Shown here: positions 1-64,000 of the stretch, one piece after another
Position numbering within the stretch: position 1 is the stretch's first letter
How the letters are laid out: the number at the start of each line of letters is the position of its first letter
Virus record (IMG/VR): IMGVR_UViG_3300042384_001469
Origin: an uncultured virus (IMG/VR IMGVR_UViG_3300042384_001469)
Lineage: Duplodnaviria; Heunggongvirae; Uroviricota; Caudoviricetes
Strand: one strand, 5' to 3'
DNA: 64,000 bases
The notes under the pieces: model-generated
Seen by the model: only the letters and a program-made list of their open reading frames with translations
Told to the model about the DNA's origin: nothing
The model's database searches: none
Translations under genes and position numbers: made by a program

Positions 1-173
1 CCTCAACACAGGGGAGACCACTTTATCCTACTTTCGTAGTTTATTTAAGGACCATACACGGCCCATTATCGTTTATCAGATTAAATGTCTCATAATCAAC
101 CCGAAGGTCTCATAATCAACTACTGAACGGATAATTAATATTACCTATATACTTCAAAGGGGGTATTTAGGTA
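1..173 (-). ncRNA. 5' part of a structured non-coding RNA, continues beyond the left edge; family not identified
   Basis: No ORF in the track. Minus strand has GACC-UUCG-GGUU, CUAC-GAAA-GUAG, GGGCC..GGUCC and UACCUA..UAGGUA stems; it lies directly downstream of tandem promoters and a boxA-like element. Confidence 0.6.
87..120. repeat. 14-bp direct repeat GTCTCATAATCAAC x2 (87-100, 107-120)
   Basis: Read directly; the 6-bp spacer carries the UUCG loop on the minus strand. Confidence 0.9.
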
Positions 174-218
174 TTTTCAAAGAACGTTTCCCCGTTTTAA
201 ATCTCACATTTGAGATTT
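174..218 (-). promoter_or_regulatory. boxA-like antitermination element (CGTTCTTTGAAAA, 186-174) preceded by a hairpin (199-218)
   Basis: Matches the GTTCTTTGAAA boxA form seen in rRNA leaders; AAATCTCA-4nt-TGAGATTT inverted repeat upstream. Confidence 0.55.
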
Positions 219-224
219 GTTTTA

Positions 225-255
225 CAAAGTTACGACATTTTTCTGTTCTTGTCAA
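225..255 (-). promoter_or_regulatory. Promoter P2: TTGACA-N17-TAACTTTG
   Basis: Bacteroidota TAnnTTTG element at 232-225, TTGACA at 255-250. Confidence 0.75.
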
Positions 256-316
256 GTAATTTGTTTTATTTTTTTTGAGACTTGTATCTGAATCGTTACC
301 TATCTCAAATCTTTTA

Positions 317-347
317 CAAACTTACGACATTTTTTTCAAAGTGTCAA
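317..347 (-). promoter_or_regulatory. Promoter P1: TTGACA-N17-TAAGTTTG
   Basis: Same geometry as P2; a 22-bp core (313-334 vs 221-242) is identical except one base. Confidence 0.75.
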
Positions 348-425
348 ACTTTTTTAGAGTTTTTTTCTTGTGAAATATAAATATCTTTAATATTTCAAAA
401 GTGATACAAATCTAATACTTTTTTT

Positions 426-839
426 TTAATTTGCCAAGGCTTTTTTGATAATTTCTTTGAGTTTTGGAGTAATTTTTAAATTATCCACCTCACTTAACCC
501 AAAATAACGGCATTCAGTATGTTCAAACCCATCTTTTGCCTTTTCTAAATTAGGTTTTTTTATTGTTGAAGCCCTTGTATAAAATACATGTAATATAGAT
601 GTTATTACCTTTTTCTTGTTTGAATTAAGAATTGATGTTACATAAGAAACTTCTTGGGGATTCAAAACCAAATAAGTTTCTTCCCTAAATTCTCTTACCG
701 CAGCATCTTTTAAATCTTCCTTAGGATTAACCCCTCCACAAGGAATTGACCAATACCCTTCCAAATGCTCACCCGGAGCTCTTTTACAAAGCAAACACCT
801 ATCTTGATATTTAACTAAAATACCCGCTACGTCTTTCAT
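426..839 (-). CDS. Nudix hydrolase
   Basis: Nudix box GGVNPKEDLKDAAVREFREET. Confidence 0.9.
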   Translation of the reverse strand: MKDVAGILVKYQDRCLLCKRAPGEHLEGYWSIPCGGVNPKEDLKDAAVREFREETYLVLNPQEVSYVTSILNSNKKKVITSILHVFYTRASTIKKPNLEKAKDGFEHTECRYFGLSEVDNLKITPKLKEIIKKALAN

Positions 840-858
840 AATAAGAAATTAAAATTGA

Positions 859-1224
859 TTATTTTAAAGTCAACAAATATTTCAACTTGTTGATTAGACC
901 CATAATTTCATCACGTAAATTTAATAAGTCACTGTCTTTTGTTTTGTCGTACTTATTGTTTAAATCAATTAAAAATTCAATAACAGTGTCACAGAAATGA
1001 GTTGGGTCCAATTCTTTTAAATCAGAAAGTATTAAACTTACTTTCCCTTGGAAATCAGGTCTTCCATGTTTACCCATACAAATTTCAACAAATTCATCAA
1101 TCAAACCGTCTAAATCTCCGTAAACAGTTCCAAAAGCATTGTGTCTAGCGTATGATTTTGTTTGCCAATGATATATTCTAAATTGATTTTGTATTGTCAA
1201 AAGTTCAATAATAACCTGTTCCAT
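859..1224 (-). CDS. Ferritin/Dps-like four-helix protein (DUF5856-like)
   Basis: HWQT..YARHNAFG..Y..LDGLIDEFVE, LLNLRDEI..INKLKYLLTLK; start moved to the ATG at 1224, after a TATTTAT motif. Confidence 0.7.
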   Translation of the reverse strand: MEQVIIELLTIQNQFRIYHWQTKSYARHNAFGTVYGDLDGLIDEFVEICMGKHGRPDFQGKVSLILSDLKELDPTHFCDTVIEFLIDLNNKYDKTKDSDLLNLRDEIMGLINKLKYLLTLK

Positions 1225-1252
1225 AATTCTTTTATTAATAAATATATCATAA

Positions 1253-1284
1253 AATAAAAAACGGAGGTCATTGCCCCCCGTTTT
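1253..1284 (-). terminator. Intrinsic terminator at the end of the methyltransferase gene
   Basis: AAAACGGGGG-caatga-CCTCCGTTTT stem followed by a T run on the minus strand. Confidence 0.65.
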
Positions 1285-2125
1285 CAAATTCTAATTTTTG
1301 TTGTTTCTTTTGGTCAACAAATCCTTGTATTCTTTCTCTAGAAATATTTGCATAATTTTCAGATAATTCAATCCCTACCCATCTTCTATCATTAATCTCG
1401 GCCGCCACACAACTTGTACCACTTCCATTAAATGGGTCTAAAATAATATCATTCTTATAAGATAAAATTTTAATTGCCTTGTTTGGGATATCCATTGAGA
1501 ATGTTGCCTTAGTTAGGGACCTTGTGTCAGCAAAATACTTCCACTGACCAAATACTAACTCCATAAACTCTTTTTTATCTTCATCCTGATAAACCATCTT
1601 GTTCTTACCTTCTTCAGTTACTGTTGGTTCTCCCTTCCATTGTGTTTCACCTTTAACTTTCTTAATATGAACCTTCTTATAAGCCAATACAACACATTCT
1701 TTTGGATTATAGATGTACGGACTAGATGGACTCATCCAACTTCCCCAAGCAGTTGTTTTACTTCTGTGAGGACTATCTTCTTCTAAATCAACTACACCAA
1801 AGAACTTAAACCCAATCTCTTTCATAACCTGATAAACTTCAGATACGAAGAAAATTCTACCTCCCTTTGATTGTCTATTAATCTCATAAGGAATGTTTAA
1901 AGCGATACGTCCATCGTCTTTCAATACTTTATAAGCTTCAGTTAACCATTGTCGGGTAAATTCCAAATATTCACCAATCTCCATGTCATCATTGTGAACA
2001 TCATAAGCGATATTAACACCGTAAGGTGGAGATGTAACAATTAAATCAACCCAACCTTCAGGCATTTCTTTCATCACCTCAATGCAATCTCCGGTAATAA
2101 CTTTATTAATATAATTTTCAATCAT
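1268..2125 (-). CDS. Beta-class N4-cytosine/N6-adenine DNA methyltransferase
   Basis: Motif IV TSPPY N-terminal and motif I DPFNGSGT C-terminal. Confidence 0.92.
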   Translation of the reverse strand: MIENYINKVITGDCIEVMKEMPEGWVDLIVTSPPYGVNIAYDVHNDDMEIGEYLEFTRQWLTEAYKVLKDDGRIALNIPYEINRQSKGGRIFFVSEVYQVMKEIGFKFFGVVDLEEDSPHRSKTTAWGSWMSPSSPYIYNPKECVVLAYKKVHIKKVKGETQWKGEPTVTEEGKNKMVYQDEDKKEFMELVFGQWKYFADTRSLTKATFSMDIPNKAIKILSYKNDIILDPFNGSGTSCVAAEINDRRWVGIELSENYANISRERIQGFVDQKKQQKLEFENGGQ

Positions 2126-2348
2126 TATTTTCTAACTTTTCAATGTGATGTTGTAAATACCAAAGAGCTTTTTTCAAATCTTCCAACTCTTTTTCTTTGT
2201 GTTTTTTACCAGCTCTAGAAATATATTTCACTGTGTTACCTAAACAGAACCCAAGGTCCCAAGCATCAATTACTTTTATTGCTTCATATGGATTTGAGAC
2301 TCCTCCATAGTGTTCAGGGTTATTTACCATTTCTTTTTGTTGCGACAT
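2118..2348 (-). CDS. DUF3310 family phage protein
   Basis: VNNPEHY..EAIKVI..GFCLGNTVKYISRAGKK..EDLKKALWYL. Confidence 0.85.
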   Translation of the reverse strand: MSQQKEMVNNPEHYGGVSNPYEAIKVIDAWDLGFCLGNTVKYISRAGKKHKEKELEDLKKALWYLQHHIEKLENND

Positions 2349-2523
2349 AATATCCTTTTCCATATTCACTTTCTTTAACTAATCCATCCTCAATTAAATT
2401 GTCAATTCTTTCTTTAGTTTCATTTAAACCAACTCTAAGAATATATTCAGAAATATAATTGATATGTATTGGTGTTTCAAGTTTAGCTAACAGAATTTCT
2501 GTCGGAGATGTATTTTTTCTCAT
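2320..2523 (-). CDS. Hypothetical protein, possible winged helix
   Basis: In-operon ORF; LIEDGLVKES..GYYV pattern. Confidence 0.55.
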   Translation of the reverse strand: MRKNTSPTEILLAKLETPIHINYISEYILRVGLNETKERIDNLIEDGLVKESEYGKGYYVATKRNGK

Positions 2524-2659
2524 ATGTTCTAAATTTTTGTTCTACTTCATTAGTGGTAAATAATAAACAATCGGATTTTAAAAAATATCTAATCTCATTC
2601 AAATTTTTACAAATACTGTCTATCTGTAACTCCCCAACAATTTTTTTATTAAAACCCAT
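2483..2659 (-). CDS. Small hypothetical protein (58 aa, MGFNKKIVGE...), below the ORF-track cutoff
   Basis: Translated by hand; TATATTTG promoter at 2671-2664 just upstream; fills the operon gap. Confidence 0.55.
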   Translation of the reverse strand: MGFNKKIVGELQIDSICKNLNEIRYFLKSDCLLFTTNEVEQKFRTYEKKYISDRNSVS

Positions 2660-2671
2660 ATTACAAATATA

Positions 2672-3433
2672 CTACGGATTTTTCAAAACAACAATAGTTT
2701 TAGCTTGCGTAATATATGTAAGTAATTTTCTTTTAAAGACTGGTAATAGTGTGTTTTCTAAAGGTAACTCATTTTTTGATGATAATTCAAACACCGGTAA
2801 TTTATCATCCTCATCTATTTCACGTAGTATTTCAAATACATTTTTTTGACTCACATCTTCATAGATTATGTTAACTCCATTTTTTTTATCAAATCTGACA
2901 ACATCAGAAATTTTAACATTGTATCCCCAAATGTACGTTGTTTCGTTATATACAGTAAAAAAGTAACCCTTTTCGATAGTGTCAAATTTTTCAGTATTAA
3001 TTATATTGATAGATATTGAATCGTAAGTTATTGTCCAAAGTGCTTTAACGATGTTAAAATATTCAAAAATTTTTTGACCACAGTATTTTAAAATTTTATC
3101 AAACTCCTTAATTTCATTATCGGTCATATTAGGAATTGGGTTAAATTTTAAATCAGTTATGAGTATTTCATCATCAACGCTTTTAAATTTTTTATCAATT
3201 GTAATGTATTTTGAGTCATTACTAATTGATTGTAAGTTAGCAAGATGTAATGACATTTCACTAAATAATGGATATAACTCAAATTTATCAATCTGTGAAT
3301 CAGAATATTTAATAAAATCCATTAATTTATAATAGTGATATTCAAAATCAGGAGTGTGTTCGACTATCCACTCAGGATTTAACTTCAAGTGTTTTTTCTT
3401 TCTATTGTATTTCCGTTTGTCGGTTTTTTCCAT
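2672..3433 (-). CDS. Hypothetical protein
   Basis: Long ORF in the minus-strand run. Confidence 0.7.
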   Translation of the reverse strand: MEKTDKRKYNRKKKHLKLNPEWIVEHTPDFEYHYYKLMDFIKYSDSQIDKFELYPLFSEMSLHLANLQSISNDSKYITIDKKFKSVDDEILITDLKFNPIPNMTDNEIKEFDKILKYCGQKIFEYFNIVKALWTITYDSISINIINTEKFDTIEKGYFFTVYNETTYIWGYNVKISDVVRFDKKNGVNIIYEDVSQKNVFEILREIDEDDKLPVFELSSKNELPLENTLLPVFKRKLLTYITQAKTIVVLKNP

Positions 3434-3434
3434 A

Positions 3435-4715
3435 TCAACCATCTATTTGGAAAATATAGTATGTTTCGTTATCAAACTCAACAGTATCTTCTGTACCATC
3501 GTATGAATTAATTGTATTCCCATATCCGTCAGTATCAACAACATCTTTAATTAACGCGCCCATATCAACAAAATCTTGCATATTTAGACCGTAATCTCTA
3601 ATTGTTGTAGCAACATCATAAGTTTTATCCTCCAACAAACTCTCAACCTTTTCTTCAATCAAATTTTCAGGTATAGTTTTATCACTATCTTTTAACTCGT
3701 CCAACTCTTCATTTAATTCGTCATATTGTTCTTGTGATAAGTTCTCAGAATCTTCCAACATTTCAGTAATCTCATCAATTCTTTGTTGGACTTCTGAGTC
3801 AGAATATTCAAAATCATCTTCATCAAAGAAATCTTCTAAATTTTCTCTAACATAATCTTCCTCACTTTCTCTAAAGTAATTTTTCAATTCTTCTTCATCA
3901 ATATGATTCTCAACAAATCCTGTTCTAAATCCTTCCAGTCCGACATCATCAATTAAGTTTTCAACTGTTTTATATGCCGTTTTTTCAGTATAATATTCAT
4001 CACCAACCGCCCATGTTGCACGACTCTCACCATCACTCTCTAAAACTTTGAATGAATGTAAGAAATAATGTTTACCTTCGTAGATAATATCATAAATGTC
4101 AATACGACCTTCAATTTCTTCTATTTCGATGTCAATCGCTCTAAGTTCTGTTAGATTCTCATCATCTTCCGTCTCTTTCTCTATTTGTTCTCTTCTTTCT
4201 TTTTCAGCGTAAAGGTCCTCTAATCTTTGTGTATCTTCAGGTGTTTTCTCTTCATATACAGTTGATATTAAAAAATTAAATAATGCTAATGTGCATTTAT
4301 CAACATCAGATAAATCTCCCCTTTCTTCAAAATAACCTTCCTCTCTTCTATCATTCTGAACCTCCTTTCTTCTTTGGAATTCTTGATAGATTTCTTGTTT
4401 TTTAAGAGGTGTATTATAATATGATATGTAATTAGCAATAACTCCTTGTTTAGTTCTTAGCTGACTGTAATTCGCATCAACACTACCATTAACAGTAATA
4501 TTACCTAAATAAGTTGTATCACTTGGTAGTTTTATATTACCGTCAATAACAATTTGTTTTCCTTTATATTTTTTCAAATTATTAATTCTTCTTCCGTCAT
4601 GGTCAACAAAATTCATTAACTCAATATATTTCTCAGGTGTTAAATGTACAATATCATTTTCAGATTCTAAAACCAGTTCTTTAATGAATTTTTTTATTAA
4701 GTTTCTACTATTCAT
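3435..4715 (-). CDS. Highly acidic hypothetical protein, possible virion/internal protein
   Basis: 426-aa D/E-rich ORF; TATTTAT upstream; N-terminal LIKKFIKELVLE. Confidence 0.7.
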   Translation of the reverse strand: MNSRNLIKKFIKELVLESENDIVHLTPEKYIELMNFVDHDGRRINNLKKYKGKQIVIDGNIKLPSDTTYLGNITVNGSVDANYSQLRTKQGVIANYISYYNTPLKKQEIYQEFQRRKEVQNDRREEGYFEERGDLSDVDKCTLALFNFLISTVYEEKTPEDTQRLEDLYAEKERREQIEKETEDDENLTELRAIDIEIEEIEGRIDIYDIIYEGKHYFLHSFKVLESDGESRATWAVGDEYYTEKTAYKTVENLIDDVGLEGFRTGFVENHIDEEELKNYFRESEEDYVRENLEDFFDEDDFEYSDSEVQQRIDEITEMLEDSENLSQEQYDELNEELDELKDSDKTIPENLIEEKVESLLEDKTYDVATTIRDYGLNMQDFVDMGALIKDVVDTDGYGNTINSYDGTEDTVEFDNETYYIFQIDG

Positions 4716-4809
4716 ATTAAATAAATACTGTTAAATTAATAACTATTTCCTTTTAATATTTCAATTAATAATATTTATAAAAAAGAATAAATCTAAAAAA
4801 AATAAAAAT

Positions 4810-4944
4810 ATGGGCTGTGGCTGTAAAAACAAACAAAATCCTGAACAACAGGTTAAAATTCAACAAGTTCAACAACAAAATGAAAGTGTACAAAATGCAG
4901 TAAAAAAAACTATTGAAAAATTTTATAAAAACAAACAGCAATAA
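4810..4944 (+). CDS. 44-aa Gln-rich peptide starting MGCGCK
   Basis: Hand translation MGCGCKNKQNPEQQVKIQQVQQQNESVQNAVKKTIEKFYKNKQQ; TATTTAT at 4772-4778. Confidence 0.6.
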   Translation: MGCGCKNKQNPEQQVKIQQVQQQNESVQNAVKKTIEKFYKNKQQ

Positions 4945-4982
4945 AATATTTATAGATAATAAACTTTTAAAAAAATAATACT

Positions 4983-5033
4983 ATGAAAAACGGTGGTGGT
5001 AATAACGGTGGTGGATGTGGTTGTGGTAAATAA
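4983..5033 (+). CDS. 16-aa Gly/Cys micropeptide MKNGGGNNGGGCGCGK
   Basis: G-rich in-frame island in AT-rich DNA; TATTTAT at 4947-4953; terminator downstream. Confidence 0.45.
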   Translation: MKNGGGNNGGGCGCGK

Positions 5034-5062
5034 TCAATCCAAATCTATTAATTAAAGAATTT

Positions 5063-5088
5063 AAAAGGGAGAATATTCTCCCTTTTTT
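5063..5088 (+). terminator. Intrinsic terminator
   Basis: AAAAGGGAGAAT/ATTCTCCCTTTT inverted repeat plus T run. Confidence 0.75.
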
Positions 5089-5101
5089 AATATTTATAAC
5101 T

Positions 5102-6427
5102 ATGGAATTAAAAATGGGTGATACAATTTACATCAAAGGGTTCATAAATGAAGACCCTGAATTTCATTGCTGGAAACACATGAAAGACTTAATAGGGTTT
5201 CCAACAAAAGTTTGTCTAATTAGAAATAGTAAAATATATGTTACCCACCCAATTTTAGATGTAGTCAATTTTAATGAAGATTGTGTTAATTATGAAATTA
5301 TTGATAGCGGTAATTTAATACACAATAAAAAATTAAATGAAGAAGAACAAGAAGAACTTAAATTAAATAAAGTTCAAGAAAAATTACTTAGAATCCTTAA
5401 TAAATTTCAAAATGGGGACATCGATGTTGATTTTATTGAAAATGCAATAGGTGGTATAGATAAATTTTTTAATTTATTAACAAAAAACAATCTTCTTGGT
5501 TACATTGACCCTTTTTCAAGTGATTGGGATGATTACCAAAATCAATTATTTTATTTATTCTATGAAAACGATAGTTCATTTGTTTGGACAATAGTTGATA
5601 AATTTATTTCAGATGTTACAAAAATTGGTAACGATTATTATTTTGACACATCCCCTGCGGAACTTTCAGGTTTCTTTGAAACAGGTTATCGCAGTGAAAT
5701 GAGTAGAGATACGATTGAAAGTATTTTACAAGGTGAACATGATATGAATTTTTGGGATGTGACTGATGATGTTTATAGGGACGTATATACTGAATTAAAA
5801 AATGAAAATAAACAATTGGTTAATGAAAGAATTGTATTAGAACTTAGAGATATGAAAACAATAGGTACCGACACCGAATTACTTAAAGAAATTGCTCGGG
5901 AACAAGGTCGTAATGACGTTGAGTTAACCGATGATGTTATTTCTCGAGTACTTGGTGACGATGATACCATTGAATATCTAATCAATAAAGAATTATATGA
6001 TGTTAGAAGTGATTTATATAGTTTATACCAGGGTTGTTATGAAGGAGTATTAACTGAAGAATGGTATAAAAGTTTAATGGGGGAACTAATTGGTTCTGTA
6101 ATTGATAATGGTGAAATAGATGACTATTCATACAAAAAACAATCTTTCGATAAAGATGGTAATAAAGTATCAAGAACATTTTACGGAACAAGATACAAAG
6201 CAACAAACTGTATATATAATGTTGTTTCAGAATGGTTAAACGATAACAAAGATTGTAATGGTACTTATTGCGATACAATCATATATTTTGGTAGTTACGA
6301 AAGATTATATTCAGATTTAATTGATGATGGTGGTCGTGATTTATTGAGAGTTCCAAGATTAGACGAATATCCCGACCATAGGAAAGTTGATAGTTGTGTT
6401 AACGGAAATATCGGAGATTACTTTTAA
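5102..6427 (+). CDS. Acidic hypothetical protein
   Basis: 441-aa ORF; TATTTAT at 5091-5097. Confidence 0.7.
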   Translation: MELKMGDTIYIKGFINEDPEFHCWKHMKDLIGFPTKVCLIRNSKIYVTHPILDVVNFNEDCVNYEIIDSGNLIHNKKLNEEEQEELKLNKVQEKLLRILNKFQNGDIDVDFIENAIGGIDKFFNLLTKNNLLGYIDPFSSDWDDYQNQLFYLFYENDSSFVWTIVDKFISDVTKIGNDYYFDTSPAELSGFFETGYRSEMSRDTIESILQGEHDMNFWDVTDDVYRDVYTELKNENKQLVNERIVLELRDMKTIGTDTELLKEIAREQGRNDVELTDDVISRVLGDDDTIEYLINKELYDVRSDLYSLYQGCYEGVLTEEWYKSLMGELIGSVIDNGEIDDYSYKKQSFDKDGNKVSRTFYGTRYKATNCIYNVVSEWLNDNKDCNGTYCDTIIYFGSYERLYSDLIDDGGRDLLRVPRLDEYPDHRKVDSCVNGNIGDYF

Positions 6428-6484
6428 TAATTGTAAAAATCAATTTACTATTTATAGTCATTTTTTTTCCTACTAAATTTTAAC

Positions 6485-7102
6485 ATGGAAAAAATGGAAG
6501 TATCAGTTCGCCAAAATTTAGTTAACGATTTTGCCGATTATCTATGTAATTTAATCAGTGAGAATAACACACATAAAACAAGATTATCAGTAGTTGATGT
6601 TGAGAACTTTATGGTAATTAAAGGGTTTACTGAAAGTTCTGAAGTAATATCTCCCAACAAAATATCTTCTGAGTTTGTTGAGTCGGTTAAAAACAAATAC
6701 CCATATTTAAAATATATTAGTACGATTGATGTAATATCATATAGTTGTGATGAAAAAGATTTTGAAGATGAGGTAATCTCATATTCCACTAAAGAAGTCC
6801 CTCAAATCAATTCAGAATTAAGTATTTCAGTATCTTCAAAATTCCCTCACGGTTACTCTGAAAATTACCTTAAACAAACTTATAATCATCTGAAAGAAAT
6901 ATCTTGTAAATCTCAACCGTATTTTAAATTTAGTTGGGTCGAGTTAACTTGTAAACTAACTAAAACAGATTTTGAAATTACATCAATAAAATCTGATAGT
7001 TATTATACATCAGAAAAACTATTGTCAATCCTAAAAGATAACTACGATGGTCCAATTGATGTATTGTTAGATGAAAGTAGGTTATTGTTAAATTTATTTT
7101 AA
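6485..7102 (+). CDS. Hypothetical protein, N-terminus weakly resembles the SAM synthetase (MetK) N-terminal fold
   Basis: VNDFADYLCNLI...KTRLSVVDVENFMVIKGFTES follows the MetK helix-strand-strand pattern but lacks GHPDK. Confidence 0.5.
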   Translation: MEKMEVSVRQNLVNDFADYLCNLISENNTHKTRLSVVDVENFMVIKGFTESSEVISPNKISSEFVESVKNKYPYLKYISTIDVISYSCDEKDFEDEVISYSTKEVPQINSELSISVSSKFPHGYSENYLKQTYNHLKEISCKSQPYFKFSWVELTCKLTKTDFEITSIKSDSYYTSEKLLSILKDNYDGPIDVLLDESRLLLNLF

Positions 7103-7626
7103 ACTCGTTTAGAGTAACCTACTATCTGGTAAAAGTCTTTTTTACCTTCACAATACTCTTTAACCAAAACCAATAAGTTTCTAAACATGAAAGCCCCTGG
7201 TGTTTGTTTTTCACATTTAGAAAATAACTCAATAAAGGTAGTTAATACCTGTAGTGGATAATATCCTTTATCCTCAATCATAATGTGATTCATCCAAAAT
7301 TTTGTAGGACATTGTAACTTATAATTGTTTCGTTCTTCCTCACTATTAAAAGGTTCACACTCATCATACATTTTAATCATATCTTCAACATATGATTTAA
7401 CTCTTCCCTTATCGTATTGAGCCTTTGCAATCAAATCTACAATCCAATGAGTATGTGATGGAGTACGTAACCGTTTACCCTCTTCTTTATATTTTACAAT
7501 AAAGTCAAGGTCAGGTCTAGCTCCTCTACCTCCCTGATAAATCGCAATTGTGTATCGTTTATCAATTTGCCAGTAAGTCAAAGGGGTGTGAACCACCCCT
7601 TTCTTTTTAAAAACTAATTCTTTCAT
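7099..7626 (-). CDS. Hypothetical protein with its own TAnnTTTG promoter
   Basis: 175-aa ORF; TATATTTG at 7638-7631. Confidence 0.7.
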   Translation of the reverse strand: MKELVFKKKGVVHTPLTYWQIDKRYTIAIYQGGRGARPDLDFIVKYKEEGKRLRTPSHTHWIVDLIAKAQYDKGRVKSYVEDMIKMYDECEPFNSEEERNNYKLQCPTKFWMNHIMIEDKGYYPLQVLTTFIELFSKCEKQTPGAFMFRNLLVLVKEYCEGKKDFYQIVGYSKRV

Positions 7627-7638
7627 GTAACAAATATA

Positions 7639-7929
7639 CTACAAATTTTCTTTAACAATCTTTAAAGCTTCATCTAAATCTTGGAAATCTCTCTCAGGTG
7701 CGAAAAAATCACCTTTTTCAGATGCAACATCTAAAATCATAAATGCTGGAACAAAATCATTTTGAGTCGCTTCTACAAATAAATCGTACTCATCTTTAAA
7801 TTTATGAATATCTCTTTCTTTAAATTTGATTCTATGTTTTGTTAATAACTCTTTAAATTTTATACACCATGGGCATCCTTCCATAGAATAAACAATCAAA
7901 ACTTTAAGTGGTTTTCTTTTTTTAATCAT
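7639..7929 (-). CDS. Glutaredoxin-like protein
   Basis: YSMEGCPWC, cis-Pro FVPAF. Confidence 0.85.
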   Translation of the reverse strand: MIKKRKPLKVLIVYSMEGCPWCIKFKELLTKHRIKFKERDIHKFKDEYDLFVEATQNDFVPAFMILDVASEKGDFFAPERDFQDLDEALKIVKENL

Positions 7930-8228
7930 AGTATATATTGTTCTGACATAAGTTTTATTTCACTTGCTGGTTTTAAACCTACCGTAGTAGCTGAATCAAT
8001 TCCATTTTTGAAGAATTTCATTACAGGTACACTTCTAACATTCATTTCCCTTGAGAAGTTAACATCGGATTCTACGTCAAATTCGTAAACAGGTACTGAT
8101 ACTCCAGACTTGTTAATTTCTTCAGTTAGTTGTCTACATGGTCCACACCAACTTGCGGACATTTTTAAAATAAAAGATTCTTTATTATCAATCTTACTTT
8201 TTACTTCTTGTGAGCTTATTCTTTCCAT
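7926..8228 (-). CDS. trxA: Thioredoxin
   Basis: ASWCGPC, VRSVP, FFKNG. Confidence 0.9.
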   Translation of the reverse strand: MERISSQEVKSKIDNKESFILKMSASWCGPCRQLTEEINKSGVSVPVYEFDVESDVNFSREMNVRSVPVMKFFKNGIDSATTVGLKPASEIKLMSEQYIL

Positions 8229-8542
8229 AATTTTAATGTACTTAAAAACATTTTTAGTTCGTTTATTTTTTCGATATCATAATAGACCTTTAATTTAAAA
8301 ATTGGGGTCTCTTGTTCTCTTGATAAATACAAAATCAATCCATTTTTAAGTTTGAAGATTTCATCATAAATAATTTCTTTACTATCAGAAAATTTAGAAT
8401 TTATAAATAAAATTTCATAATCCTTAGCATTTTTTAAAATGTAGTCAGGACTTATCTTATTATCCAAAATTTGAATTCTTGATAGAGTGCTATCTATCTT
8501 ATCTACAATATCCTCAAATTTAAAATCAAAAGTCAATTTCAT
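8216..8542 (-). CDS. Hypothetical protein
   Basis: In-operon ORF; start shortened to MKLTF to avoid a long overlap. Confidence 0.6.
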   Translation of the reverse strand: MKLTFDFKFEDIVDKIDSTLSRIQILDNKISPDYILKNAKDYEILFINSKFSDSKEIIYDEIFKLKNGLILYLSREQETPIFKLKVYYDIEKINELKMFLSTLKLWKE

Positions 8543-10211
8543 AAAATGGAAGATAATCCATTGTTTCGTCTTTGTGAAGATTATTCCATGACAATATTCC
8601 ATCTTTATCAAAGATAAAGTCATATTCTTTCGTCCCACCACCACTTATAAACTTAGCAATAGGATTCCCCCACTTTTTCAAAGTCACGGTTTTTAACCTA
8701 ACATCTAAATCAAAAATTGCACCATGCCAAGTATCATCTAACACATTATTAAACCTTCCAAGTGTCTGAACTCGTTTAAAATGGACTGGTTGATTTTCAT
8801 TCATACCAAACTTACTGATTGAAGGTCTGTATTCGATTGATGCTCTCTCACCATCTTCCTTACGAAGTGATATAATTAATGATGAAGGTCTATCTTGATA
8901 AGTTCTTACACAATTAGACTGATGTACTGATTCATTAACATACTCTTCACTACTTTGTAAAACAACAGGGTTAAATACCATACCATCTTTTGTTATAATT
9001 GGTTTTGAAACTTGTTCAACAAATTCATTGGAATACTCTCTTGAATATTTTCCTTTGGTATAGAAGTCAACTTTGTCCGACCAAACACTATGTTCAGTGA
9101 TTAATTCTTTTAATGTTTTAGACATCCATTTAATCGGTTCATATCTTGATATGGTGTCAAAAAATCTTATGTGGTCGTAAAAAGTATGAATGGACGAATT
9201 AGGGTCTTTCTTACATAATAAGTAAGTAAGATAACAATTAATCATATCCCTTTTACCAAAATTTTCAAAATGATACACCGCAGGTTGAAATGGAGACTCA
9301 TCACCTTTGACATTAAAGATAATACATAACTCTTCTTCAGGTCTTTGTAAAATAAAATCTTTACCGAATATGTGTATCAAACTCTTAATACTTTTGAAAC
9401 AAGGGTTTTGGACTTTATGTAATACTTTTTTAATTTTCTCTGAACTTACATTATGTAATTTCATATAAGTATCAATCATCTTAAACCCATTTTTCTGATA
9501 GTCTTTTTTAGTTGGTTTTGGAAACACCTCGTAATACCCTCTCCAATTGTCAGGTTTCTTAACCCCTTGTTTGTCTAATAAACATCCAAATAAAGACATA
9601 GGTAACTTACTATAGTTTAAAATTCTTTCAGCCCCAAGTTTAGACAAAAATACATTAATACCTTCAATAACATCCAAACCATATGTTTCAGAGTCCTTAA
9701 TCCCATTCATAAAAGAATGATAACCATCCGTAGTTAATGACACCGGAAATGAGTTTCTTCTAACGACACTACCCTTACCCTTACCTCTTTTTTTATGGTA
9801 TTCAGTGTTTTTACCTACAGTAAAAATATTGGTTTTTTTATTAAATGTGATGTAATTTAGTTTAGTACTTTTTCTAAAAAATACTTCCCCAACCTTTCTG
9901 TGTTTACCACAGTAAAATACTTTTAAGCAAATCTTATCCTCATTCTCCTCAACAACAAAAGTACTTCTATATACAGTTACCTCACAAAGAGGGTTACCAT
10001 AGTTTTTTTCAAACTCTTCTTTATCACCATTTACAGATTTATCAAATGTATAAACATAATGCTTACCATCAAAGGATTCTTTGGCGTGATACCTATCTTT
10101 CAAACCAAATGGTTCTAAAAGAATACTATCGGCAACCTCCCCTACCGAATTGTAGGGGAGATAATAACCGACATAATGTTTTTCATTGATGAGTTTGAAT
10201 AAGTTCTCCAT
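8526..10211 (-). CDS. PcfJ-like domain protein
   Basis: C-terminal EEYVNESVHQSNCVRTY..IISLR..RASIEY..QTLGRFN. Confidence 0.7.
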   Translation of the reverse strand: MENLFKLINEKHYVGYYLPYNSVGEVADSILLEPFGLKDRYHAKESFDGKHYVYTFDKSVNGDKEEFEKNYGNPLCEVTVYRSTFVVEENEDKICLKVFYCGKHRKVGEVFFRKSTKLNYITFNKKTNIFTVGKNTEYHKKRGKGKGSVVRRNSFPVSLTTDGYHSFMNGIKDSETYGLDVIEGINVFLSKLGAERILNYSKLPMSLFGCLLDKQGVKKPDNWRGYYEVFPKPTKKDYQKNGFKMIDTYMKLHNVSSEKIKKVLHKVQNPCFKSIKSLIHIFGKDFILQRPEEELCIIFNVKGDESPFQPAVYHFENFGKRDMINCYLTYLLCKKDPNSSIHTFYDHIRFFDTISRYEPIKWMSKTLKELITEHSVWSDKVDFYTKGKYSREYSNEFVEQVSKPIITKDGMVFNPVVLQSSEEYVNESVHQSNCVRTYQDRPSSLIISLRKEDGERASIEYRPSISKFGMNENQPVHFKRVQTLGRFNNVLDDTWHGAIFDLDVRLKTVTLKKWGNPIAKFISGGGTKEYDFIFDKDGILSWNNLHKDETMDYLPFYEIDF

Positions 10212-10960
10212 TAGCAATATGTTTCAGCAAGTTCCCAAAGTTTGGTGTTAATTAAGTTGTCCATATTTAAGGATTGGATTCCCTTTACTGTTCTAACGTT
10301 ACGACCTTGTTGTTTGATGAATCCACCACGAATTAACTTCTCTTGAACAACGTTGAAGGTGTTCCATAAGTTGTCTTCTCGGTCTCCGTCACGAAGTGGG
10401 TCAATGATTGTCTCCAAAGTCAAAGATGAAATGTCTTCAGTGTTCTTCCAACGAATTCCAACAGCCTTCGATACAAAGTCAATCTTTCTGTCAGTATCCA
10501 TAGTCACTTCCATCATACGATTTACTGACTTTTGAATTTTTGGAGTGTTTAACACGAACTGCTCAGTAATCATCTCAACATCACTCATACTCAAATTTAA
10601 GTGAGTTTGTTTCATATCTCCGAATGTCGATACAGGAACTGTAAGACCATTAGAACATACCAATCTGTGTAGTCCGGCTCCAATTTGAAGAGCTGATGTA
10701 CCATTGTGTGAGTTAGTGATTACCGCCTCTAATAATGAGTCACCTACTTGTGGTAAATCTGAGTTACGAAGACGAATTTGGTGTTTACCATAGGCGGTCT
10801 TACCAACTTGTTTTGCCGAACTAACTTGCCAACCATTTTGGATAAATTTATCTACCACATCAATAGTGGGAACCATTACATAACGGTCAGATAATTTTGA
10901 AAGTTTTTCTGTTTGGAAAAGTGAAGGTACGTTTTCTTGAAGTGACTCTATGTTTATCAT
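10211..10960 (-). CDS. DUF932/DUF945 family protein
   Basis: SDRY..PT, NSHNGTSALQ..GLHRLVCSNGL, LWNTFNVVQEKLIRGG; TATCTTTG promoter at 10993-10986. Confidence 0.85.
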   Translation of the reverse strand: MINIESLQENVPSLFQTEKLSKLSDRYVMVPTIDVVDKFIQNGWQVSSAKQVGKTAYGKHQIRLRNSDLPQVGDSLLEAVITNSHNGTSALQIGAGLHRLVCSNGLTVPVSTFGDMKQTHLNLSMSDVEMITEQFVLNTPKIQKSVNRMMEVTMDTDRKIDFVSKAVGIRWKNTEDISSLTLETIIDPLRDGDREDNLWNTFNVVQEKLIRGGFIKQQGRNVRTVKGIQSLNMDNLINTKLWELAETYC

Positions 10961-11003
10961 ATTATTTGGTGTTTAATTATGAGTACAAAGATACATCAAA
11001 ATT

Positions 11004-11294
11004 CTAATTCAACCAAATAATTCCGTAATTTGTTTTAATAACAGGGACTAATACTTCTATCTTTTCACCCTTTTTAGTCATTTCGTCGTACATACCAACT
11101 ACAATATCAATAAGCTGTTTTTGGGTGAGTTGTATTTCCTCACCCTTTTCAGCGTTTTCGTAAACTTTTTCTCTTAATTTTTTGTAGAAAGCATCCTTAT
11201 TCATTTCACCGATAAGGTCAATAAGGTCATTAGGATTTTTTTCAAAGAATCCTAAAAGGTTGTTTAAATATATTTCAGCTTCTACATTATTCAT
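11004..11294 (-). CDS. Hypothetical protein
   Basis: 96-aa ORF; TATATTTG at 11320-11313. Confidence 0.7.
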   Translation of the reverse strand: MNNVEAEIYLNNLLGFFEKNPNDLIDLIGEMNKDAFYKKLREKVYENAEKGEEIQLTQKQLIDIVVGMYDEMTKKGEKIEVLVPVIKTNYGIIWLN

Positions 11295-11342
11295 AATCTA
11301 AAATTTAAACAACAAATATAAGAATTTTTTTTCAAATTCTAA

Positions 11343-12704
11343 TTACATAATGTAATAAAAACCATCACCTTGGTCGTCAAGTTTTGATTTCAACTCTTCA
11401 GGAATATGTACGTTTTTGTTACTGTCTTTTAAGTTAATGAAAGCCAAGTTTTCAAAATCTCCAACACATGCCGGAATACTCTTTAAATTAGGGTTATTAG
11501 GTAACGCTAATAAAGTAAGTTGGTTACAATTACATAAAGTTTCAGGAACTTCGTCTACACAATTTTTCAACATTAACGCCTCCAAATTGTTAAATCTTCC
11601 AATACCCATTAAAACGTCAGATTTCCATCCTAAATTTCTATCACTTCTATTTTGAATCAATAAATGTTCAACATCGTCAGGTAAGTTATCAAAAAGTTCT
11701 TTAGGTCCGTAAATCGCAATAAACTTACCTGCTGAACTATCAGGAATATTAATTTCAACCTTTTTACCTCCCTGAGTTTTAAATCCTTTTGCAAATTCAG
11801 GTTTTAAATAATCAGCAATCTCTGCAAGTTTACCACCAGGACTCAATAATTTTACTAAATCTTGGTTGTGGTCATGTCTATCCATAAACTGATTAGATGG
11901 GAAATGGAATTGATATCTATCGACAGGTAATTGTGAAACTTGTCCACGTTGTTCAGCATCATTAGGTAAAATTACATATAAAGGACCATCCTTAATATAT
12001 CTTTCAAAATAAGTCAACCCAGGTGATGATGTACACCATCTTGATTCACCTTTATCATACTCATGTTGTCCACCATAGAAACATGCAGCATCTTTACCTA
12101 ATTTATCCTGTCTTTCAATTTTAATGACAGTCCAATTAGGACCTTTAAATACAATGTCACCACCAGGATGTGAATATGTCGTAGCAGCTTGTTTTTTCTC
12201 TTCTTTACTAGCTTTAACTTTTTCTAAAGAAAAATCTTTAACTAAGTTAAATAAAGTTTCAGGAGTTAACTTATTAATATCTCTTGAATCTTCAGGTAAT
12301 CTACCTTTATATTTTTCAAATTTTTTGAGGTCAGTTGTTGTCTTATATAAATCCTCCAAAAACAAATCTCTGAAATTTTTCAATTGTTTTTTATACTCAG
12401 GAGTACCAACTTCAGCAGTAATAGTTGCAGATGTTGGAGCGATAAAACTTTTCAATAACCACTGTGTGTATTTACCAACCTTCACATTATCCATTTGTTC
12501 AGGAGTTAATGTGTCAATATCACCTTCCATACCTCTTGGTATTTTAGTATCTGGGTCAGCAAATATCAATGCTTTTAATATTTCAAACGGAATTTTCTTA
12601 CCTTCCTTCTTATCTTTTTCAGTTTTTTGAACAAGTTTGTCATATAGTAGCTTAAATCTTGAATTTTCGACAATAAGCGACTTTAATAAATTTGTAAATT
12701 TCAT
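11343..12704 (-). CDS. Phage protein with a central WCTS/YQFHF domain and C-terminal leucine-rich repeats
   Basis: IGRFNNLEALML..VPETLCNCNQLTLLALPNNPNLKSIPACVGDFENLAFINL; TATTTAT upstream. Confidence 0.7.
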   Translation of the reverse strand: MKFTNLLKSLIVENSRFKLLYDKLVQKTEKDKKEGKKIPFEILKALIFADPDTKIPRGMEGDIDTLTPEQMDNVKVGKYTQWLLKSFIAPTSATITAEVGTPEYKKQLKNFRDLFLEDLYKTTTDLKKFEKYKGRLPEDSRDINKLTPETLFNLVKDFSLEKVKASKEEKKQAATTYSHPGGDIVFKGPNWTVIKIERQDKLGKDAACFYGGQHEYDKGESRWCTSSPGLTYFERYIKDGPLYVILPNDAEQRGQVSQLPVDRYQFHFPSNQFMDRHDHNQDLVKLLSPGGKLAEIADYLKPEFAKGFKTQGGKKVEINIPDSSAGKFIAIYGPKELFDNLPDDVEHLLIQNRSDRNLGWKSDVLMGIGRFNNLEALMLKNCVDEVPETLCNCNQLTLLALPNNPNLKSIPACVGDFENLAFINLKDSNKNVHIPEELKSKLDDQGDGFYYIM

Positions 12705-12729
12705 CTTTTGAGTTTTTACAATAAATATA

Positions 12730-13569
12730 TCAATAATTCATAATTAACAATTCCTCACCCATATTTTGTGATTTTCCTTTTTTAGCAGCGGCTGCCTTAG
12801 CAAATTCTTTTTTCTCCCATTTATATTGACTTTCAGGAAACCAAGTGTGTAATAGTTCAAAATCATAATACGATAGTGAAAATTTTCCTTGTATATTTTT
12901 TAAAGAATTCGCAAGACGCTCATGGTCATCTCTATCAAAATCATGGTTTGAGTAATAATTTTCAGTTTTCCAATATGGAGGGTCAAGATAAAAATATGTA
13001 GTAGGACTATCAAATTCTTTAATAACATTTTCAAAGTCACCTAATCTGAAATGACTTATTTTATTAAAATGCTCAACCCATTCAGGTTTAGATAATTTAT
13101 CTCTGAATGTAAGATATTTTGATTTGTATTTACCTTTTAAATCAATAAATGAACTTGTTTCTGGTTTTGAACCACTGAATACCTGAGTTAAAACATAAGC
13201 GTACTTAGCAGCGATATCATAGTCAGGGTAATTAATTGCAAATCCCTCCCCAAATATTTCTTTTTGAAAATCCTGAAACTGTTCTTTGTAAATTGGTGGG
13301 GTCACTTCCTCTCCTTTTTCCTGACAGGGAATTCTATTCACCGCAGATAAAAGAACTTCGGGATTTTGAAGACACATAAACAAATTGTAATTAAGTGGAT
13401 TAAAGTCGTTATAAACAACTCGTTTAAGATTTGGAAATTGTTTTAAGTCCATATTAAAGAAACACCAAAACATCCCTCCAAAAGTCTCCACATATGTTTC
13501 CATATCTTTTGGGTAAAACGGAACAATCCATTTACCAATTTTACTCTTACCTCCAATATATGATAGCAT
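12730..13569 (-). CDS. Dam/D12-class (alpha) N6-adenine DNA methyltransferase
   Basis: YIGGKSK, ETFGG, YND, YLDPPY. Confidence 0.9.
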   Translation of the reverse strand: MLSYIGGKSKIGKWIVPFYPKDMETYVETFGGMFWCFFNMDLKQFPNLKRVVYNDFNPLNYNLFMCLQNPEVLLSAVNRIPCQEKGEEVTPPIYKEQFQDFQKEIFGEGFAINYPDYDIAAKYAYVLTQVFSGSKPETSSFIDLKGKYKSKYLTFRDKLSKPEWVEHFNKISHFRLGDFENVIKEFDSPTTYFYLDPPYWKTENYYSNHDFDRDDHERLANSLKNIQGKFSLSYYDFELLHTWFPESQYKWEKKEFAKAAAAKKGKSQNMGEELLIMNY

Positions 13570-13621
13570 AATTTTTTTGGTAAAAATATAACATTAAATA
13601 TTAGAAATATCAACTTTAGAA

Positions 13622-14083
13622 TTAAAGTGACATCAATTTTTTAAGAAGGTCCTCTTTTGTTAACTGTTTTTTGAATTTCTTAACAGGTTGTTTTGTCTCG
13701 ACAACGGGTTTAACATTTTTTTCTTCTTCTTGTTCAAATACTTGAACTTTTAATTTTGGTTTTTCTTCAACTTGTTCTGAAACCGTAACATTCACTTTTT
13801 TGTTTGTTTTAACGTTGAAGTCTGAGGACCATGGCTCAAAATAAACATCATCAGCAATAACTTCAAGTCTCATATTACCTTTTGTACCTTCAGGTAAAAA
13901 GTGTTTTGTTTTTGGGATGTTAACTTCACAAACTCCATTATTTTCGATACTACCATTAAACATGTATGACATGTCATTTGTTTCAACAACTAATCTAACT
14001 TTAGACTTAGATAAGGAAGTACCTTCAATTTCAATATTACAATTGAATTTATTTGGTTTGTCTGTATATAAATTGTATCCCAT
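13622..14083 (-). CDS. Hypothetical, probably structural protein
   Basis: Beta-rich N-terminus; TATTTAT upstream. Confidence 0.65.
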   Translation of the reverse strand: MGYNLYTDKPNKFNCNIEIEGTSLSKSKVRLVVETNDMSYMFNGSIENNGVCEVNIPKTKHFLPEGTKGNMRLEVIADDVYFEPWSSDFNVKTNKKVNVTVSEQVEEKPKLKVQVFEQEEEKNVKPVVETKQPVKKFKKQLTKEDLLKKLMSL

Positions 14084-14097
14084 ATCTTATAAATATA

Positions 14098-14436
14098 TCA
14101 ATCTTCATTAATTTTAACATTGACTTTTATAAATTTTTCTTGAGCCATTGCAACTTCAATATCTTTAAGTTTTATTTTAACTTTTGTATTTTTATTTTTA
14201 TTAACTCTTTTTTCAAACTCTATCTCATCAACTTCTAATCTGACAAAAAGTTTTATTAAAATTTCCTTTTCATCGTCTGTTAATTCTTTTATTCTTTCTT
14301 TAGTTTTTTTGTAATTGTCCCTACCGGCACTAACTACATCTAATATTTTTTCAATAATACACCCTTCCACCCATGTAAAAGGGGTATCAATCCACGCAAA
14401 AGGTGCGTCACTCCATTTATAACAAACAGTTGCCAT
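14098..14436 (-). CDS. Hypothetical protein
   Basis: 112-aa ORF; TATTTAT upstream. Confidence 0.65.
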   Translation of the reverse strand: MATVCYKWSDAPFAWIDTPFTWVEGCIIEKILDVVSAGRDNYKKTKERIKELTDDEKEILIKLFVRLEVDEIEFEKRVNKNKNTKVKIKLKDIEVAMAQEKFIKVNVKINED

Positions 14437-14438
14437 AC

Positions 14439-14450
14439 TATTTATAAATA
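14439..14450. promoter_or_regulatory. Palindromic TATTTATAAATA, candidate bidirectional late promoter
   Basis: Gives TATTTAT on both strands between the divergent genes at 14436 (-) and 14475 (+). Confidence 0.5.
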
Positions 14451-14474
14451 ACTTAAAATTTGTAAAATTAAAGC

Positions 14475-17400
14475 ATGGCCGATATTAAAAACCAATTAAT
14501 TAAAGATTCTTATAATTACGTCTTACAATCTGACTTATCAACAGGTATTGTTTATCGTATCGGTGGAGCCATTCCTGTTAATCCAATCTTTTTATCGGGA
14601 CTTACTATAAATAGTGGATTTACGTATTCTAATGGAACTGAACAAAATGGTTATGTATTAACTTGTGATGCTTCAGGTAACGCCAATTGGGGTCCTGCTG
14701 GAGGAACAACAGGTGTATATCTTCCGTTAAGTGGTGGAACTGTATCGGGGGGGACTATATTCCAAAGTGGACTAACTGCTAACACAATTTCAGCAACAAC
14801 TTATCAGAATTTACCAACCGATGTTTATGTTACAGGAGGAACTTATACAAATGGAGAAATTACCTTTTTAAATAATACAGGAGGAACTTTTACGGTTACT
14901 GGACTTCCAATAGGAGGACCTGGAGGTCAAGTATATTATTTAAATTTATCAAACTCACAACCACCATATAGAGAATTTAGTCCAAGTGGAACAACAAATT
15001 CACAACAAATAACGGCTGTTACAATTAACAATGGAGTAACTAGTACGATTACCTCATTTCAAACACCAACTGGATATCCAAACGCATCTCTAATACCTGC
15101 AGGATATTGGAGCTTTTATCTTCATTCTTTCAAACAAAATAGTAACGCATCTTTTGATATATTCTGTGAGGTTTATTTAAGAACCACAGGGGGAACCGAA
15201 ACTCTACTTGTTACAACTGACCCGGCTCCAGTAACTACAAATTCCCCAAATCCATCAATGCAATTAACGGACGGATATTATTCGGGTTCATCAATAAATA
15301 CAACTGACAGAATTGTTGTAAAAGTAAGAGCAACGAATACTAGTAATCAATCACATTCAATAACTTTAGTCACTGAAGGTACCCAACATTATTCTTATGG
15401 AATAACACCATTTTCAGACAATTCGGCTTTGACTTGTGGTACATTAAGCGGATGTTCAATAATTCAAACAATTCAAACCGATATAAGTAATAAATTTGAT
15501 AAAAGTGGTGGAACTATTAATGGCAACTTAACCGTAACAGGAAATACTTCACTACAAGGATTAACTGCAACTACAATATCTGCAACCACATATCAAAACT
15601 TACCATCATCATTTCAATCTGTAAGAATTAGTGGTACCACACAATTCTCCGCAAATACTGGAACTTTTATAAATTTTAGTGGTGTTAATATATCAATTAC
15701 TTCAGCGTCAACAAATACATTAGTTTTTAGTGGGTCACCTCAGTTCACGGTGCCAGGTTCAAACAATCAGGTTTTAACATCTGATGGTAGTGGAGGCGCA
15801 GTTGCAGAATCATTGTTAACATTTGATGGTGCCGCAACCTCACCAACGTTGAATGTGAATGGTGTTCGTGTTGGTAGAGGTAATTTTAACGTATGTACTA
15901 ATATATCAATTGGTGGTGTTGCATTTAGTGGAGTGGCTCCTGGAGGGAATAACATTGCGATAGGACAACAGTCACAAACAAGTAATCTTGGACAAGGTAA
16001 TACATCAATTGGGTATAAGTCTTTAAGAAGTAAAACCATAGGTGATTTTAACATATCCTTAGGTCATAAATCTATGTCCAGTTCTCAATCAGTATGTTAT
16101 GGCCTGAATTACAATATATCCATTGGATATAAAAATATGTACCAAGCATGTGGGAATAATAACATATCTATGGGGAGTTCTTCTCTTTATAATATCTCTC
16201 AATGTATGTTTGGAAATATTGCAATTGGTGATAAATCATTACGTGAGGGGACTAGTATTTCTCGTAATATTGGGATAGGTACTAATTCTTTAAAAAAGTT
16301 GTCTACAGGTTATTGTAATATCGGTATAGGTGATTATGCGTTATATGGTTACGGATGTTCAATTAGTTTTTCTCGTAACATTGCATTGGGTTTCAAAAGT
16401 CAAAAAAATAAATGTGCAGGTGATGATAATATTTCCTTAGGTGTTACATCATTGTATTGTAATCCCAACGGTTCCAAGAATATTGCAATTGGGACTAATG
16501 CTATAAGACAAAACTCGAATTGTTTAACAAGTGGTATTGGTAATATTGGAATCGGATATGATTCTTTAAGAAACAATACTTCGGCTTCAGACCATAACAT
16601 TGCAATTGGTCAGGCGGCATTGTATTACAATACAGGAGCACAAGGACCAAAACCTGATTTTAACGTTGCAATTGGTAGGTGTTCAATGTTAAATAATAAT
16701 AATGGTTGTGAAAATATTGCAATTGGTAGAAGAGCTTTGATGAGTAATTCAGGATGTTATTCCAACCAAGGTTGTGGTAATGTTGCGTTAGGTAGAGGTA
16801 CAATGGCCAACAATTTTACGGGTAATTATAATATTGCAATAGGTAGAAGTTCTTTATATAGTAATACTACAGGTGTACACAACATTGCGTTAGGTAGAAA
16901 TTCAGGTGGAGAAATTACAACAGGTAGTAACAATATTTCATTAGGATATAACTCATTATACTATACAAGTACAGGTAGAGACAACATTGCAATTGGTAAT
17001 CAGGCGTTATGTTATAATACTGATGGGGTTAGAAATATTGCGATAGGTTATCAATCACTTCGTAAATCGGACAAAAAATCTGATAATATAGCAATTGGGC
17101 CCAATACATTACATGATTGGGTTGGTGGTGAAAGTAGACTATCAAATATTGCAATCGGATTGAATTCCCTATATGGTGGTACAACAAACTCAGGAGCGCC
17201 GTACTACACAACAAATTACTCAAAATTTTCAGGTAATATTGCGATAGGGCAAGAATCTCAATCTTGCAACTATTATGGAAATTTAAATGTGAGTTTAGGA
17301 CATAATACTCTCACTTTTAATGTATATGGCAGTGAAAATGTTGCAATAGGTAGTGGTGCTCTATATAGGGCTAATGGAGGTAATAATAACATTGCAATAG

Positions 17401-17858
17401 GGACTAAATCAATTGGTTATACTGGTCCAGTACCTGTTGGAAATCACAACATTGCTATTGGATATTATAGTTTTGGAAGAACGTCTTGCGGTGGTAGTTA
17501 TAATATTCTTTTAGGTCTTAAATCAATGTATGGAAGTAATGGTGGTTCTCATAATATTGGATTGGGCTATTGTGTTTTATTTTCTAACTATGGACAATCA
17601 AATATTGCACTTGGATATAAATCATTATATCAAAACACCTCAGGGTACCGAAATATTGCAATTGGTAATAATACAAATTCAGGAAATTATAATTATTCAA
17701 TTATTCTTGGTGGTTATGCTACGGCAACTGGAAATAATCAATTTGTTGTAGGTAGTTCCTCAATTCCTATTGGTACTATAACAACTGAGTCGTGCAGTTC
17801 CTCAAGGACTTGGGAAATAAGAATTAACGGAAATTCTTACAAAGTTTTATTAGCTTAA
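14475..17858 (+). CDS. Tail fibre/adhesin with many NIAIG beta-helical (trimeric-autotransporter-head-like) repeats
   Basis: 1127 aa, G/S/T/N-rich; about 40 N(I/V)(A/S/G)(I/L)G repeats; YLPLSGGT and FDKSGGTINGNL fibre motifs. Confidence 0.8.
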   Translation: MADIKNQLIKDSYNYVLQSDLSTGIVYRIGGAIPVNPIFLSGLTINSGFTYSNGTEQNGYVLTCDASGNANWGPAGGTTGVYLPLSGGTVSGGTIFQSGLTANTISATTYQNLPTDVYVTGGTYTNGEITFLNNTGGTFTVTGLPIGGPGGQVYYLNLSNSQPPYREFSPSGTTNSQQITAVTINNGVTSTITSFQTPTGYPNASLIPAGYWSFYLHSFKQNSNASFDIFCEVYLRTTGGTETLLVTTDPAPVTTNSPNPSMQLTDGYYSGSSINTTDRIVVKVRATNTSNQSHSITLVTEGTQHYSYGITPFSDNSALTCGTLSGCSIIQTIQTDISNKFDKSGGTINGNLTVTGNTSLQGLTATTISATTYQNLPSSFQSVRISGTTQFSANTGTFINFSGVNISITSASTNTLVFSGSPQFTVPGSNNQVLTSDGSGGAVAESLLTFDGAATSPTLNVNGVRVGRGNFNVCTNISIGGVAFSGVAPGGNNIAIGQQSQTSNLGQGNTSIGYKSLRSKTIGDFNISLGHKSMSSSQSVCYGLNYNISIGYKNMYQACGNNNISMGSSSLYNISQCMFGNIAIGDKSLREGTSISRNIGIGTNSLKKLSTGYCNIGIGDYALYGYGCSISFSRNIALGFKSQKNKCAGDDNISLGVTSLYCNPNGSKNIAIGTNAIRQNSNCLTSGIGNIGIGYDSLRNNTSASDHNIAIGQAALYYNTGAQGPKPDFNVAIGRCSMLNNNNGCENIAIGRRALMSNSGCYSNQGCGNVALGRGTMANNFTGNYNIAIGRSSLYSNTTGVHNIALGRNSGGEITTGSNNISLGYNSLYYTSTGRDNIAIGNQALCYNTDGVRNIAIGYQSLRKSDKKSDNIAIGPNTLHDWVGGESRLSNIAIGLNSLYGGTTNSGAPYYTTNYSKFSGNIAIGQESQSCNYYGNLNVSLGHNTLTFNVYGSENVAIGSGALYRANGGNNNIAIGTKSIGYTGPVPVGNHNIAIGYYSFGRTSCGGSYNILLGLKSMYGSNGGSHNIGLGYCVLFSNYGQSNIALGYKSLYQNTSGYRNIAIGNNTNSGNYNYSIILGGYATATGNNQFVVGSSSIPIGTITTESCSSSRTWEIRINGNSYKVLLA

Positions 17859-17860
17859 CT

Positions 17861-17894
17861 TTGACATTTTTAGTTTTGTGGGTTAATATTAACC
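17861..17894 (+). promoter_or_regulatory. TTGACA-N17-TAATAT promoter overlapped by the palindrome GGTTAATATTAACC
   Basis: TTGACA 17861-17866, TAATAT 17884-17889, palindrome 17881-17894, ATG 17896. Confidence 0.65.
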
Positions 17895-17895
17895 T

Positions 17896-18711
17896 ATGAA
17901 GAAAATATTTTTTAACGCATCATTACCAAGAGCAGGGTCAACATTAATTCAAAACATATTAATGCAAAATCCTGAAATTTATTCAACACCAACTTCAGGA
18001 GTGATTGAGCTACTTTTACAAGCTAGAACCATATATACAACAGGTGACGCATTTAAAGCACAAAATCCTGATGAAATGAGAGAGGGATTAAAAAGTTTTT
18101 GTGAAAAAGGTTTAACGGGTTTTTTCGATAACATAACTGATAGACCCTATGTTATTGATAAGAGTAGAGCGTGGATAGGTAACTATCATTTCTTAAAGTG
18201 GTTTTACGGGACACCTAAAATTATTTGTATGGTTAGGGACCTAAGGGCAATTTTCTCTTCAATGGAAAAAAACTATAGAAAAAATTCACATAAAGACCCT
18301 CTATTAGTAAATGTCAATGAATTAAAAAATATGACAACAACATCAAGAGTTGACCATTTTTCAATATCTCCCCCAATTGGTCCATCATTAGAATGGTTAT
18401 TTGAGTCAATTCACCAAGGATATGACAAAGATATTCTTTTTGTTAGATTTGAAGACCTAACATCAAATCCTGATAAAGAGTTAAAACGGATTTACGATTA
18501 TTTGGAGATACCTTTTTATCAACACGACTTTAATAATATTGAGCAGTTAACTATTGAAAATGATGTCATACACGGAATTTTTGGTGACCACTCAATAAAA
18601 AATACATTATCTCAACCAAAAGAAGATTATAACGAAATATTAGGTGCTGATAATAGTAATAGATTATACGAACACTATAATTGGTTCTTCAATAAATTTA
18701 ATTATAAATAA
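17896..18711 (+). CDS. PAPS-dependent sulfotransferase (paralog 1)
   Basis: 5'-PSB loop SLPRAGSTL, DKSR, 3'-PB VRDLRAIFSS, RFEDL. Confidence 0.88.
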   Translation: MKKIFFNASLPRAGSTLIQNILMQNPEIYSTPTSGVIELLLQARTIYTTGDAFKAQNPDEMREGLKSFCEKGLTGFFDNITDRPYVIDKSRAWIGNYHFLKWFYGTPKIICMVRDLRAIFSSMEKNYRKNSHKDPLLVNVNELKNMTTTSRVDHFSISPPIGPSLEWLFESIHQGYDKDILFVRFEDLTSNPDKELKRIYDYLEIPFYQHDFNNIEQLTIENDVIHGIFGDHSIKNTLSQPKEDYNEILGADNSNRLYEHYNWFFNKFNYK

Positions 18712-18716
18712 GCTTT

Positions 18717-18974
18717 ATGGAAAACGATGAAATACCAAACCCAACTAAATCAATTAATTCAGCCTTTAATTCGGTGACACTAATAAATGGAATTATTGAT
18801 GGTTCTAAATTACCAACAGAAAAAATTGAAGTTAAAAAAACTACAGTCGAGAGAAATTACAAACATTTAGAAGTTATGAAAAGTAAAGATTGGTTTATGT
18901 CAGCATTAACTGAAACTCAATTAACGGAAATAAACGATACGATTCAATCAGGTAAAACTTATACACAACTATGA
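18717..18974 (+). CDS. Small phage protein of a type often found next to tail fibre genes
   Basis: SVTLIN...VERNYKHLEVM..KDW...I..GKTY pattern recalled from fibre-adjacent phage ORFs. Confidence 0.55.
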   Translation: MENDEIPNPTKSINSAFNSVTLINGIIDGSKLPTEKIEVKKTTVERNYKHLEVMKSKDWFMSALTETQLTEINDTIQSGKTYTQL

Positions 18975-19399
18975 TTTATTGGTTCACAGGTCAACCTGGC
19001 TCAGGAAAAACAACATTGGCGAATGCTTTAATTGAGAAGTGTTCAGATAATTGTATTAATGTTGATGGAGATGGTTTGAGGGAGTTATTTCAAAACTTTG
19101 ATTATTCACCTGAAGGTAGAATTAAAAATATCCAATCTGTTGTTGATTTGGCTCGTTTTTTAGACCACAAGGGATTTACAGTTGTAATTTCTGTTGTTGC
19201 TCCTTATAAAAGAATGAGGGACTCATTAAAAGAAACTAATGAAGTTTGTGAAATCTATGTTCACACAAGTGAAATCAGAGGTAGAGAACAAAACTTTGTT
19301 AAGGAGTATGAACAACCAACTGAAAACTTTATTGATATTGACACAACAAATAAAACTATAGACGAATGTCTTGATTTAATACCTTTTAATAAAAAATGA
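18971..19399 (+). CDS. cysC: Adenylyl-sulfate (APS) kinase
   Basis: WFTGQPGSGKTT, DGDGLR, DYSPEGRIKN, VVAPY..R, YEQP. Confidence 0.88.
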   Translation: MIYWFTGQPGSGKTTLANALIEKCSDNCINVDGDGLRELFQNFDYSPEGRIKNIQSVVDLARFLDHKGFTVVISVVAPYKRMRDSLKETNEVCEIYVHTSEIRGREQNFVKEYEQPTENFIDIDTTNKTIDECLDLIPFNKK

Positions 19400-19794
19400 G
19401 TAACTGGGATAAAAAAGTTCACGTTCAGTCATCTTTGAAACCAAAAGATGGACAATTTGCAATGTTTGTCGGTAGATGGCAACCACTACATAAAGGACAC
19501 CAAGAGTTATTTAAACAAGCGATGGATGAAGGTAAGAATGTATTGATTTGTATCAGAGACATTGAACCTGATGAAAAAAATCCATTCACCGCTCAAGAAG
19601 TTAAGAGTAATATTGAGTCACACTATTCTGAATTGAGTGATAGAGTTAAAGTGATGGTAATACCTGATATATGTTCAATAGAATTTGGTAGAGGTGTTGG
19701 GTATGATATTATTGAAAGAATTCCCCCTCAAGAAATACACGATATTTCTGCAACTAAAATAAGAGAACAAATGAAATTGGAAGGTAAACTATGA
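19396..19794 (+). CDS. HxGH nucleotidyltransferase (cytidyltransferase-like), candidate minimal ATP sulfurylase
   Basis: GRWQPLHKGH, NPF, GRGVGY, ISATKIR; overlaps cysC. Confidence 0.75.
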   Translation: MSNWDKKVHVQSSLKPKDGQFAMFVGRWQPLHKGHQELFKQAMDEGKNVLICIRDIEPDEKNPFTAQEVKSNIESHYSELSDRVKVMVIPDICSIEFGRGVGYDIIERIPPQEIHDISATKIREQMKLEGKL

Positions 19795-20234
19795 AAAAAA
19801 TTAAAACATTTCAAATAAGATTTAACACTCACTCAACTAATGAATGTGATAGATGGAGATTGATTGAGAATGGTTCTGAAATTTTAGTTTCTGATATTGT
19901 TGTTGATGGTCACACTTATACTACTAAAGACTGGATACCTGAATTAAACGAATATAAATGGCATATCAGTTGTGAGGGTCACTGTGAGATTAAAAACACT
20001 GTAGCATATATAACAACAGTTAAACAAGAATCGGTATTAACCAGACATATTTTAAAAACAATATCTTACAGAATTTTAGGTACTTTAATTACCGTAGGAG
20101 TTGCGTACTCATTGGGGGCATCAATTGAGTTATCATCGTTATTAGGTGTGGGAGAATTGTTACTTAAACCAATTGTTTATTTCTTCCACGAAAGAGTATG
20201 GTATAAATTTATAAGAATTGGTTCTAAAAATTAA
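19791..20234 (+). CDS. DUF2061 membrane protein with an extra N-terminal domain
   Basis: RHILKTISYRILGT...KPIVYFFHERVW. Confidence 0.75.
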   Translation: MKKIKTFQIRFNTHSTNECDRWRLIENGSEILVSDIVVDGHTYTTKDWIPELNEYKWHISCEGHCEIKNTVAYITTVKQESVLTRHILKTISYRILGTLITVGVAYSLGASIELSSLLGVGELLLKPIVYFFHERVWYKFIRIGSKN

Positions 20235-20235
20235 T

Positions 20236-21114
20236 ATGGAAAAATATATTGTTTGGCACATACAGGGAGGATTGGGTAAAAACATTGCCGCCACGTCTCT
20301 ATTAACATCATTAAAAGAGAAATACGAAGACAGAAAAATTGTAGTAGTCGCCTCATACCCTGAAGTATTCTTAAACCATTCTTCAGTTTATAGAGTATAC
20401 AAATTAGGTACCACTCAATATTTTTATGATGATTATATTAAAGATAAAGACACAATAATCTTTCGACAAGAACCATATTATCAAACAAATCATATACTTA
20501 AAAAATCACATCTAATTGAAAATTGGTGTGACTTACTCGGGATTGAGTATACCAATCAAACACCAAGTATTAGTTTAAATATTTCTCAAAAACGTTCATT
20601 GTCTAAATGGCAAAGAGAAAAACCAATATTACTCATTCAAACAAATGGGGGCGCGTTTAATTCAAATCAATCTTATTCATGGACCAGAGATATCCCATTT
20701 GATGTGTCATCATCAATTGCTAATAAATTTAGTGAAACACACCATATAATTCAAATTTGTAAAAAATCATCAAGACAACTTCCAAATGCCGAAGTTATTG
20801 ATTATGAATTGTCCGCAGTTGATTTATGTTTAATCATTTTATCATCAGACAAAAGGGTGTTAATTGACTCATGTTTACAACATGCTGCGGCAGCTCTAAA
20901 TCTTAAATCTAATGTTATATGGGTAGGAACATCACCAAATAATTTTGGATATAGTATACATAATAATATATCACCAAAGTTACCAACTGATACAGTTAAG
21001 TTAATTGACTCATATCTTTTTGACTATTCATTTGAAGGTCCAAATCATGAATGTCCTTATATGTCTATTGACGAAATGTTTGATATTAATAAATTGATTA
21101 GTTTGGTAAATTAA
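20236..21114 (+). CDS. GT-B fold glycosyltransferase, GT9-like (paralog 1)
   Basis: GGLGKNIAAT, IDSCLQHAAAALN..VIWVGTSP..FGY. Confidence 0.72.
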   Translation: MEKYIVWHIQGGLGKNIAATSLLTSLKEKYEDRKIVVVASYPEVFLNHSSVYRVYKLGTTQYFYDDYIKDKDTIIFRQEPYYQTNHILKKSHLIENWCDLLGIEYTNQTPSISLNISQKRSLSKWQREKPILLIQTNGGAFNSNQSYSWTRDIPFDVSSSIANKFSETHHIIQICKKSSRQLPNAEVIDYELSAVDLCLIILSSDKRVLIDSCLQHAAAALNLKSNVIWVGTSPNNFGYSIHNNISPKLPTDTVKLIDSYLFDYSFEGPNHECPYMSIDEMFDINKLISLVN

Positions 21115-21148
21115 TTTTTTTTATTATATTTGTAAAAAATATAATCAA

Positions 21149-21544
21149 ATGAAAAACTTTATCTTATCAATTCTTTTCTTTCTTTTTTCTTTACCCTATT
21201 TCTCTCAAGACATTGAGTACGCGAGAGCCCGAACATTTAATATTGGTTACCGTGACTTTAGTACAAATGAAATTGTATGGAACGGAACAATAAATGATTG
21301 TGACATTCTAATTAAACTTACGGATTCCAAAGTTACTATTTTTAGTAAATCTCAACAAGATTATTATGTTGTTGGTAAACTTGCAGAACAAGATAATGTT
21401 GCCCAATACCGAATGCAAGATTCTAGTGGGAATAGTTGTAACTTCTATATGGGACCTTCTGAAATTACAGGAGTGTTATTTATGATAATAGAATATAACG
21501 ATTACGCTTGGATGTACTTAGTGGTCCCCGAAGCTAAGAATTAA
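21149..21544 (+). CDS. Secreted/periplasmic protein with a Sec signal peptide
   Basis: MKNFILSILFFLFSLPYFS|Q (Gln after cleavage is typical of Bacteroidota); TATATTTG at 21125-21132. Confidence 0.7.
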   Translation: MKNFILSILFFLFSLPYFSQDIEYARARTFNIGYRDFSTNEIVWNGTINDCDILIKLTDSKVTIFSKSQQDYYVVGKLAEQDNVAQYRMQDSSGNSCNFYMGPSEITGVLFMIIEYNDYAWMYLVVPEAKN

Positions 21545-21595
21545 ATATTTATTATTTAATTAAACTTTTTATTATTAAATTAAAAATAATAAGTT

Positions 21596-21739
21596 ATGAT
21601 ACAAAATACTCCAAAATGTAAAGCATGTGCAAAAATCAACGATTATAAACCATGGTTAATAATGTTTCAATTATTCAGTTTATCCATGTTTATATGGGGT
21701 TGTGTTGAATGTACAAAATGGATTTTATCCTTCTTTTAA
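21596..21739 (+). CDS. 47-aa membrane peptide with two CxxC motifs
   Basis: Hand translation [47 protein letters not shown]. Confidence 0.5.
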
Positions 21740-22654
21740 TTTTTTGTATTTAAAATTAAATTTTATATACAAGTCACTAACTTCTCTGTAAAAACCTTTA
21801 CCTTTAACCCGTAAAGGTTTTTTTGTTTCTAAATCAATCGGAAAATCAATTTGTAAATTTCCGTTAGGATGTGGAATGGTAATTTTATCATCGTTAAGAT
21901 TTTCGATAGTAAAATCATAGTTATAAACTAAATCAGGTCCTATTTTCTCGAAGTTATTTTCAGGGACAACCTCAACTTTAAATAATAAATCACCGTATGA
22001 ACCATTAGCATAGTCACCACCTCCATGTGATTTAAAGAAAGTACCGTCATCAACTCCACTTGGTAACTCAATATCGATGTTTTGCATTTTTACCATAGTT
22101 GTATTACCATTACAAGAATAACAAGCCTTAGTGTATTTAAAACCTTTACCGTTACAAGCCTGACAAGTAGTTTTATGTACAGTTTGGAAAAATCCATTCC
22201 CAACTCTCTGTATGAAAAACCCTTGTCCCTGACACGATTTACAGTTTTCTTTGTCCCCACCAGTACCATAACAAACATCACATTTGTCATGTCTCATATA
22301 GTTAACTTTTTTTCTTCCACCTTTATACGCCTCAAAAATACCAACTTTTAAATTAACAATTTTATCGGGATTTTTTCTTTGAGCTCCCCCCATGTTATTA
22401 AACATATTTGAAAACATACTGAATGGGTCAAAACCATCCCCTCCACCACCAAATGGATTGTTTCTCTGTGAATCATACTGTTGTTTTTTTTCAGAGTCAC
22501 CTAAGGTCTCATACGCTTCGGAAATTTTTTTAAATGTTTCCTCATTCCCACCTTTATCAGGATGGTGTTGTACTGCTAATTTTTTATAAGCCTTTTTAAT
22601 ATCTTCTTGTGTGGAATTTTCTGAAACTCCTAAAACATTATAATAATTCTCCAT
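21725..22654 (-). CDS. dnaJ: DnaJ chaperone
   Basis: J domain HHPDK, G/F region, CxxCxGxG zinc repeats, C-terminal domain. Confidence 0.93.
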
Positions 22655-22694
22655 ATTATGTTCAAAATTTGAAATTAATATTTATTCTTTACAT

Positions 22695-23324
22695 ATGAAT
22701 CAAAAAAAATTCAAAGTAGTTATTTTTAAAAATAATAAGAAAAAGAAGGTTGTCAAAAGTTTTGTAACTAAACAACGAGCATTATCTTATTTTAGTGATT
22801 TGTTAAATAAAAATTCACTTATTAAATTTAATAAAGAATTTGAAAATGGTAAACGGTGTTCTTATATGATTGGTTTGATTTTTGAAGATTTAAATTTAAA
22901 TAGTAAATTTTTCTTCACGGACAAGTTTGGTCGAAATGTATCAATCACATCATCAGATTTCGAAATCATTAAACTAAATGATTATTTAAATGAAGATTTT
23001 TTATTTGATATCAAAAGAAATAAAAAGATATCATATGATGAGTTTTACAACTCAATAATAAATAAAAAAGAGATAAGTTTAATTTCAAAACTTAATAACA
23101 AAATTATTATTCAAAATAATGAATTGATTGAACTATTTTCATTAAAAAATGAAGATGACAGTGAAAGAATAATTAATATACTTTCAAATGAAAAAAAGAA
23201 ACCGTACCTGATTTCTATAGATTTTTCAATTGAGCAGAGAAAATATCTTTATAAATTATTAGAAGATTATGGGTTTAATAAAAAGATGTTGTATAGGAAA
23301 ACTACAACTCACCCTCGCGAATAA
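22695..23324 (+). CDS. Hypothetical basic protein
   Basis: 209-aa ORF. Confidence 0.65.
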   Translation: MNQKKFKVVIFKNNKKKKVVKSFVTKQRALSYFSDLLNKNSLIKFNKEFENGKRCSYMIGLIFEDLNLNSKFFFTDKFGRNVSITSSDFEIIKLNDYLNEDFLFDIKRNKKISYDEFYNSIINKKEISLISKLNNKIIIQNNELIELFSLKNEDDSERIINILSNEKKKPYLISIDFSIEQRKYLYKLLEDYGFNKKMLYRKTTTHPRE

Positions 23325-23523
23325 AAATAAAAGAAGTCATTCCAACATCTACTTTTAATTCAGAATCTTCTTTGTTAAATCCGACTTCTTTACAAACTTT
23401 TTTATAATTCTCATCATTTAACTCAAATAATATATTGGATTGTACCGGTATTAGACTTTCACAAGCATCCGCAATAAGTGCTAATTTCTCTACAAACCCA
23501 ATATTATCTTGATTCTCCTCCAT
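23302..23523 (-). CDS. Hypothetical protein
   Basis: In-operon ORF. Confidence 0.6.
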   Translation of the reverse strand: MEENQDNIGFVEKLALIADACESLIPVQSNILFELNDENYKKVCKEVGFNKEDSELKVDVGMTSFIFIREGEL

Positions 23524-23675
23524 AATGTAAGTTTCTCTGTTTTAACTATATCTTCTTTTTTTAGAGTTTTAATCTCTTGTATTAAACTACTTTTATAATT
23601 TTCAATATCTAACTCATTCTTCAGTTGTGATTTCTGAAGTAGATTTAGTTCTGTTTCCACGTTTGAGTGTTTCAT
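23490..23675 (-). CDS. Hypothetical protein
   Basis: In-operon ORF. Confidence 0.55.
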   Translation of the reverse strand: MKHSNVETELNLLQKSQLKNELDIENYKSSLIQEIKTLKKEDIVKTEKLTLWRRIKIILGL

Positions 23676-24057
23676 TTACAGGTTCTTTAAATTGGTTAAT
23701 GTCAAACTTTAATTCTTTTAAGTTTTCTAATTTTTGTGAATCAAACAATTTTTTTAATTCACCAATTTTTTCATCAAGTAATCTTTCTTTTTCCTCTCTT
23801 TCAATATTAAAATTAATAATACCAATAATATTTTGGTACATTAAATCAACCCCACTTTCGGTAAAATCAGTAATAAATGATAATGATAATTCTTCTTTAT
23901 CAGTTTCACCATTATTAATAAATTTATCTTCTTGTATAAATCTTTTGGGTAATTTCCAAGAACTAGGAAATAAAACATCAAAAACCAAATAGTCTTCCAA
24001 TTTTCTTAACTGAAAGAAATAAGGTCCAATTTTTTTTAAGTAATCAAACATTTTCAT
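23614..24057 (-). CDS. Hypothetical protein
   Basis: In-operon ORF with a coiled-coil C-terminus. Confidence 0.65.
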   Translation of the reverse strand: MKMFDYLKKIGPYFFQLRKLEDYLVFDVLFPSSWKLPKRFIQEDKFINNGETDKEELSLSFITDFTESGVDLMYQNIIGIINFNIEREEKERLLDEKIGELKKLFDSQKLENLKELKFDINQFKEPVNETLKRGNRTKSTSEITTEE

Positions 24058-24236
24058 TTTATTAAATAAGTTATAAAGTAAGAAATATTAATGTAAAGAA
24101 AAATTCTTTCCCAATAACCCACTTGTATTTTTTCAGGAACTGTTTTAAAAATCGAAAATATAAATCGTATTAAAAACGTTCCACTATACAAGAGTGAAAA
24201 TACCCAAAAGAACTTATACAAAATATTAAAATCCAT
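24054..24236 (-). CDS. Small two-TM membrane protein
   Basis: Two hydrophobic segments. Confidence 0.6.
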   Translation of the reverse strand: MDFNILYKFFWVFSLLYSGTFLIRFIFSIFKTVPEKIQVGYWERIFLYINISYFITYLIK

Positions 24237-24238
24237 TA

Positions 24239-24418
24239 TTATTTTTCTTCTTTTCTTTTTTCAAGAATTTCACCTCTTAAAGTTTGTAATAATGATTTTA
24301 ATTCTTGTGATGTTTTTCTAGCTCTAGTCCCAGCACTATTATTCCCGTTATTGAATTTAGTGACATCACCTGAAAGAGACTCTGTTAAAGCTTTGATTTT
24401 TTCAATAGTTGTTTCCAT
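24239..24418 (-). CDS. Histone H1-like Hc1 family protein (59 aa, missed by the ORF track)
   Basis: Hand translation METTIEKIKALTESLSGDVTKFNNGNNSAGTRARKTSQELKSLLQTLRGEILEKRKEEK; GNxxAGTRARK signature. Confidence 0.8.
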   Translation of the reverse strand: METTIEKIKALTESLSGDVTKFNNGNNSAGTRARKTSQELKSLLQTLRGEILEKRKEEK

Positions 24419-24454
24419 AAGTTTATTTTTTTAAAAAAATACTATTTTTTTTGT

Positions 24455-24934
24455 TTATGTAAATCTAAATTTAGTACTTCGATTAAATGTTTTATAAATT
24501 GTTGTTATTAAATCTAAGTCGGATTTAGTTATTACCGTTCCAAGTTTAAATACATCTTGAAAAAACTTAATCATTGAATCTTTGATGTATTTATTTTTTT
24601 GTTCGTAATAGATTTCAAATATGAAGTCTTTAAGGAATACCTTGTGTTCTCCATCTTGTTCTATCATGATGTTTTCCTTTGAGAAGTTATTAACCACTTT
24701 ATTCCAACACCATTCAAAATGGTCGTCTTTTTCATCTTTGGTTAACCTAATTTTAGTTTCTGCGTTCTCATCTCCATCATCCCCTAAGTACGTATCCATA
24801 ATCATAAGGACTAATGAAACAACAAAATCCTGATAGACTTCGAGCCTTTCAAAAATTATATTATTAGATTCATACCAAAGACTAAACTCGTCTTCAGTAA
24901 CTGGTTTTGATATGTAGTTAAAAAAATTCTCCAT
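24455..24934 (-). CDS. Hypothetical protein
   Basis: 159-aa ORF. Confidence 0.7.
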   Translation of the reverse strand: MENFFNYISKPVTEDEFSLWYESNNIIFERLEVYQDFVVSLVLMIMDTYLGDDGDENAETKIRLTKDEKDDHFEWCWNKVVNNFSKENIMIEQDGEHKVFLKDFIFEIYYEQKNKYIKDSMIKFFQDVFKLGTVITKSDLDLITTIYKTFNRSTKFRFT

Positions 24935-24955
24935 AGGGATACTATGGAGAATATA
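24926..24955 (-). promoter_or_regulatory. 11-bp hairpin sequestering the ATG at 24934, overlapped by a TATATT -10 element
   Basis: ATTCTCCATAG-5nt-CTATGGAGAAT at 24926-24952; TATATT at 24955-24950. Confidence 0.55.
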
Positions 24956-24979
24956 ATAAGATTTAATAAATCGTGTATG

Positions 24980-26458
24980 TTATTGAGTTTTTTTATTGTA
25001 ACTCATAAGGTTCATAATTTTACTGAACTCTTCACTAATTAAATTATTTTGTTCTTTTTCAAAAGTTGACTCTAACTTCATCATTAATTTACTTGCCTTA
25101 TCCGTTTGTTCACCTGAAGAATCTTTAACAATTGGTTGAGCGGATTTATTATAAGCCTTTCTTTTAATTTTAGATAACAAATTATCTTTTCTAATCTTAT
25201 TTCTTTTTTTGTTAACATCGGATTCTCCTGTGTTCGCCCATCCTGGATTGTTACCAGTTCTTGAAGAACCTTCAATATTATCAGTTACCCATTTCTCGTC
25301 AGGATTTATTCCATCATAATCAATGTTTTCAAGTGCCGCAGCCGTTAAATTGTCCACATAATCATTAACCGCATCGGAAGGGATATAAGCCTTTTTATCC
25401 ATTTTAGCCAATTGTCCGTTATTTTTTGGAAAAAATTTAGGGTTTGTATTGTACTGTCCCTTTGAACCATCTTTGAGATATTCTCTCATTTTTTTATCTA
25501 CGTCTTTTAACGCGTCACTATTTTCTTTCTTATTCAATTTTGAAATTCTTTCATATTCAACTGTACCTTTAGCCTTACCTGAAAACTTTTCATTTTCTTT
25601 CGCTTCAATAACTAATTCCTCAATCATATCAATCAACTCATCTTCAGTTAAATCCATTGTTGTGTTTTCAGTTAATGCTAATTTATACATAATTGACTCA
25701 TTTTTAGCACCTGAGGTACCTTTCTTTCCCATTTTATTTACCGCTTTCTGAATAAATTTTTTAGCTTCTTCCAAACGGTCACTATTATTGGTTTTCGTCC
25801 CACTTTCATCCTCATCATCTTCCAATTTTTGAGTTAAAAGACCAATTATCTCATCATAACTCATTTTTCCAAAATTTTTCTTTCCAAATCTTGGGTGTAC
25901 ATCATCCATACCACCTAACTCTTCAATTTCAGATTTATTATGCTTTCTTAACATTTTAAAATCCTCAGAGTCAATTTTATTATTGTTATTTTTGTCTAAC
26001 TTTTTTTGACCACCATATAGTTTTTCTTCTAATTCTGATTTGTCAACATAAGTTTTATTTCCAATTTTAAATTCACCACCTTTTTTGGTATCTTTCAATT
26101 TTTTTGTGAAAGCATTACCCTCGGTAAACTCGTCATTTTCTTTTTTCATTTCTTTATCTACATTTTTTATTTTATTCAACACTCCTTTTTTTGATAACAT
26201 TATATCGTTACCTCTATCATCTTCAAAATGATAAGTTTGGGTTTCAGAATCACTCCTACCTTTTCTACCTCTACCTTTAAAAATTACTCTTTTAGGTTTT
26301 CCATTAACACTATCAAAAACATATGTCTGTTCATATTCTAAATCATAAGCATCAACTTCTAAAATATTAATTTTTTCTTCAAGTCTTGATGTCAATTCAT
26401 TAATTTTGTCATCGATTGACTCATTCAAAATTTTATCTATGATAGTTTTCTTATTCAT
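24980..26458 (-). CDS. Large charged protein, candidate head/internal protein
   Basis: K/E-rich; EF-hand-like LDKNNNNKIDSEDF; LTEDELIDMIEELV; TATTTAT upstream. Confidence 0.65.
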   Translation of the reverse strand: MNKKTIIDKILNESIDDKINELTSRLEEKINILEVDAYDLEYEQTYVFDSVNGKPKRVIFKGRGRKGRSDSETQTYHFEDDRGNDIMLSKKGVLNKIKNVDKEMKKENDEFTEGNAFTKKLKDTKKGGEFKIGNKTYVDKSELEEKLYGGQKKLDKNNNNKIDSEDFKMLRKHNKSEIEELGGMDDVHPRFGKKNFGKMSYDEIIGLLTQKLEDDEDESGTKTNNSDRLEEAKKFIQKAVNKMGKKGTSGAKNESIMYKLALTENTTMDLTEDELIDMIEELVIEAKENEKFSGKAKGTVEYERISKLNKKENSDALKDVDKKMREYLKDGSKGQYNTNPKFFPKNNGQLAKMDKKAYIPSDAVNDYVDNLTAAALENIDYDGINPDEKWVTDNIEGSSRTGNNPGWANTGESDVNKKRNKIRKDNLLSKIKRKAYNKSAQPIVKDSSGEQTDKASKLMMKLESTFEKEQNNLISEEFSKIMNLMSYNKKTQ

Positions 26459-26487
26459 ACTATATAAATACCACAATAATTAGCTTT

Positions 26488-27351
26488 TTAGTTTTTAGAG
26501 TATTCTCTAATTATAATTTTTTTTATAATTGACTCGTTAACTCCAAATTCTTTTGCCAATTTTTTAATAATATTTTTTATTGTACTATTTTCAGTTAAAG
26601 TAAGCGCATTAATATCTCCTTGATTACAGTAAGGAAATTTCTTACATTTTTTTTTAACCTCAACAAATTTACCTCCAGGAATCTGTGTTTTACTTCTACC
26701 TCTCCACTTTTTTGGACTCATGGATTTTGCTAAAAATGATGGTGTTTCATATGAACCTGAAGAAAATGAACTAGTCGCCTCTTTAGCTTCAACCTTTTCT
26801 AACTTATCATAATACTTTGGGTCCTCTGATAAGTGGTCTAAGGTTATGAGTTTAGGGTCCGCAGATTTATGTTCTTTTTCAACATTAACACCTTTGTTAA
26901 ATTGTTTTTTTAAATCTTGATAAATTTTTTCTATTTGTTCTTTCGATGGTGAGTCATTTTTTTCTTTAGCGTACTTTTTAGATAAGTCTCTTAATTTAGC
27001 CATAATAGTTCTTTCAGCTTCAGTAATATTTTCTTGTACTTTACCTGACAGTGCGGTAACAAAAGCACCTGCACCTCCTGAAGATGCCGCCTCTTTATTC
27101 TCACTTTTCTTTTTCTTACCTTGGCAATGAGCTTTTTGACTAAAACCTTTAGGGTTGTTACAGTCTATACTTTTTTTGTACTTCTCAGACCATTTTTCAT
27201 TAGTTTCACCTTTCTTCTCTTTTATTGAACTGATGAAATCAGATTTAGTTTTAACACCTTCAATTGAGTTCAAATCGGAGTTTTGGGCAGAAGCCGCTGC
27301 AAATTGTTTGTTTAACTCACTTTTAAAATTACTTGCGATTTTGTTTTCCAT
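26488..27351 (-). CDS. Lys-rich phage protein with a DUF5661-like segment
   Basis: GVNVEKEH..ITLDHLSEDPKYYDKL; KWSEKYKKSIDCNNPKGFSQKAHC module. Confidence 0.6.
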   Translation of the reverse strand: MENKIASNFKSELNKQFAAASAQNSDLNSIEGVKTKSDFISSIKEKKGETNEKWSEKYKKSIDCNNPKGFSQKAHCQGKKKKSENKEAASSGGAGAFVTALSGKVQENITEAERTIMAKLRDLSKKYAKEKNDSPSKEQIEKIYQDLKKQFNKGVNVEKEHKSADPKLITLDHLSEDPKYYDKLEKVEAKEATSSFSSGSYETPSFLAKSMSPKKWRGRSKTQIPGGKFVEVKKKCKKFPYCNQGDINALTLTENSTIKNIIKKLAKEFGVNESIIKKIIIREYSKN

Positions 27352-27356
27352 TTTTT

Positions 27357-27602
27357 TTAAGCACTTCTTAGTCTTGGTTCCCACATTGACCTTTGTGTCC
27401 ACATCAATTGGTAAAACTCTTTGAATATTTTTATTACAATTTCTTTGGTCTCAGATTCTAGTTTTCCTCTTTTTAAATCTTTAGCAACCATATCTAACAT
27501 TTTATCTTCAAACTGCCTAAGAGTGTTTGAATTTAAAAAGTCTTTAATCTCTTTTTTTACAAGAGTTTCAATTTCTTTTTTTTCACTTTGGGATAGAGCC
27601 AT
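27357..27602 (-). CDS. Hypothetical protein
   Basis: In-operon ORF. Confidence 0.65.
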   Translation of the reverse strand: MALSQSEKKEIETLVKKEIKDFLNSNTLRQFEDKMLDMVAKDLKRGKLESETKEIVIKIFKEFYQLMWTQRSMWEPRLRSA

Positions 27603-27608
27603 AATTAA

Positions 27609-28214
27609 TTACTTTTTTACACTTGTCTTTTTTCTTGATGCTATCACTTTAGCCCACTTAGATTTAAATTTCTCGTAATAGGTTTGTAATTTTGTGATAG
27701 TGTTTAAAAAGTTATCATCAACCTGTAATGTGTCCCCTGTAATGTACAATCCGTTACTTTCACCTATTCTAAATTTAAATGTCATATCAAAATCAACAAT
27801 TTTACCTGACCACTCAACATTATTTGAATATATTTGTAATGGACCAAAATTTGTTAAATCAGAAACTTCACTTACAAATTCATCCATAGTTTCTTGAAAT
27901 ACTGTTTTCTCTTCACTAGTAAGTTCGGTATCAGACTTTTTATTTCCGTAAATGATTAATACCCCTCCAGATATTCTATAAGCTTGGTCGTATTCATCTT
28001 TTGGGATTTCTCTATCAATGTCCACATCAATTTCATCTTCAATAGTTTTACCCAAATCGTATTTCTTAGTGATATCCCCTGTCGCCTCAAAATCCTCTTT
28101 AATAACATAGAGATTTTTAATATCTTTATTTTCTTTAATGTTTTGTTGATTAGAGCTAAGAGCCTGTCTTACTTTGGCTAAATGGTCTTTAATGTCATTA
28201 TATGAATTCATCAT
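27609..28214 (-). CDS. Hypothetical protein
   Basis: In-operon ORF. Confidence 0.65.
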   Translation of the reverse strand: MMNSYNDIKDHLAKVRQALSSNQQNIKENKDIKNLYVIKEDFEATGDITKKYDLGKTIEDEIDVDIDREIPKDEYDQAYRISGGVLIIYGNKKSDTELTSEEKTVFQETMDEFVSEVSDLTNFGPLQIYSNNVEWSGKIVDFDMTFKFRIGESNGLYITGDTLQVDDNFLNTITKLQTYYEKFKSKWAKVIASRKKTSVKK

Positions 28215-28815
28215 TATCAAATTTTTTTGTTAAATATTCACAATCAAAAGATGGGTTTAAGTCCAAATATCTCTGATTAATATTACTTCTTATCAGTACA
28301 CCTTCAAACTTACTGAACCCTTTTACTTTAGTATTATGTCCAATAAACCTTTTTTTTATGTTATTTTCAGTACAAATTTTATCTAATAGTGGATAAATAA
28401 CATTTTTTTGTTGTTCAGTAAAAACGTCCCAATAAAGTTTATCTCTCCATTTTTTTTCAAAAACTTCTACTTCTTTATAAATATTACCAAAGCAGTCTTT
28501 GAAACCATTATTTTGTACTTCTTTTTCAAACCATCCTAAATTTTCTAAACAAACAACAATACTCTCATTATCTATTTCAGGGTTTTGAAAAAAATAACCG
28601 ACATCAGTGTTATTCAATAATTGTAACACTGTGCCGGTTTTTGTAATAATATAGTGAGGGATTTTAGAGTATTCTTTTAAATACCGATATTTTAAACTAA
28701 TTAAATAATTTGTAATATCCCTATTAGTTGAACATAATATTATGTTCTTTTTATCGTGTGTACCAAGAGATTTGAAAACACCATACTTATCTACCGTAAA
28801 TTCTATCGTTGACAT
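28198..28815 (-). CDS. N-acetylmuramoyl-L-alanine amidase-like (Amidase_2) protein, divergent active site
   Basis: PHYIITKTGTVLQLL, NESIVVCLENLG, FTEQQ, DLNPSFD. Confidence 0.6.
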   Translation of the reverse strand: MSTIEFTVDKYGVFKSLGTHDKKNIILCSTNRDITNYLISLKYRYLKEYSKIPHYIITKTGTVLQLLNNTDVGYFFQNPEIDNESIVVCLENLGWFEKEVQNNGFKDCFGNIYKEVEVFEKKWRDKLYWDVFTEQQKNVIYPLLDKICTENNIKKRFIGHNTKVKGFSKFEGVLIRSNINQRYLDLNPSFDCEYLTKKFDNDEFI

Positions 28816-29653
28816 ATCTCAAAGACCTTGGCGGATTTAAGGAATCGTTTATTGTGTTTTCCTCCAAAGTAATTTCTTTATTCTCATCATTATTCAAGAT
28901 TGTTTCAGTATCTTCAGTAGTTGTAGAATTTTCAATATGCCCCATATATTTTTGGTTCAATAAATCTTGCAACTTATCTAACTCCTCATCAGATGGTCTA
29001 ATAGGTTCTGTGGATACTTCTTCAGGTTCGTGATGAATAACATTAATAACCTTTTCTAATTTTTGTAAGTCCTCTTCTGTTGGTTTATATCTTATTTCTT
29101 CTTCTTGTTTAATTTTCTCCTCCATTATCTTACGGGCATCCTCGGTAGTTAACTCCACTTTATCATTAACTTCTTCAACTACTGACTGATTTTTTTCACT
29201 AAATTTAACCAACATATGTGCGAAAGTTAAAGATATTATTGGTAATAATCCACCGGTCAAAAAAGATAAAATTGTTTTATGTGAATTTAAATCGTTTCTT
29301 TCAACACCCATAGTCTCAAATAATCCTCCAGTCATATCAATCCAATCTTTAAACGATTGCCCTGTTTCGTCAATATAAGTGAATGAAAAAAATATGTTAC
29401 CTAACATTTGTATTAGAGTCACAATAAAAAAGGGTAAGTAAACAAACCTACCCATATTAACAGAGACAGCCGCAAGTGCTGACAATGCAGCAATTTCAAT
29501 ACCAACAGACAAATAAATTGCCCAAGTAAATGGATTCGATAACCCGTAAAAAGAAGTTACATGGGAAATAGAAACAAAGGCAACAAGTAAAATCGGTATA
29601 ACAAAAGCAGTTACGATAATGTTTTTTAGATTTTTAGTTAACCAATTTTTCAT
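28787..29653 (-). CDS. Multi-TM membrane protein with an acidic tail (holin-like position)
   Basis: About 4 TM segments; next to the amidase-like gene. Confidence 0.6.
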   Translation of the reverse strand: MKNWLTKNLKNIIVTAFVIPILLVAFVSISHVTSFYGLSNPFTWAIYLSVGIEIAALSALAAVSVNMGRFVYLPFFIVTLIQMLGNIFFSFTYIDETGQSFKDWIDMTGGLFETMGVERNDLNSHKTILSFLTGGLLPIISLTFAHMLVKFSEKNQSVVEEVNDKVELTTEDARKIMEEKIKQEEEIRYKPTEEDLQKLEKVINVIHHEPEEVSTEPIRPSDEELDKLQDLLNQKYMGHIENSTTTEDTETILNNDENKEITLEENTINDSLNPPRSLRYVNDRIYGR

Positions 29654-29928
29654 TTTTCTAATTCATTCTTATAATGATTTATTGGCACATTGTTTTTGTC
29701 AGATAATTCTTCAATCTCTAAAGTTTTCCAATTTGGAGTTTCTTTAATTAACTTAACCATCTCATCTTGTGTTACCAAAATATTGGATAGTGAATCTACT
29801 TTAGTTTTTAAAATTTCAACATCTTTTTGTGTTGATTTAACCTGACTTCCTGTTCCACATCCTTTAATGAAAATTAAGAATACTAAAACAAAAGTCGTAA
29901 TCGGAAGATAATTTTTAATTTTGTCCAT
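29650..29928 (-). CDS. Probable lipoprotein/spanin-like coiled-coil protein
   Basis: MDKIKNYLPITTFVLVFLIFIKG|CG lipobox-like sequence, then coiled coil; TATTTAT upstream. Confidence 0.55.
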   Translation of the reverse strand: MDKIKNYLPITTFVLVFLIFIKGCGTGSQVKSTQKDVEILKTKVDSLSNILVTQDEMVKLIKETPNWKTLEIEELSDKNNVPINHYKNELEK

Positions 29929-29977
29929 AACTTTTTTTTTAAAATTTAAATATAAATAATAAACAATAAATACTTCA

Positions 29978-30778
29978 TCAGATATAATCGAACAACGATG
30001 AACTCTCATTACGTAACTTACGTAGAGCCTTTTCTTTAATCTGTCTAACTCTTTCTTTAGTTAGATTGAAATCTGAACCGATATCCTCTAATGTTCTAGG
30101 TGTACCTGAAATTCCATAATAGTCCTCAACAATTTGTTTTTCTCTTTCATCTAATATGTTTAGTATATTAACTAAACCATCTCGTAATTGTTGTGAAGTA
30201 TTGAATACTTCGTCAGGTCTCATAGAATCCTTATTCTCAATCAAATCAATTAAAGTATCCCCCTCTTCATTGATTTGAGTCTCTAAGTTAATAGTGTATG
30301 GTAAGTTGGCGAATTTATCCTCCATTCTACCGTCAGTTTTTTCAACTCTCTTTTTTTCTTTATGTAGGTCTTGAACAACGTTAACGGGTATACGAATAGT
30401 TCGTGAATGTTCGTTAAGAGACTGTAGAATTGATTGTCTAACCCACCAAACTGCGTAAGAAATAAATCTTAAATTTTTAGACCAATCAAAATTATTCAGA
30501 GCTTTCATCAATCCAATATTACCTTCCGCAACCAAATCAGGAAAATCAACTCCTTGATTTTGGTACTGTTTTGCAACTGTAATGACAAAACGTAAATTAC
30601 CTTCTAAAATTTCCTTCTTAATTGACTCTTTTTGTTTTTCTGAAATGTTTTCAGATTGCATTATTTTTGATAACTCCCTTTCTCTTTCAGGTGTCATCAC
30701 TTTAATTTTCCTAATGTCTTTTAAGTAAAAACTAACTTCGTCTTGATTAATTGGAATTACAGATTGTTTATTTATCAT
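29978..30778 (-). CDS. RNA polymerase sigma-70 factor, RpoD/SigA family lacking region 1.1
   Basis: YLKDI, NLRFVITVAKQYQNQG, DLVAEGNIGLMKA, RFISYAVWWVRQSI, TLEDIG..LTKERVRQIKEKALRKLR. Confidence 0.93.
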   Translation of the reverse strand: MINKQSVIPINQDEVSFYLKDIRKIKVMTPERERELSKIMQSENISEKQKESIKKEILEGNLRFVITVAKQYQNQGVDFPDLVAEGNIGLMKALNNFDWSKNLRFISYAVWWVRQSILQSLNEHSRTIRIPVNVVQDLHKEKKRVEKTDGRMEDKFANLPYTINLETQINEEGDTLIDLIENKDSMRPDEVFNTSQQLRDGLVNILNILDEREKQIVEDYYGISGTPRTLEDIGSDFNLTKERVRQIKEKALRKLRNESSSLFDYI

Positions 30779-30785
30779 GTTTAAT

Positions 30786-31307
30786 TTATTTTGAGTATTC
30801 ATTTAATAATTTGATTTCGTTTTCAGTTAATGAGTCAATACCTGATTCATTTATCTTGTCCAATAATTGGTCCAAAGTAGGTACTTCAACAGGTATTGTC
30901 TGTGGTTTAAATAATACACTAAACAGTTTTTCCATAGAATCACTGATATCACTATCCCCAAACTTAGGTATGTCAGTCATATCAATTGTAAAATTTGTGA
31001 CTTTATTGTCTGACTTTTTGTCAGTTTCACCAAATAAATGACTATGAATGTCCTCATCCATAGAAAGAATCATATTATCATTTACAGGAAAAACAAAAAA
31101 CATTGCGGTCAATTTAGTTATTGATTCTTCAAAAAATTTACTAATTCCATCAGTATCCAATGAAGTTTCAAAGTTAACTATTATCCCAGCGTCTCCATAT
31201 TGGTACCTTACGTCTTTTTTAGATATTTGTGAGACACAATCAATTATTAATTTAATGTGAGGCTCAGTTTCCTTGTAATCCCCAAAAGCAAAAAGTATAT
31301 ATTCCAT
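30786..31307 (-). CDS. Hypothetical protein
   Basis: C-terminal LDQLLDKINESGIDSLTENE; TATATTTG at 31328-31321. Confidence 0.65.
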   Translation of the reverse strand: MEYILFAFGDYKETEPHIKLIIDCVSQISKKDVRYQYGDAGIIVNFETSLDTDGISKFFEESITKLTAMFFVFPVNDNMILSMDEDIHSHLFGETDKKSDNKVTNFTIDMTDIPKFGDSDISDSMEKLFSVLFKPQTIPVEVPTLDQLLDKINESGIDSLTENEIKLLNEYSK

Positions 31308-31355
31308 AATTTTATTTCTACAAATATACGATGAAAAAACAATATCCCCAAAGAA

Positions 31356-33683
31356 TTATTGTGAAACTTTGGAGATATTGTCTGTTTTTGAAATTTTGAT
31401 TACATTATCCGCCCAATTTGAAATCATTGGGTTGTGTGTAATTACTAAAATGTTTTCAAAGTACTCTTTAATCTTAATAAAGAACTCATATACCATTTCC
31501 AAGTTGTCGTTGGAAATCTTTCCGAACACCTCGTCAAATACTGTAATGTTTGGTTTTGGTAATGAACATACTTTGGCAAGTACCGCTCTTAGAGCGAGTG
31601 ATGCAATGGTTTTCTCATACCCTGAACCTGTTGTCATAAGTTTTTCAACTTGGGTATTGTTATCAATCATCCAAAACTCAACCTCATTCTTTTCACTAAT
31701 ACGAATTTCTAATCTGAAATAACAAGAGTCCTGTAATAATCGTTGTAACTCTGAATTGATAAGTGGCATCATGCTCTTCATAATTCTCTTAGCAATACCA
31801 TTCTTACCGAACAATTCCAAGTACAATTTATACTTCATTTCTTTTTCTTGTTCCTCAGCAATTTTAACAATTGTCTTTAAATTACCGTCAATTTTCTCCT
31901 CGTTTTGTTTAATTTGGAACTCTGAATTGGAGATACTTTTTTGTATCTGTTCCAATTCTCTTTTTAATTCTTCCAACCTTAAATTTGCCTTTATGATTTG
32001 GCTCTCGATTTGCTCATTTGACTTAATAACGTCTTGCATCTCAGAGTACCTTGATAGTTTTGACTCCAAAGTTTCTTTTTTAGTTTGGAATGTTTCTATT
32101 GTAGCTTGGTATTTTTCATAAACAAGTTTATTTTTTTCATACTCATCAAAGTCTTTTTTAAGTTTAACAAACCCCTGTTCTTTGTCGGACAATTCCTGCA
32201 TTAGCCCTTGTATTTCGGTTTTTTGCATGATAAGTCCGTCAAGTTCTGCGATTCTAGATTGTGTGATTGCCGCGTTCATTAATTCAATTCCACAGTGTTC
32301 ACATTTGATTCCACCACTCACAGAACTTTTTAACTTTTCAATTCCTGAAATGTTCGTATCAACCTCAACTTTTTGCTTATAAGCCTTTTGATATTCTTCT
32401 TTAATCTTGTCGTGTTCACTTTCAGTATAAAACTCTGAAGGTTCAACAATCTTAATTGAATCTCTCAATAAAATGTTTTGTTTAATCTGATTTTCAAACC
32501 CATCAATCTCTTTTTGAGTTTGGTCAGGGTTCATTAGAGTAAGTTCTTTTTCAACAACAACTTTTGATTTTAATAAATTGTCACGATACTCCTGACCTTT
32601 ATCAATACGTCCATTAACATCAACAATCTTAGTTTGATTTTCCTTAATTGTATTTTTAATAGTTTCATTGGTAATGACTAACTCCTCATTCTGAGTTTTT
32701 AATGATTCAGTGTTGTAGATATTTGAAATCATAGACTTAGAAAATACTGAATAAATTTCTTTACCAGTTTCTTCTTTTCTTTTTAAGAAATCTAATCCTA
32801 AAAATCTTGATAAAACTTGTCCTCTTGCCGTTGGTTTAGCCTCAAGTAAATCTTCAAGGTTAGTACCTGTAGTTAAAATAGTCATTAAGAAGTCATCATA
32901 ACTTCCAATAGATGTTTTGATGAAATTTTCAGTTTCTCGTCTTTGTTCTCCAGTAAACTTAACTAATGAACCATCAGGATATTTCTTAAAGAAATCTAAT
33001 TCAGTTTTAACATTCCATTCACCTGCCTTTGATTTTTTACGTTCAAGTTCTCGAACAATAATGTAATCCTCACCATCAATTACAATCTCACCACGAACAG
33101 ATACTTTATCTTTATCTGAGTACCTATTGAATACTTCCTCAGCCTTGTTTGTCTTGGTCGTAGTATTAAAGAATAAAAATAACAATAAATCAACAGATAG
33201 AACAGTCTTACCTCCAAAGTTAGGTGGGTCTGATTCAATTACAGTGATACCCCCTAACTTTTCAAAGTTAAGGGTTTGATTTTCACCGTAAGATAAAAAA
33301 TTTGAAAACTCAATTTTCTTAATAAACCACTTCTTGAATGTCCCAACCTCTTCTTGTTCAGCAATCATTTTGTTGTTAACTGCTGAGTCAATTTTTAGAA
33401 TATCTTCATAAAGATTTACTTGTCCTTTAGATTCAAGAATGGATTTCATAAGTTCATGTTGGAAGTTTTCATCCATAATATTGAATGACACGTCAACATT
33501 GTCCTGAACTTCTTCACTCTTTTTAAGTTTTGTAATAACATTTACACTAGTTGTGTTATACTTCTTTTGGAAGTAATGTTTCACATTCTTTAACTTTTCT
33601 TGTGTGAAATTTTCGGGAGCATCCTCCCATACGACTTGTACATATGGGTTTTCAAACTTATTAAAATCCAAATCTTTAATCAT
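31356..33683 (-). CDS. SbcC/Rad50 (gp46-like) recombination ATPase
   Basis: NFLSYG, Walker A NFGGKT, zinc hook CEHC, signature GSGYEK, Walker B VFDEVFG, ITH. Confidence 0.9.
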   Translation of the reverse strand: MIKDLDFNKFENPYVQVVWEDAPENFTQEKLKNVKHYFQKKYNTTSVNVITKLKKSEEVQDNVDVSFNIMDENFQHELMKSILESKGQVNLYEDILKIDSAVNNKMIAEQEEVGTFKKWFIKKIEFSNFLSYGENQTLNFEKLGGITVIESDPPNFGGKTVLSVDLLLFLFFNTTTKTNKAEEVFNRYSDKDKVSVRGEIVIDGEDYIIVRELERKKSKAGEWNVKTELDFFKKYPDGSLVKFTGEQRRETENFIKTSIGSYDDFLMTILTTGTNLEDLLEAKPTARGQVLSRFLGLDFLKRKEETGKEIYSVFSKSMISNIYNTESLKTQNEELVITNETIKNTIKENQTKIVDVNGRIDKGQEYRDNLLKSKVVVEKELTLMNPDQTQKEIDGFENQIKQNILLRDSIKIVEPSEFYTESEHDKIKEEYQKAYKQKVEVDTNISGIEKLKSSVSGGIKCEHCGIELMNAAITQSRIAELDGLIMQKTEIQGLMQELSDKEQGFVKLKKDFDEYEKNKLVYEKYQATIETFQTKKETLESKLSRYSEMQDVIKSNEQIESQIIKANLRLEELKRELEQIQKSISNSEFQIKQNEEKIDGNLKTIVKIAEEQEKEMKYKLYLELFGKNGIAKRIMKSMMPLINSELQRLLQDSCYFRLEIRISEKNEVEFWMIDNNTQVEKLMTTGSGYEKTIASLALRAVLAKVCSLPKPNITVFDEVFGKISNDNLEMVYEFFIKIKEYFENILVITHNPMISNWADNVIKISKTDNISKVSQ

Positions 33684-33699
33684 CCTTACTCTCTCTAAA

Positions 33700-33885
33700 T
33701 TAAACGGTTTGCTGAACAGGTTCATTGTTCTCAGTGGTTCCTGATTGAGCCTCTCTAATTTTTTCAATTTGTTCCATCATCGCTTCGTTCATCATTCTTT
33801 GATAACGTCTTTTAGCGTGTTCTACTTTCATTTTCCAAGCCGCAACTTTCTGTTTGTGGTTTGGTCTTAATCTTGATTTTGGCAT
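33700..33885 (-). CDS. Small basic hypothetical protein
   Basis: MPKSRLRPNHKQKV. Confidence 0.6.
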   Translation of the reverse strand: MPKSRLRPNHKQKVAAWKMKVEHAKRRYQRMMNEAMMEQIEKIREAQSGTTENNEPVQQTV

Positions 33886-33901
33886 ATATATTTGTTTTTA
33901 G

Positions 33902-34252
33902 TTATTTAATTTTACTTGGTCTATTTTCTTCGAACCATTCAATAAATCCATTTATTCCCCATACTGACCCTGAAGCCAATAATCCGTCAAAAAACCAAGA
34001 GAAATATGAGTTTAATTGGAATAATTCGTGGGTAGGGGAATAAATAAATAAACCTAAGAAAAACCCAATCCATGTAGAACAACACATCATACATGATAAA
34101 ATACCAGATATGAATTTAGATGTATCAGACATAATCAAATCAGATTCCCCATATTCTTTTATGAAATTTCTCATTCCTTTAAAAATGGTACCATATACCA
34201 TTATTGTGCTAAATCCGTAGGCTAATATTGCCCATACAATAAATGCTGTCAT
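33902..34252 (-). CDS. Membrane protein, DUF1360-like
   Basis: TM helices with LSCMMCCSTWIG. Confidence 0.6.
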   Translation of the reverse strand: MTAFIVWAILAYGFSTIMVYGTIFKGMRNFIKEYGESDLIMSDTSKFISGILSCMMCCSTWIGFFLGLFIYSPTHELFQLNSYFSWFFDGLLASGSVWGINGFIEWFEENRPSKIK

Positions 34253-34256
34253 AATA

Positions 34257-34709
34257 TTATAATTTATTTGTTAAGTTTGAATTTTTCATATAAAAAGCAT
34301 AAGAAGTTTTTGTCAAATTTTCAAGGTCATTAACCTTACTTCTTAATTCTTTTATTGTTTCATTTTTATCTCCAAGTTGTCTATTAAGTTCCATGAGTGT
34401 TTCTTGAAGTTTTAAACACTCAATTTCTTTTTGGTTTTCAAGTTTACCTTTAAGTATATAAATTTGATTTTCAAGTTCTTCAATCTTTGAAGTATCCTCG
34501 ACTTTTATTTCTCTTTCAAATTCTCTTTCAATTACATCAGGTAGGTTACCTTGATTTAATAATCCATATTTTTCAATATAATACCCTTTTCTCAAACATA
34601 ATGTAATAAATCCATTTACATCATTTATTTCATTTAATTTACAAAATAAATTAATATCCTCAGAGTCTAATCTACTTAACTCAATAGTTAACGAGTTTTT
34701 CTTTTCCAT
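34257..34709 (-). CDS. Coiled-coil hypothetical protein
   Basis: In-operon ORF. Confidence 0.65.
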   Translation of the reverse strand: MEKKNSLTIELSRLDSEDINLFCKLNEINDVNGFITLCLRKGYYIEKYGLLNQGNLPDVIEREFEREIKVEDTSKIEELENQIYILKGKLENQKEIECLKLQETLMELNRQLGDKNETIKELRSKVNDLENLTKTSYAFYMKNSNLTNKL

Positions 34710-35460
34710 TTTCAATATCTTCGTATGAGTTTATTCTAAAAGCAATAAATGGTTTTGGGTTATGTAAGTCAACAGTAACATATTCATCCTTTTCAACATC
34801 ATAAATTCCATACCCATGTTTTGTAATAGTTTCACCATAGTTTTGTACAATGGTTGAACCAATCATATAAGCTTTCTTTCCACCAGGTATATCAAAGATT
34901 TGTCTCTTATGGATGTCACCACAAAATACCAAATCACATCCATCAAATTTTGAAGATTCAAATCCATCTTCAAATTTAAATCCTAAATTGGTTGTTAATC
35001 CTTGTACAGGACCATGGAACAATCCAATCTTAACTCGGTCTGATTTTTCAATCTCAGGTGGAATATTATGGTCCATAAGTGAGTACACACACCAATCAAT
35101 ATTTTGGTCAGGGTAAACACCTCTATTTTTATAATAGACCACCATTTCATTTTGTAGTGAATCCACCACTGGAGTTAAGGCGTCCAATCTTTCCATATTA
35201 TTTTCAAGGAAGTCATGGTTACCAGGTATTAAAATTGTCTTAGTAATTTTTGAACATTCTGTCAATACCCAAGCAATAAATTCAACAAGCTCAGGCGTCA
35301 TTTGATTTTTAGAATGTACTAAATCTCCAGTAAAGACAATACGGTCAGGAGCAATATCTCTCCACTGTTTGAAGGCATCTTGTAAAATTCTCTTATACAA
35401 GTCGTGGTCTTTAAATAAACGAATGTGTAAATCACTGAAATGAATTATTTTTTTTATCAT
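34681..35460 (-). CDS. SbcD/Mre11 (gp47-like) metallophosphoesterase nuclease
   Basis: DLH, GDLVH, GNHD, FHG, GDIH. Confidence 0.9.
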   Translation of the reverse strand: MIKKIIHFSDLHIRLFKDHDLYKRILQDAFKQWRDIAPDRIVFTGDLVHSKNQMTPELVEFIAWVLTECSKITKTILIPGNHDFLENNMERLDALTPVVDSLQNEMVVYYKNRGVYPDQNIDWCVYSLMDHNIPPEIEKSDRVKIGLFHGPVQGLTTNLGFKFEDGFESSKFDGCDLVFCGDIHKRQIFDIPGGKKAYMIGSTIVQNYGETITKHGYGIYDVEKDEYVTVDLHNPKPFIAFRINSYEDIENGKEKLVNY

Positions 35461-35690
35461 AAGTCAAGTTTAGGTGAGTCTTGTGTGAAAGGATTTAATT
35501 CCTCATTAATATGTCCACACTTCAGACAAGCGTAAGTTGGAAAAGGTACGATTGTGTCATTAGGCGACCCTGTCATTAGTTTTGGGACTAATTTTAAATA
35601 AGTAACTTCTTTGAACTGGTCAAAGTCACACTCGTCACATTTAACAAAGTTCATTTCTCTTAAATTAATTCTTGGTTTTTCTAAATCCAT
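35457..35690 (-). CDS. Zinc-ribbon protein
   Basis: CDEC...CLKCGH. Confidence 0.7.
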   Translation of the reverse strand: MDLEKPRINLREMNFVKCDECDFDQFKEVTYLKLVPKLMTGSPNDTIVPFPTYACLKCGHINEELNPFTQDSPKLDL

Positions 35691-35775
35691 TTATTTATTA
35701 TTTTTAACAGTTTTTATAATATCGTAAGCAACATACACTGATATTGCAATTGAGATAATTCCAAATGTAATCATA

Positions 35776-35994
35776 TTATTCTTCGATAAACATTATTGTT
35801 TGTGAAATTGGTACTCTGAGTACCGGAATTGATGAGTAACCTGAAGGAACCATAATATTATCAATTCGTTTCATAACTTCATAGTATCCTTCTCTTACCT
35901 GAACTGTTGGTACGTTCTCGTAACTTTCGTGATGTAGGTCACCAAAATCAACGGTAACTTGTTTGTTTTTTGTGTAAAATGTTAGTTTAATCAT
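35776..35994 (-). CDS. Hypothetical protein
   Basis: TTGACA-N17-TATATT upstream (36031-36003). Confidence 0.65.
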   Translation of the reverse strand: MIKLTFYTKNKQVTVDFGDLHHESYENVPTVQVREGYYEVMKRIDNIMVPSGYSSIPVLRVPISQTIMFIEE

Positions 35995-36027
35995 AGTGTT
36001 TAAATATATAACTTTTTAAGTTTATTG

Positions 36028-36882
36028 TCAATTTAAATAATCTTTTACGTTCATATTAAGAACGGTATCAATTACATCTTGTGGAACACGATATTCTTCA
36101 TATTCTGAATCCTCACGCAATAATACGACAATACATCCATATAACCTAATGTTTTCATATTTTGTCCCCTCTAACATTTTTAACAATAATTTACCATAAA
36201 GTGGTAGCTGAACATAATAATGTCCTAATGCAGTATTTGGATACTTCTGAAACGGACTATACATTGACTTTGTGAAATTATTAGCAACAAAGTTTTTAGG
36301 TTTATTTGTTTTCCAGTCGGTTATTAGTAATCCAAATTCATCACCTTTCTTATTAACCACTAACCAAATTTTATCAGGTTGTCCTGTGTAACCAAGTTCA
36401 GGATGCCCCAATACCATCTCAGTATCTAATAAGACAACATCTCTACCTTCCATAAGTTTAAGATATTTTGACCCAGCGGATATCATACTATCCCCTTTTA
36501 ATATTTGAGTAAAATCACAATCAAAAACAGGTTGTCTTACTTCTTTATAATCGCCATGTTTTTCAATTAATTTCTTTTCCAAGATATAGTGTACTCGACT
36601 ACCCATATTTGTTGAGTAATCTCCCGCAGCCGCCCATTCCTCAATAAGTTGTTGTTTAACTACAGGGTCCCCTTTTGATTTTTTTTCCGCGGCTTCATCA
36701 GTCGGGAACTCAGGGTAAAACTTTTTTAGTACTTTTGATACTGACGGGAAAGAACTTTTAACTTCCCCATCAACATCTTTCATAAAATAAGTGTGAGTAT
36801 CTTCAATAAAAGTTAACTCTAATTCATTTCTTTTTTCTTCTAAAATCTCTCTAATCTCAAGAGCAACATTTTTTAAATCCAT
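36028..36882 (-). CDS. PD-(D/E)XK exonuclease
   Basis: PSVSKV, GSRVHYILE, GQPD..DWKT, YYVQLPLY. Confidence 0.82.
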   Translation of the reverse strand: MDLKNVALEIREILEEKRNELELTFIEDTHTYFMKDVDGEVKSSFPSVSKVLKKFYPEFPTDEAAEKKSKGDPVVKQQLIEEWAAAGDYSTNMGSRVHYILEKKLIEKHGDYKEVRQPVFDCDFTQILKGDSMISAGSKYLKLMEGRDVVLLDTEMVLGHPELGYTGQPDKIWLVVNKKGDEFGLLITDWKTNKPKNFVANNFTKSMYSPFQKYPNTALGHYYVQLPLYGKLLLKMLEGTKYENIRLYGCIVVLLREDSEYEEYRVPQDVIDTVLNMNVKDYLN

Positions 36883-36883
36883 T

Positions 36884-37780
36884 TTAATATTTCATTTCAT
36901 AATAATAATCATCAATCTTACCTCTTAATTCGGCAACATCTGAATCTTTTGGTAGTTTTAAAACTTTAACTCTACCTCTTAACTTTCCACCATTTAATTG
37001 GTTGTATAATTTTTGGGCGTCTTTCCATGCGTCAGCGTCCAAACAAATAATCACATCTGATTTTGCATTGTCATAGATTGTCTCAAATAACTTTTCACTT
37101 AAAACTTTACCTAAAAGTATTACAGGATTTGGAACAAAGAATCCGTCGAAAACACCTTCACATAAATAAATTGTTTTATCCCAATCAATTAATCTTTCAT
37201 TAAAAATTATCACTTCTTTTGGAGCTTCAGGATTTTTATATTTATTTTTTGTCTTAAACCAAGCTCTTGAAACAAAGTAGTTTAACTCACCTTCTTTATC
37301 ATATGATGGTACAATAACCCTCCCCATATACTCTCCTTCTGAAGCAAATCCAATATTATATTTTTCAATCATTTGGTCCGTTATACCTCTTGATTTTATA
37401 TACTTTAGAGCTTCTTTGTGAGGAATATGTAGTGGATTAATATCTTTAAATGATGTAAATTCTTTGGGTAGTTGTAATTTTGGAATAAACTTTTCTTTTA
37501 CTTTTTGGTCTTCAGGTTTAAATAGGTCGTAAATCTTTCTTTGTCTTTTGGTACCAAATATGTCAATTAATTTTCCTAGCACTCCATGAGTTCCATTTGT
37601 TTCAGAACATGCCCAACATTTGTAGACGTGTTCATTAATATTAATTTCTAAATTACCTTTATTTTTCCCATCATCACAATAAGGACAATTAAATGAAATT
37701 TGTCCTTTTGAAGAATAGAAATGTTTTTCTTTCCCAAAAAGGTCTCTCATCATATCCACCAATACTTCATTTTCGTCCAT
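36884..37780 (-). CDS. DNA primase (zinc finger plus TOPRIM)
   Basis: CPYC...CWAC, KYKNP, CEGVFDG, CLDADA. Confidence 0.88.
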   Translation of the reverse strand: MDENEVLVDMMRDLFGKEKHFYSSKGQISFNCPYCDDGKNKGNLEININEHVYKCWACSETNGTHGVLGKLIDIFGTKRQRKIYDLFKPEDQKVKEKFIPKLQLPKEFTSFKDINPLHIPHKEALKYIKSRGITDQMIEKYNIGFASEGEYMGRVIVPSYDKEGELNYFVSRAWFKTKNKYKNPEAPKEVIIFNERLIDWDKTIYLCEGVFDGFFVPNPVILLGKVLSEKLFETIYDNAKSDVIICLDADAWKDAQKLYNQLNGGKLRGRVKVLKLPKDSDVAELRGKIDDYYYEMKY

Positions 37781-37857
37781 ACCATAAAATATAATAAAAA
37801 AGTTATTTAAATCAAACTACACAAACTTTTTGTTACTTCTATATTTATTTAAAAGTT

Positions 37858-38082
37858 ATGGCAGTTCAAGTTACGGTTAATAATATAACGGGGTCAACTC
37901 CGTATGATGTATATCTTTGTGACACTTCACAAACAACTTGCATTTATATTAATCAAATTACCGATTCTCAATTACCATATAATTTTATAATACCACAACC
38001 ATTTGATACTCAAAGTAATTATATTATTAAATTAATTGATGTTTATGGGTGTGTGATAATTAATAATTTTAATGTAAGTTAA
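37858..38082 (+). CDS. Stand-alone copy of the shared NI(T/S)GxxPY..CDx5C..GC domain
   Basis: Aligns by eye with the N-termini of 49725(-) and 58900(-); its stop overlaps the next ATG. Confidence 0.7.
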   Translation: MAVQVTVNNITGSTPYDVYLCDTSQTTCIYINQITDSQLPYNFIIPQPFDTQSNYIIKLIDVYGCVIINNFNVS

Positions 38083-41000
38083 TGGCTTTATTACCAGGTT
38101 ATTATAAAGTAAATAGATGTTGTAACGGTGTATCTCAAACTCAGTATGTTCTTTACGCCCCTAGCGGTATTCCTGACTATACTAATTACTTAGGTGATAC
38201 TATAACTGTTCAAACAGGTGAAGTATATATAATTGTAAGTTCAGGTTTCACATCAGGTGATTGTGGAATAATTGTATCCTCACTTCCAGGACCTAATCCA
38301 TCTCTTTCAACATACACTTGGTCTGGGTTTGTAGGTAGTGGTGGTTATGGACCGTGTGCAAGTTTAACTAATAGTTGTGCTAGCTGTACTGTTTGTAAAT
38401 CGGAGTTTCTAATTTGCGAAGATTCCGGTGGAGCTGCCACCACTCCGACACCTACACCAACAAAAACAAAAACTCCGACACCAACAAAAACTCATACCCC
38501 AACAAAAACAAAAACTCCATCAGTTACACCTACTAAGACCCCTACCAAAACACCTACCAAAACACCTACCAAAACACCTACCAAAACACCCACACCAACA
38601 ATCACTCCAACTAACGGATTTGTTGATTGTACAATTTATTTAATAGACGCTAACGCGGATAGGATTATGACACTTAATCCTAGCGCAAATACATATAATC
38701 TTTTAGGAACTCTAACACCTGCGTTATCTTCAAACGATGTCGCAGTTTCATCAAGTTATCTATATACTTCAAACTTAGGTAATACAATATACCGATATAA
38801 TAAGACAACATTAACACTTGTTAACACTATTACAACAACAATTACGTTAGGTAGAGGTTTAGCAAGTATTAGTAATAATGTGTTGATTTGTAATTCAAGT
38901 AATTCAATTTATGAATTAAATGTAAGCACTTCAACAGCATCCAACACATTATTATTTCAATTACCAACAGGTTATTCAATCACAGGTGATTTAATTAAAA
39001 CTTCATCAAACACGTATATAATGTCTGTAACAAGTAACACAGGTGTTAAGTACTTAAATGAATATGATGTTTCGGGTAATTTACAAAATTCGGTAAATTT
39101 AACAACTTTGGGATTGACTCAAGTTGAGGGTATCGCAACTCAAGGTAATAGTTTATTTTTAGTAAACAATTATTCAGTATATAGATTAATTTATAATGGT
39201 TCAAGTTTCCAAGTTATTTTCTTATACGACCTAATAAATGGTCAATCAATATCAGGAGCAGGTTCTTCAAGTCCTGGTTGTAACACAATAACATTAAATT
39301 ACTTAATTAGTAACCCTGTTACACCAACTCCAGGTCCTACTCAAACTCCAACACCTACACCATCTTCAACGTCGGTTAATAAAAACGCTTATTATATATT
39401 ACAAGAATGTTGTTCAGGTATTAATTACCAAGTGACAGGCGTAAATTGGGTAGGTCAAAGTGTGGTTCCATCAGTTGGGATGACAGTTCATATGTCAATT
39501 AAAAATTTGTCATTAGGAACTGAAATTACAAGTTGTTTTGTTCTTATTTCATTCTCAACAGTATTCAATGGAACGTTACCTCTTTATGGTCCTCCAACAG
39601 TCGCTTCAACTACAATAACAAAATACGGAGCGAATGATTGTGCAACCTGTTTGTCATCTGAAGGTATTACATGTGTTACACCAACACCTACACCTACAGT
39701 AACTAAGACTCCGACTAAGACTCCGACTAAGACTCCGACTAAGACTCCGACTAAGACTCCGACTAAAACTCCAACTCCTACTCCTACATCAGGAACTGAC
39801 TCTTGTCCAATTTATGTTAATGCAGGAAAAAACATTTACATTAACAATCCAATCACAAATACAACAACATTAGTTGGTCAATTGGTTGGTGGTACAAATC
39901 AAGGTCCTGATTTGGCAGTATCTGATAATTATTTTTTCAGTTACCTTAACCATGTCATCTCAAGATATAATAAACAAACATTACAATTTGTCGATTCGAG
40001 AACATTAACATATAATGGTAACCCTTTTTATTTAGGCGCAGGGTTAGATTCATTAAATGATAATTTAATAATAACAGAATCAAATGGTATTTTATATCAA
40101 GTTAATTTATTACCAAATCCCGCAACAATAACTGAATTATTTCCATTAGGTGACGGTACAGGAATATCCTACTTAAATGGAGATATTTTAAAATTGACAA
40201 ATGGTAAATATATTACAACAGAATATCAAACAGGGGGAGGACCTGTAGCGTATTTAGTTCGTCAATATAGTTCAGACAACTCAGGGACTATTGAAGTTGA
40301 AATAAATGTTGGTAGTTTAGGGTATAACGACATTTATGGAATCGGTATTAAGGCGGGTAATATTTATCTTTATCGAGGCAATAGTTTAGGCCAAGTATTA
40401 CAATTAACATATAATTCAGGGTCTTGGGTATTAACCCCTGCAGGAGGCACTAGCGTATACAATCAAGGAGCTGCATCATTAATTATTTGTAATACAGTAT
40501 CATTAAGTAATGTTCAAGGTAATCCATCACCTGCCCCCGCACCAATACCCGCATCCCCAACACCAACGATTACACCAACTAAAACAAAAACTCCAACACC
40601 AACACATACATCAAATTTAGCTCAAGCAACATCTACACCAACCCCAACAAATACACCAACAAAAACAAAGACTCCAACACCAACAAAAACAAAGACTCCA
40701 ACACCAACACCAAGTACAACCTCGAAATCAATAAAACCAACATCAACACCAACAAGAACCATTACCCCAACTAAATCACAAGTTTGTACTTCACCAAACA
40801 TATTATCAGCAGTTTATTTAGGTGGTGACCAATTTTATGTAACTTGGGAGACTACTACAGGTAATTGTAACATTGTTACTTTATATTATTCTTTTGATGA
40901 TATAACATATTCATCAAGTACCTTTGGGTGTGGTCCGTCAGTGACAATAGCCGCGTCAGGATATTTGACAGGTCCATTATATTTATACACATTAATTACT

Positions 41001-42449
41001 TGTACAGGAGGAGGTACCGCATCTCCTTCAAAAGTATTTACAACAACCGCAGTTGCAGTAACTCCAACAATTACCCCATCAAACACCCCAACAAAGACAC
41101 CGGCTAAAACATCTACCCCAACAAAGACACCAACCGCAACTTTAACTTTAACACCAACAAACACTGTCACACCTTCAATTACACCAACAAATAACCCAAC
41201 ACCAACAGTTACAAGAACAAGTGTATCTTTTAATACACCAACACCAACACCAACAAAAACTGTAACCCCTTCAATCACACCTACAATTACTCCAACAACA
41301 TATACCACATGTCCATTACAAGTTTATACTGTATACACTAACGACCCATCGTATTCACAATATGATGGAGTTTATAATTTAATAAGTGAATGGAATGGAC
41401 AATCTTATTATTGGAACTCATCAAGTCTAAATGTAATTTATTATAATACAGGGACTACAAGATGGTGTTTATCACAAACTTTAGATGGTCCATGTGTATT
41501 AGAAGGTAAGAGTCCTTGTTTTAATAAATGTCCTGACTTATGTGATGACATATTATATATAGGTCTTGTAACACCAACACCAACACCATCCGATATTACA
41601 TGTTCTGATTTTTGGTTTGAAGCACAGTTTGAGTGTTCCGTTGATGGTAGTGGGTCTTACCCAGGATTGACTCCAACACCCACATTAACACCTACGGTAA
41701 CTTCAACACCTACGTCTACTCCAACACCCACACAATATTGTTCAGGTAAATCAGTTGACGTTTCCGCAACAACAATAACTATATCTACCTCACCAACTCC
41801 AACAAAAACACCAACACCGACACCACTACCGTTTGACGTACCAATTGCCGGTACTGTTACTTATAACTCGTTTGAACAATTTTTGTTATGTCCAATCTCT
41901 AAAAAATTAGTAGATTGTAATTCTGACCAAATATTTTATGTTACAGGTAGTTTAGGTGAAGTCCCAATTGGAGCAGTAGTATCAGTTTATATTAATAATA
42001 TTAGTTACTGTGTAACCTATGTTGATGTTGTTAGTACCGCACCAACACATTCACTAACTTCAGTGGCATCTGTTGATTTATTAAATTGTGTATTCTGTAC
42101 ACCAGGTATTAGTCCTTCACCGACTCCAACGTATACTCCAACACCAACTCCATCCTCAACATTAACACCAACTCCATCATTACAAGCTTACACGTATATT
42201 TATAGAGTTTGTAGAAGTTATCCACTAAGTCCAATTATAGTAATACAAACACAACCAGTTCCAAATGTATCATTAGGTCAAGGATTCACATCTCAACCAA
42301 CTTCGCCTTCACAAGGTAAGAAAGTAACATTTATAAATGTAATTCCAGGTTGGAGCCCTAACTATCCTGCAGATATTGTACACACAGGTAACTATTTTGG
42401 GGTAGCATCGAATATATCTGACACACCAAACTGTCCTCCATCGACATAA
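38082..42449 (+). CDS. Modular virion surface protein with Pro/Thr mucin-like linkers, Cys-Cys modules and two probable beta-propeller domains
   Basis: 1455 aa; many TPTP/TKTP tracts; duplicated DVAVS/DLAVS..GDLIK/GDILK domains. Confidence 0.75.
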   Translation: MALLPGYYKVNRCCNGVSQTQYVLYAPSGIPDYTNYLGDTITVQTGEVYIIVSSGFTSGDCGIIVSSLPGPNPSLSTYTWSGFVGSGGYGPCASLTNSCASCTVCKSEFLICEDSGGAATTPTPTPTKTKTPTPTKTHTPTKTKTPSVTPTKTPTKTPTKTPTKTPTKTPTPTITPTNGFVDCTIYLIDANADRIMTLNPSANTYNLLGTLTPALSSNDVAVSSSYLYTSNLGNTIYRYNKTTLTLVNTITTTITLGRGLASISNNVLICNSSNSIYELNVSTSTASNTLLFQLPTGYSITGDLIKTSSNTYIMSVTSNTGVKYLNEYDVSGNLQNSVNLTTLGLTQVEGIATQGNSLFLVNNYSVYRLIYNGSSFQVIFLYDLINGQSISGAGSSSPGCNTITLNYLISNPVTPTPGPTQTPTPTPSSTSVNKNAYYILQECCSGINYQVTGVNWVGQSVVPSVGMTVHMSIKNLSLGTEITSCFVLISFSTVFNGTLPLYGPPTVASTTITKYGANDCATCLSSEGITCVTPTPTPTVTKTPTKTPTKTPTKTPTKTPTKTPTPTPTSGTDSCPIYVNAGKNIYINNPITNTTTLVGQLVGGTNQGPDLAVSDNYFFSYLNHVISRYNKQTLQFVDSRTLTYNGNPFYLGAGLDSLNDNLIITESNGILYQVNLLPNPATITELFPLGDGTGISYLNGDILKLTNGKYITTEYQTGGGPVAYLVRQYSSDNSGTIEVEINVGSLGYNDIYGIGIKAGNIYLYRGNSLGQVLQLTYNSGSWVLTPAGGTSVYNQGAASLIICNTVSLSNVQGNPSPAPAPIPASPTPTITPTKTKTPTPTHTSNLAQATSTPTPTNTPTKTKTPTPTKTKTPTPTPSTTSKSIKPTSTPTRTITPTKSQVCTSPNILSAVYLGGDQFYVTWETTTGNCNIVTLYYSFDDITYSSSTFGCGPSVTIAASGYLTGPLYLYTLITCTGGGTASPSKVFTTTAVAVTPTITPSNTPTKTPAKTSTPTKTPTATLTLTPTNTVTPSITPTNNPTPTVTRTSVSFNTPTPTPTKTVTPSITPTITPTTYTTCPLQVYTVYTNDPSYSQYDGVYNLISEWNGQSYYWNSSSLNVIYYNTGTTRWCLSQTLDGPCVLEGKSPCFNKCPDLCDDILYIGLVTPTPTPSDITCSDFWFEAQFECSVDGSGSYPGLTPTPTLTPTVTSTPTSTPTPTQYCSGKSVDVSATTITISTSPTPTKTPTPTPLPFDVPIAGTVTYNSFEQFLLCPISKKLVDCNSDQIFYVTGSLGEVPIGAVVSVYINNISYCVTYVDVVSTAPTHSLTSVASVDLLNCVFCTPGISPSPTPTYTPTPTPSSTLTPTPSLQAYTYIYRVCRSYPLSPIIVIQTQPVPNVSLGQGFTSQPTSPSQGKKVTFINVIPGWSPNYPADIVHTGNYFGVASNISDTPNCPPST
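38541..38588 (+). repeat. Perfect tandem repeat (CCTACCAAAACA)x4
   Basis: Read directly; encodes PTKT. Confidence 0.9.
39702..39761 (+). repeat. Perfect tandem repeat (ACTAAGACTCCG)x5
   Basis: Read directly; encodes TKTP. Confidence 0.9.
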
Positions 42450-42478
42450 TAAATCGTAGTTTACACAACACATTAAAT

Positions 42479-42504
42479 AAAAAAAGGGTCCTATTGGACC
42501 CTTT
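42479..42504. terminator. Terminator between convergent genes
   Basis: AAAGGGTCC-tatt-GGACCCTTT with A/T tails. Confidence 0.75.
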
Positions 42505-42523
42505 AAAATTTATTAATGTTTTT

Positions 42524-43117
42524 TTATTTTGAATTAAAATAACTTAAAACAACAGTATATGCATCTGTCATATCAAAGTTCTCTTTCTTTAAAGTATTGT
42601 TTCGAGTATATAACCAAGTTATTTGTGGTTCACGTTTCGCAACTAATTCCCAAATAACTTGTTTCTTATCGATGTCTTTCGGATACCCACCAAATAAAAC
42701 AAATTTACCTTTATCATTTTCTTTAACCAATTCAGGAAATGCGTTTTTTCTAGAGTTATATGTAGATATGTATTCAGGTACTATACCTAACACATCATAA
42801 ACCTCTTTAGTAATTAAAGTATTATATCGTAATAAAGTACCAATTGTGTAAACATTATTAGAATTAAGTAATGGTTCCTCAATAACAACTTTAACAATAC
42901 CTAAGTTTTTATATTGTTCTAATTTTATTTTAAATAAATCAGATTTTTTTAAAAGCTCTTCTATTTTATCCTCAGATTTTGGTTTTGGTTGTGGGGAAAT
43001 ATGAGTTAATTCCAATAACTCTTTAGTTTGTAAATCAAAAAGTGCCCAACCTATTGTTTTGGTAGACACATCTAATCCTAATATTTTAGGATTGTTTTTA
43101 AGTTCTTTTTTTGACAT
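42524..43117 (-). CDS. RuvC-like Holliday junction resolvase
   Basis: ILGLDVSTKTIGWA, VIEEP, DMTDAY. Confidence 0.8.
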   Translation of the reverse strand: MSKKELKNNPKILGLDVSTKTIGWALFDLQTKELLELTHISPQPKPKSEDKIEELLKKSDLFKIKLEQYKNLGIVKVVIEEPLLNSNNVYTIGTLLRYNTLITKEVYDVLGIVPEYISTYNSRKNAFPELVKENDKGKFVLFGGYPKDIDKKQVIWELVAKREPQITWLYTRNNTLKKENFDMTDAYTVVLSYFNSK

Positions 43118-45300
43118 TAAAAATCGTATTTAATCATTATCTGCTGTATACCACTTCTTTGAGTGGGTCTTTGCATTTTTGATATAAAAATAAGGTCATT
43201 CTCAGAATCGTAAAGACCGATTTCATTAAAATATGGAGTTAATGAATTATTCCAAGATGGATTACTACTATTCATAAACATACCCGAAGGTAAATTAATC
43301 CTATATTTCATTTCGTATATTGTAGCTTGGATATCTGTTTCAATATTTCCATAAAAATAATATTCATCTCCAAAATTTAATTCCCCTGTACTTCCAACAG
43401 TCGGTAAGTAAAGAACACTACCCATGTCATGTGTTGGTGCGTTATCATATAAAGTAGATGTAATTGTAAATGTACTAGCCGTTAGTCCTTGAGGTGTGAT
43501 ATACCCGTTAACTGTATATCCACTTAATTGGTCAGTAAAATCAATTTCTTTCCATAAATTTGGATTCGGTCTATCTCCAGTAGTAACTTTCTGAGCAATC
43601 ACATAAAATTCCTCGGCAACGAAACCAACAATCCCGTCAGTGTTCATACATCCAAATTCATTACCAAAAATTAATGAAACATCCATAGAATAATTAGTAC
43701 ATCCACTTGTTGGTCCTATAATTTGTTGGTAATATTGACAATGTAATGAACTAGTGAAAGTTGAATTATTATAGAATCCATATGACACCCATAATGTTTC
43801 TGTCTCCGCACTTAATACTCCGTCACTATTTATATCCCCATTACATATATTAGGAGCAGTTAATGTTAATTTTGGAGCAGGTAACGTCCAATTCCTATTC
43901 GATTTATATGATAGTATCGCAATTATTTCAGGGTCATCAATTACAACCAATTGGTCATCAGGGAATACTTTACCAATTCTGCTAGGTAAACCTGTAGATG
44001 TTGAATGATTATCCCATAAAGTATAATATCTAATACCAGGGTTATTCATATCTGAATTTTTTGACGATAATAGTAATCCTTGTTCCATAAATCCTCCACC
44101 ATTTACAGGTGGGTCAATATAAAACGTTTCACCTGAACAACAATTAGTACCCTTATGCCACATTACTGTAGGTATATGTAATTTAAAATTTCTAGCTTGT
44201 CCCGTTTCACCTGGATTATTCACGTCGTATTCCTCAACCGCAAATTTTTCACCGTAAAAATTATTAATAGATTGATTAGTGAAATGTATTACCGCGATAG
44301 ATTTTTGTTCTTCAGGTGTCACTATTATTTTTTCATTATACGAATTATAATAATAAACATCAGTAGTTGCTGATTGTCCTAAAGAAGACATGTAACCTAA
44401 ATATTCTTTAGTCCCAATATAGTCTTTTGAATTATAATAATTATAATCTTGGTATATTGCATTATTTAATCCCGCAATACTTTCAGACCATATTATATTC
44501 ATATTCCATATAAGTGAAGAAATTTGGTCAGTATAACATAGTGATTCATAATTAACAACATCATCATTCCAATGTCCAGCCGGAGTTATTGTATCATATA
44601 ACTCAGTCATACCTGAAGGGTATACCATTAATCTAGAATTTGCAGTAGTTGTAATATTTGTAAAATTAACACAAGGTCTATCTAAACCAATTAAATTGCT
44701 ACCTGAATCATAATAAGTAACTCGATATGTTAGAGTAGGGTAACAAGATTGATAACATGAACAAAGGTCCGTTTGATTATAAAAAATTGTTATTAAATCA
44801 CCAATCTCAATAGTTCCATTTGCAGTAGTATCACACGCCAATGGATTTGAGGAAGCTTCTACTAATATACCACCGTCAAGTAGTGTTGTATCAGTATCAA
44901 ACTCGCTATTAATAGTATACGCTGAACAAGGTTGTACATACCAACATGTTGAGTCTCCAGAAAAAAACCCTCTAGGTTCCGCAGTATTATATATTGATAC
45001 ATATTCAGATTCCATGTAAGGTATACCATATGTGTTACCTGAGGTACCTTGCATGTAATATGGGTATTTAATATAATTTTTAGTAGATTGAGGGAACCCT
45101 GTATTATTTTGAGCATTATATGGTGGCATCAAAATTTTTGAAGTGGTTGACACTGAATTTGTAACACCGGTATAAGATACCTCACTATCCCCTACTTGGA
45201 AATACTGTATATTTAAACTACCTTGCGATATCTTTCTTCTCCCAACATCTGTAATTCTAGTTGAAATTAAACCTGATGTATTTTGTAAAATATAACCCAT
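43117..45300 (-). CDS. Tail/baseplate structural protein with tail-collar-like termini
   Basis: ITDVGRRKISQG..FQVGDSEV and NEIGLYDSENDLIFISK..IKYDF. Confidence 0.6.
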   Translation of the reverse strand: MGYILQNTSGLISTRITDVGRRKISQGSLNIQYFQVGDSEVSYTGVTNSVSTTSKILMPPYNAQNNTGFPQSTKNYIKYPYYMQGTSGNTYGIPYMESEYVSIYNTAEPRGFFSGDSTCWYVQPCSAYTINSEFDTDTTLLDGGILVEASSNPLACDTTANGTIEIGDLITIFYNQTDLCSCYQSCYPTLTYRVTYYDSGSNLIGLDRPCVNFTNITTTANSRLMVYPSGMTELYDTITPAGHWNDDVVNYESLCYTDQISSLIWNMNIIWSESIAGLNNAIYQDYNYYNSKDYIGTKEYLGYMSSLGQSATTDVYYYNSYNEKIIVTPEEQKSIAVIHFTNQSINNFYGEKFAVEEYDVNNPGETGQARNFKLHIPTVMWHKGTNCCSGETFYIDPPVNGGGFMEQGLLLSSKNSDMNNPGIRYYTLWDNHSTSTGLPSRIGKVFPDDQLVVIDDPEIIAILSYKSNRNWTLPAPKLTLTAPNICNGDINSDGVLSAETETLWVSYGFYNNSTFTSSLHCQYYQQIIGPTSGCTNYSMDVSLIFGNEFGCMNTDGIVGFVAEEFYVIAQKVTTGDRPNPNLWKEIDFTDQLSGYTVNGYITPQGLTASTFTITSTLYDNAPTHDMGSVLYLPTVGSTGELNFGDEYYFYGNIETDIQATIYEMKYRINLPSGMFMNSSNPSWNNSLTPYFNEIGLYDSENDLIFISKMQRPTQRSGIQQIMIKYDF

Positions 45301-45329
45301 ATATAATAATTATCAAAATCTAAATTTTA

Positions 45330-47303
45330 TTACCCTCCAAAAAATTGTTGACCTAAATTAACTGAAACTTGAACTATGTCATTACCTATCGATACTGTTG
45401 AACAAGGTGCGTTATAAAGTTTTATGTTTCTTAATTGGTATTTCAATAAGTATTCATACTTTTTATTACAAGGAAATACACCATTTGGTTTATTACCTAT
45501 TAGTATTGAATGATTGAATGATAAATCGTATGTATCGGTACTAATCATTTGTAGACCATTATACATATCAACATCTAATACAATTGTTTTACCTGATAGG
45601 GCTCCTTTACATCCCGCTAATGGGAAATTAGTAATACTCTGAGGTTGTACCACAGGTGTCTGTAATATTGAATTTTTTTCAACTGAATTACTTGTTCCCC
45701 AATTATAATAGTCTGAAGAATTATATTGAGGTGATTGGGTTATTTGACTTGTAAAACTTAAATCAAATTCAACAATAACACCGCTAGGTAATGATGGAGT
45801 GATTGTAATTTGTGCTAATCTACCATTTGTAATAGTTGTAGTATATATCGAAGATGGATTAGATGTCCAATTTGTAGTTGTGTAGTTCCCTGTTGGGTTA
45901 CCAACAAAATTAACACTTATAACATAATTTTGATTTGCAATTTGTGGTACTGTTACACCAACATTAGATGTATTACTGTTATTATCCATAACATACAACG
46001 TGTAATTTCCTGATACCAAATTATTAAATAATGGAGAATTTTGATAAGTAATGTTATCAATTGAATATGTATACGGTGAAGAACCTCCGTTCGCAGTTGA
46101 TAAAATACTTCCATTGTTAGTACACGCACCGTTAGCCGTATATGTCAATGCCAATGGTTGAGACGAACAAGTACCCTCAGTTACTATAACTGGTCCATTT
46201 ACTGTATTTCCAGCACCTAAGAATGTCCAACCATTATTAGGTATCGATGACGTTGTTGTTGTCCTTAATTGAGGAGTTTGGCTACCACACATTACTAATC
46301 CAATGAATTCCCAATAACTACCATTATGTAATATGAAATATTGTCCATCTTCAGAAATCCAAGAGTAATGAGAATTGTATGTTCCATTATTAATAAATGT
46401 AATCAAATATGACTGTTCACAGTATGTAAATGACATACATAGATTTGGAATTACAGGATTACTTCCCACACTTCTTGATGGAGTCATAGTTGGCGTAGTG
46501 GTAGGAGTAGTGGTCGGTGTAGGTGTCGGAGCATAAAATCCACAAGTAGTTGTGGATGAGAAATCTCCGTAATAATCTGTAACCACCGCAGTATAAAATC
46601 CATAACTAACATTATTTAAAGTTTGTGAAGTTTGACCATTAGACCACTGTATTGTATATGGTGGTGTACCTCCTGTTATAAATAAAGATAATATACCGTC
46701 ACTTGATGTTGAGGTACTTGGTTCTTGAACTGTCTGACATTGTACCTCCATTGGATAAATGGTAATAATATCACATTCATTTCTACCTGTAATACGTAAA
46801 CTTGCGGTTATTTCAGGATATGGAGTTCTAGATACTGAAACAGTTGGTGTTATTGTCGGAGTGACCGACATTGTAGGTGTGACAGTTGGAGTTCTTGTAA
46901 CAGTTGGGGTCGGTGTAAATCCCATACTTTTAGTTGGGGTAGCCGTTCTTGTTGGTGTTGGAGTTTTTGTTTTTGTTGGTGTTGGAGTTTTTGTTTTGGT
47001 AGGGGTTAAAGTAGGAGTTCTTGTAACCGTAGGTGTTGGGGTTGGGGATGTTGCACAACAAAATCCAGGAGCTTCGGAACAATTATTAAGTCCATTTAAA
47101 ACTATTTCCGCAGTATCCGCACCATAATCATAACCTGAAGATGATGGACCTATTAAATTTTCAATTACAAAACAAAAACTTGGTCCTTCAACAGTATTAA
47201 TATACCACATCTCACCAACCTGTCCTCCACTTGGCATGTTGATGATATATTGAGCTCCGTCACAACAACTAACAACTAAATAATTATATGGTGGTACAAA
47301 CAT
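45330..47303 (-). CDS. Virion surface protein with Cys-Cys module, Pro/Thr linkers and SprB-like repeats
   Basis: GGTPPYTIQWSNGQT..YTAVVTD; GGSSPYTYSID..GNYTLYVMD. Confidence 0.7.
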   Translation of the reverse strand: MFVPPYNYLVVSCCDGAQYIINMPSGGQVGEMWYINTVEGPSFCFVIENLIGPSSSGYDYGADTAEIVLNGLNNCSEAPGFCCATSPTPTPTVTRTPTLTPTKTKTPTPTKTKTPTPTRTATPTKSMGFTPTPTVTRTPTVTPTMSVTPTITPTVSVSRTPYPEITASLRITGRNECDIITIYPMEVQCQTVQEPSTSTSSDGILSLFITGGTPPYTIQWSNGQTSQTLNNVSYGFYTAVVTDYYGDFSSTTTCGFYAPTPTPTTTPTTTPTMTPSRSVGSNPVIPNLCMSFTYCEQSYLITFINNGTYNSHYSWISEDGQYFILHNGSYWEFIGLVMCGSQTPQLRTTTTSSIPNNGWTFLGAGNTVNGPVIVTEGTCSSQPLALTYTANGACTNNGSILSTANGGSSPYTYSIDNITYQNSPLFNNLVSGNYTLYVMDNNSNTSNVGVTVPQIANQNYVISVNFVGNPTGNYTTTNWTSNPSSIYTTTITNGRLAQITITPSLPSGVIVEFDLSFTSQITQSPQYNSSDYYNWGTSNSVEKNSILQTPVVQPQSITNFPLAGCKGALSGKTIVLDVDMYNGLQMISTDTYDLSFNHSILIGNKPNGVFPCNKKYEYLLKYQLRNIKLYNAPCSTVSIGNDIVQVSVNLGQQFFGG

Positions 47304-47355
47304 AATTTTCTATATAATAAATAATACTAAATAAGTTTTATGAAAAATAAATCCA

Positions 47356-49725
47356 TTATGGTTTTACAGTTACAGTCCAATTGTATGGGGAATTTTTTAG
47401 GGCCAAATAATATGGGTTAGATAAACCACCTGTCGGGGATTCAGGTTGTGGGATTGACGTTCCAGTAAATAATAAAGTTTTATTTGTTAATGTATTAGCG
47501 GTCGCCAATTTATAAAAATCCTCAAGTAAGAAATCTACCGCAGCCGTTTTTAAATCTGTCCTATAGAAATATCCGTAAGTAAACCCTGTCAGAGCCGAAA
47601 AAGAATTAGTCCATCCTGATAAATTAGTAGAAAGAGTGATATTAAAATTTTTCAGAGTTTTAGGAAAATTTCCTTGTATAAAATCTGACGAATCTTTAAA
47701 ACCAGTTGAGTTCAAAGACAGAGTTACTAAATTTGTAACCGCACTTAAATTAGTCGCAGCACTTAAAGTCAAATTAACACCTAAATTAATATTAGTCGCC
47801 CCTGTCATTAATCCAAAATTAATATTAGTAAGATTATTATTATTAAAATCGATTGTTCGTATTGAAGACGGGAAGGTCTTAGTCCATCCAGTTAATCCAA
47901 CTCTACTTATATCAAAAGAATTCAAATTTGTAGAACCTGTCAATTCTTGAGACCATTCAGGTATATAGTTACCAATCACAAATTGATTTTCGATTGAGAA
48001 GGTCACTAAAGATGTTGGAATATTACTAGTATAACCCGTTAAATCATTATTTTGTAATTCTAATGTTTGAATGGAGTTAGGAAAAATTGGGGGGATTGAA
48101 GTTAAATTATTATTATTAAGAGATAGTGTAACTAAACTTGTGTTTCCTGAAATTGAATTAAGGAATGAGGTGAGACTATTTTCACTAAAATCTATAGTAA
48201 CTATTGACGTTGGGAAATTTTTAGTCCACGCAGTTAGTCCAACAGAGTTAGCCAAAAATGTTTGTAAATTTGTCGCTCCCGTAATTTCAACATTCCAAGT
48301 AGGTAATGAAGGGTTCCCAGTCCCTTTATTAATATTAAAGTAATTCATGGACGTTGGGAAATTAGAAGTATACCCTGTAAAATAATTACTATGAGCGGTT
48401 AGGTCAGTGATAGAATTCGGAAGTATAGGTGGTAGTGTATTTAATTGGTTTCTATCAACTCTTAAATTGGTCAATGATGTGCAACCTGATATAGTTTCAG
48501 TAATACTTGTTAAACTATTGGTATATAAATTTAATTGTGTCAAACCTGTATTATTTGACAAATCAGGTGAGAAATATCTAAATGAGTTTACACCTAAACT
48601 AAACCCTCCCTGTTGTTGTTCCATATCAATTCTGGAAACTTGTGTTGGGAAATTTGTTGTCCACCCTGTAAAACGATTTGCATGTAAGTCAATCCTTGAA
48701 ACCGTAGTGCTTGAACTTAATGGTTTTATAAAATTAATATCACTTAATTGTCCATTATCATATATGTAAATAACACCTCCGCTTTGAGGTGGGGCAAAGT
48801 TAAGATTTGTCAAACTCGAGTTATTTGTGATAACAAGTGATGCGGGTCGTGAAGTTGTAGTATATCCCGAATAATTAATAGTCGCCGAAGTAAAATTATT
48901 ATAACGATAATAAACATTCTGTAACTGAGTAATAGATGTTGGATTTAATATTTCAAAATCAAAAGTAGTTGCCGAGTTGTATTGATAAGTAAAAACATCA
49001 AAGGCGTTTGTCAATGCAAATTTAAAAGTATCGACAGTAGAATTAGTGATATATATTCCGTCTAAACTAGTAAATGCAGTAAAGGTATAATCATTCACAA
49101 AAATTTTAGATATTTTATCAACATATATATCCCTTAAACCGTCAGCGGAATTTGGAAAAGTAGGTGAACCATATCTTAAATCATATATTGTTGTAATATA
49201 ATCTGAAGGTACATAACTTTTACTTAATGCGACTAAATTTGTAGCGCCAGTGTAAGAAGGGTTAGTAATTGAATAATTTAACGGAGCTGTCCCATCTCCA
49301 AAATCTACCGTAAATTTACTATTTAATTTAGCGTTTAAAGTTATTGACTGAGGGTTCGCTCCATTAATATTTTGAACTTGGAAATATGGAGGTACAGGTA
49401 CTGATTTAGTAGGTGTTATAGATGGAGTAATACTTGGTGTAATTGTTGGTGTCGGTGTCGGCCCTACAGAAGTGGCAGTTGGGGTAGGTGTTGGTGTAGG
49501 TGTGGTAGGTACAAATTGAATTTCTTCACAACCTTCTGAACTTTGTACTGAAACAATCACAAATGGTAAACCTGACCAATCGGATGGGACATCAACATAT
49601 ATTGTTGGAGGTACATATGATAACTCATATGCCGCAAGAAAACAATTATTATTGTTATTATCGCAAACAGTTATCTGATAGGGTGGGGTACCGCTTATAT
49701 TTGGGATTGTTATGTAGCAACTCAT
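47356..49725 (-). CDS. Leucine-rich-repeat surface protein with the shared N-terminal domain, Pro/Thr linker and a PKD-like motif
   Basis: LTNLRVDRNQLNTLPPILPNSITDL, LSLNNNNLTSIPPIFPNSIQTLELQNNDLT; VDFGDG. Confidence 0.75.
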   Translation of the reverse strand: MSCYITIPNISGTPPYQITVCDNNNNNCFLAAYELSYVPPTIYVDVPSDWSGLPFVIVSVQSSEGCEEIQFVPTTPTPTPTPTATSVGPTPTPTITPSITPSITPTKSVPVPPYFQVQNINGANPQSITLNAKLNSKFTVDFGDGTAPLNYSITNPSYTGATNLVALSKSYVPSDYITTIYDLRYGSPTFPNSADGLRDIYVDKISKIFVNDYTFTAFTSLDGIYITNSTVDTFKFALTNAFDVFTYQYNSATTFDFEILNPTSITQLQNVYYRYNNFTSATINYSGYTTTSRPASLVITNNSSLTNLNFAPPQSGGVIYIYDNGQLSDINFIKPLSSSTTVSRIDLHANRFTGWTTNFPTQVSRIDMEQQQGGFSLGVNSFRYFSPDLSNNTGLTQLNLYTNSLTSITETISGCTSLTNLRVDRNQLNTLPPILPNSITDLTAHSNYFTGYTSNFPTSMNYFNINKGTGNPSLPTWNVEITGATNLQTFLANSVGLTAWTKNFPTSIVTIDFSENSLTSFLNSISGNTSLVTLSLNNNNLTSIPPIFPNSIQTLELQNNDLTGYTSNIPTSLVTFSIENQFVIGNYIPEWSQELTGSTNLNSFDISRVGLTGWTKTFPSSIRTIDFNNNNLTNINFGLMTGATNINLGVNLTLSAATNLSAVTNLVTLSLNSTGFKDSSDFIQGNFPKTLKNFNITLSTNLSGWTNSFSALTGFTYGYFYRTDLKTAAVDFLLEDFYKLATANTLTNKTLLFTGTSIPQPESPTGGLSNPYYLALKNSPYNWTVTVKP

Positions 49726-49746
49726 TCAAATATAAATACCAATAAA

Positions 49747-50571
49747 CTACATATTTTTAGGGTACTTAAAAATCTCGTTATACCACCCATAATTATTATA
49801 AATCCAATCACAAATATCTGAACCTAAAATTTTTTGAGCATCCGATGGTAATAACTCTAAAGTCTTTTTTATCTTATGGTCCCCAAAAATACCATACACT
49901 TCATCATCTTCTTTTGTTATTTGTTCAATGTTTTCAAAATCATGTTCAAAATAAGGTATTTCAAAATATTCATAAATTTTTCTCATGATTAAATCGGGAT
50001 ACAAACATAAATCCTCATACTTAACAAACATCATATTTTCATTAATACCTTGTCTGAAAATTTCTTGTAGTCTTTCAATCGCCATACCAACAGGTTGTGA
50101 GTTTGCCCATATGTCTATTCTTTTAGGTGTTGATGTTCCTTTCAAATCCGAATGATTTACAATCCCAAAATCTTTGTGCTGATTTTTTCTAAAGTTTTTT
50201 TCCATAGAGGTATAGATATCTCTAAGGTCTCTCACCATACAAACAACTTTTGGTTTATCAACAATTTGTTGTAAAAATCCATAATGGACACCCCATCCTC
50301 TACTTTTATCAACCACATATTTTTTATCAGTAATACTTTCATAAAAACCAGTTAACCCCTCTTTACAAAAAGATAAAAATGCGTTTTTCATAAGTTCAGG
50401 GTCCTGAGCTTTGAATTCAGGTGAATTACTATAGTTTGCTCTAGCCGCGTACACTAACTCTAAAACACCACTTGTTGGTGTTGCGTATATGTCAGGGTTT
50501 TGAGCTAAAATGTTTTGTAGTAGAGTACTACCTGCTCGTGGTAGTGAACTCTGAAAAAATAATCTTTCCAT
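49747..50571 (-). CDS. PAPS-dependent sulfotransferase (paralog 2)
   Basis: SSLPRAGSTL, DKSRGW, VRDLRDIYTSMEK, KYEDL. Confidence 0.88.
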   Translation of the reverse strand: MERLFFQSSLPRAGSTLLQNILAQNPDIYATPTSGVLELVYAARANYSNSPEFKAQDPELMKNAFLSFCKEGLTGFYESITDKKYVVDKSRGWGVHYGFLQQIVDKPKVVCMVRDLRDIYTSMEKNFRKNQHKDFGIVNHSDLKGTSTPKRIDIWANSQPVGMAIERLQEIFRQGINENMMFVKYEDLCLYPDLIMRKIYEYFEIPYFEHDFENIEQITKEDDEVYGIFGDHKIKKTLELLPSDAQKILGSDICDWIYNNYGWYNEIFKYPKNM

Positions 50572-50573
50572 TT

Positions 50574-50960
50574 TTAATATATTTTTTTTACTGATTCCCA
50601 ATATTCTTTTTTTCCATATGATGTACAAATTTCTTCACCTGGCTCAATATCTTTAACCGCAATAAAATAATACATTCCATTATCTGAATCACATGTCCAT
50701 GTTGCATTATTATCATCACTATGATTGTAAATACACCCATACCCAAGAGGTATTGCGTACTTTATTGGAGATGCCCCACAAGGATATGAGAAACGATATT
50801 TTAGTAATATATCATCGTTTGACCCTAAATCTGTTTTGAAAAAAATTGAATAACAGGTTTCAATTATTTCATCTTTTAATATTTTTTCAATCGCGAAAAC
50901 CCCAAATCCGTGAATTGGGGACGATTTCACTTCAATTTTATTTGGTATCGGGATGTTCAT
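50574..50960 (-). CDS. SET-domain protein-lysine methyltransferase
   Basis: SPIHGFGVFA, YNHSDDNN, DIEPGEEICTSYG. Confidence 0.88.
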   Translation of the reverse strand: MNIPIPNKIEVKSSPIHGFGVFAIEKILKDEIIETCYSIFFKTDLGSNDDILLKYRFSYPCGASPIKYAIPLGYGCIYNHSDDNNATWTCDSDNGMYYFIAVKDIEPGEEICTSYGKKEYWESVKKIY

Positions 50961-51828
50961 TGTTACTTAAAGAATTTAATATGTTCTCAATGTCAAACAT
51001 TTCAAACTCATCATTATATGGGAATTCCAAAGGTTCTCCCATTATGTTAAACTTGTTTAAATATGACATTTTTAATTCTGGTTTTTTTGTGAATTGGTTT
51101 GAAACAATATTTTTATTTGTTTCATATCCAAATACTTTTGGTGAGTTAACAATCCACAAAACTGTGGATTCTAATTTTAGAGCTCCCGCAACATGTTGAC
51201 CAAAACTATCCATAAAAAATCTTTTATTACTTATCGCAATTAAAGTTGCAACTGACCTAAAAGTATCAGTGACAGGGATTGTATTAGCGAAAGATGGTTG
51301 GTCTTCTCTTTTCAGGTGAAAAATAGTGTAACCATATTTAAATTTTTCAATCACACTTTCAACAATATGGAATGGAATGTCACGAGCCCAAGAGTATTTC
51401 AAATTTTGTTCAACCCCTCCATTAGTTTGAATAACCATGATTGGTTTATCAGTTGTGTATTTTCTTGAAAAGAAATTAATCTCTCTCTCAGTTAGATATA
51501 TGTTTGGTTGTTCACCATTATATTCTAAATCAAATAGTTTACACCAAGTTTCAATTAAATGTTCTGTTTTATTAATATGGTTAGTTTCAAGGTATGGGTC
51601 ATGAGCCAAAAGTTTGAATTCTTTATCTTCAATATAGTCAGAATAAAAATAAGAATGTTCACCAAAATTAAACGCTCGGTCAACATGTGGATTGTTTAAG
51701 AAAACATCAGGATATCCTGAGACAACAATAAGTTTAGAATTTGGGTATTTTTTTTTAATTACTTCGGTAACTGCGGTTGCCAAAATACATTTACCTATAC
51801 CACCATTAATTTGGAAAATTATATTCAT
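50938..51828 (-). CDS. GT-B fold glycosyltransferase, GT9-like (paralog 2)
   Basis: GGIGKCILAT, MDSFGQHVAGAL..VLWIVNSPKVFGY. Confidence 0.72.
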   Translation of the reverse strand: MNIIFQINGGIGKCILATAVTEVIKKKYPNSKLIVVSGYPDVFLNNPHVDRAFNFGEHSYFYSDYIEDKEFKLLAHDPYLETNHINKTEHLIETWCKLFDLEYNGEQPNIYLTEREINFFSRKYTTDKPIMVIQTNGGVEQNLKYSWARDIPFHIVESVIEKFKYGYTIFHLKREDQPSFANTIPVTDTFRSVATLIAISNKRFFMDSFGQHVAGALKLESTVLWIVNSPKVFGYETNKNIVSNQFTKKPELKMSYLNKFNIMGEPLEFPYNDEFEMFDIENILNSLSNNEHPDTK

Positions 51829-51852
51829 AATCAAAGCTTTGATTAAAATATA
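51828..51852 (-). promoter_or_regulatory. 18-bp palindrome TAATCAAAGCTTTGATTA between a TATATT element and the ATG
   Basis: Palindrome 51828-51845; TATATT at 51852-51847. Confidence 0.5.
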
Positions 51853-51865
51853 AAATATGTATTAG

Positions 51866-54800
51866 TTATTGTGAAGATGAATTTTTAAGTAATTCAATTT
51901 CTTTTTCAAGTTTTTCAACTCTTAATATTGTTTCTTGTAATGATTTAACTGTTAGAGATAAAATACCATCATAATCTAGTCCGTATGTTCCGTCTTCTTT
52001 TTCACCATCGCCAAGCACTAATTCAGGGTATGCAATAAGTACATCTTGTGCTACAAAACCGTGTCTTGTTGTACCACTATAATCTTTATATTCAAATTTA
52101 ACAGGTTTTAGATTTAAAATATGTGGTGTGATTTCATCATTAATATACTGAACATTTATTTTTCTTCTTAAATCGGATGTTCCACCTCCTGGTGTACTTA
52201 ATACTCCGGCATCCGTAAGTGAGAGTATAATTGTACCATAAGTGCTGTTAACGACTTCAAGTCCTCCTGTACCATTCACTCTAAAAGTTTTATTTGGGTT
52301 TGTTGCACCTCCTGAGTTATTGGTAACTCTAATAAAATCTATGTAACTAGCGCCTCCGACTGTTCCACTTCCACAAAATGTGGTTAACGCTCCTACGGAA
52401 CTACCGCTTATAGTTATACTTCCTTTTGTTCCTGAAATAGTACCAACAGAACCGCTAAAACTTGGAGAGTTAACTGAAGTGGTTCCACAAAAATTATTAG
52501 AATAGAATGTACATGCCACAGAAGCGGTTAATCCACATCCAGCAGCGAATGAAAAATTAGACGACACAGTATTTCCACTACCTCCAACAATACCACTAAA
52601 TTGACCTGTAACCGAATTACACCCTCCTCCACCAACAAATGAATTTAAATTAGATATCCTATTACAGAATCCACCATTAATTACTGAACAATCACTACCT
52701 GAAGTAACCGCATTACAAATACCACCACCAATAAATGAGTATGAAGTATGACCAGAATTATTAGCACCTCCTAAAACAGATGTTGAGAATAAACAAGAAA
52801 TATTATTTAAACCTCCTCCTAATACTGAATAACACCCATTTGATATCCCTTGATACCCCCCTCCTAAAAACGCAAAGTCACAACACGCAGAATTTTTAAA
52901 CCCTCCACCAATTGTCGTACTTTGTCCTGAAATAACATTACATTGTCCTCCACCAATAAAAGAATAAGAACAACAACTTCTATTACATTGTCCTCCACCA
53001 ATAAATGACCAAGCACCTATTGTACAATTTAATTCACCTCCAACTACAGTAACATAATTACCTGTAAGTCCTGAGTTTCTAAGACCACCACCTATAAATC
53101 CTGCAACACTTGAATTAGTATTCAAACATCCCCCGCCAATAGTTGAATATTTACTACTTGAGGTGTTACCACATCCTCCTAAAACCGCACTATAACCTCC
53201 AGAAACAGTATTTGAAATCCCACCTAAAATAGATGAATAAGAACCAGTATTAATAGTATTCCCTCTTCCACCAACAATTGAAGAATAGCTTGATGATACT
53301 GTGTTACAAGCTCCCGCACCAATAAATGATGTCCCACCACTATTAGAGTTACAACTTCCAGCACCTATAAATGAATTACCTCCTGAACCAATATTACAAC
53401 ATCCTCCAACAACAGTAATTAAAAATGTAGAAACGTTAGCACTTATAATATTACAACACCCACCACCAATAAATGAAGATGGTCTTGAAACTATATTATT
53501 TCTATTACCACTTACAATAGTAGAATAACAACCACTATTAGTATTACCACTTCCAACAAGTATTGAGCCGTAATATGCTAAATTACAAATACAGTTACCA
53601 ATTCCATTAACAACAGTTGAGTAACACGCATTTAATGTATTACCACTACCATTACCCACAAATGACCAATCAGCATTGTTATAATTACAATAACCGTTAA
53701 CAACCGTTGACCCGCTTCCTGTCGTATTATTTTGAAATCCATTTCCAATAAATGAAAAAGTTCCTGATGATTGAGTTACAGCACCTGATGGTGAAAATAC
53801 TAAATTGTTCCAATCAGGTGTACCTCCACAAGTTCCGTTACCAAAACCACTACCAATAAATGACCAAACACCTGTCAAATTTTTAGCTGCCCCACATATT
53901 CTGTTTGATGTCCCTCCACCAATAAACGAATGAGATGAAAAACAAATAATATTACTATTTCCATTTATTATTGATGTATAACCCGACGTTGTAACATTAT
54001 TATGACCTCCCATAACATGACTACCATTACCAACAAAACCGTAAGTCACATTATTAATCTGATGTCCAAATCCATTAATAACAGTGGTCGCGTAACTACC
54101 ACAAACAAAACTATTAGTACCTCCAATAATTTGATTATAAGAACATCCTTTATCATTACCATCAATAATTTGAGAGCAATTGGTGTTCATTTGTAATGAA
54201 AAAGTATTACGCCAAATACAAGATGATGTTGAATTACCGATTAAATTTGAGTCCCCACAAATCCATCCCCCACATTTACCAACGTTTCCATTATTACTTA
54301 TTATTGTTGAGTGTGAACCACATATAATACTTCCCCCATAGGTAAATCCTTTACCGGCATTAATAATTGCGGAATAATTACCACTTATAGTATTAGAGTT
54401 ACCATTACCTATATAAGAGCTACACCCCGAAACAATATTGTTATAACCATTAGAAATGAATGACCCTGTTGTGTTTGCTGATAATGTATTACCACTACCA
54501 TTACCTATAAATGAGTATGTTGACGTATTAATTGTATTACCACTACCATTAATAATACTTGAAAAACAAGAGGTTTTACCACATATGTTATTCAAACATC
54601 CATTAGTGATGGTGTTAAAAGAAGCTCCTTGTGATAAATTACATATACCATTAATTACACTACCATATCTTGATGAGACAGTATTACCAATACCGTTACC
54701 AATTAATGATGAAACAGACGATGAGGTATTTCCGGTACCATTAATAATTGAACCATAGATATTACTAGCGGTATTGTTCCTACCACCCCCTATAAAACTA

Positions 54801-57790
54801 TATGAACCACTTGTCGTGTTTTTATACCCTCCACTAATAGTTGATGAAATAGAACATGCGGAATTACAACATCCATTTAGTATTGTTGTAAACGTTCCAA
54901 TGGAACTTACTAAATTATTAAATCCGTTTAAAATATTTGATGTATCACCTAAAACCCTATTTAAACATCCATTACCAATAATTGTATACGCAAATTTTGA
55001 ACTTGCTCCTGATAGAATGTTTGAACATCCCGCTAAAATTACACTATTACTTGTATTACCCGTATTTGAGGAACCATTTAATATTGTAACATTCGCAAAT
55101 GAAGGAGTGATAATATTTGACTGTCCGTTAAGTATTGATGACTGATTTCCACAAGAACAGTTTAAAGTACCACCACCAATAAACGAAGTACAACCTGATA
55201 CAATATTTCGGTATCCCCCTGATATGGTTGAGTAAATTCCTGACGAGGTATTAAATCTACCACCAACTACTGAGCTATAAGAACCACAAGAAAAGTTTCT
55301 ATACCCTCCTGATATGGTTGAATATATTCCTGATGAAGTATTACATTTTCCGCCAAGAACAGATGAACAAGCTCCATAAGCACAGTTATTAATACCCCCA
55401 CCAATTGTTGAGGTTAGTCCTGTTGCTGAGTTTGAACTTCCTCCTCCAATAAATGAACAAGTTCCAACAGCATTATTACCAGTACCTCCAACAACCGCAC
55501 TATGAGTTCCACAAGAATTGTTTTTATAACCACCTAAAATTGATGAACATCCTCCTACCGCACAGTTAAAATAACCACCACTAATAGTACTAAAGTCACC
55601 ATACGAAATATTTTTATAACCACCACCAATAGTTCCTGAGCTACCTGTGACACAGTTTACTTGTCCACCTGCGATAACACTATTAACAGATGTTCCGGTA
55701 TTTAATTGTCCCCCTCCAATAAATGAAGAAGGTCCGTTTGAATAGTTTTTATACCCCCCACTTACGGTCGCACACCCTCCATTAGCCCAATTACACTTAC
55801 CACCCCCAATTATGGATGAGTTACCTGAAGCACAATTTATTAAACCTCCTAATACAGAAGAGTAACAACCACTTGAGGTATTTTTATACCCACCACCTAC
55901 TATTGAATAATCGCAAGTTGCAGTGTTACTATTTCCTCCACCTATTGTCGACCAAAAACAATTTGCAGTGTTAACACTCCCTCCACCTATTGTCGACCCA
56001 TTTCCATTTGTAGTGTTACCATTTCCTCCACCTATGGTTGATACCGGCCCAATTGACTCATTATCTTCACCTCCACCTATTGTCGACCCATTTCCTGTTG
56101 CGCAATTTGTATGCCCCCCTCCAATTGTTGCGTAATATTGAGAACTAATACTATTTACATACCCTCCATTGATGGTATTGAAACATCCATAGATACCTAC
56201 GTTATTAAGATTAATAATTGGAGTACTATATACATTTGACCCAGTATTCACTGATAAATCCAAACAAGTATACCCCCCACTATATGATGAATTAGTAATA
56301 TCACCTTTAATTAAATTACCATCATAATTATTAAAAAATTGGACAGTGTCACCATTAGGGTATAACGCTGTAACATCCCCACTAAGATATACTCTATTAT
56401 AACCAGAATTCGTACAATATAGATTTGAATACGTTATACCCTTACCAATAATATTAGAGACTCCACCATTAATGTTACCAGCATAAGATTTAACAATATT
56501 ACCTAATCCTCCTAAAATTGAGGAAGCCTGTGATTCAACACTATTATAGTTACCCCCTAAAATTGAGGAGCACACACCTTTACCAGTAACTATATTACAT
56601 TTACCACCACCTACGGTTGAGTAATAAGAACTTGCGGTGTTACCTTGTCCTCCACCTACGGTTGAGTAATAAGAACTTGCGGTGTTACCTTGTCCTCCAC
56701 CTACAGTTGAGTTATTACCACTTGCGGTGTTTTGATATCCCCCACTTACGGTTGAGTATTTACTACTTGAGGTGTTTTGATATCCCCCACTTACGGTTGA
56801 GTTATAACTACTTGCGGTATTACCAACTCCACCACCTACGGTTGAGTTGTAACCACTTGCAGTATTACCAACTCCACCACCTACGGTTGAGTATTTACTA
56901 CTTGAGTTGTTTTTATATCCACCACCAACAGTTGAGTATTTACTACTTGAGGTGTTACAATATCCCCCACTTACGGTTGAGTTATAGGAACTTGATGTAT
57001 TACAACGTCCACCACCTACGGTTGAATAAAATCCACTTGATGTATGAAAACCTCCTCCTCCGATTGTTGAAAAATAATTACTTGAGGTGTTACCTTGTCC
57101 TCCACCAACAAATGAATAATTACCTGAAGCGGTATTACCTGAACCCGCAAGAGCACCTCCAAAATCACCCGCAGCCGTATTATTAACCCCACATCTTATT
57201 GTGGAATTAATTCCTGTACCTGTAATATATAAAGTACTTGCGGATGAGGTACTTCCAGTTGAACCGTATTTTTTCCAAATAGCGGTAGCGTGTGTTGCGC
57301 CTCCAACACCTTCAATAGTCGATGCCGTCCAAGCGTTAATGAAGTTTTGACTTGCAACAGTCGTATTATTAATTGTGGTTCCAAAATCATAAAATGTAAT
57401 TGCAGTAGTTGCAGTTACCGCAGACCATAATGATTCGTAATTATCAATTCTGAATTGGTACACTTGGTCGTCTTCATAGACGTAAGCCAACATACCCAAC
57501 CTTTTTCTTCCCGAAGATATATTATCAGAATTAAGTGTTAGTACATCAGGTGAAAATACCGCACCAGTCCCCTTTGTAAATTGTATTGGTATGGTATTAC
57601 CACTATACTCAATTGGTCCAAATGTTGCAAATGGTATTGTATATACTAAATCAGTAAGATTAAATACCTCCATGTACCCACCAACTCCAAGTACTGAAAA
57701 ATTTGTTCCAAATGTTTCGGACCTTTCAACAGATTGTACTCCATTTAATTGTTCTGAACTTATTGGGTTTTTATATGGGAATGTAGACAT
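51866..57790 (-). CDS. Giant Cys/Gly/Ser-rich tail fibre with 14-aa beta-helix repeats and a C-terminal peptidase S74 intramolecular chaperone
   Basis: 1974 aa; S(T/F)(V/I)GGGxxN repeats; SDLRRK..LKPVKF..GFVAQDV..PELV..LDYDGI..KSLQE. Confidence 0.85.
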   Translation of the reverse strand: MSTFPYKNPISSEQLNGVQSVERSETFGTNFSVLGVGGYMEVFNLTDLVYTIPFATFGPIEYSGNTIPIQFTKGTGAVFSPDVLTLNSDNISSGRKRLGMLAYVYEDDQVYQFRIDNYESLWSAVTATTAITFYDFGTTINNTTVASQNFINAWTASTIEGVGGATHATAIWKKYGSTGSTSSASTLYITGTGINSTIRCGVNNTAAGDFGGALAGSGNTASGNYSFVGGGQGNTSSNYFSTIGGGGFHTSSGFYSTVGGGRCNTSSSYNSTVSGGYCNTSSSKYSTVGGGYKNNSSSKYSTVGGGVGNTASGYNSTVGGGVGNTASSYNSTVSGGYQNTSSSKYSTVSGGYQNTASGNNSTVGGGQGNTASSYYSTVGGGQGNTASSYYSTVGGGKCNIVTGKGVCSSILGGNYNSVESQASSILGGLGNIVKSYAGNINGGVSNIIGKGITYSNLYCTNSGYNRVYLSGDVTALYPNGDTVQFFNNYDGNLIKGDITNSSYSGGYTCLDLSVNTGSNVYSTPIINLNNVGIYGCFNTINGGYVNSISSQYYATIGGGHTNCATGNGSTIGGGEDNESIGPVSTIGGGNGNTTNGNGSTIGGGSVNTANCFWSTIGGGNSNTATCDYSIVGGGYKNTSSGCYSSVLGGLINCASGNSSIIGGGKCNWANGGCATVSGGYKNYSNGPSSFIGGGQLNTGTSVNSVIAGGQVNCVTGSSGTIGGGYKNISYGDFSTISGGYFNCAVGGCSSILGGYKNNSCGTHSAVVGGTGNNAVGTCSFIGGGSSNSATGLTSTIGGGINNCAYGACSSVLGGKCNTSSGIYSTISGGYRNFSCGSYSSVVGGRFNTSSGIYSTISGGYRNIVSGCTSFIGGGTLNCSCGNQSSILNGQSNIITPSFANVTILNGSSNTGNTSNSVILAGCSNILSGASSKFAYTIIGNGCLNRVLGDTSNILNGFNNLVSSIGTFTTILNGCCNSACSISSTISGGYKNTTSGSYSFIGGGRNNTASNIYGSIINGTGNTSSSVSSLIGNGIGNTVSSRYGSVINGICNLSQGASFNTITNGCLNNICGKTSCFSSIINGSGNTINTSTYSFIGNGSGNTLSANTTGSFISNGYNNIVSGCSSYIGNGNSNTISGNYSAIINAGKGFTYGGSIICGSHSTIISNNGNVGKCGGWICGDSNLIGNSTSSCIWRNTFSLQMNTNCSQIIDGNDKGCSYNQIIGGTNSFVCGSYATTVINGFGHQINNVTYGFVGNGSHVMGGHNNVTTSGYTSIINGNSNIICFSSHSFIGGGTSNRICGAAKNLTGVWSFIGSGFGNGTCGGTPDWNNLVFSPSGAVTQSSGTFSFIGNGFQNNTTGSGSTVVNGYCNYNNADWSFVGNGSGNTLNACYSTVVNGIGNCICNLAYYGSILVGSGNTNSGCYSTIVSGNRNNIVSRPSSFIGGGCCNIISANVSTFLITVVGGCCNIGSGGNSFIGAGSCNSNSGGTSFIGAGACNTVSSSYSSIVGGRGNTINTGSYSSILGGISNTVSGGYSAVLGGCGNTSSSKYSTIGGGCLNTNSSVAGFIGGGLRNSGLTGNYVTVVGGELNCTIGAWSFIGGGQCNRSCCSYSFIGGGQCNVISGQSTTIGGGFKNSACCDFAFLGGGYQGISNGCYSVLGGGLNNISCLFSTSVLGGANNSGHTSYSFIGGGICNAVTSGSDCSVINGGFCNRISNLNSFVGGGGCNSVTGQFSGIVGGSGNTVSSNFSFAAGCGLTASVACTFYSNNFCGTTSVNSPSFSGSVGTISGTKGSITISGSSVGALTTFCGSGTVGGASYIDFIRVTNNSGGATNPNKTFRVNGTGGLEVVNSTYGTIILSLTDAGVLSTPGGGTSDLRRKINVQYINDEITPHILNLKPVKFEYKDYSGTTRHGFVAQDVLIAYPELVLGDGEKEDGTYGLDYDGILSLTVKSLQETILRVEKLEKEIELLKNSSSQ
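56590..57150 (-). repeat. 42-bp tandem coding repeats, some near-identical
   Basis: e.g. CCACCTACGGTTGAGTAATAAGAACTTGCGGTGTTACCTTGTCCT twice at about 56608-56696. Confidence 0.85.
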
Positions 57791-57802
57791 ATACTATAAT
57801 TA

Positions 57803-58900
57803 TTAACTTACTGTATTTCCTTTAAAATATATATCGGAAGTATTCAATAAATTAAAGTTTGTTGATGGGTAAGTTGTATAAACCCTATATGTCGTTTGAG
57901 GTATTGTAGTTCCACTGTAAGTAAAATAATAAGAATATATTGTTGGTTCAGTATTTACAGTTGTTGGTGGCATAGATGGACTTGATGTACTATAATCAAT
58001 TTTAGTTTGGTATAATCCATTAGTCATTCCTGTTGGAATCATCCATGTGTACCACGCTTTACCTGAAACAGTGTTTTTATCGACTTTAGTTGTTTTGAAA
58101 TTATATGCAACAATAGCATTACCAAATGAATCATTTCCACCAGTTGTTTGTGGAACATCCTGATTTATGATTGATGGGAACAATCCTGATGTCCATCCTG
58201 AGAAATCGACATAAATGTTTAATTGTTGATTAAATTTATTTTGATTAAGTGCAGGAGCAGTACTATTTGTAAATCCATAGAATGTCTGTGAGTTATCGTA
58301 CATCCATTGTCCAATATCCGTACTACCACTTTGAGGTTCAATGAATAAGAACGCTTTAGTTGGTGGTAACGGAGATAGTGACGGAGTAACACTAGGAGTA
58401 TTTGTTGTTGTTGGAGTTTTTGTTTTAGTCACAGTCGGAGTAATGGTCACAGTAGGGGTGTTAGTCGGAGTCGGTGTTGGAGTTTGAGGAGTTGGTGTCG
58501 GGGTTGACGTAGGAGTTGGTGTTAAAGCAGTAGGAGTAATAGTTGGTGTAGGAGTTTTAGTTGATGTAATACTTGGTGTTGGGGTATTAGTTGGTGTTGG
58601 GGTAGGGGTTTGGTTAGTTGGTGTAATTGTAGGTGTTGGGGTAACAGTTGGAGTATTTGTATTGGTAGGTGTTGGGGTAAACATACTTAGACTACTTTCA
58701 CTAATACATCCATTCGCATCATAAACCCTTACCACAACTACCGGAGCAGTATTATATGGTGCAGGTACTGATAATACTAACTGTGGAGGTATGTAAGAAT
58801 CGTAGTACGCAATGGTTTGACAATTAACTTTAAAATAATCACAGACCTCCACTGTGTATGGAGGTACTCCTGTTATGTTATTTAAAGTTATAAGACACAT
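57803..58900 (-). CDS. Virion protein with the shared N-terminal domain and a long Pro/Thr stalk
   Basis: About 100-aa TPTPT tract between two globular domains. Confidence 0.75.
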
Positions 58901-58903
58901 CTA

Positions 58904-61111
58904 TTATGATTGACAATCAATGTCGTATTCTATTTTTAAATCAATAGTTATGTTTAAGTCTTGTAATATATCATAACTTAAATTACAATCTGAAGATATT
59001 ACGACAATGTTCATAGAAGAATCAATAATAACATTCCCTACACCATAAGCACCGTTTAATGATGATTGTATTGCACTTATAAATAAATCGTCAGTCGGAG
59101 CATTAGTTAAAGAATTAGATGTATAAAATTGGGTGGCATACACTTGAGAACCCAATGTCACCTCAACAATAAAATTGGCATAATTTAAAATACAATTTGA
59201 CCCATTAGTCAAATCTAAGTATCCTTCATTATACATTTGTATTATTCCTCTTTTTTGATTTGAGGTTTCGGTAAAAGTCTGTTGACAAATGTTAAAAACT
59301 TGATAAGAAGAACTAACTAAACTACCACAACTTACTGAGACTGTTTTAGTTAAAACACAACCATTATTATCTGTTAAAGTTAAACTATATAAATCACTAG
59401 TTAATCCTGTTAAATAAATGCCTTCCTGAGTACCAATAGAGATAAACCCATCGATAGTACTTGCGCTCCAATAAAAATCAAATGGTGGGATTCCTGAATT
59501 TATAATTGCACTTGCAGTACCTTGAGCACCTGTACCACATCCTGTCGAATACAAATCAAAATTAACTTCAGATTGATTTGTTAAAACGCTTGTTGCCGTT
59601 TGTGTACATCCACTTTCATCCGTAACAACAATTGAATAGACTCCAGTTGTAAGTGAACTAAAAGTATATGAAGTGTCATTTGTCGGTCCATAACTTTCAA
59701 TACCCACTAACTCATATGTAAAAGTTGTAGAATTTATTGGTGTGATATCAACCGTTATAAATCCGTTATCAGAATTACAAGTAGTATCAATTGAACTAAC
59801 ATTAATTATAAAGTCATTTGATTGTTCAATAGTGTAGGTATCGGTGTATTCACAACTTCCTAAATAATCAGAAATAGTTAACGTGTATGTATCGGCAGTT
59901 AAATTTGTAAACTGATAATTGTTTACTTGTGTAATAACAGTATTTGAAATACCATTACTATCCTCTAATGTATATGTAAATGGTGAGTTACCTATTAAAT
60001 TAACTGATAATGAACCATATGATGTACATGTCACATTGTTTGTAACAACAGATATCACATTAAAATTACCCTCCATTGGGACTTGTATATCTTGTGAAAA
60101 ATTACAAAGAGCCAAATCAACTATTTGTACTGTATATGTGTTAGCAGCTAAGCCTGAAAAAGTATACGTCGTAGAATAACTTATTGCCGAGTCACCATTT
60201 GATAGTATGTAATAATACGGAGGAGTACCTCCTGAAATATTTAATGTCACAGTACCATCATTTGAGAGACAAGATGCTTGTGTGGATGTATAAAAATTTA
60301 ACCCTAAAGGCGGTACTGTATTAATTATTGCGGATTTAGTTACTTGACATCCAGTTGAGTCCGTAACTATCACACTATAACTACCCGCGGACAATCCACT
60401 AACAGTAGTTGCAGTAATACTTGCGTTCGGTACATTTGACGACCATTCGTACAAAAATGGAGGTTGTCCTGTATTACCAGTAATAGTAAGTTTTCCGTAT
60501 CCATTATTACATGATGAAGCATTCGCAACAAGTAACCCAAAATCAAACTCTGAAGAATTTCTTATAATACAAGTTTGACTTGAACACTGACATCCACCAT
60601 AATCAAAAAGTGTTACCTGATATGTTCCGGCAGATAACCCATCAAAAAATGCCGAAGTTGAAACTTGAGGATTTGAATATAAGGGTGGAGGTGCCTCTTG
60701 AGTCACAACAGTAGTTAGAGCACTTGTAACATACACACCTTCTCGATATAAATAAACTGTACCATACGAAGGAGCGTAAGCGGTAGTGGCCGTTAATGAA
60801 CCATTAGGTAAATTACATGTAGTATCTTGAACATCTATTGAAACACAACATCCTGTGTTAATATAAAAATTAATGTTAGTTGTGTTATTTACCGGAATTG
60901 ATTGGTCACTTACATAAAAACTATAAGACCCTCCTGATAATGAAGTTATCGTAGTTGCACTACCAACCAATACAATTGGTGATAATGCAGGTGATAACCA
61001 TGTTATAGTATAATTAGGGGTACCTCCAAAAATTGTAAGTCCAACCGCACCTGATGAATTGCTTTGACAGTCACCTGTGATTTGTAATTCATAATTTAAC
61101 GTTATCGCCAT
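58904..61111 (-). CDS. SprB-like repeat structural protein
   Basis: Repeated GGTP(N/P)Y..W/Y..GLSAGSYSVIVTDSTGC units. Confidence 0.75.
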   Translation of the reverse strand: MAITLNYELQITGDCQSNSSGAVGLTIFGGTPNYTITWLSPALSPIVLVGSATTITSLSGGSYSFYVSDQSIPVNNTTNINFYINTGCCVSIDVQDTTCNLPNGSLTATTAYAPSYGTVYLYREGVYVTSALTTVVTQEAPPPLYSNPQVSTSAFFDGLSAGTYQVTLFDYGGCQCSSQTCIIRNSSEFDFGLLVANASSCNNGYGKLTITGNTGQPPFLYEWSSNVPNASITATTVSGLSAGSYSVIVTDSTGCQVTKSAIINTVPPLGLNFYTSTQASCLSNDGTVTLNISGGTPPYYYILSNGDSAISYSTTYTFSGLAANTYTVQIVDLALCNFSQDIQVPMEGNFNVISVVTNNVTCTSYGSLSVNLIGNSPFTYTLEDSNGISNTVITQVNNYQFTNLTADTYTLTISDYLGSCEYTDTYTIEQSNDFIINVSSIDTTCNSDNGFITVDITPINSTTFTYELVGIESYGPTNDTSYTFSSLTTGVYSIVVTDESGCTQTATSVLTNQSEVNFDLYSTGCGTGAQGTASAIINSGIPPFDFYWSASTIDGFISIGTQEGIYLTGLTSDLYSLTLTDNNGCVLTKTVSVSCGSLVSSSYQVFNICQQTFTETSNQKRGIIQMYNEGYLDLTNGSNCILNYANFIVEVTLGSQVYATQFYTSNSLTNAPTDDLFISAIQSSLNGAYGVGNVIIDSSMNIVVISSDCNLSYDILQDLNITIDLKIEYDIDCQS

Positions 61112-63999
61112 TAATTACATGCTAATGAAAAGTTTATACCCACGTTTAAATTAAACGTTTGGTTTAAAAAATCTTGCCCACAATCCAAATTCTGTACATA
61201 CAAAATAGAATTACTTATATAATAATTTAAATTATAATTATTAAGTTGTGGTAAATAAGTCTGTAAAGCACTTACCCATTGACTTTGTGTTGGGAATGAA
61301 TCACTATTATTTAATCCATACCCATCAAAAAATGATTGTTGGATTAATTGATTTCCTCCTACATTTATATCAACATACCACGTACTATATAAACTATTTA
61401 AATCACAATCATTAAATGTCAATCCAATTTGACTTAAATAATTATTTAATGTCTGATACAATACATCCGCAAATGAAGGTACTGAAGTTAATCCATTACT
61501 CCATGGATATATTGAACAACTAATTGTTTCGTAATTACAATCATAAGAAAACAATGGTCCCGTAGCATTACAAGTTTCACACGGTATTGGTATAATCTCA
61601 CATCCTTGTTGTCTTCGGTATACGTATTTTTGTCTATGAAATACTGAATTTTCTAATTTAACACCAGTATTCCAAATCGTTGTTGCGGGAACCATTTGTT
61701 CCACTAATCTAATCCAATAGTCCCCTAACCCTTCAACATATTCAATTAATTTTTCATACGTGAATTGATTTGTTGGTATATTAACGGTTTCATTAGATAG
61801 TAAGTATTGCCAAAATATAGATTGTAATTTAGGATATCCTCCTGTTTTACCATCAGAGATAAATAATCTATCTCTAACATTTATCATATTCTTTATAAAA
61901 TCTTGAGCAAATTCAAAAAATGTCTTTTTTTGAGGTTTAGGATTGATTACTGTTCTGTCAAATTCAAACCCACAATAAACTAAACCGTTAACTCCAGTAC
62001 CCGCACTATAATTACAGTCACCAAGATTAAATCCATTTAATAAGTTTGCGGAAGAAAAATTAGGTAATCCGGTACTTGGTATTGGATAATTTGAAGTTTG
62101 GGAAATATACCAAACGTCGTATAACAATCCTTGTGCGGGGTTTAAATATAAATCAACATTTTTAACATTAATAACCAATCTATCATCTCCAACATAATAA
62201 TCTGAATTAAATCCAGCGTCAGAATTTTGTCGACTAGTATCTGTAGATACCCAACTTTTTCTATTGTCTTTAGTTTTCTGTAAACCAAATCCAAGATTTA
62301 AATAAGGTAAATTTTCATATCTTTGCAAATATGGTAACCCATAAGTGAATGGAGATAATTGAGTTTGTACATTAAAATTTTGTCCTGTAAAAACACTTGT
62401 AGTATAGTTTATAATTTCCGAACTTCTATGAACAGGTGTAGATTCAAACCACCCCGCACCTATTTGAAAATAATAACTTTCACTAGGTTCTACCATTGAT
62501 GGATAACCTTGACTGTCCACAGGGTAATCATTTCTTGTAGTATCAGTTTCAATAACAGTATTTGTTATTGTAAAGGCGGTGTATATATTACCTTGTATTG
62601 AATAAGTTGTTGAAGAGTCTAAAACAACTGATTGTTGTATGTATGAACCTCCTGCGATTAATTCGTACCTTTGATTAAACTCATTTATATTAATTTTTTG
62701 GTCAGCTACGTAAACAGTCTCGTTAAATTCAACAACTGCGTCAGGAGCCCCGATTAATCTTAATAAACTTTCAATAGATTTTCTTGTACCCTTTGACTTA
62801 AATAGATAAGCTGAGTTCATTATCAAATTTCTAAAATATTGATAATTTAATTCATCGGGAGTAGGATTAGAACTTATACCATCAAACAATGGTGTTGGAT
62901 TTGTTGTAAATAAAGAATCTAAAAAATTGTCATTAGTTATAGGTGAAATATCCGTATTCCACCCTAAAGTTTGAGCCAAATTTTTTAACAACTGTGATGG
63001 TATATCATTACCAATATTATAATTAACAGATGTCATGTTGGCCAAAGCATCAATGAAAACTCTTGTTTCATCAAAACTTCTACCATAAATTTTTAAAACT
63101 TTATCAACTTTTTGGTCTTGGGTATCAAACTCTACAAGTGAATCGGTAACTAAGAATCTAGCAATTAAATTAGTTTTGTAGCTATCAAAATTTTCAGCAA
63201 TTTCATTTAACTTTTCTAAATAAACCGTGAAAGAATCAGTTAAAATATCTAAATTCCATTCCCCAAATAATGGCCATGTAACTTTATCTGTAGAATTATA
63301 CACAGTACCATTATCACTTTCTAAAGGTACTGTAAATTGAGAAGTGTATATTGGGGTTGTTGACCTATCTAAAATAAATTTATCAACATAGTCTAATTCT
63401 AAATTAAATACTCTATTAACAACATCATCATTTGGTCTTATAATTAAATAATCATAACTGATTGGATTGTTATCAAATGGATTACCTTCAACAAACACGG
63501 TTAAAGTTCCCGCAGTTAAATTACTTGATGGAGTTATATTATTAATTGGATAATTTTCCCCGTTTATAACTAAAATGTAATTAGGATACTCAACTGTTAA
63601 ATTTCTTAAATCCGATACTTTAATCTCTCGAGATGATAAATTAACAGTCGCATTAGTAGTAAAGTCAATATTAAATGGATTTGATATTGATTCAATATCA
63701 ATCTCAAATTCTGTCACATTATCATTAGGGTCAAATATTATATTATTTGCAGTAACCCCACTTGTAAAATCAGGTCTATTTTTACTTATCTCTAAAGCCG
63801 CAGGAAAATAATTTACAATGTGCTCAACAGAAGAAGAAAGTCTTTTATTAAGAGGTCCATATAACGTAAAACTAGTAACTTCACTTAAATCTATATTTGG
63901 AAAAACTTGAAAATTATTTGATAGGATTGACCTACTTTGTTCAATTGTTGTATTTAAACTCTCTAACGAAATTGGATTTGAAAATACTCCAGTCTCAAA
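61111..63999 (-). CDS. Baseplate wedge-like structural protein, 5'-truncated by the window edge
   Basis: LLKNLAQTLGW, YLFKSKGTRKSIESLLRLIG; frame is open from 63717 to the edge by hand translation. Confidence 0.65.
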   Translation of the reverse strand, partial: FETGVFSNPISLESLNTTIEQSRSILSNNFQVFPNIDLSEVTSFTLYGPLNKRLSSSVEHIVNYFPAALEISKNRPDFTSGVTANNIIFDPNDNVTEFEIDIESISNPFNIDFTTNATVNLSSREIKVSDLRNLTVEYPNYILVINGENYPINNITPSSNLTAGTLTVFVEGNPFDNNPISYDYLIIRPNDDVVNRVFNLELDYVDKFILDRSTTPIYTSQFTVPLESDNGTVYNSTDKVTWPLFGEWNLDILTDSFTVYLEKLNEIAENFDSYKTNLIARFLVTDSLVEFDTQDQKVDKVLKIYGRSFDETRVFIDALANMTSVNYNIGNDIPSQLLKNLAQTLGWNTDISPITNDNFLDSLFTTNPTPLFDGISSNPTPDELNYQYFRNLIMNSAYLFKSKGTRKSIESLLRLIGAPDAVVEFNETVYVADQKININEFNQRYELIAGGSYIQQSVVLDSSTTYSIQGNIYTAFTITNTVIETDTTRNDYPVDSQGYPSMVEPSESYYFQIGAGWFESTPVHRSSEIINYTTSVFTGQNFNVQTQLSPFTYGLPYLQRYENLPYLNLGFGLQKTKDNRKSWVSTDTSRQNSDAGFNSDYYVGDDRLVINVKNVDLYLNPAQGLLYDVWYISQTSNYPIPSTGLPNFSSANLLNGFNLGDCNYSAGTGVNGLVYCGFEFDRTVINPKPQKKTFFEFAQDFIKNMINVRDRLFISDGKTGGYPKLQSIFWQYLLSNETVNIPTNQFTYEKLIEYVEGLGDYWIRLVEQMVPATTIWNTGVKLENSVFHRQKYVYRRQQGCEIIPIPCETCNATGPLFSYDCNYETISCSIYPWSNGLTSVPSFADVLYQTLNNYLSQIGLTFNDCDLNSLYSTWYVDINVGGNQLIQQSFFDGYGLNNSDSFPTQSQWVSALQTYLPQLNNYNLNYYISNSILYVQNLDCGQDFLNQTFNLNVGINFSLACN

Positions 64000-64000
64000 A

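Follow-up and report, generated by a model that had tools for sequence, protein, structure and literature searches.

A GOLLD RNA gene head with an rRNA-operon-style leader in a large freshwater phage

The DNA analysed here is a stretch of 64 000 nt from an uncultured virus (IMGVR_UViG_3300042384_001469), referred to below as the window, and the locus of interest occupies its first 347 positions. Transcription of this locus runs leftwards and exits at window position 1, because all of its features lie on the minus strand. Positions 1–425 contain no ORF of at least 60 aa, and the genes found at 426–4715 share the strand of the RNA gene. The features of the locus, listed in Table 1, consist of two promoter-like sites, a hairpin behind each of them, a boxA-like motif and a structured segment which is cut at the window edge.

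Table 1. Features of the locus in the order of transcription (window positions)
Feature	Position	Strand	Description
P1, upstream promoter-like site	317..347	(-)	TTGACA 347-342, 17-nt spacer, TAAGTTTG 324-317
Hairpin behind P1	274..309	(-)	TTTGAGA 309-303 and TCTCAAA 280-274; then an A-run just upstream of P2
P2, proximal promoter-like site	225..255	(-)	TTGACA 255-250, 17-nt spacer, TAACTTTG 232-225
Leader hairpin, boxB position	199..218	(-)	AAATCTCA-AATG-TGAGATTT, after P2
boxA-like motif GTTCTTTGAAAA	174..185	(-)	core 9-mer GTTCTTTGA
Extra hairpin TACCTA...TAGGTA	142..173	(-)	only in this phage's variant; most relatives have ~10 nt there
Closing stem around variable insert	66..134	(-)	TTATCCGTTCAG 134-123 pairs with CTGATAAACGATAA 79-66
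UUCG loop	108-99	(-)	inside the insert of the closing stem
GAAA hairpin CTACGAAAGTAG	39-28	(-)	in the conserved core of the 5' domain
Start of conserved 5'-domain core	1..65	(-)	GGGCCGTGTATGGTCC, TTAAATAAAC, GAAA hairpin, GGATAAAGTG, 5' arm of the next helix; cut at the window edge

The initial annotation of this DNA had proposed two near-identical promoters 92 bp apart, each followed by a hairpin, then a boxA-like motif, UUCG and GAAA hairpins and a longer stem, and all of these elements were found again. P1 and P2 lie 92 nt from each other and have a 20-mer in common (AATGTCGTAASTTTGTAAAA) which occurs twice in the 64 kb against 0.04 copies expected; two or more copies were obtained in none of 100 shuffled sequences. 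The composite TTGAC-N16-19-TANNTTTG likewise matches P1 and P2 and nothing else in the window (0.52 expected), a result which is weak when taken alone since at least two matches appeared in 8 of 100 shuffles. Neither site was listed by a sigma-70 consensus scan of the window, because both have TAnnTTTG instead of TATAAT as their second element; the form TTG... / TAnnTTTG is what we take to be the Bacteroidota promoter consensus. The hairpin behind P1 has a folding energy of -11 kcal/mol (z = -4.95), which was equalled in 0 of 200 shuffles, and its stem becomes GATTTAAC/GTTAAATC in relatives. The boxA-like motif is unpaired in a single-sequence fold of the window RNA. Its core 9-mer is present once in the window, at chance level (1.03 expected); what gives it weight is that relatives conserve it and that 16S leaders also contain it, and the case for a boxA is built on position and conservation rather than on the number of copies. 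We also observed a 14-nt direct repeat, GTTGATTATGAGAC, at 120-107 and 100-87 of the minus strand, which flanks the UUCG loop and is kept with small changes in several relatives.

What RNA is made from this locus had been left unidentified by the initial annotation, in which GOLLD was one of several families named for an Infernal/Rfam check. Searching the whole window against Rfam at gathering scores gave 0 matches, and a search of locus L001 with E-values up to 10 gave chance-level matches only. The nearest record (G001) reaches 118 nt past window position 1 and has no GOLLD match. An exact 28-mer taken from the window edge was then used as a query, which led to 17 viral loci. Among these, L003 shares the gene order of the window and 99.94% identity with it across 5028 nt, and positions 5367–5760 of L003 match the GOLLD family (RF02032) with 317.6 bits (E = 6.5e-91) over model positions 1–416 of 416. 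With the RF02032 gathering score of 150 bits as the threshold for membership, L003 and 14 more of the 17 loci pass (15/17 in all); the other 2 end too early. Given this match in a near-identical sequence, the window part corresponds to the promoter region, the leader and the start of the 5' domain of a GOLLD gene. The window itself has no Rfam match because it ends ~220 nt into the transcript and the diagnostic GOLLD 3' domain lies beyond position 1. Window positions 347-1 on the minus strand are thus almost certainly the control region and the first ~220 nt of the GOLLD RNA gene of a large freshwater phage, in line with the large phage non-coding RNA that had been put forward as one of two options.

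The other option was the leader of a tRNA array, and the case that had been named as a refutation was the 5' UTR of an ordinary coding gene; for either, the gene would have to begin just past the window. That Rfam finds nothing within the window itself is compatible with both. In L003, however, what occupies the gene-free gap (4604–5823) is the GOLLD RNA, together with a terminator-like hairpin that has a T-run, and the single ORF of at least 50 aa in this gap is on the opposite strand. No tRNA was detected in the 10 kb of L003 or in the window. We consider an origin of this kind very improbable, and for L003 both the 5' UTR and the tRNA-array leader are refuted. As judged from L003, the transcript body extends ~770 nt past the window edge and comprises a covarying 5' domain, the conserved GOLLD 3' domain and the terminator-like hairpin with its T-run.

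All of the relatives that we gathered come from viral contigs, and the 5'-domain anchor pattern gave 0 matches when run against bacterial genome contigs. GOLLD is also present in the 634 780-bp phage record LR745206.1 (287.3 bits), and a tRNA-Met adjoins it in this record as well as in G004 and G006. Several individual loci showed features of their own. One viral contig (L010/L282) carries a GOLLD copy with an internal deletion of ~230 nt, which scores 175.6 bits only. Another (L029 and L011/L064) has two GOLLD genes ~16.5 kb apart, with scores of 311.9 and 322 bits; L029 adjoins a phage tmRNA gene (112.5 bits), and a tmRNA is found beside GOLLD in L296 too. In L232, a Pistol ribozyme match (RF02679, 69.4 bits, positions 837–912, minus strand) lies a few hundred nucleotides from a divergent GOLLD (197.9 bits). 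Finally, LR745206.1 (L002) has a tRNA-like element of ~96 nt repeated either side of GOLLD (~3000-2905 and 1808-1710, minus strand); ARAGORN does not call it, and it may be a tRNA with an insert.

Covariation across related phages had been suggested as a check on the proposed structure, and it is found. RNAalifold applied to 69 distinct relatives predicted 54 pairs, of which 34 show changes on both sides; in the GAAA hairpin, for example, 52 sequences have a UA pair where 17 have CG. No pairs were predicted in the leader or in the closing stem of the MAFFT alignment, because MAFFT scattered the variable parts, and per-sequence folds were used instead for these regions. By this approach the closing stem is kept in 53 of the 56 leaders that could be tested: its outer helix is TTATC/GATAA in 35 and the compensated ATATC/GATAT in 6, and variants of its inner helix include TCAG/CTGA, TCTCT/AGAGA, CAAGT/ACTTG and TCGA/TCGA, while the insert that it encloses is replaced by unrelated sequence in relatives. 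A fold of -3 kcal/mol or better is found in the 36 nt upstream of the boxA-like motif in 60 of 71 distinct leaders. Here as well the hairpin is kept while its stem varies, with at least 8 stem sequences (among them TCGGA/TCCGA, TCAGGA/TCCTGA, CTTGGT/ACCAAG and GTTACTC/GAGTAAC). The window portion is structured RNA and forms part of a 5' domain distinct from, and less conserved than, the GOLLD 3' domain that follows it.

A second check that had been suggested, coverage in metatranscriptomes, also came out positive. Parts of the locus are contained in 22 runs recorded as RNA, all from freshwater or river metatranscriptomes. In 4 out of 4 metatranscriptome runs, from 4 studies, contigs map to L003 ~4908–5773, which includes the part equivalent to window ~121-1; being contigs, they report presence in RNA libraries only and carry no 5' ends, strand or level. 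The summed word depth reaches 34 127 on the L003 body and is far lower over the leader (4834–4927), a drop that may equally reflect sequence variation between strains; the many joints among the mapped contigs are probably due to related strains. The flanking protein genes (L003 3800–4645 and 5774–6600) are without RNA contigs, but uncovered parts carry no evidential weight. One low-depth RNA contig begins further upstream than the expected transcription starts, at L003 4681.

This last contig is one of the points in favour of a reading in which P1 and P2 are not working promoters, the RNA being made either by read-through from the gene block at 426–4715 or from a promoter specific to the phage, which its own sigma factor (29978–30802) would recognise. 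The upstream genes are on the same strand, no terminator-like site is seen between the NUDIX gene (426–839) and P1, and a sigma-70 family protein is encoded by the phage. The distribution of the promoter-like sites among relatives argues against such an arrangement. P2 was defined in relatives as nTTG-N19-23-TAnnTTT[GA] within 85 nt of the motif, and among the 70 distinct leaders with 300 nt of upstream sequence a site of this form is present in 51. All 51 have an A-tract of at least 6 nt within 35 nt upstream of P2, and 40 of them have a second promoter-like site further upstream, at a spacing of 86–112 nt in 31 cases. The second element of P2 ends 25–28 nt before GTTCTTTGA in 50 of 71 leaders. 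In those relatives where a tRNA takes the place of the promoter, a promoter of the same form is found further upstream, and the TTG... / TAnnTTTG form also precedes the motif in bacterial 16S leaders (see below). Taken together, these data make it unlikely that P1 and P2 are inactive, and tandem promoters for the GOLLD gene are the reading that we retain.

The conservation of the boxA-like motif was analysed on relatives gathered in two independent ways, through a 5'-domain anchor (74 loci) and through a 3'-domain pattern (80 loci). The first set gave 44 distinct upstream regions; in 43 of them there is exactly one copy of GTTCTTTGA, placed 61–133 nt ahead of the anchor, and the remaining one has GTTCTTTAA instead. 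In the second set, G[CT]TCTTT[AG]A was found on the RNA strand in 42 of the 51 distinct loci with at least 805 nt of upstream sequence, in 40 cases at -682 to -780, whereas the opposite strand, used as a control, gave 5 matches in total for all 59 distinct loci. Nine loci lack the motif. Five of these are not recognised as GOLLD by Rfam, which was run on 20 of the 80 loci; two (L230 and L299) have it with one mismatch, GTTCTTAGAA, and the remaining two are the most divergent GOLLDs. Because of its absence from the divergent but true GOLLDs L227 (212.5 bits) and L232 (197.9 bits), we attribute the motif to this clade and do not extend it to the whole GOLLD family. Loci L257, L262, L273, L279 and L292 were rejected as GOLLD, being false positives of the 3'-domain pattern that are negative in Rfam; a brief look for an Actinobacteria-type boxA in the three high-GC loci among them (L257, L262 and L279) found none.

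The cassette is not confined to GOLLD. The complete 293 850-bp record G004 has the same arrangement of promoter, hairpin and GTTCTTTGAAAAA ~190 nt before an array of 5 tRNAs, and in LR745206.1 a hairpin with GTTCTTTGAA stands before a tRNA-like gene and recurs after the tRNA-Met, before the GOLLD 5' domain. Across five large related phage records GTTCTTTGAA has 18 matches versus 15 for a reversed control, most of them inside ORFs; it is therefore not enriched genome-wide, and only few of its copies can be functional. In G004 (L101 and L109) GTTCTTTGAA was also seen just after promoter-like sites before two protein-coding genes, which could be due to chance or to the use of boxA on mRNAs.

For comparison with host sequences, 80 metagenome 16S loci were selected solely on the presence of the primer 27F and CF319a probe targets, and the 500 nt upstream were examined; the Bacteroidota label of these loci depends on the CF319a probe sequence and on the promoter consensus. 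The exact 9-mer GTTCTTTGA was found upstream of 16S in 30 of the 80 loci and a one-mismatch form in 31 more, mostly 84–170 nt before the 27F site, against 0 exact and 1–7 one-mismatch occurrences for each of five control 9-mers in the same loci. All 33 such 16S sites have TAnnTTTG no more than 120 nt ahead of the motif, and in 22 of the 33 a hairpin lies in the 36 nt before the motif. The motif agrees with the gamma-proteobacterial boxA consensus GYTCTTTAANA (PMC5725501) at 10 of 11 positions. Since the motif occurs beyond GOLLD and in 16S leaders, and is close to the consensus, the comparison with rRNA operons stands on data. The leader is rRNA-operon-style, clade-wide and common to tRNA arrays; the P1/P2-hairpin-boxA layout seen by the initial annotation in a single sequence is conserved in relatives.

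In bacteria, rRNA operons are headed by tandem P1 and P2 promoters and a boxB-boxA-boxC leader on which NusA, NusB, NusE/S10, NusG, SuhB and S4 form an antitermination complex; in the E. coli rrn leader the single-stranded motif follows the hairpin. The phage leader resembles these in its tandem promoters, in the A-rich tract before the proximal one and in the hairpin-then-motif order, and its 9-mer is identical to one upstream of Bacteroidota-type 16S genes. The resemblance extends to rrn spacers, where boxA recurs, as does the module after the internal tRNA in LR745206.1. It differs in that the product is a phage non-coding RNA and not rRNA, and no equivalent of boxC was identified in the leader. 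The nut sites of lambda have boxA ahead of boxB, to which the N protein of the phage binds. Here too a phage carries a host-type boxA on its own transcript, but the hairpin precedes the motif, as in rrn, and the target is a stable RNA and not an mRNA operon.

On the basis of these sequence features, Nus-dependent antitermination is probably the function of the leader, and it is the reading of it that we regard as most likely. Transcription would start at two tandem promoters of Bacteroidota type (TTG... / TAnnTTTG), the proximal one preceded by an A-tract. Some 25–30 nt from its start, the P2 transcript would present a hairpin and an unpaired GTTCTTTGAAA as the hairpin-boxA module of the rRNA operons of the host phylum, and this module would recruit the host NusB-S10 (Nus factor) complex. 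The polymerase could then transcribe ~1 kb of highly folded RNA that is not translated while escaping termination by Rho, as in rRNA synthesis, and Nus loading may also aid the folding of the RNA during its synthesis. We counted against a mechanism involving Rho and Nus factors that the GOLLD gene ends in an intrinsic-terminator-like hairpin. For the explanation as a whole (GOLLD gene head, tandem promoters and Nus mechanism) we estimate a probability of roughly 0.6.

The motif could have another role at the head of the same GOLLD gene: it might be a processing or maturation signal that pre-rRNA and pre-tRNA also carry, take part in the fold or in cage contacts, or make an abundant phage RNA act as a decoy that pulls NusB-S10 off the rRNA operons of the host. 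Its invariance at the 5' edge of a structured RNA in nearly all relatives would fit such a role, and so would its position before stable RNAs that need trimming (tRNA arrays and tRNA-like genes) and the low depth of RNA contigs over the leader, for which strain variation is an equally possible cause. On the other hand, binding of NusB-S10 is the only established bacterial role of this class of motif in rRNA leaders (PMC3177189, PMC4807359). In addition, the motif is unpaired in the fold, an unsystematic look noticed no conserved complement in the RNA, and a role in the cage leaves the cassette before the tRNA array unexplained. We view these other roles as possible and clearly less probable than the loading of Nus factors on the leader. 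A literature search for the motif string returned primers and unrelated matches only, and in the accessible part of the literature naming both GOLLD and antitermination, a search with most subscription journals outside its range, no link is made between the two.

GOLLD, one of the largest non-coding RNAs of bacteria and phages, has no known function and assembles from 14 subunits into a cage made of RNA only; cage assembly is described for env-38 and for a Streptococcus agalactiae GOLLD (10.1101/2024.12.08.627333; PMC12990946). The RNA described here resembles env-38 (Kretsch et al., 10.1101/2024.12.08.627333) in the full-length 3'-domain match in L003, in its separate and less conserved 5' domain, in its phage origin, in the tRNAs found beside or within it in relatives and in its lake or freshwater sources. 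In L003 it measures ~990 nt between the P2 start and the terminator-like hairpin, versus 833 nt given there for the env-38 RNA (10.1101/2024.12.08.627333). The env-38 cage was seen by cryo-EM as a 14-mer (10.1101/2024.12.08.627333). The family is often found beside tRNAs, but the copy of this phage has no tRNA nearby. Tandem promoters and a hairpin-boxA leader have no mention in the portions of the GOLLD literature compared. ROOL is another large structured phage RNA which is described there as cage-forming, of unknown function and often near tRNAs (10.1101/2024.12.08.627333); its sequence and fold are unrelated to those of GOLLD, and Rfam searches for ROOL gave no match in the window or in any locus examined.

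The window encodes tail-fibre-like, primase-like and sigma-factor proteins, and its host is probably a member of the Bacteroidota because of the promoter form TTG... / TAnnTTTG, the SprB repeats in two large proteins and the motif of the 16S leaders. Bacillota also use a similar boxA, so the motif alone leaves the phylum unfixed. The two large SprB-repeat proteins and a 1974-aa protein ending in a Peptidase_S74 chaperone domain (45330–47303, 58904–61111 and 51866–57790, all on the minus strand) have the appearance of tail fibres or adhesins, a hint that the host belongs to the Bacteroidota. Some further genes are worth recording. The sigma-70 family protein (29978–30802, minus strand; 274 aa, with regions 1.2, 2 and 4) could read phage promoters, possibly P1 and P2. 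A full-length DnaJ-type chaperone with a J domain, a CXXCXGXG zinc domain and a C-terminal domain is encoded at 21725–22654 (minus strand); the sole relative found in genome contigs was a 48%-identical J domain from Pseudoduganella. Two sulfotransferase-family genes lie at 17896–18711 (plus strand) and 49747–50628 (minus strand), and a terminator-like hairpin with a T-run (1257–1285, minus strand) overlaps the start of a DUF5856 ORF and the end of a methylase ORF.

The GOLLD family itself was known, and the leader leaves the nature of this RNA unchanged; what is notable is the presence of an rRNA-style leader at the head of the GOLLD gene across a clade of freshwater phages. A further-reaching scenario, which we hold to be improbable, is that the host rRNA machinery makes GOLLD, that the Nus complex aids the folding of the cage subunits and that abundant boxA transcripts divert NusB-S10 from the rRNA operons of the host; if true, this would tie GOLLD to phage takeover of ribosome synthesis. 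Beyond this phage, the 80 16S leaders yield a candidate boxA for Bacteroidota which should be of use elsewhere. The leader also groups GOLLD and tRNA arrays into a single class of 'stable RNA' transcription units in large phages, and its rRNA-style layout provides a concrete and testable account of how GOLLD reaches high levels.

Follow-up and report, generated by a model that had tools for sequence, protein, structure and literature searches.

Fibre-adjacent sulfotransferase and glycosyltransferase genes with a candidate PAPS-supply module in an uncultured virus

Which molecule would be modified by a viral sulfotransferase encoded directly behind a tail fibre, and where would its sulfate donor come from? 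These questions are raised by a 64,000-nucleotide stretch of DNA from an uncultured virus (IMG/VR IMGVR_UViG_3300042384_001469), referred to here as the window. The virus is a large aquatic phage (probably >200 kb), and its host is likely a member of the Bacteroidota, as suggested by no more than its SprB repeats, Hc1 and the nearest relatives of its DUF2061 protein. An earlier note had proposed that the phage makes its own PAPS and uses it to sulfate its fibres, either directly or on a glycan.

The genes concerned form a tightly packed and partly overlapping string on the plus strand (14475-21114), in which a fibre gene (FIB, fibre 1, 14475..17858, 1127 aa) is followed by a sulfotransferase (ST 1, 17896..18711, 271 aa), an 85-aa ORF (18717..18974), a short APS kinase (18971..19399, 142 aa), an HxGH nucleotidyltransferase (NT, 19396..19794, 132 aa), a DUF2061 protein (19791..20234, 147 aa) and a GT9-like glycosyltransferase (GT-B 1, 20236..21114, 292 aa from its ATG). 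The spacers are 37 nt between FIB and ST 1 and 5 nt between ST 1 and the 85-aa ORF, and the next three junctions are 4-nt overlaps. GT-B 1 could also start at a TTG (20218), which overlaps the DUF2061 gene by 17 nt, whereas the ATG (20236) leaves a 1-nt gap and gives the form present in the ESM Atlas. ORFs, strand, overlaps and family calls were all as the earlier note had described them, and the HMM and structure searches that it suggested agreed for the ST, the APS kinase, the nucleotidyltransferase fold of NT, DUF2061 and the GT9-like GT-B enzyme. The synteny comparison, also suggested there, showed that this gene order is conserved across divergent viral contigs and is therefore not a chance arrangement. 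Two small ORFs gave no family match in Pfam, PHROG and NCBIfam. One is the 85-aa ORF, which has homologues in L004/L005, L065, L066, L070 and L101 and in some relatives keeps its place between the ST and APS kinase genes; the other is a 131-aa ORF with a hydrophobic N-terminus (21149..21544, plus strand), whose membership of the cassette is uncertain and whose counterpart follows DUF2061 in L042 and is missing from L004/L005.

FIB matches tail-spike and virion-structural families of PHROG (1e-56 to 3e-61), with no match in Pfam and no sequence match in the PDB. The protein is rich in G, S, N, T and Y, and its residues 476-1076 carry 30 copies of a repeat of about 17 residues (NIAIG..SLY.N type). 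ST 1 belongs to a PAPS-dependent family (Sulfotransfer_3, 65.9 bits, cut-off 27; Sulfotransfer_1, 45.6 bits). Against the PDB, the profile of its family matched TPST1 (5.7e-14) and TPST2 (1.3e-10) best, followed by another family (1.5e-8) and by carbohydrate sulfotransferases (about 3e-3). GT-B 1 has no Pfam match, and its profile matched the WaaF entry 1psw in the PDB (E 0.006). Its AlphaFold model (pLDDT 96.6) resembles GT9 folds best, which bears out the GT9-like call; the top Foldseek matches were the GT9 enzyme 3tov (5e-11, TM 0.62), WaaF (1psw), TibC (4rb4/4rap) and WaaC. Members of this GT-B family include fusions to GT25 or to an FkbM methyltransferase.

The kinase is assigned to the APS kinases by Pfam (68.0 bits, cut-off 21.1), and the best 26 PDB matches of its family profile are all APS kinases (5e-21 to 6e-9). 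It retains the P-loop GQPGSGKT and a DGD motif and scores 77.6 bits with TIGR00455, under the equivalog cut-off of 138.7. Its lid is shortened, profile positions 99-113 corresponding to 32 residues in 8a8h. The DUF2061 protein combines an N-terminal domain of about 80 aa without recognised fold, which is sometimes a stand-alone 77-aa ORF in viral loci, with a C-terminal DUF2061 membrane domain (residues 87-137, 55.6 bits, cut-off 23.1).

NT carries the motifs GRWQPLHKGH and ISATKIR, matches CTP_transf_like (33.6 bits, cut-off 21) and has a fold common to the catalytic domains of ATP sulfurylases. However, with the Pfam ATP-sulfurylase family it scores 17.0 bits and two relatives 22.4-22.7, all under the cut-off of 24.3. 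Its best sequence matches are NadM and archaeal NMN adenylyltransferases (9e-8, residues 22-80 only), and fold comparison ranked NMNAT (Z 9.5) above the ATP sulfurylase 1v47 (Z 7.3 over 113 residues) and HldC (Z 5.4). We therefore rejected NT as a canonical ATP sulfurylase, and a sulfurylase role has to come from context rather than from family assignment. That context makes it reasonably likely that NT is a sulfate adenylyltransferase, a candidate minimal ATP sulfurylase; if so, it would be a new and previously unrecognised type of enzyme.

The context was studied in viruses and in bacteria. Among 80 viral loci fetched with NT, the NT ORF was found in 79, and in these the APS kinase, NT and DUF2061 genes travel together: the distance from kinase to NT is at most 378 bp in 76 loci (in the other three, NT is about 520 bp or less from a contig end), a DUF2061 domain adjoins NT in 62, and within 1.8 kb there is a sulfotransferase in 49 and a GT9-like gene in 39. 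The kinase and NT are fused in phrog_10255, Salvo gp32 and DLP_6 gp227. The adjacent sulfotransferases span several Pfam families, namely Sulfotransfer_3/1, Sulfotransfer_2 (L050) and a divergent Sulfotransfer_3 (L074), and in a further clade of 15 loci the APS kinase adjoins an ST in the absence of NT. In related genomes, the place of the three genes varies: they follow either fibre 1-ST or fibre 2-GT-SET-ST, or they lie between DUF3310 and a DNA methylase. Such a shifting position fits a supplier of a diffusible metabolite. Where the module has no ST next to it, the genome often has one at another site, as in G002 (99% complete), G003 and Stenotrophomonas phage DLP_6. In Xylella phage Salvo, where kinase and NT are fused, searches with three sulfotransferase Pfam families gave no match, and no sulfotransferase was found in three partial records (G004, three families searched; G005 and G008, two).

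In Bacteroidota, DUF2061 lies in CysQ-DUF2061-CysC-CysD-CysN operons. Of 79 bacterial DUF2061 loci, 68 have an APS kinase within 1.2 kb, 53 have CysD, 51 CysN and 46 CysQ. NT occurred in five, none of which had CysD or CysN, so that NT and CysD/N were never found together beside DUF2061. A preprint (bioRxiv 10.1101/2022.04.26.489235) places DUF2061 with nodH, nodP and nodQ in a Mesorhizobium nod locus. SAR86 bacteria carry an ST-APSK-DUF2061-NT operon. Among 81 sampled genomes of the order of one SAR86 genome, whose completeness is unreported so that absences are soft, NT was found in 36, CysD in two (both NT-negative) and Sat in one; 35 of the 36 NT-bearing genomes lacked both CysD and Sat, the exception (G015) having NT and Sat. 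The short APS kinase was present in 26 genomes, all NT-positive, and adjoins NT. Sulfotransfer_3 occurred in 34 of the 36 NT-positive and 8 of the 45 NT-negative genomes (Fisher p = 1e-12). Thus, the claim that the phage has its own PAPS supply was strengthened by the company that the three genes keep, beside three sulfotransferase families in phages and in the SAR86 operon, and by the place of bacterial DUF2061 within Cys operons, and qualified by the NadM/NMNAT-like character of NT. Overall, comparative genomics gives strong support to APS kinase, NT and DUF2061 as a PAPS-supply module.

The window also contains a second, paralogous cassette on the minus strand (49747-57790), absent from the earlier note. 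It consists of a 1974-aa fibre (fibre 2, 51866..57790) with a C-terminal Peptidase_S74 endosialidase-chaperone domain (33.3 bits) and a 15-residue Gly/Ser/Thr/Tyr repeat that occurs at least 43 times, a 298-aa GT9-like enzyme (GT-B 2, 50938..51834), a 128-aa SET-domain protein (50574..50960; 51.9 bits, cut-off 22.4), which is a candidate protein-lysine methyltransferase, and a 293-aa sulfotransferase (ST 2, 49747..50628; Sulfotransfer_3, 66.6 bits). GT-B 2 is 40% identical to GT-B 1 (20218-21114) over 286 residues (E 8e-71), and ST 2 is 51% identical to ST 1 (E 1e-106). The SET gene also lies between GT-B 2 and ST 2 in L038-L041 and L043, and a SET enzyme implies a protein substrate.

Each of the two fibre genes is thus directly followed by one of the two paralogous ST and GT pairs. 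In relatives, whose synteny does not provide independent observations for such counts, ST and fibre could both be typed in 23 non-identical loci, and their types matched in 21. Of 30 related ST loci, 20 have an ORF of 800 aa or more within 5 kb; in the other ten, the fibre gene is in pieces (L004/L005) or the contig ends within a few kb. Neighbouring genes encode tail-fibre assembly chaperones, collagen repeats and Peptidase_S74 domains. These data, together with the SET gene and the TPST-like ST, favour the fibre as acceptor, as had been claimed; against it, other phage lineages have the PAPS genes away from fibres or in polysaccharide-type clusters with GT2/GT4/GT10, DegT, epimerases and carbamoyltransferases. 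The DLP_6 ST lies among replication genes, and in cyanophage S-SKS1 no annotated fibre adjoins the ST. That the cassette is a module for fibre-linked post-translational modification has, in our view, a probability of about 50%, and gene order makes the fibres plausible acceptors. In this scheme, NT would adenylylate sulfate to APS and, as its family suggests, the short APS kinase would phosphorylate APS to PAPS, with the DUF2061 membrane protein as a presumed accessory whose role, by guess, might be sulfate entry or anchoring. GT-B 1 would add a sugar and ST 1 would pass on sulfate from PAPS, the acceptor being the repeat-rich upstream fibre, as protein or through its glycan. Fibre 2, with its own GT and ST and the SET methyltransferase, would share the same PAPS pool.

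Two other acceptors have to be weighed. One is a glycan of the host envelope (LPS core, O-antigen or capsule), which the enzymes may alter during infection so that receptors are masked, superinfection is blocked or progeny do not stick to debris; the fibre proximity would then merely mark an insertion site for accessory genes. The LPS core is the substrate of most GT9 enzymes with solved structures, and the solved folds nearest GT-B 1 are mostly LPS heptosyltransferases (WaaC, WaaF, Veillonella GT9), which makes such a glycan a possible acceptor. Moreover, in other lineages the PAPS genes are surrounded by nucleotide-sugar enzymes and several glycosyltransferases, bacterial DUF2061-CysC-CysDN operons also occur within polysaccharide loci, and seroconverting phages keep O-antigen modification genes beside tailspike genes. 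We nevertheless consider this explanation unlikely, given two enzyme sets tied to different fibres, an ST type that tracks the fibre type, a protein methyltransferase inside the second set, an ST resembling TPST rather than carbohydrate sulfotransferases, and no flippase, Wzx/Wzy or GtrA/B-type membrane gene flagged by family searches among the window ORFs examined. Still less probable is that PAPS is made as proposed and serves another virion protein, a small molecule or a nucleic acid modification. The position of the DLP_6 ST among replication genes and of its kinase-NT fusion close to genes for a ligase and a helicase loader, the several relatives with the module between DUF3310 and DNA methylase, and a 1455-aa Thr/Pro-rich protein of the window (38082-42449) as a possible acceptor could be read in this sense, but the ST is immediately downstream of the fibre in both window copies and never moved off it in the close relatives examined, whatever the position of the module.

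We regard the two remaining explanations as very improbable. In one, the kinase, a HAD phosphatase present in relatives and NT would make a nucleotide-activated sugar, by an ADP-heptose-type logic, for the GT9-like transferase, with PAPS from the host. About 20 loci have a 113-123-aa ORF between kinase and NT, which among six scanned against Pfam was HAD-type in L007, L061, L087, L074 and L081 and gave no match in L050; NT also shares the HldC fold and has a weak match to a PHROG heptose kinase/adenylyltransferase (8.5e-4). However, the kinase profile strongly matches APS kinases and not sugar kinases, 40 of the 79 viral loci have the module without a GT9-like gene, L192, the sole SAR86 contig with annotated neighbours, has no glycosyltransferase beside it, and no sedoheptulose-7-phosphate isomerase was found among the neighbours examined. 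Instead, the module tracks sulfotransferases and DUF2061, with its bacterial Cys partners, and an ST is directly beside it in several SAR86-order genomes. In the other, NT would genuinely be an NMN adenylyltransferase, and with the P-loop protein acting as a nucleoside or nucleotide kinase it would salvage NAD in the manner of NadR, for metabolism or counter-defence, the ST being merely adjacent. The best matches of NT in sequence and fold (NadM, archaeal NMNAT, NadR), the automatic naming of its Atlas clusters as putative NMNAT and weak matches to NadM-Nudix proteins in T4-like coliphage records agree with this. Yet NT is about 35 residues shorter than solved archaeal NMNATs (132 versus 164-181 aa), the sequence matches contain nothing that corresponds to its invariant C-terminal block IPDICSIEFGRGVGY, and it scores 39 bits against an NCBIfam NMNAT cut-off of 127. 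Its presence in only 36 of 81 SAR86-order genomes shows that it is not housekeeping there, and it co-occurs with sulfotransferases. The kinase is APS-kinase-like, DUF2061 is linked to Cys operons, and the loci examined have neither NadV nor Nudix as a neighbouring partner.

Structural relatives of the two enzymes also favour the fibres as acceptors. The closest solved relatives of ST 1 are the protein-tyrosine sulfotransferases TPST1 and TPST2, and the GT9-fold relatives of GT-B 1 include TibC, an enzyme that glycosylates repeat-rich autotransporter adhesins; its PDB entry names it a heptosyltransferase.

Seven ORFs lie on the plus strand at 14475-21114 with near-zero intergenic space, three of their junctions being 4-nt overlaps. 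They encode a fibre protein (FIB, 1127 aa), a sulfotransferase (ST, 271 aa), a small protein of 85 aa, an APS kinase family protein (APSK, 142 aa), an HxGH nucleotidyltransferase (NT, 132 aa), a protein ending in a DUF2061 domain (147 aa) and a GT-B glycosyltransferase (GT-B, 292/298 aa). Gene order and overlaps are as the earlier note had described them, a fibre gene followed by a packed string of enzymes; its family names also held in Pfam, NCBIfam and PHROG scans, except that the last one, GT-B, has no Pfam match. FIB matches PHROG families at 1e-56 to 3e-61, among them phrog_4636 (tail spike, 1.5e-59) and phrog_6002 (virion structural protein, 3.2e-61); a repeat of ~17 residues, rich in Asn, Gly, Ser and Tyr, occurs in it 30 times. 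Comparison of FIB with PDB sequences gave no match at E ≤ 0.1, and a tandem-repeat search of its DNA returned one trivial 15-nt array only. By family similarity and fibre-type domains, FIB and a second fibre of the window are classed as putative phage tail fibres or spikes, and their presence in the virion is predicted.

No match to the cassette was obtained in a DNA-level search of 50,697 phage records, and the cassette is 100% identical to the virus record G001. The largest IMG/VR contig with a relative has 293,850 bp, and the longest one on which an identical NT protein is recorded has 220,090 bp. The window encodes a primase, an SbcC-like protein, a sigma factor, an amidase, methylases and large structural proteins, and looks like part of a large phage. 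Predicted sigma-70 promoters (43 versus 46.7 in shuffled sequences) and terminators (2 versus 2.9) between 13900 and 22000 were uninformative on operon structure, and PADLOC found no defence-system family, its only signal being a weak P-loop match of the kinase (mad8, 25.7 bits). Two large proteins of the structural region (45330-47303 and 58904-61111, both on the minus strand) contain SprB repeats, a motif of Bacteroidota gliding adhesins that hints at a Bacteroidota host. Also on the minus strand are genes for an Hc1 histone-H1-like protein (24239-24418), a full three-domain DnaJ (21725-22654), a sigma-70-type factor (29978-30802) and adjacent glutaredoxin and thioredoxin (7639-8228), as well as two DNA methyltransferases (1268-2125 and 12730-13569), one of the N6_N4_Mtase family and one of the D12 class (Dam-like).

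A second cassette, absent from the earlier note, occupies the minus strand. It begins with a 1974-aa fibre (fibre 2, 51866-57790) that has a Peptidase_S74 domain and at least 43 copies of a 15-residue repeat; downstream follow a second GT-B protein (GT-B 2, 298 aa, 40% identical to GT-B), a 128-aa SET-domain protein (50574-50960; SET 51.9 bits versus a Pfam cut-off of 22.4) and, as the last gene, a second sulfotransferase (ST2, 293 aa, 51% identical to ST). In the window, both fibre genes are thus followed by a GT-like and a sulfotransferase paralogue of their own, and within these 64 kb the genes for APSK, NT and the DUF2061 protein follow only one of the two sets. The SET protein, placed between GT-B 2 and ST2, is a candidate phage protein-lysine methyltransferase, which is unusual beside a fibre gene.

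Both sulfotransferases score well above the Pfam cut-offs for Sulfotransfer_3 (65.9 bits for ST and 66.6 for ST2, cut-off 27) and Sulfotransfer_1 (45.6 and 45.4, cut-off 22). Residues P11, R12, G14, S15 and T16 are invariant across 15 members of the ST family and align with the PRSGTTL segment of the tyrosylprotein sulfotransferase TPST1; we take this segment to be the N-terminal phosphosulfate-binding loop. A profile of the 15 members matched TPST1 at 5.7e-14 and TPST2 at 1.3e-10, covering residues 7-211, followed by polyketide sulfotransferase domains (1.5e-8) and carbohydrate sulfotransferases (~3e-3). Among solved structures, the TPSTs are the closest to the ST family across the catalytic domain. 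The two groups can be aligned at the PAPS-binding loop (PRxGS/TTL) and at the VRD segment, but identity is low, and the TPST segment 'cgeetrvip' lies opposite 'ystptsgvie' in ST with no acidic residue in register, as read from one low-identity alignment. TPST substrates are acidic, whereas the candidate fibre acceptors are acid-poor (D+E ~3-4%).

APSK scores 68.0 bits with Pfam APS_kinase (cut-off 21.1), and the top 26 PDB matches of a 32-member APSK profile are all APS kinases (5e-21 to 6e-9), the next ones being P-loop matches only. It falls short of the TIGR00455 equivalog cut-off (77.6 versus 138.7 bits, profile positions 20-124 of 184), and its lid segment is ~18 residues shorter than in the solved archaeal enzyme 8a8h. 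Compared with the CysC proteins of Bacteroidota operons (~196-200 aa), the phage enzyme is ~50 residues shorter with a reduced lid. The DUF2061 domain is found at residues 87-137 of the 147-aa protein (55.6 bits versus a Pfam cut-off of 23.1).

The conservation of NT is far above that of its neighbours, with 65-97% identity over 147 viral matches, invariant blocks near the N-terminus (GRWQPLH.GH) and the C-terminus (IPDICS.EFGR.VGY), and an invariant HxxH motif formed by H32 and H35; R27, R54 and R99 are likewise invariant. Its sequence match to solved proteins covers residues 22-80 only and leads to NadM and archaeal NMN adenylyltransferases (9e-8); the best NCBIfam model of that activity, NF002243, gives 39 bits against a cut-off of 127. 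The predicted structure (pLDDT 85.7) aligns over ~112 residues with NMNAT (Z 9.5, here along the full length), PPAT (9.3) and NadM (8.8). VIA-align also superposed the model on ATP sulfurylase catalytic domains at Z 5.3-7.3 (1v47, 7.3 over 113 residues, rmsd 4.2; PAPSS1, 5.9; 2gks, 5.9), a match that shows no function because the fold is common to the whole superfamily. No ATP sulfurylase appeared among the 50 Foldseek matches listed for NT, which means little given that VIA-align does find them. The Pfam ATP-sulfurylase model PF01747 (cut-off 24.3) was missed both by the window NT (17.0 bits) and by relatives in two other viral loci (L074 and L081, 22.4-22.7). Sequence and fold scores thus place NT in the HxGH nucleotidyltransferase superfamily, nearest to the NMNATs and outside the Sat family. 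It shares with NadM and the archaeal enzymes the N-terminal Rossmann core with HxGH, but it is shorter, has another invariant C-terminal block, and its neighbours are APS kinase, DUF2061 and sulfotransferase genes. The family is very large, with at least 7,534 clusters at E ≤ 1e-5, labelled "cytidyltransferase-like".

We then considered the company that NT keeps in viruses. The 79 NT-bearing viral loci include near-duplicates and the window's own contig and are not independent. In 76 of them NT has an APS kinase no more than 378 bp away, and the three exceptions are truncated by contig ends. Of the 79, 62 have a DUF2061 domain next to NT, 49 a sulfotransferase at a distance of up to 1.8 kb, and 39 a GT9-like gene nearby. 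The sulfotransferase beside the module formed by APSK, NT and DUF2061 varies by lineage, being of the Sulfotransfer_3/1 type, of Sulfotransfer_2 in L050-L053 or a divergent Sulfotransfer_3 in L074. The position of the module shifts even in close relatives, where it follows either fibre 1 and ST, as in the window, or fibre 2, GT, SET and ST (L038-L041, L043); in still other close relatives it has a DUF3310 gene on one side and a DNA methylase gene on the other (L048, L054-L056, L058, L069, L083). Such mobility is as expected for suppliers of a diffusible metabolite to enzymes encoded elsewhere. In relatives, the module is inserted beside the first of the window's two DNA methyltransferases (1268-2125). 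In a separate clade of 15 loci, NT is missing and the genes for an APS kinase and ST lie side by side in divergent orientation, an arrangement consistent with hosts that already make APS.

Eight records in which the module has no adjacent sulfotransferase were searched for one elsewhere, Sulfotransfer_2 being applied to the first five only. Matches above the Pfam cut-off were found in G002 (99% complete, 297 kb), in G003 and in Stenotrophomonas phage DLP_6, where a sulfotransferase is also annotated; G007 has one match under the cut-off. Xylella phage Salvo and the records G004, G005 and G008 (12-62% complete) gave none, and for G005, G007 and G008 the absences cover two families. A regular-expression search of 33 NT loci then scored as lacking ST revealed no extra PAPS-binding loops; a scan of all ORFs, in agreement with whole-record searches, showed that ST genes are present in L063, L064 and L100.

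Kinase and NT are fused in phrog_10255 and in proteins of two cultured phages, Salvo gp32 (NC_042345.1, 15167-15913) and DLP_6 gp227 (KU682439.2, 129043-129774), annotated as 'kinase' or hypothetical. The equilibrium of ATP sulfurylase is thermodynamically uphill, and a kinase-NT fusion would suit a first step that is pulled by the kinase. None of 73 candidates was a fused DUF2061 protein of more than 259 aa, which is weak evidence. In ~20 loci an ORF of 113-123 aa lies between APSK and NT, and five of the six scanned have a HAD-type Pfam match. This small HAD-type phosphatase (L007:12247-12588, L061:7626-7994, L087:7620-7991, L074:7642-7989, L081:7646-7999; not in the window) might, as a guess, be a PAP phosphatase in the role of CysQ. 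Flanking APSK-HAD-NT in the jumbo phage G002 (L087:8483-12773) are two genes for carbamoyltransferases of the NodU/CmcH type and one for an FkbM methyltransferase, a set that is reminiscent of Nod-factor-style tailoring.

The same neighbours are found in bacteria. A DUF2061 profile scan with one genome per species yielded 80 loci (L122-L201, mostly Bacteroidota), 79 of them with a DUF2061 ORF. An APS kinase lies within 1.2 kb of this ORF in 68 of the 79, and CysD, CysN and CysQ are nearby in 53, 51 and 46, respectively. In named Flavobacteriaceae isolates (L140, L146, L154, L163, L199), the operon order by Pfam is CysQ (Inositol_P), DUF2061, CysC, CysD (PAPS_reduct) and CysN (GTP_EFTU), and this Bacteroidota operon is often located inside polysaccharide loci or beside aryl- or sulfotransferases. 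NT occurs in five of the 79 loci, none with CysD or CysN; NT and CysD/N are found together in 0 of 58 loci. According to a preprint, nodH, nodP and nodQ share a nod locus of Mesorhizobium with a DUF2061 gene (bioRxiv 10.1101/2022.04.26.489235), and another paper lists DUF2061 only as an iron-regulated hypothetical protein.

One NT-type locus (L192, 6579-7580), between tyrS and transporter genes, belongs to a SAR86 contig, and we sampled 81 genomes of the SAR86 order (G010-G094). NT is present in 36 of them. A short APS kinase (136-154 aa) is encoded in 26 genomes, all NT-positive, and directly adjoins NT; Sulfotransfer_3 is found in 34 of the 36 NT-positive versus 8 of the 45 NT-negative genomes (Fisher p = 1e-12). 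CysD or Sat was detected in only three of the 81: CysD in two, both NT-negative and both with a CysN-CysC fusion, and Sat in one NT-positive genome (G015). The other 35 of the 36 NT-positive genomes have no CysD or Sat match, these absences being soft, as completeness is not reported and the relatives share ancestry. The genes form a chromosomal operon of ST, short APS kinase, DUF2061 and NT, with ST abutting the module in several genomes (e.g. G019:C1:80974-82681). These streamlined bacteria may thus make PAPS by a route that has gone unrecognised.

With NT in the place of CysDN beside DUF2061 and APS kinase, the simplest reading is a non-orthologous replacement of the sulfate adenylyltransferase, and the gene context makes the synthesis of APS from ATP and sulfate a candidate role for NT. 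The proposal that the phage has its own PAPS supply is in this sense supported by comparative genomics; the sulfate activator, on the other hand, would be a new type derived from NMNATs and not a known sulfurylase. In the boldest reading, NT would found a new class of minimal ATP sulfurylases on an NMN-adenylyltransferase scaffold, and the three genes for NT, a lid-less APS kinase and the DUF2061 membrane protein would make up a PAPS synthase that replaces CysDN/Sat in SAR86 and in thousands of aquatic phages, and that would serve here to sulfate and, with GT9-like enzymes, glycosylate the phage's own tail fibres, giving the first sulfated phage virion. We regard this boldest reading as tentative and put its probability at roughly 0.3.

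An 80-sequence alignment of GT-B gave an AlphaFold model with pLDDT 96.6. All Foldseek matches of ranks 1-20 are GT9 enzymes (E 5e-11 to 2e-7, TM 0.53-0.66), comprising the Veillonella GT9 3tov (5e-11, TM 0.62), WaaF, TibC and WaaC; other GT-B families start at E 1.6e-4 with TM ≤ 0.40, and three photosynthetic NDH-complex chains come in between (E 9e-7 to 3e-5). The modelled fold is thus closest to GT9 structures, in line with the "GT9-like" label first given to the protein. The window GT-B misses the Pfam Glyco_transf_9 cut-off (22), which its relatives P0206 and P0227 pass with 22.9 and 23.3 bits; PF01075 is found in 45% of the 51 members of an ESM Atlas neighbour cluster, and its profile matches WaaF among PDB sequences at E 0.006. 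Of 3,412 candidates, 2,793 belong to the family, which has 709 representatives at 50% identity, and six of the eight long members examined are fused to GT25 or to an FkbM methyltransferase, which points to a glycan-building family. Like the GT9 heptosyltransferases, including TibC, GT-B has the GT-B fold, and the acceptor candidates here are repeat-rich, beta-solenoid-like fibres, which presumably resemble the adhesins modified by TibC; unlike them, it is small (292 aa versus 320-390 in the GT9 chains listed) and without a Pfam GT9 match.

What is sulfated and glycosylated has to be read from the genes, and the fibres are the best available candidate, to which we would give an even chance. ST is directly 3' of a fibre gene in both cassettes, and this linkage, whose conservation in relatives the earlier note had named as a check, extends to other loci: an ORF of at least 800 aa lies within 5 kb in 20 of 30 related ST loci, and in the other ten the fibre gene is in three pieces (L004, L005) or the contig ends a few kb off. 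The neighbours include fibres with collagen repeats and Peptidase_S74, Laminin_G proteins and tail-fibre assembly chaperones. The type of ST matches that of the fibre in 21 of 23 typed, non-identical loci, a match that may simply be inherited synteny. The SET enzyme of the second cassette points to a protein substrate, and the TPST-like ST and the GT9 fold, which includes TibC, also count for the fibres. Against this, most GT9 enzymes act on LPS, and in other lineages the module sits within clusters of nucleotide-sugar enzymes and several glycosyltransferases; moreover, the ST of DLP_6 lies among replication genes, and that of cyanophage S-SKS1 is not beside an annotated fibre. In S-SRM01 the ST neighbours are a glycosyltransferase, an epimerase and RCC1-like proteins. 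Modification of the host envelope is the competing explanation, and we consider it improbable.

A 297-kb relative, record G002, also counts for the fibres as acceptors. In it (L120:9934-19749), the gene for a fibre with collagen repeats and Peptidase_S74 is accompanied by genes for two 2OG-Fe(II) oxygenases, for proteins of the DUF6445 and GT17 (glycosyltransferase) families and for a sulfotransferase, which looks like a set for collagen-style hydroxylation and glycosylation of a phage fibre. The window itself encodes, at 38082-42449 (plus strand), a protein of 1455 aa in which Thr makes up 18% and Pro 10% of the residues and long PTKTPTKT-type linkers separate globular segments; these mucin-like stretches could be a further target of glycosylation.

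Searches of the open-access literature gave no account of sulfated phage virions, of PAPS modules in phages or of any connection between DUF2061 and Cys genes, and nothing on SAR86 sulfotransferases that describes this system. A comparative review of jumbo phages (PMC7824862) has no mention of sulfotransferase, sulfation, PAPS, APS kinase, heptosyltransferase or SET domain, and a 2023 paper calls the function of phage sulfotransferases unclear (PMC10580990). If it holds up, the proposal would give these enzymes a concrete, testable role and add to receptor-binding fibres a new chemical layer that could alter host range, adsorption or resistance to degradation. It would also assign a pathway to DUF2061 and to the very abundant "cytidyltransferase-like" NT family, suggest that SAR86 and other streamlined marine bacteria without visible CysD/N or Sat make PAPS by a route so far overlooked, and bear on how sulfated glycans and metabolites arise in the ocean.

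Virion glycosylation encoded by the virus itself is known from giant viruses. Mycobacteriophages also provide an example (Freeman et al. 2023, cited in PMC12582341). The cassettes described here resemble such systems in having glycosyltransferase genes beside structural genes, but the proposed target would be the fibres and not the capsid or tail tube, and a sulfotransferase, a SET enzyme and sulfate-activation genes are added. Like canonical PAPS synthesis (CysD/CysN or Sat with CysC and CysQ), the phage module has an enzyme of the APS kinase family beside a putative sulfate activator and near sulfotransferases, and it shares DUF2061 with the Bacteroidota CysQ-DUF2061-CysC-CysD-CysN operon; unlike it, the module has a 132-aa NadM-like NT in place of any CysD, CysN or Sat homologue, and it has no GTPase to drive the unfavourable step. 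Finally, as in the PAPS synthases (Sat-CysC fusions, human PAPSS), parts with a sulfurylase fold and an APS-kinase fold go together, adjacent here and fused in phrog_10255 and Salvo gp32, whereas the phage order is kinase then NT, and NT has no PUA-like domain and stays under the Pfam ATP-sulfurylase threshold.

Follow-up and report, generated by a model that had tools for sequence, protein, structure and literature searches.

Textbook sulfate activation relies on two kinds of enzyme, Sat and CysDN. The locus described here raises the question of which enzyme supplies APS to an APS-kinase-like protein encoded in a phage tail-fibre cassette. The initial annotation had proposed a 132-aa HxGH protein, encoded next to the cysC-like gene, as a candidate minimal ATP sulfurylase partnering CysC. 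The DNA analysed, henceforth referred to as the window, is a 64,000-nucleotide stretch of an uncultured tailed-phage record (IMGVR_UViG_3300042384_001469).

The nucleotidyltransferase gene and its cassette

The cassette belongs to a large phage and consists of a tail-fibre-like gene, a sulfotransferase gene and then the kinase, nucleotidyltransferase (NTase) and DUF2061 genes, as follows.

14475..17858, + strand: repeat-rich tail-fibre/tail-spike-like protein, 1127 aa, directly 5' of the cassette (PHROG virion structural/tail spike, 3.2e-61 and 1.5e-59)
17896..18711, + strand: sulfotransferase, 271 aa, presumed PAPS user (PF13469, 8.4e-18; PF00685, 7.6e-12; phrog_27463, 3.7e-40)
18717..18974, + strand: 85-aa ORF between sulfotransferase and kinase, with no Pfam or PHROG match
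18971..19399, + strand: short APS-kinase-like P-loop kinase, 142 aa (PF01583, TIGR00455)
19396..19794, + strand: NTase, 132-aa HxGH nucleotidyltransferase, candidate minimal ATP sulfurylase (ORF, PF01467, TIGR00125, AlphaFold2 model)
19791..20234, + strand: 147-aa protein whose C-terminal part is a DUF2061 membrane domain (PF09834, 7e-15)
20218..21114, + strand: 298-aa protein accompanying the cassette (only phrog_8954, function unknown, 1.2e-7)

The overlap with a cysC-like gene and the DUF2061 context reported earlier were both confirmed. The NTase start codon and the stop of the kinase ORF share an ATGA overlap, and the NTase stop overlaps the start of the DUF2061 ORF in the same way. The NTase passed the Pfam model PF01467 (CTP_transf_like; 5.2e-8, 33.6 bits against a cut-off of 21) and TIGR00125 (35.2 bits, cut-off 27.7). 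Since a search at E ≤ 1e-3 gives 7536 matching proteins and its AlphaFold2 model folds as one domain with a mean pLDDT of 93.7, the gene is real and a chance ORF is excluded.

By these models, its motifs and its Rossmann-like alpha/beta fold, the NTase is a member of the HxGH (HIGH-motif) nucleotidyltransferase superfamily. The translation contains both GRWQPLHKGH and ISATKIR, which supply the motifs H32-K-G-H35 and I117-S-A-T-K-I-R123. Conservation was read from two sequence sets (n = 57 and n = 40), in which G26, R27, H32, G34, H35, R54, P63, G98, R99, G102, Y103, S118, T120 and R123 are invariant or nearly so. Among the 57 family sequences H32 and R123 are invariant, and conservation reaches 90% or more at H35, S118 and T120. 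Conserved residues peculiar to the family are R54, N62 and G98-R99.

The upstream kinase matched PF01583 at 1.2e-18 (68 bits, cut-off 21.1) over profile positions 4–111 of 152, and TIGR00455 at 9.5e-22 with 77.6 bits, under that model's cut-off of 138.7. When a profile built from 40 phage kinase homologues was searched against the PDB, the top matches were all APS kinases or kinase domains of PAPS synthases (8a8h, 4.1e-19). The P-loop, DGD, R37, R50 and N53 are retained, and G12-K13, D32/D34, R37 and R50 are invariant. The CysC lid is shortened by about 18 residues, so the substrate is less certain than for bacterial CysC.

A second fibre locus on the opposite strand of the window repeats part of this arrangement, with the giant fibre gene directly upstream of the other two.

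49747..50628, − strand: second sulfotransferase (PF13469, 5e-18; 51% identity and BLASTP 1e-106 against 17896–18711)
50938..51834, − strand: second copy of the 298-aa protein (BLASTP 8e-71, 40% identity against 20218–21114)
51866..57790, − strand: giant fibre, 1974 aa, with a C-terminal endosialidase-chaperone domain (PF13884 Peptidase_S74, 5.8e-8, residues 1872–1926)

A sequence search of the PDB with the first 298-aa protein gave no match. Of the 63 related loci that include 3 kb on each side, 33 encode this protein.

The lack of CysD, CysN and Sat in the window had been offered as support for the sulfurylase assignment. The observation itself stood, as Pfam detected neither CysD-type (PAPS_reduct) nor CysN-type (GTP_EFTU) nor Sat domains in the 48 window ORFs scanned. 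As an argument it says little, because the window is only about one fifth of the phage genome. The nearest virus record, rated 19% complete, likewise gave no PF01747 match above cut-off and no PF01507 match.

Fold and resemblance to characterized enzymes

An alternative to sulfate is that the NTase acts on some other small acceptor of glycan decoration, such as a sugar-, glycerol- or alcohol-phosphate, and adjoins CysC through a polysaccharide or fibre that both serve. The NTase would then resemble the equally small glycerol-3-phosphate cytidylyltransferase and heptose-1-phosphate adenylyltransferase. Consistent with this, it passes no models other than PF01467 and TIGR00125, and cytidylyltransferases of similar size occur among its structure matches (Fom1 CyTase domain, Z 8.0; 2b7l, 7.2; HldC, 6.3). 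The genomic evidence presented in the next section makes such an acceptor unlikely.

The closest resemblance is to NMN adenylyltransferase. Archaeal NMNAT/NadM led the NCBIfam comparison (6.1e-10), the PDB sequence search, in which 1f9a was the nearest solved relative (E 4.5e-16), and the structure comparison (1f9a, Z 10.1; PPAT, 9.7; NadM, 9.5; Sat, 7.8). The NMNAT-like character first ascribed to GRWQPLHKGH was borne out by GRFQPFHKGH in 1f9a, and the motifs GRxQPxHxGH, NPFTA and SxTxIR are common to the NTase and 1f9a, 1m8k and 2qjt. Atlas clusters are automatically named putative NMNAT, and phage T4-like NadM-Nudix proteins appear among the weaker matches.

An NMN (or NaMN) adenylyltransferase rebuilding NAD for phage or bacterium is nevertheless very improbable. 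Every NMNAT model remained far under its cut-off (NF002243, 39 against 127 bits; TIGR01527, 33 against 181.2), and good alignment is limited to the N-terminal 70–80 residues: the first ~80 residues are alike at an rmsd of ~2.1 Å, and the low-rmsd Foldseek alignment spans only about that length. In the C-terminal half, between strand 4 and the ISxTxxR helix, the NTase is ~25 residues shorter, with residues 77–109 of 1f9a (33 aa) facing 8 profile positions and residues 83–129 of 4yp7 facing 23. The missing segment is presumably the part that forms the nicotinamide pocket. The NTase further differs in having "IRD" in place of the "GSA" of NMNAT, an invariant GR loop and, in the model, an additional N-terminal strand (residues 5–10). 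No NAD-salvage gene was seen by Pfam among the window ORFs and, unlike NMNAT, the NTase was never found here with NAD genes but nearly always with APS kinase. A role in NAD synthesis would also give no account of why the NTase accompanies CysC, CysQ and sulfotransferases.

The Sat catalytic domain had been placed in the same superfamily, and the structures agree: homo-oligomeric Sat and the sulfurylase domain of bifunctional PAPS synthases (PF01747; 1v47, 1j70, 1x6v and 2gks) share the nucleotidyltransferase fold at Z 7.8 to 5.9, with 1v47 giving Z 7.8 over 114 residues, and the chemistry of Sat is adenylyl transfer of the superfamily's kind. Both enzymes carry HxxH and ISxTxxR-type motifs, and in both one Arg precedes the His motif and a Gly-Arg loop further on contains another. 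Both are fused to or adjoin APS kinase in either order, and for the NTase the same reaction is proposed. At 132 aa, in contrast to roughly 350–570 aa for Sat, the NTase lacks both the N-terminal PUA-like domain and the extra C-terminal domain. PF01747 scored 17.0 bits, under its cut-off of 24.3, and covered only residues 29–52, the HxGH region; Sat was absent from the best 50 Foldseek matches and ranked ninth in a wider VIA search.

The active-site signatures of Sat, QxRNPxHxxH and GRDHAG, were not found in the NTase, in which only Pro-x-His-x-x-His and Gly-Arg are shared. The Arg lies five residues before the first His in the NTase and four in Sat, and the later loop reads GRGVGY as opposed to GRDHAG. 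For human PAPSS1, a docking study (PMC11697783) proposes that sulfate is held by two Arg residues, the first just before HxGH and the second in a loop further on. The invariant R27 before HxGH and the invariant R99 of the later Gly-Arg loop are the parallels in the NTase.

The reading of ISATKIR as a hint of Sat is a weak argument. ISxTxxR is general to the HxGH superfamily, and ISATKIR aligns with YSGTEIR of archaeal NMNAT, so the motif is not specific to Sat. As the NTase sequence is nearer to NMNAT than to Sat, the NTase was probably recruited independently within the superfamily.

The heterodimeric CysDN has an unrelated fold: CysD belongs to the PAPS_reduct-type ATP pyrophosphatases, CysN is a GTPase, and the reaction is coupled to GTP hydrolysis. 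The NTase has no GTPase partner, unlike CysDN, and gave no PAPS_reduct-type (PF01507) match.

Pairing with APS kinase and replacement of CysDN

Natural fusions with CysC, suggested at the outset as something to search for, exist in both domain orders. A Pfam scan of the 60 longest among the best 150 NTase representatives at 50% identity identified a fused APS_kinase domain in 36, with the kinase N-terminal in 25 and C-terminal in 11. In some fusions the kinase domain is full-length (P0156, 9.5e-69; P0267, 2.2e-57), and PHROG 10255 is a kinase-NTase fusion from cultured Xylella and Stenotrophomonas phages. The fusions, on which this point depends, suggest that the kinase and NTase associate physically. 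Fused forms also come from other phyla; one of them (P0159) carries the NCBI label of an Acidobacteriota MAG.

Gene neighbourhoods were compared in viral and metagenomic loci retrieved with a 10-sequence alignment query (160 loci, 147 unique), a set of close, mostly phage-type relatives with at least 52% identity. An APS-kinase-like gene lay on the same strand within 1 kb upstream of the NTase at 116 of the 117 loci with at least 900 nt of upstream sequence, and adjoined it directly in 83 of those 116. DUF2061 was found downstream at 83 of 123 eligible loci. It is also fused to the NTase (P0173) or to APS kinase (P0279), and in one bacterium (L186) it stands upstream of a canonical CysC-CysD-CysN-CysQ cluster. 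A scan of genome contigs with exact peptides of the phage NTase returned only three loci.

Sulfotransferases are a less constant neighbour. None was found nearby in 26 of the 63 related loci that include 3 kb on each side, and the cultured phages Salvo and DLP6, whose complete genomes encode the kinase-NTase fusion, have no PF13469 or PF00685 sulfotransferase. There, at least, the product is used otherwise or the pair works differently.

Replacement of CysDN was observed in a sample of 251 Flavobacteriales genomes, of which 113 contained CysC, 168 CysD and none Sat. The NTase occurred in nine, always immediately downstream of a full-length CysC. CysD was present in 104/104 genomes with CysC but no NTase and in 0/9 with the NTase (Fisher p 1.7e-13); the nine probably represent one or two clades, so this value is not a tally of independent events. 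The NTase-positive genomes are small assemblies (1.0–2.1 Mb, completeness unstated). No PAPS_reduct-family gene was detected in the five tested. A SulP-type sulfate transporter, the only transporter family sought, was present in one of five NTase-positive genomes. Across 401 Bacteroidota genomes spanning the phylum, the NTase was found only in the centre genome itself and in no further lineage.

The exchange is visible within a syntenic polysaccharide-sulfation locus (SprA-GcvH-TonB ... CysQ-Wzx-sulfotransferases-Wzy-epimerase), where the slot occupied by CysC-CysD-CysN in L187 is filled by CysC-NTase in L017, L018, L020 and others. The NTase thus takes the operon position of CysDN beside CysC, and the two are mutually exclusive among the CysC-bearing Flavobacteriales sampled. 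The NTase-bearing clusters encode APS kinase, a CysQ-like PAP phosphatase and two or three sulfotransferases, with no other candidate for making APS. These data support replacement of CysDN by the NTase in bacteria that keep CysC, CysQ and sulfotransferases. A housekeeping role is not indicated, since NadD above cut-off was present separately in 5/5 NTase-positive genomes tested and CoaD in 3/5; the former also argues against NAD synthesis as the function. A sub-threshold PF01747 match in G002 proved to be NadD beside guanylate kinase.

The same data bear on a phosphorylated glycan acceptor. The setting of the cassette amid glycan genes (Wzx, Wzy, epimerase) and beside fibres would suit such an activity, as would the Salvo and DLP6 fusions without a recognised sulfotransferase. 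It would, however, leave unexplained the fusion to a bona fide APS kinase in both orders, the near-obligate kinase pairing and the position of the NTase in the CysDN slot, and it offers no reason for the NTase to occur in exactly those CysC genomes that lack CysD and Sat. An enzyme making the phospho-acceptor is, moreover, not conserved beside the NTase.

The close pairing and fusion would also fit a non-catalytic or regulatory partner of APS kinase that binds ATP, APS or PAPS, for which fungal ATP sulfurylase, with its APS-kinase-like regulatory domain, offers a precedent. APS would then come from the host, in principle from its CysDN in the case of a phage, or from an unrecognised enzyme. 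This is also highly improbable, because the HxGH histidines, R27 and S118/T120/R123 vary little or not at all in both sequence sets and mean column identity is higher for the NTase (63%) than for the kinase (48%), as expected of an active enzyme, and because the NTase-positive bacteria lack CysD, CysH and Sat as a source of APS.

Proposed sulfate-activation pathway

The proposal of a minimal ATP sulfurylase partnering CysC is supported by comparative genomics through the fusions, the near-obligate pairing and the replacement of CysDN. Judged from sequence and gene context, the NTase probably catalyses ATP + sulfate → APS + PPi and, as a minimal ATP sulfurylase, feeds the APS kinase and the sulfotransferases. 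It also appears likely that it represents a third, stand-alone type of ATP sulfurylase of ~130 residues, derived from an NMNAT-like ancestor, without the extra domains of Sat or the GTPase of CysDN and widespread in large phages. Together with the trimmed kinase and the DUF2061 membrane protein it would let the phage make its own PAPS with which to sulfate its fibres or the surface of the host, and in some streamlined marine bacteria it would have taken over from CysDN.

Under this proposal the NTase would have been recruited from an NMNAT-like (NadM-type) HxGH nucleotidyltransferase and would owe its origin to neither Sat nor CysD; the NMN pocket of the ancestor would have been deleted. HxGH and ISxTxxR would bind ATP and stabilise the transition state at the alpha-phosphate, their role across the superfamily. 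Sulfate, the small anion that would be the attacking nucleophile, may be held by three family-specific elements: R54, which follows strand 2, N62, and the G98-R99 loop, which follows strand 4. The unfavourable synthesis of APS would be pulled forward by the translationally coupled APS-kinase-like enzyme making PAPS, which in this phage would be consumed by the two fibre-adjacent sulfotransferases.

The literature searched yielded no paper on the NTase family, on DUF2061 as a participant in sulfate activation or on a PAPS pathway in phages. If the assignment is correct, a third kind of ATP sulfurylase, four times smaller, would join the two established ones, and genomes with CysC and "no sulfurylase" would cease to look incomplete. 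Thousands of proteins labelled cytidylyltransferase-like or NMNAT would need renaming. The enzyme would lend itself, as a compact component, to regenerating PAPS enzymatically and would illustrate how little protein suffices for a very unfavourable reaction when coupled to APS kinase. A self-sufficient phage sulfation kit beside fibre genes would also point to sulfated virion or host-surface glycans; to our knowledge, none has been demonstrated for any phage.

The proposed two-step logic has a counterpart in PPAT and dephospho-CoA kinase, which complete CoA synthesis in its final two steps, are fused in eukaryotic CoA synthase and have the same two folds: an HxGH adenylyltransferase acts first, and a P-loop kinase then phosphorylates the 3'-OH of the new adenylate. 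The phage kinase differs in belonging to the APS-kinase family and not to CoaE, and the NTase scored 24.4 bits against the phosphopantetheine adenylyltransferase model TIGR01510, far under its cut-off of 103.3. Private sulfate activation beside sulfotransferases is likewise found in rhizobial NodPQ with NodH/NoeE and in the cysDN-cysC-cysQ-sulfotransferase clusters of Bacteroidota, of which L186 and L187 are the canonical bacterial form. Compared with these, the phage module lies beside fibre genes and its sulfurylase step is assigned to a candidate 130-aa enzyme. The window sulfotransferase itself showed a weak N-terminal match to NoeE.

Genomic context of the NTase in the window

The window is AT-rich (31.4% G+C) and derives from a large phage. 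Its gene products include a sigma factor, DnaJ and DNA methylases alongside tail-spike and virion proteins and a giant fibre carrying an endosialidase-chaperone domain; the nearest virus record is a 55 kb contig with a completeness rating of 19%. The HxGH nucleotidyltransferase, henceforth referred to as NTase, is one of six tightly packed plus-strand genes located directly 3' of a fibre-like gene.

Fibre-linked genes of the window
14475-17858, +, fibre-like protein (1127 aa), precedes the six-gene cassette
17896-18711, +, sulfotransferase, cassette gene 1
18717-18974, +, 85-aa ORF, cassette gene 2
18971-19399, +, APS-kinase-like protein (142 aa), cassette gene 3
19396-19794, +, NTase (132 aa), cassette gene 4
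19791-20234, +, DUF2061 membrane protein, cassette gene 5
20218-21114, +, 298-aa protein with no family assigned, cassette gene 6
51866-57790, -, fibre (1974 aa) with Peptidase_S74 (endosialidase-chaperone) domain, heads the second fibre-linked set

ATGA overlaps were identified at both the kinase/NTase and NTase/DUF2061 junctions, which, with the gene coordinates, bear out the initial annotation of an NTase reading frame overlapping cysC beside DUF2061. A second fibre-linked set lies on the minus strand (49747-57790). Here the fibre is followed by a further copy of the 298-aa protein, which shares 40% identity with 20218-21114, and by a sulfotransferase sharing 51% identity with 17896-18711. 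The window therefore carries two fibre/298-aa/sulfotransferase sets and one kinase-NTase-DUF2061 set.

Also encoded on the minus strand are a full-length DnaJ with J, Zn-finger and C-terminal domains (21725-22654), a sigma-70-type factor (29978-30802) and two DNA methyltransferases (1268-2125 and 12730-13569). Two large structural-region proteins (45330-47303 and 58904-61111, both minus strand) contain SprB repeats, known from the gliding adhesins of Bacteroidota. These repeats, together with a locus (L004) in a MAG labelled Sediminibacterium, hint at a possible Bacteroidota host.

Linkage and fusion of the NTase to APS kinase

Genes neighbouring the NTase were scored with purpose-built HMMs. 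Of 160 viral and metagenomic loci fetched, 147 were unique, and every one shares 52% identity or more with the query NTase. Among 117 loci that extend far enough, 116 have an APS-kinase-like gene upstream of the NTase in the same orientation; in 83 of those 116 it is directly adjacent to the NTase. DUF2061 was downstream in 83/123 loci. A sulfotransferase was nearby in 37 of the 63 loci having 3 kb on both sides; none was found within 4-5 kb in 26 of 63 related loci. When the phage-kinase profile was compared with the PDB, APS kinases and PAPS-synthase kinase domains ranked first. The P-loop, DGD motif and two arginines are retained; compared with CysC, ~18 lid residues are absent. Over the same 40 phages (alignments A4 and A5), mean column identity was 63% for the NTase versus 48% for the kinase, with 30 versus 16 invariant columns.

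The NTase family is large, forming 7536 clusters at the 90% identity level and 1288 at 50%, with 498 of the latter at E ≤ 1e-10. Natural fusions with CysC, a search for which had been proposed initially, were recovered in both orders: among the 60 longest of the best 150 representatives (50% identity), 36 contained a fused APS-kinase domain (25 kinase-first, 11 NTase-first). Several of these carry full-length, high-scoring CysC domains. Other partners were DUF2061 (one), DUF6717 (one) and methyltransferases (two), and assembly chimerism seems to account for a few. PHROG 10255, from cultured Xylella, Xanthomonas and Stenotrophomonas phages, is a kinase-first fusion. In the cultured phages Salvo (L001, 4578-5324) and DLP6 (L002, 4623-5354), the kinase-NTase fusion gene is surrounded by DNA-metabolism genes (MazG, topoisomerase, ligase), and no sulfotransferase (PF13469, PF00685) was found in either complete genome.

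In one Flavobacteriales genome, a two-repeat DUF2061 protein (L186:7110-7514, +) precedes CysC-CysD-CysN-CysQ. Because of this gene order and a DUF2061-APS-kinase fusion (P0279), the phage gene downstream of the NTase is also assigned to sulfate-activation operons; an NTase-DUF2061 fusion was likewise identified (P0173). DUF2061 could conceivably act as a membrane anchor or in sulfate uptake. Full-text literature searches returned no description of a role for it in sulfate activation, and the papers naming it appear to be concerned with other matters.

Distribution of the NTase and CysDN in Flavobacteriales

At two Flavobacteriales MAG loci (L005 and L006), full-length CysC lies immediately 5' of an NTase homologue (43-49% identical), followed by a CysQ-like phosphatase, a flippase and a sulfotransferase. 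Across 251 sampled Flavobacteriales genomes, the NTase was detected in nine, each time directly after CysC, while CysC was present in 113, CysD (E ≤ 1e-30) in 168 and Sat in none. CysD was found in every one of the 104 CysC-bearing genomes that lack the NTase and in none of the nine that carry it. A single sub-threshold PF01747 match among these nine proved to be NadD rather than Sat.

Loci L017-L023 are syntenic (SprA-GcvH-TonB, CysC-NTase, CysQ, Wzx, two or three sulfotransferases, Wzy, epimerase), and another genome (L187) contains CysC-CysD-CysN in the same frame. Non-orthologous displacement of CysDN would be expected to leave such a pattern. The nine carriers are small assemblies, probably of one or two clades, and no other carrier was found in a phylum-wide sample of 401 genomes; a single evolutionary event, or two, may therefore underlie the clean 9/0 versus 0/104 split. 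In several carriers, the stretch between the NTase and CysQ also holds a DeoC/LacD-like aldolase together with one or two aldehyde dehydrogenases (L018:8722-11996, L019:9192-12418, L021, L022).

No match to the whole PAPS_reduct family was obtained in the five of nine carriers searched, so CysD and CysH both appear to be missing from these genomes, with PAPS apparently used for sulfation alone. A SulP transporter was found in only 1/5 carriers. NadD was present in 5/5 NTase-positive genomes tested and CoaD exceeded the cut-off in 3/5, so the housekeeping NAD or CoA adenylyltransferase is not the NTase.

Sequence, fold and proposed function of the NTase

The NTase passes only the general HxGH superfamily models PF01467 and TIGR00125; its match to the ATP-sulfurylase model PF01747 is sub-threshold and confined to the HxGH region. 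In a PDB search with a 57-sequence family profile, archaeal NMN adenylyltransferases came out on top (1f9a, 4.5e-16), and the human PAPS-synthase sulfurylase domain was reached only at E 0.7. Structure searches (Foldseek; all-against-all VIA) with a confident AlphaFold2 model (pLDDT 93.7, pTM 0.85) placed NMNAT first (Z 10.1), followed by PPAT (Z 9.7) and NadM (Z 9.5), with Thermus Sat ninth (Z 7.8 over 114 residues). The ISATKIR segment, initially regarded as Sat-like, is a superfamily motif that aligns with YSGTEIR of NMNAT.

Only over the first 70-80 residues (GRxQPxHxGH, NPFTA) is the NMNAT likeness strong. From strand 4 to the ISxTxxR helix, NMNAT 1f9a has 33 residues against 8 positions in the family profile; in NMNAT this stretch makes up the nicotinamide side of the pocket. 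Invariant or near-invariant residues peculiar to the family are R54 (in IRD, where NMNAT has GSA), N62-P63 and G98-R99-x-V-G-Y. Phage-type NTases also have a conserved N-terminal extension (residues 1-20, window 19396-19455; H9, V10 and Q20 invariant or almost so), modelled as an additional beta-strand at residues 5-10 and lacking a counterpart in the NMNAT matches, whose alignment begins at model residue 13-20.

Taken as a whole, these data make it likely that the NTase is an ATP sulfurylase forming APS from ATP and sulfate, even though NMNATs are the closest enzymes known and the Sat motifs do not occur in it as such. Also weighing against this reading are the narrow range of the nine bacterial carriers, the absence of a recognised sulfotransferase from Salvo, DLP6 and the surroundings of 26 of 63 related loci, the shortened lid of the phage kinase, and the lone SulP hit among five carriers. 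An unlikely alternative is transfer to some other small glycan-pathway acceptor; a true NMNAT and a non-catalytic partner of the kinase are both highly improbable. Not one of the three accounts for the CysC fusions in both orders along with the replacement of CysDN.

As a putative sulfurylase, the NTase would use the adenylyl-transfer chemistry of the HxGH superfamily, whose fold is common to the Sat catalytic domain. In a docking study of human PAPSS1 (PMC11697783), sulfate sits between two arginines, one immediately preceding the HNGH motif and the other in a later loop; R27 and R99 may be analogous to this pair, with R54 an extra residue on the acceptor side. As in PAPS synthases, the APS kinase, whether coupled or fused, would draw the unfavourable equilibrium of APS formation forward. 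PAPS would then be consumed by the two fibre-adjacent sulfotransferases of the phage, whose target may be the phage's fibres or a glycan on the host surface.

Full-text literature searches returned no description of the NTase family or of a phage PAPS pathway. The activity and superfamily of the putative sulfurylase are already known; its architecture is independent and minimal. Public labels for the family are 'cytidyltransferase-like', 'adenylylsulfate kinase' (fusions) and 'putative NMNAT'.
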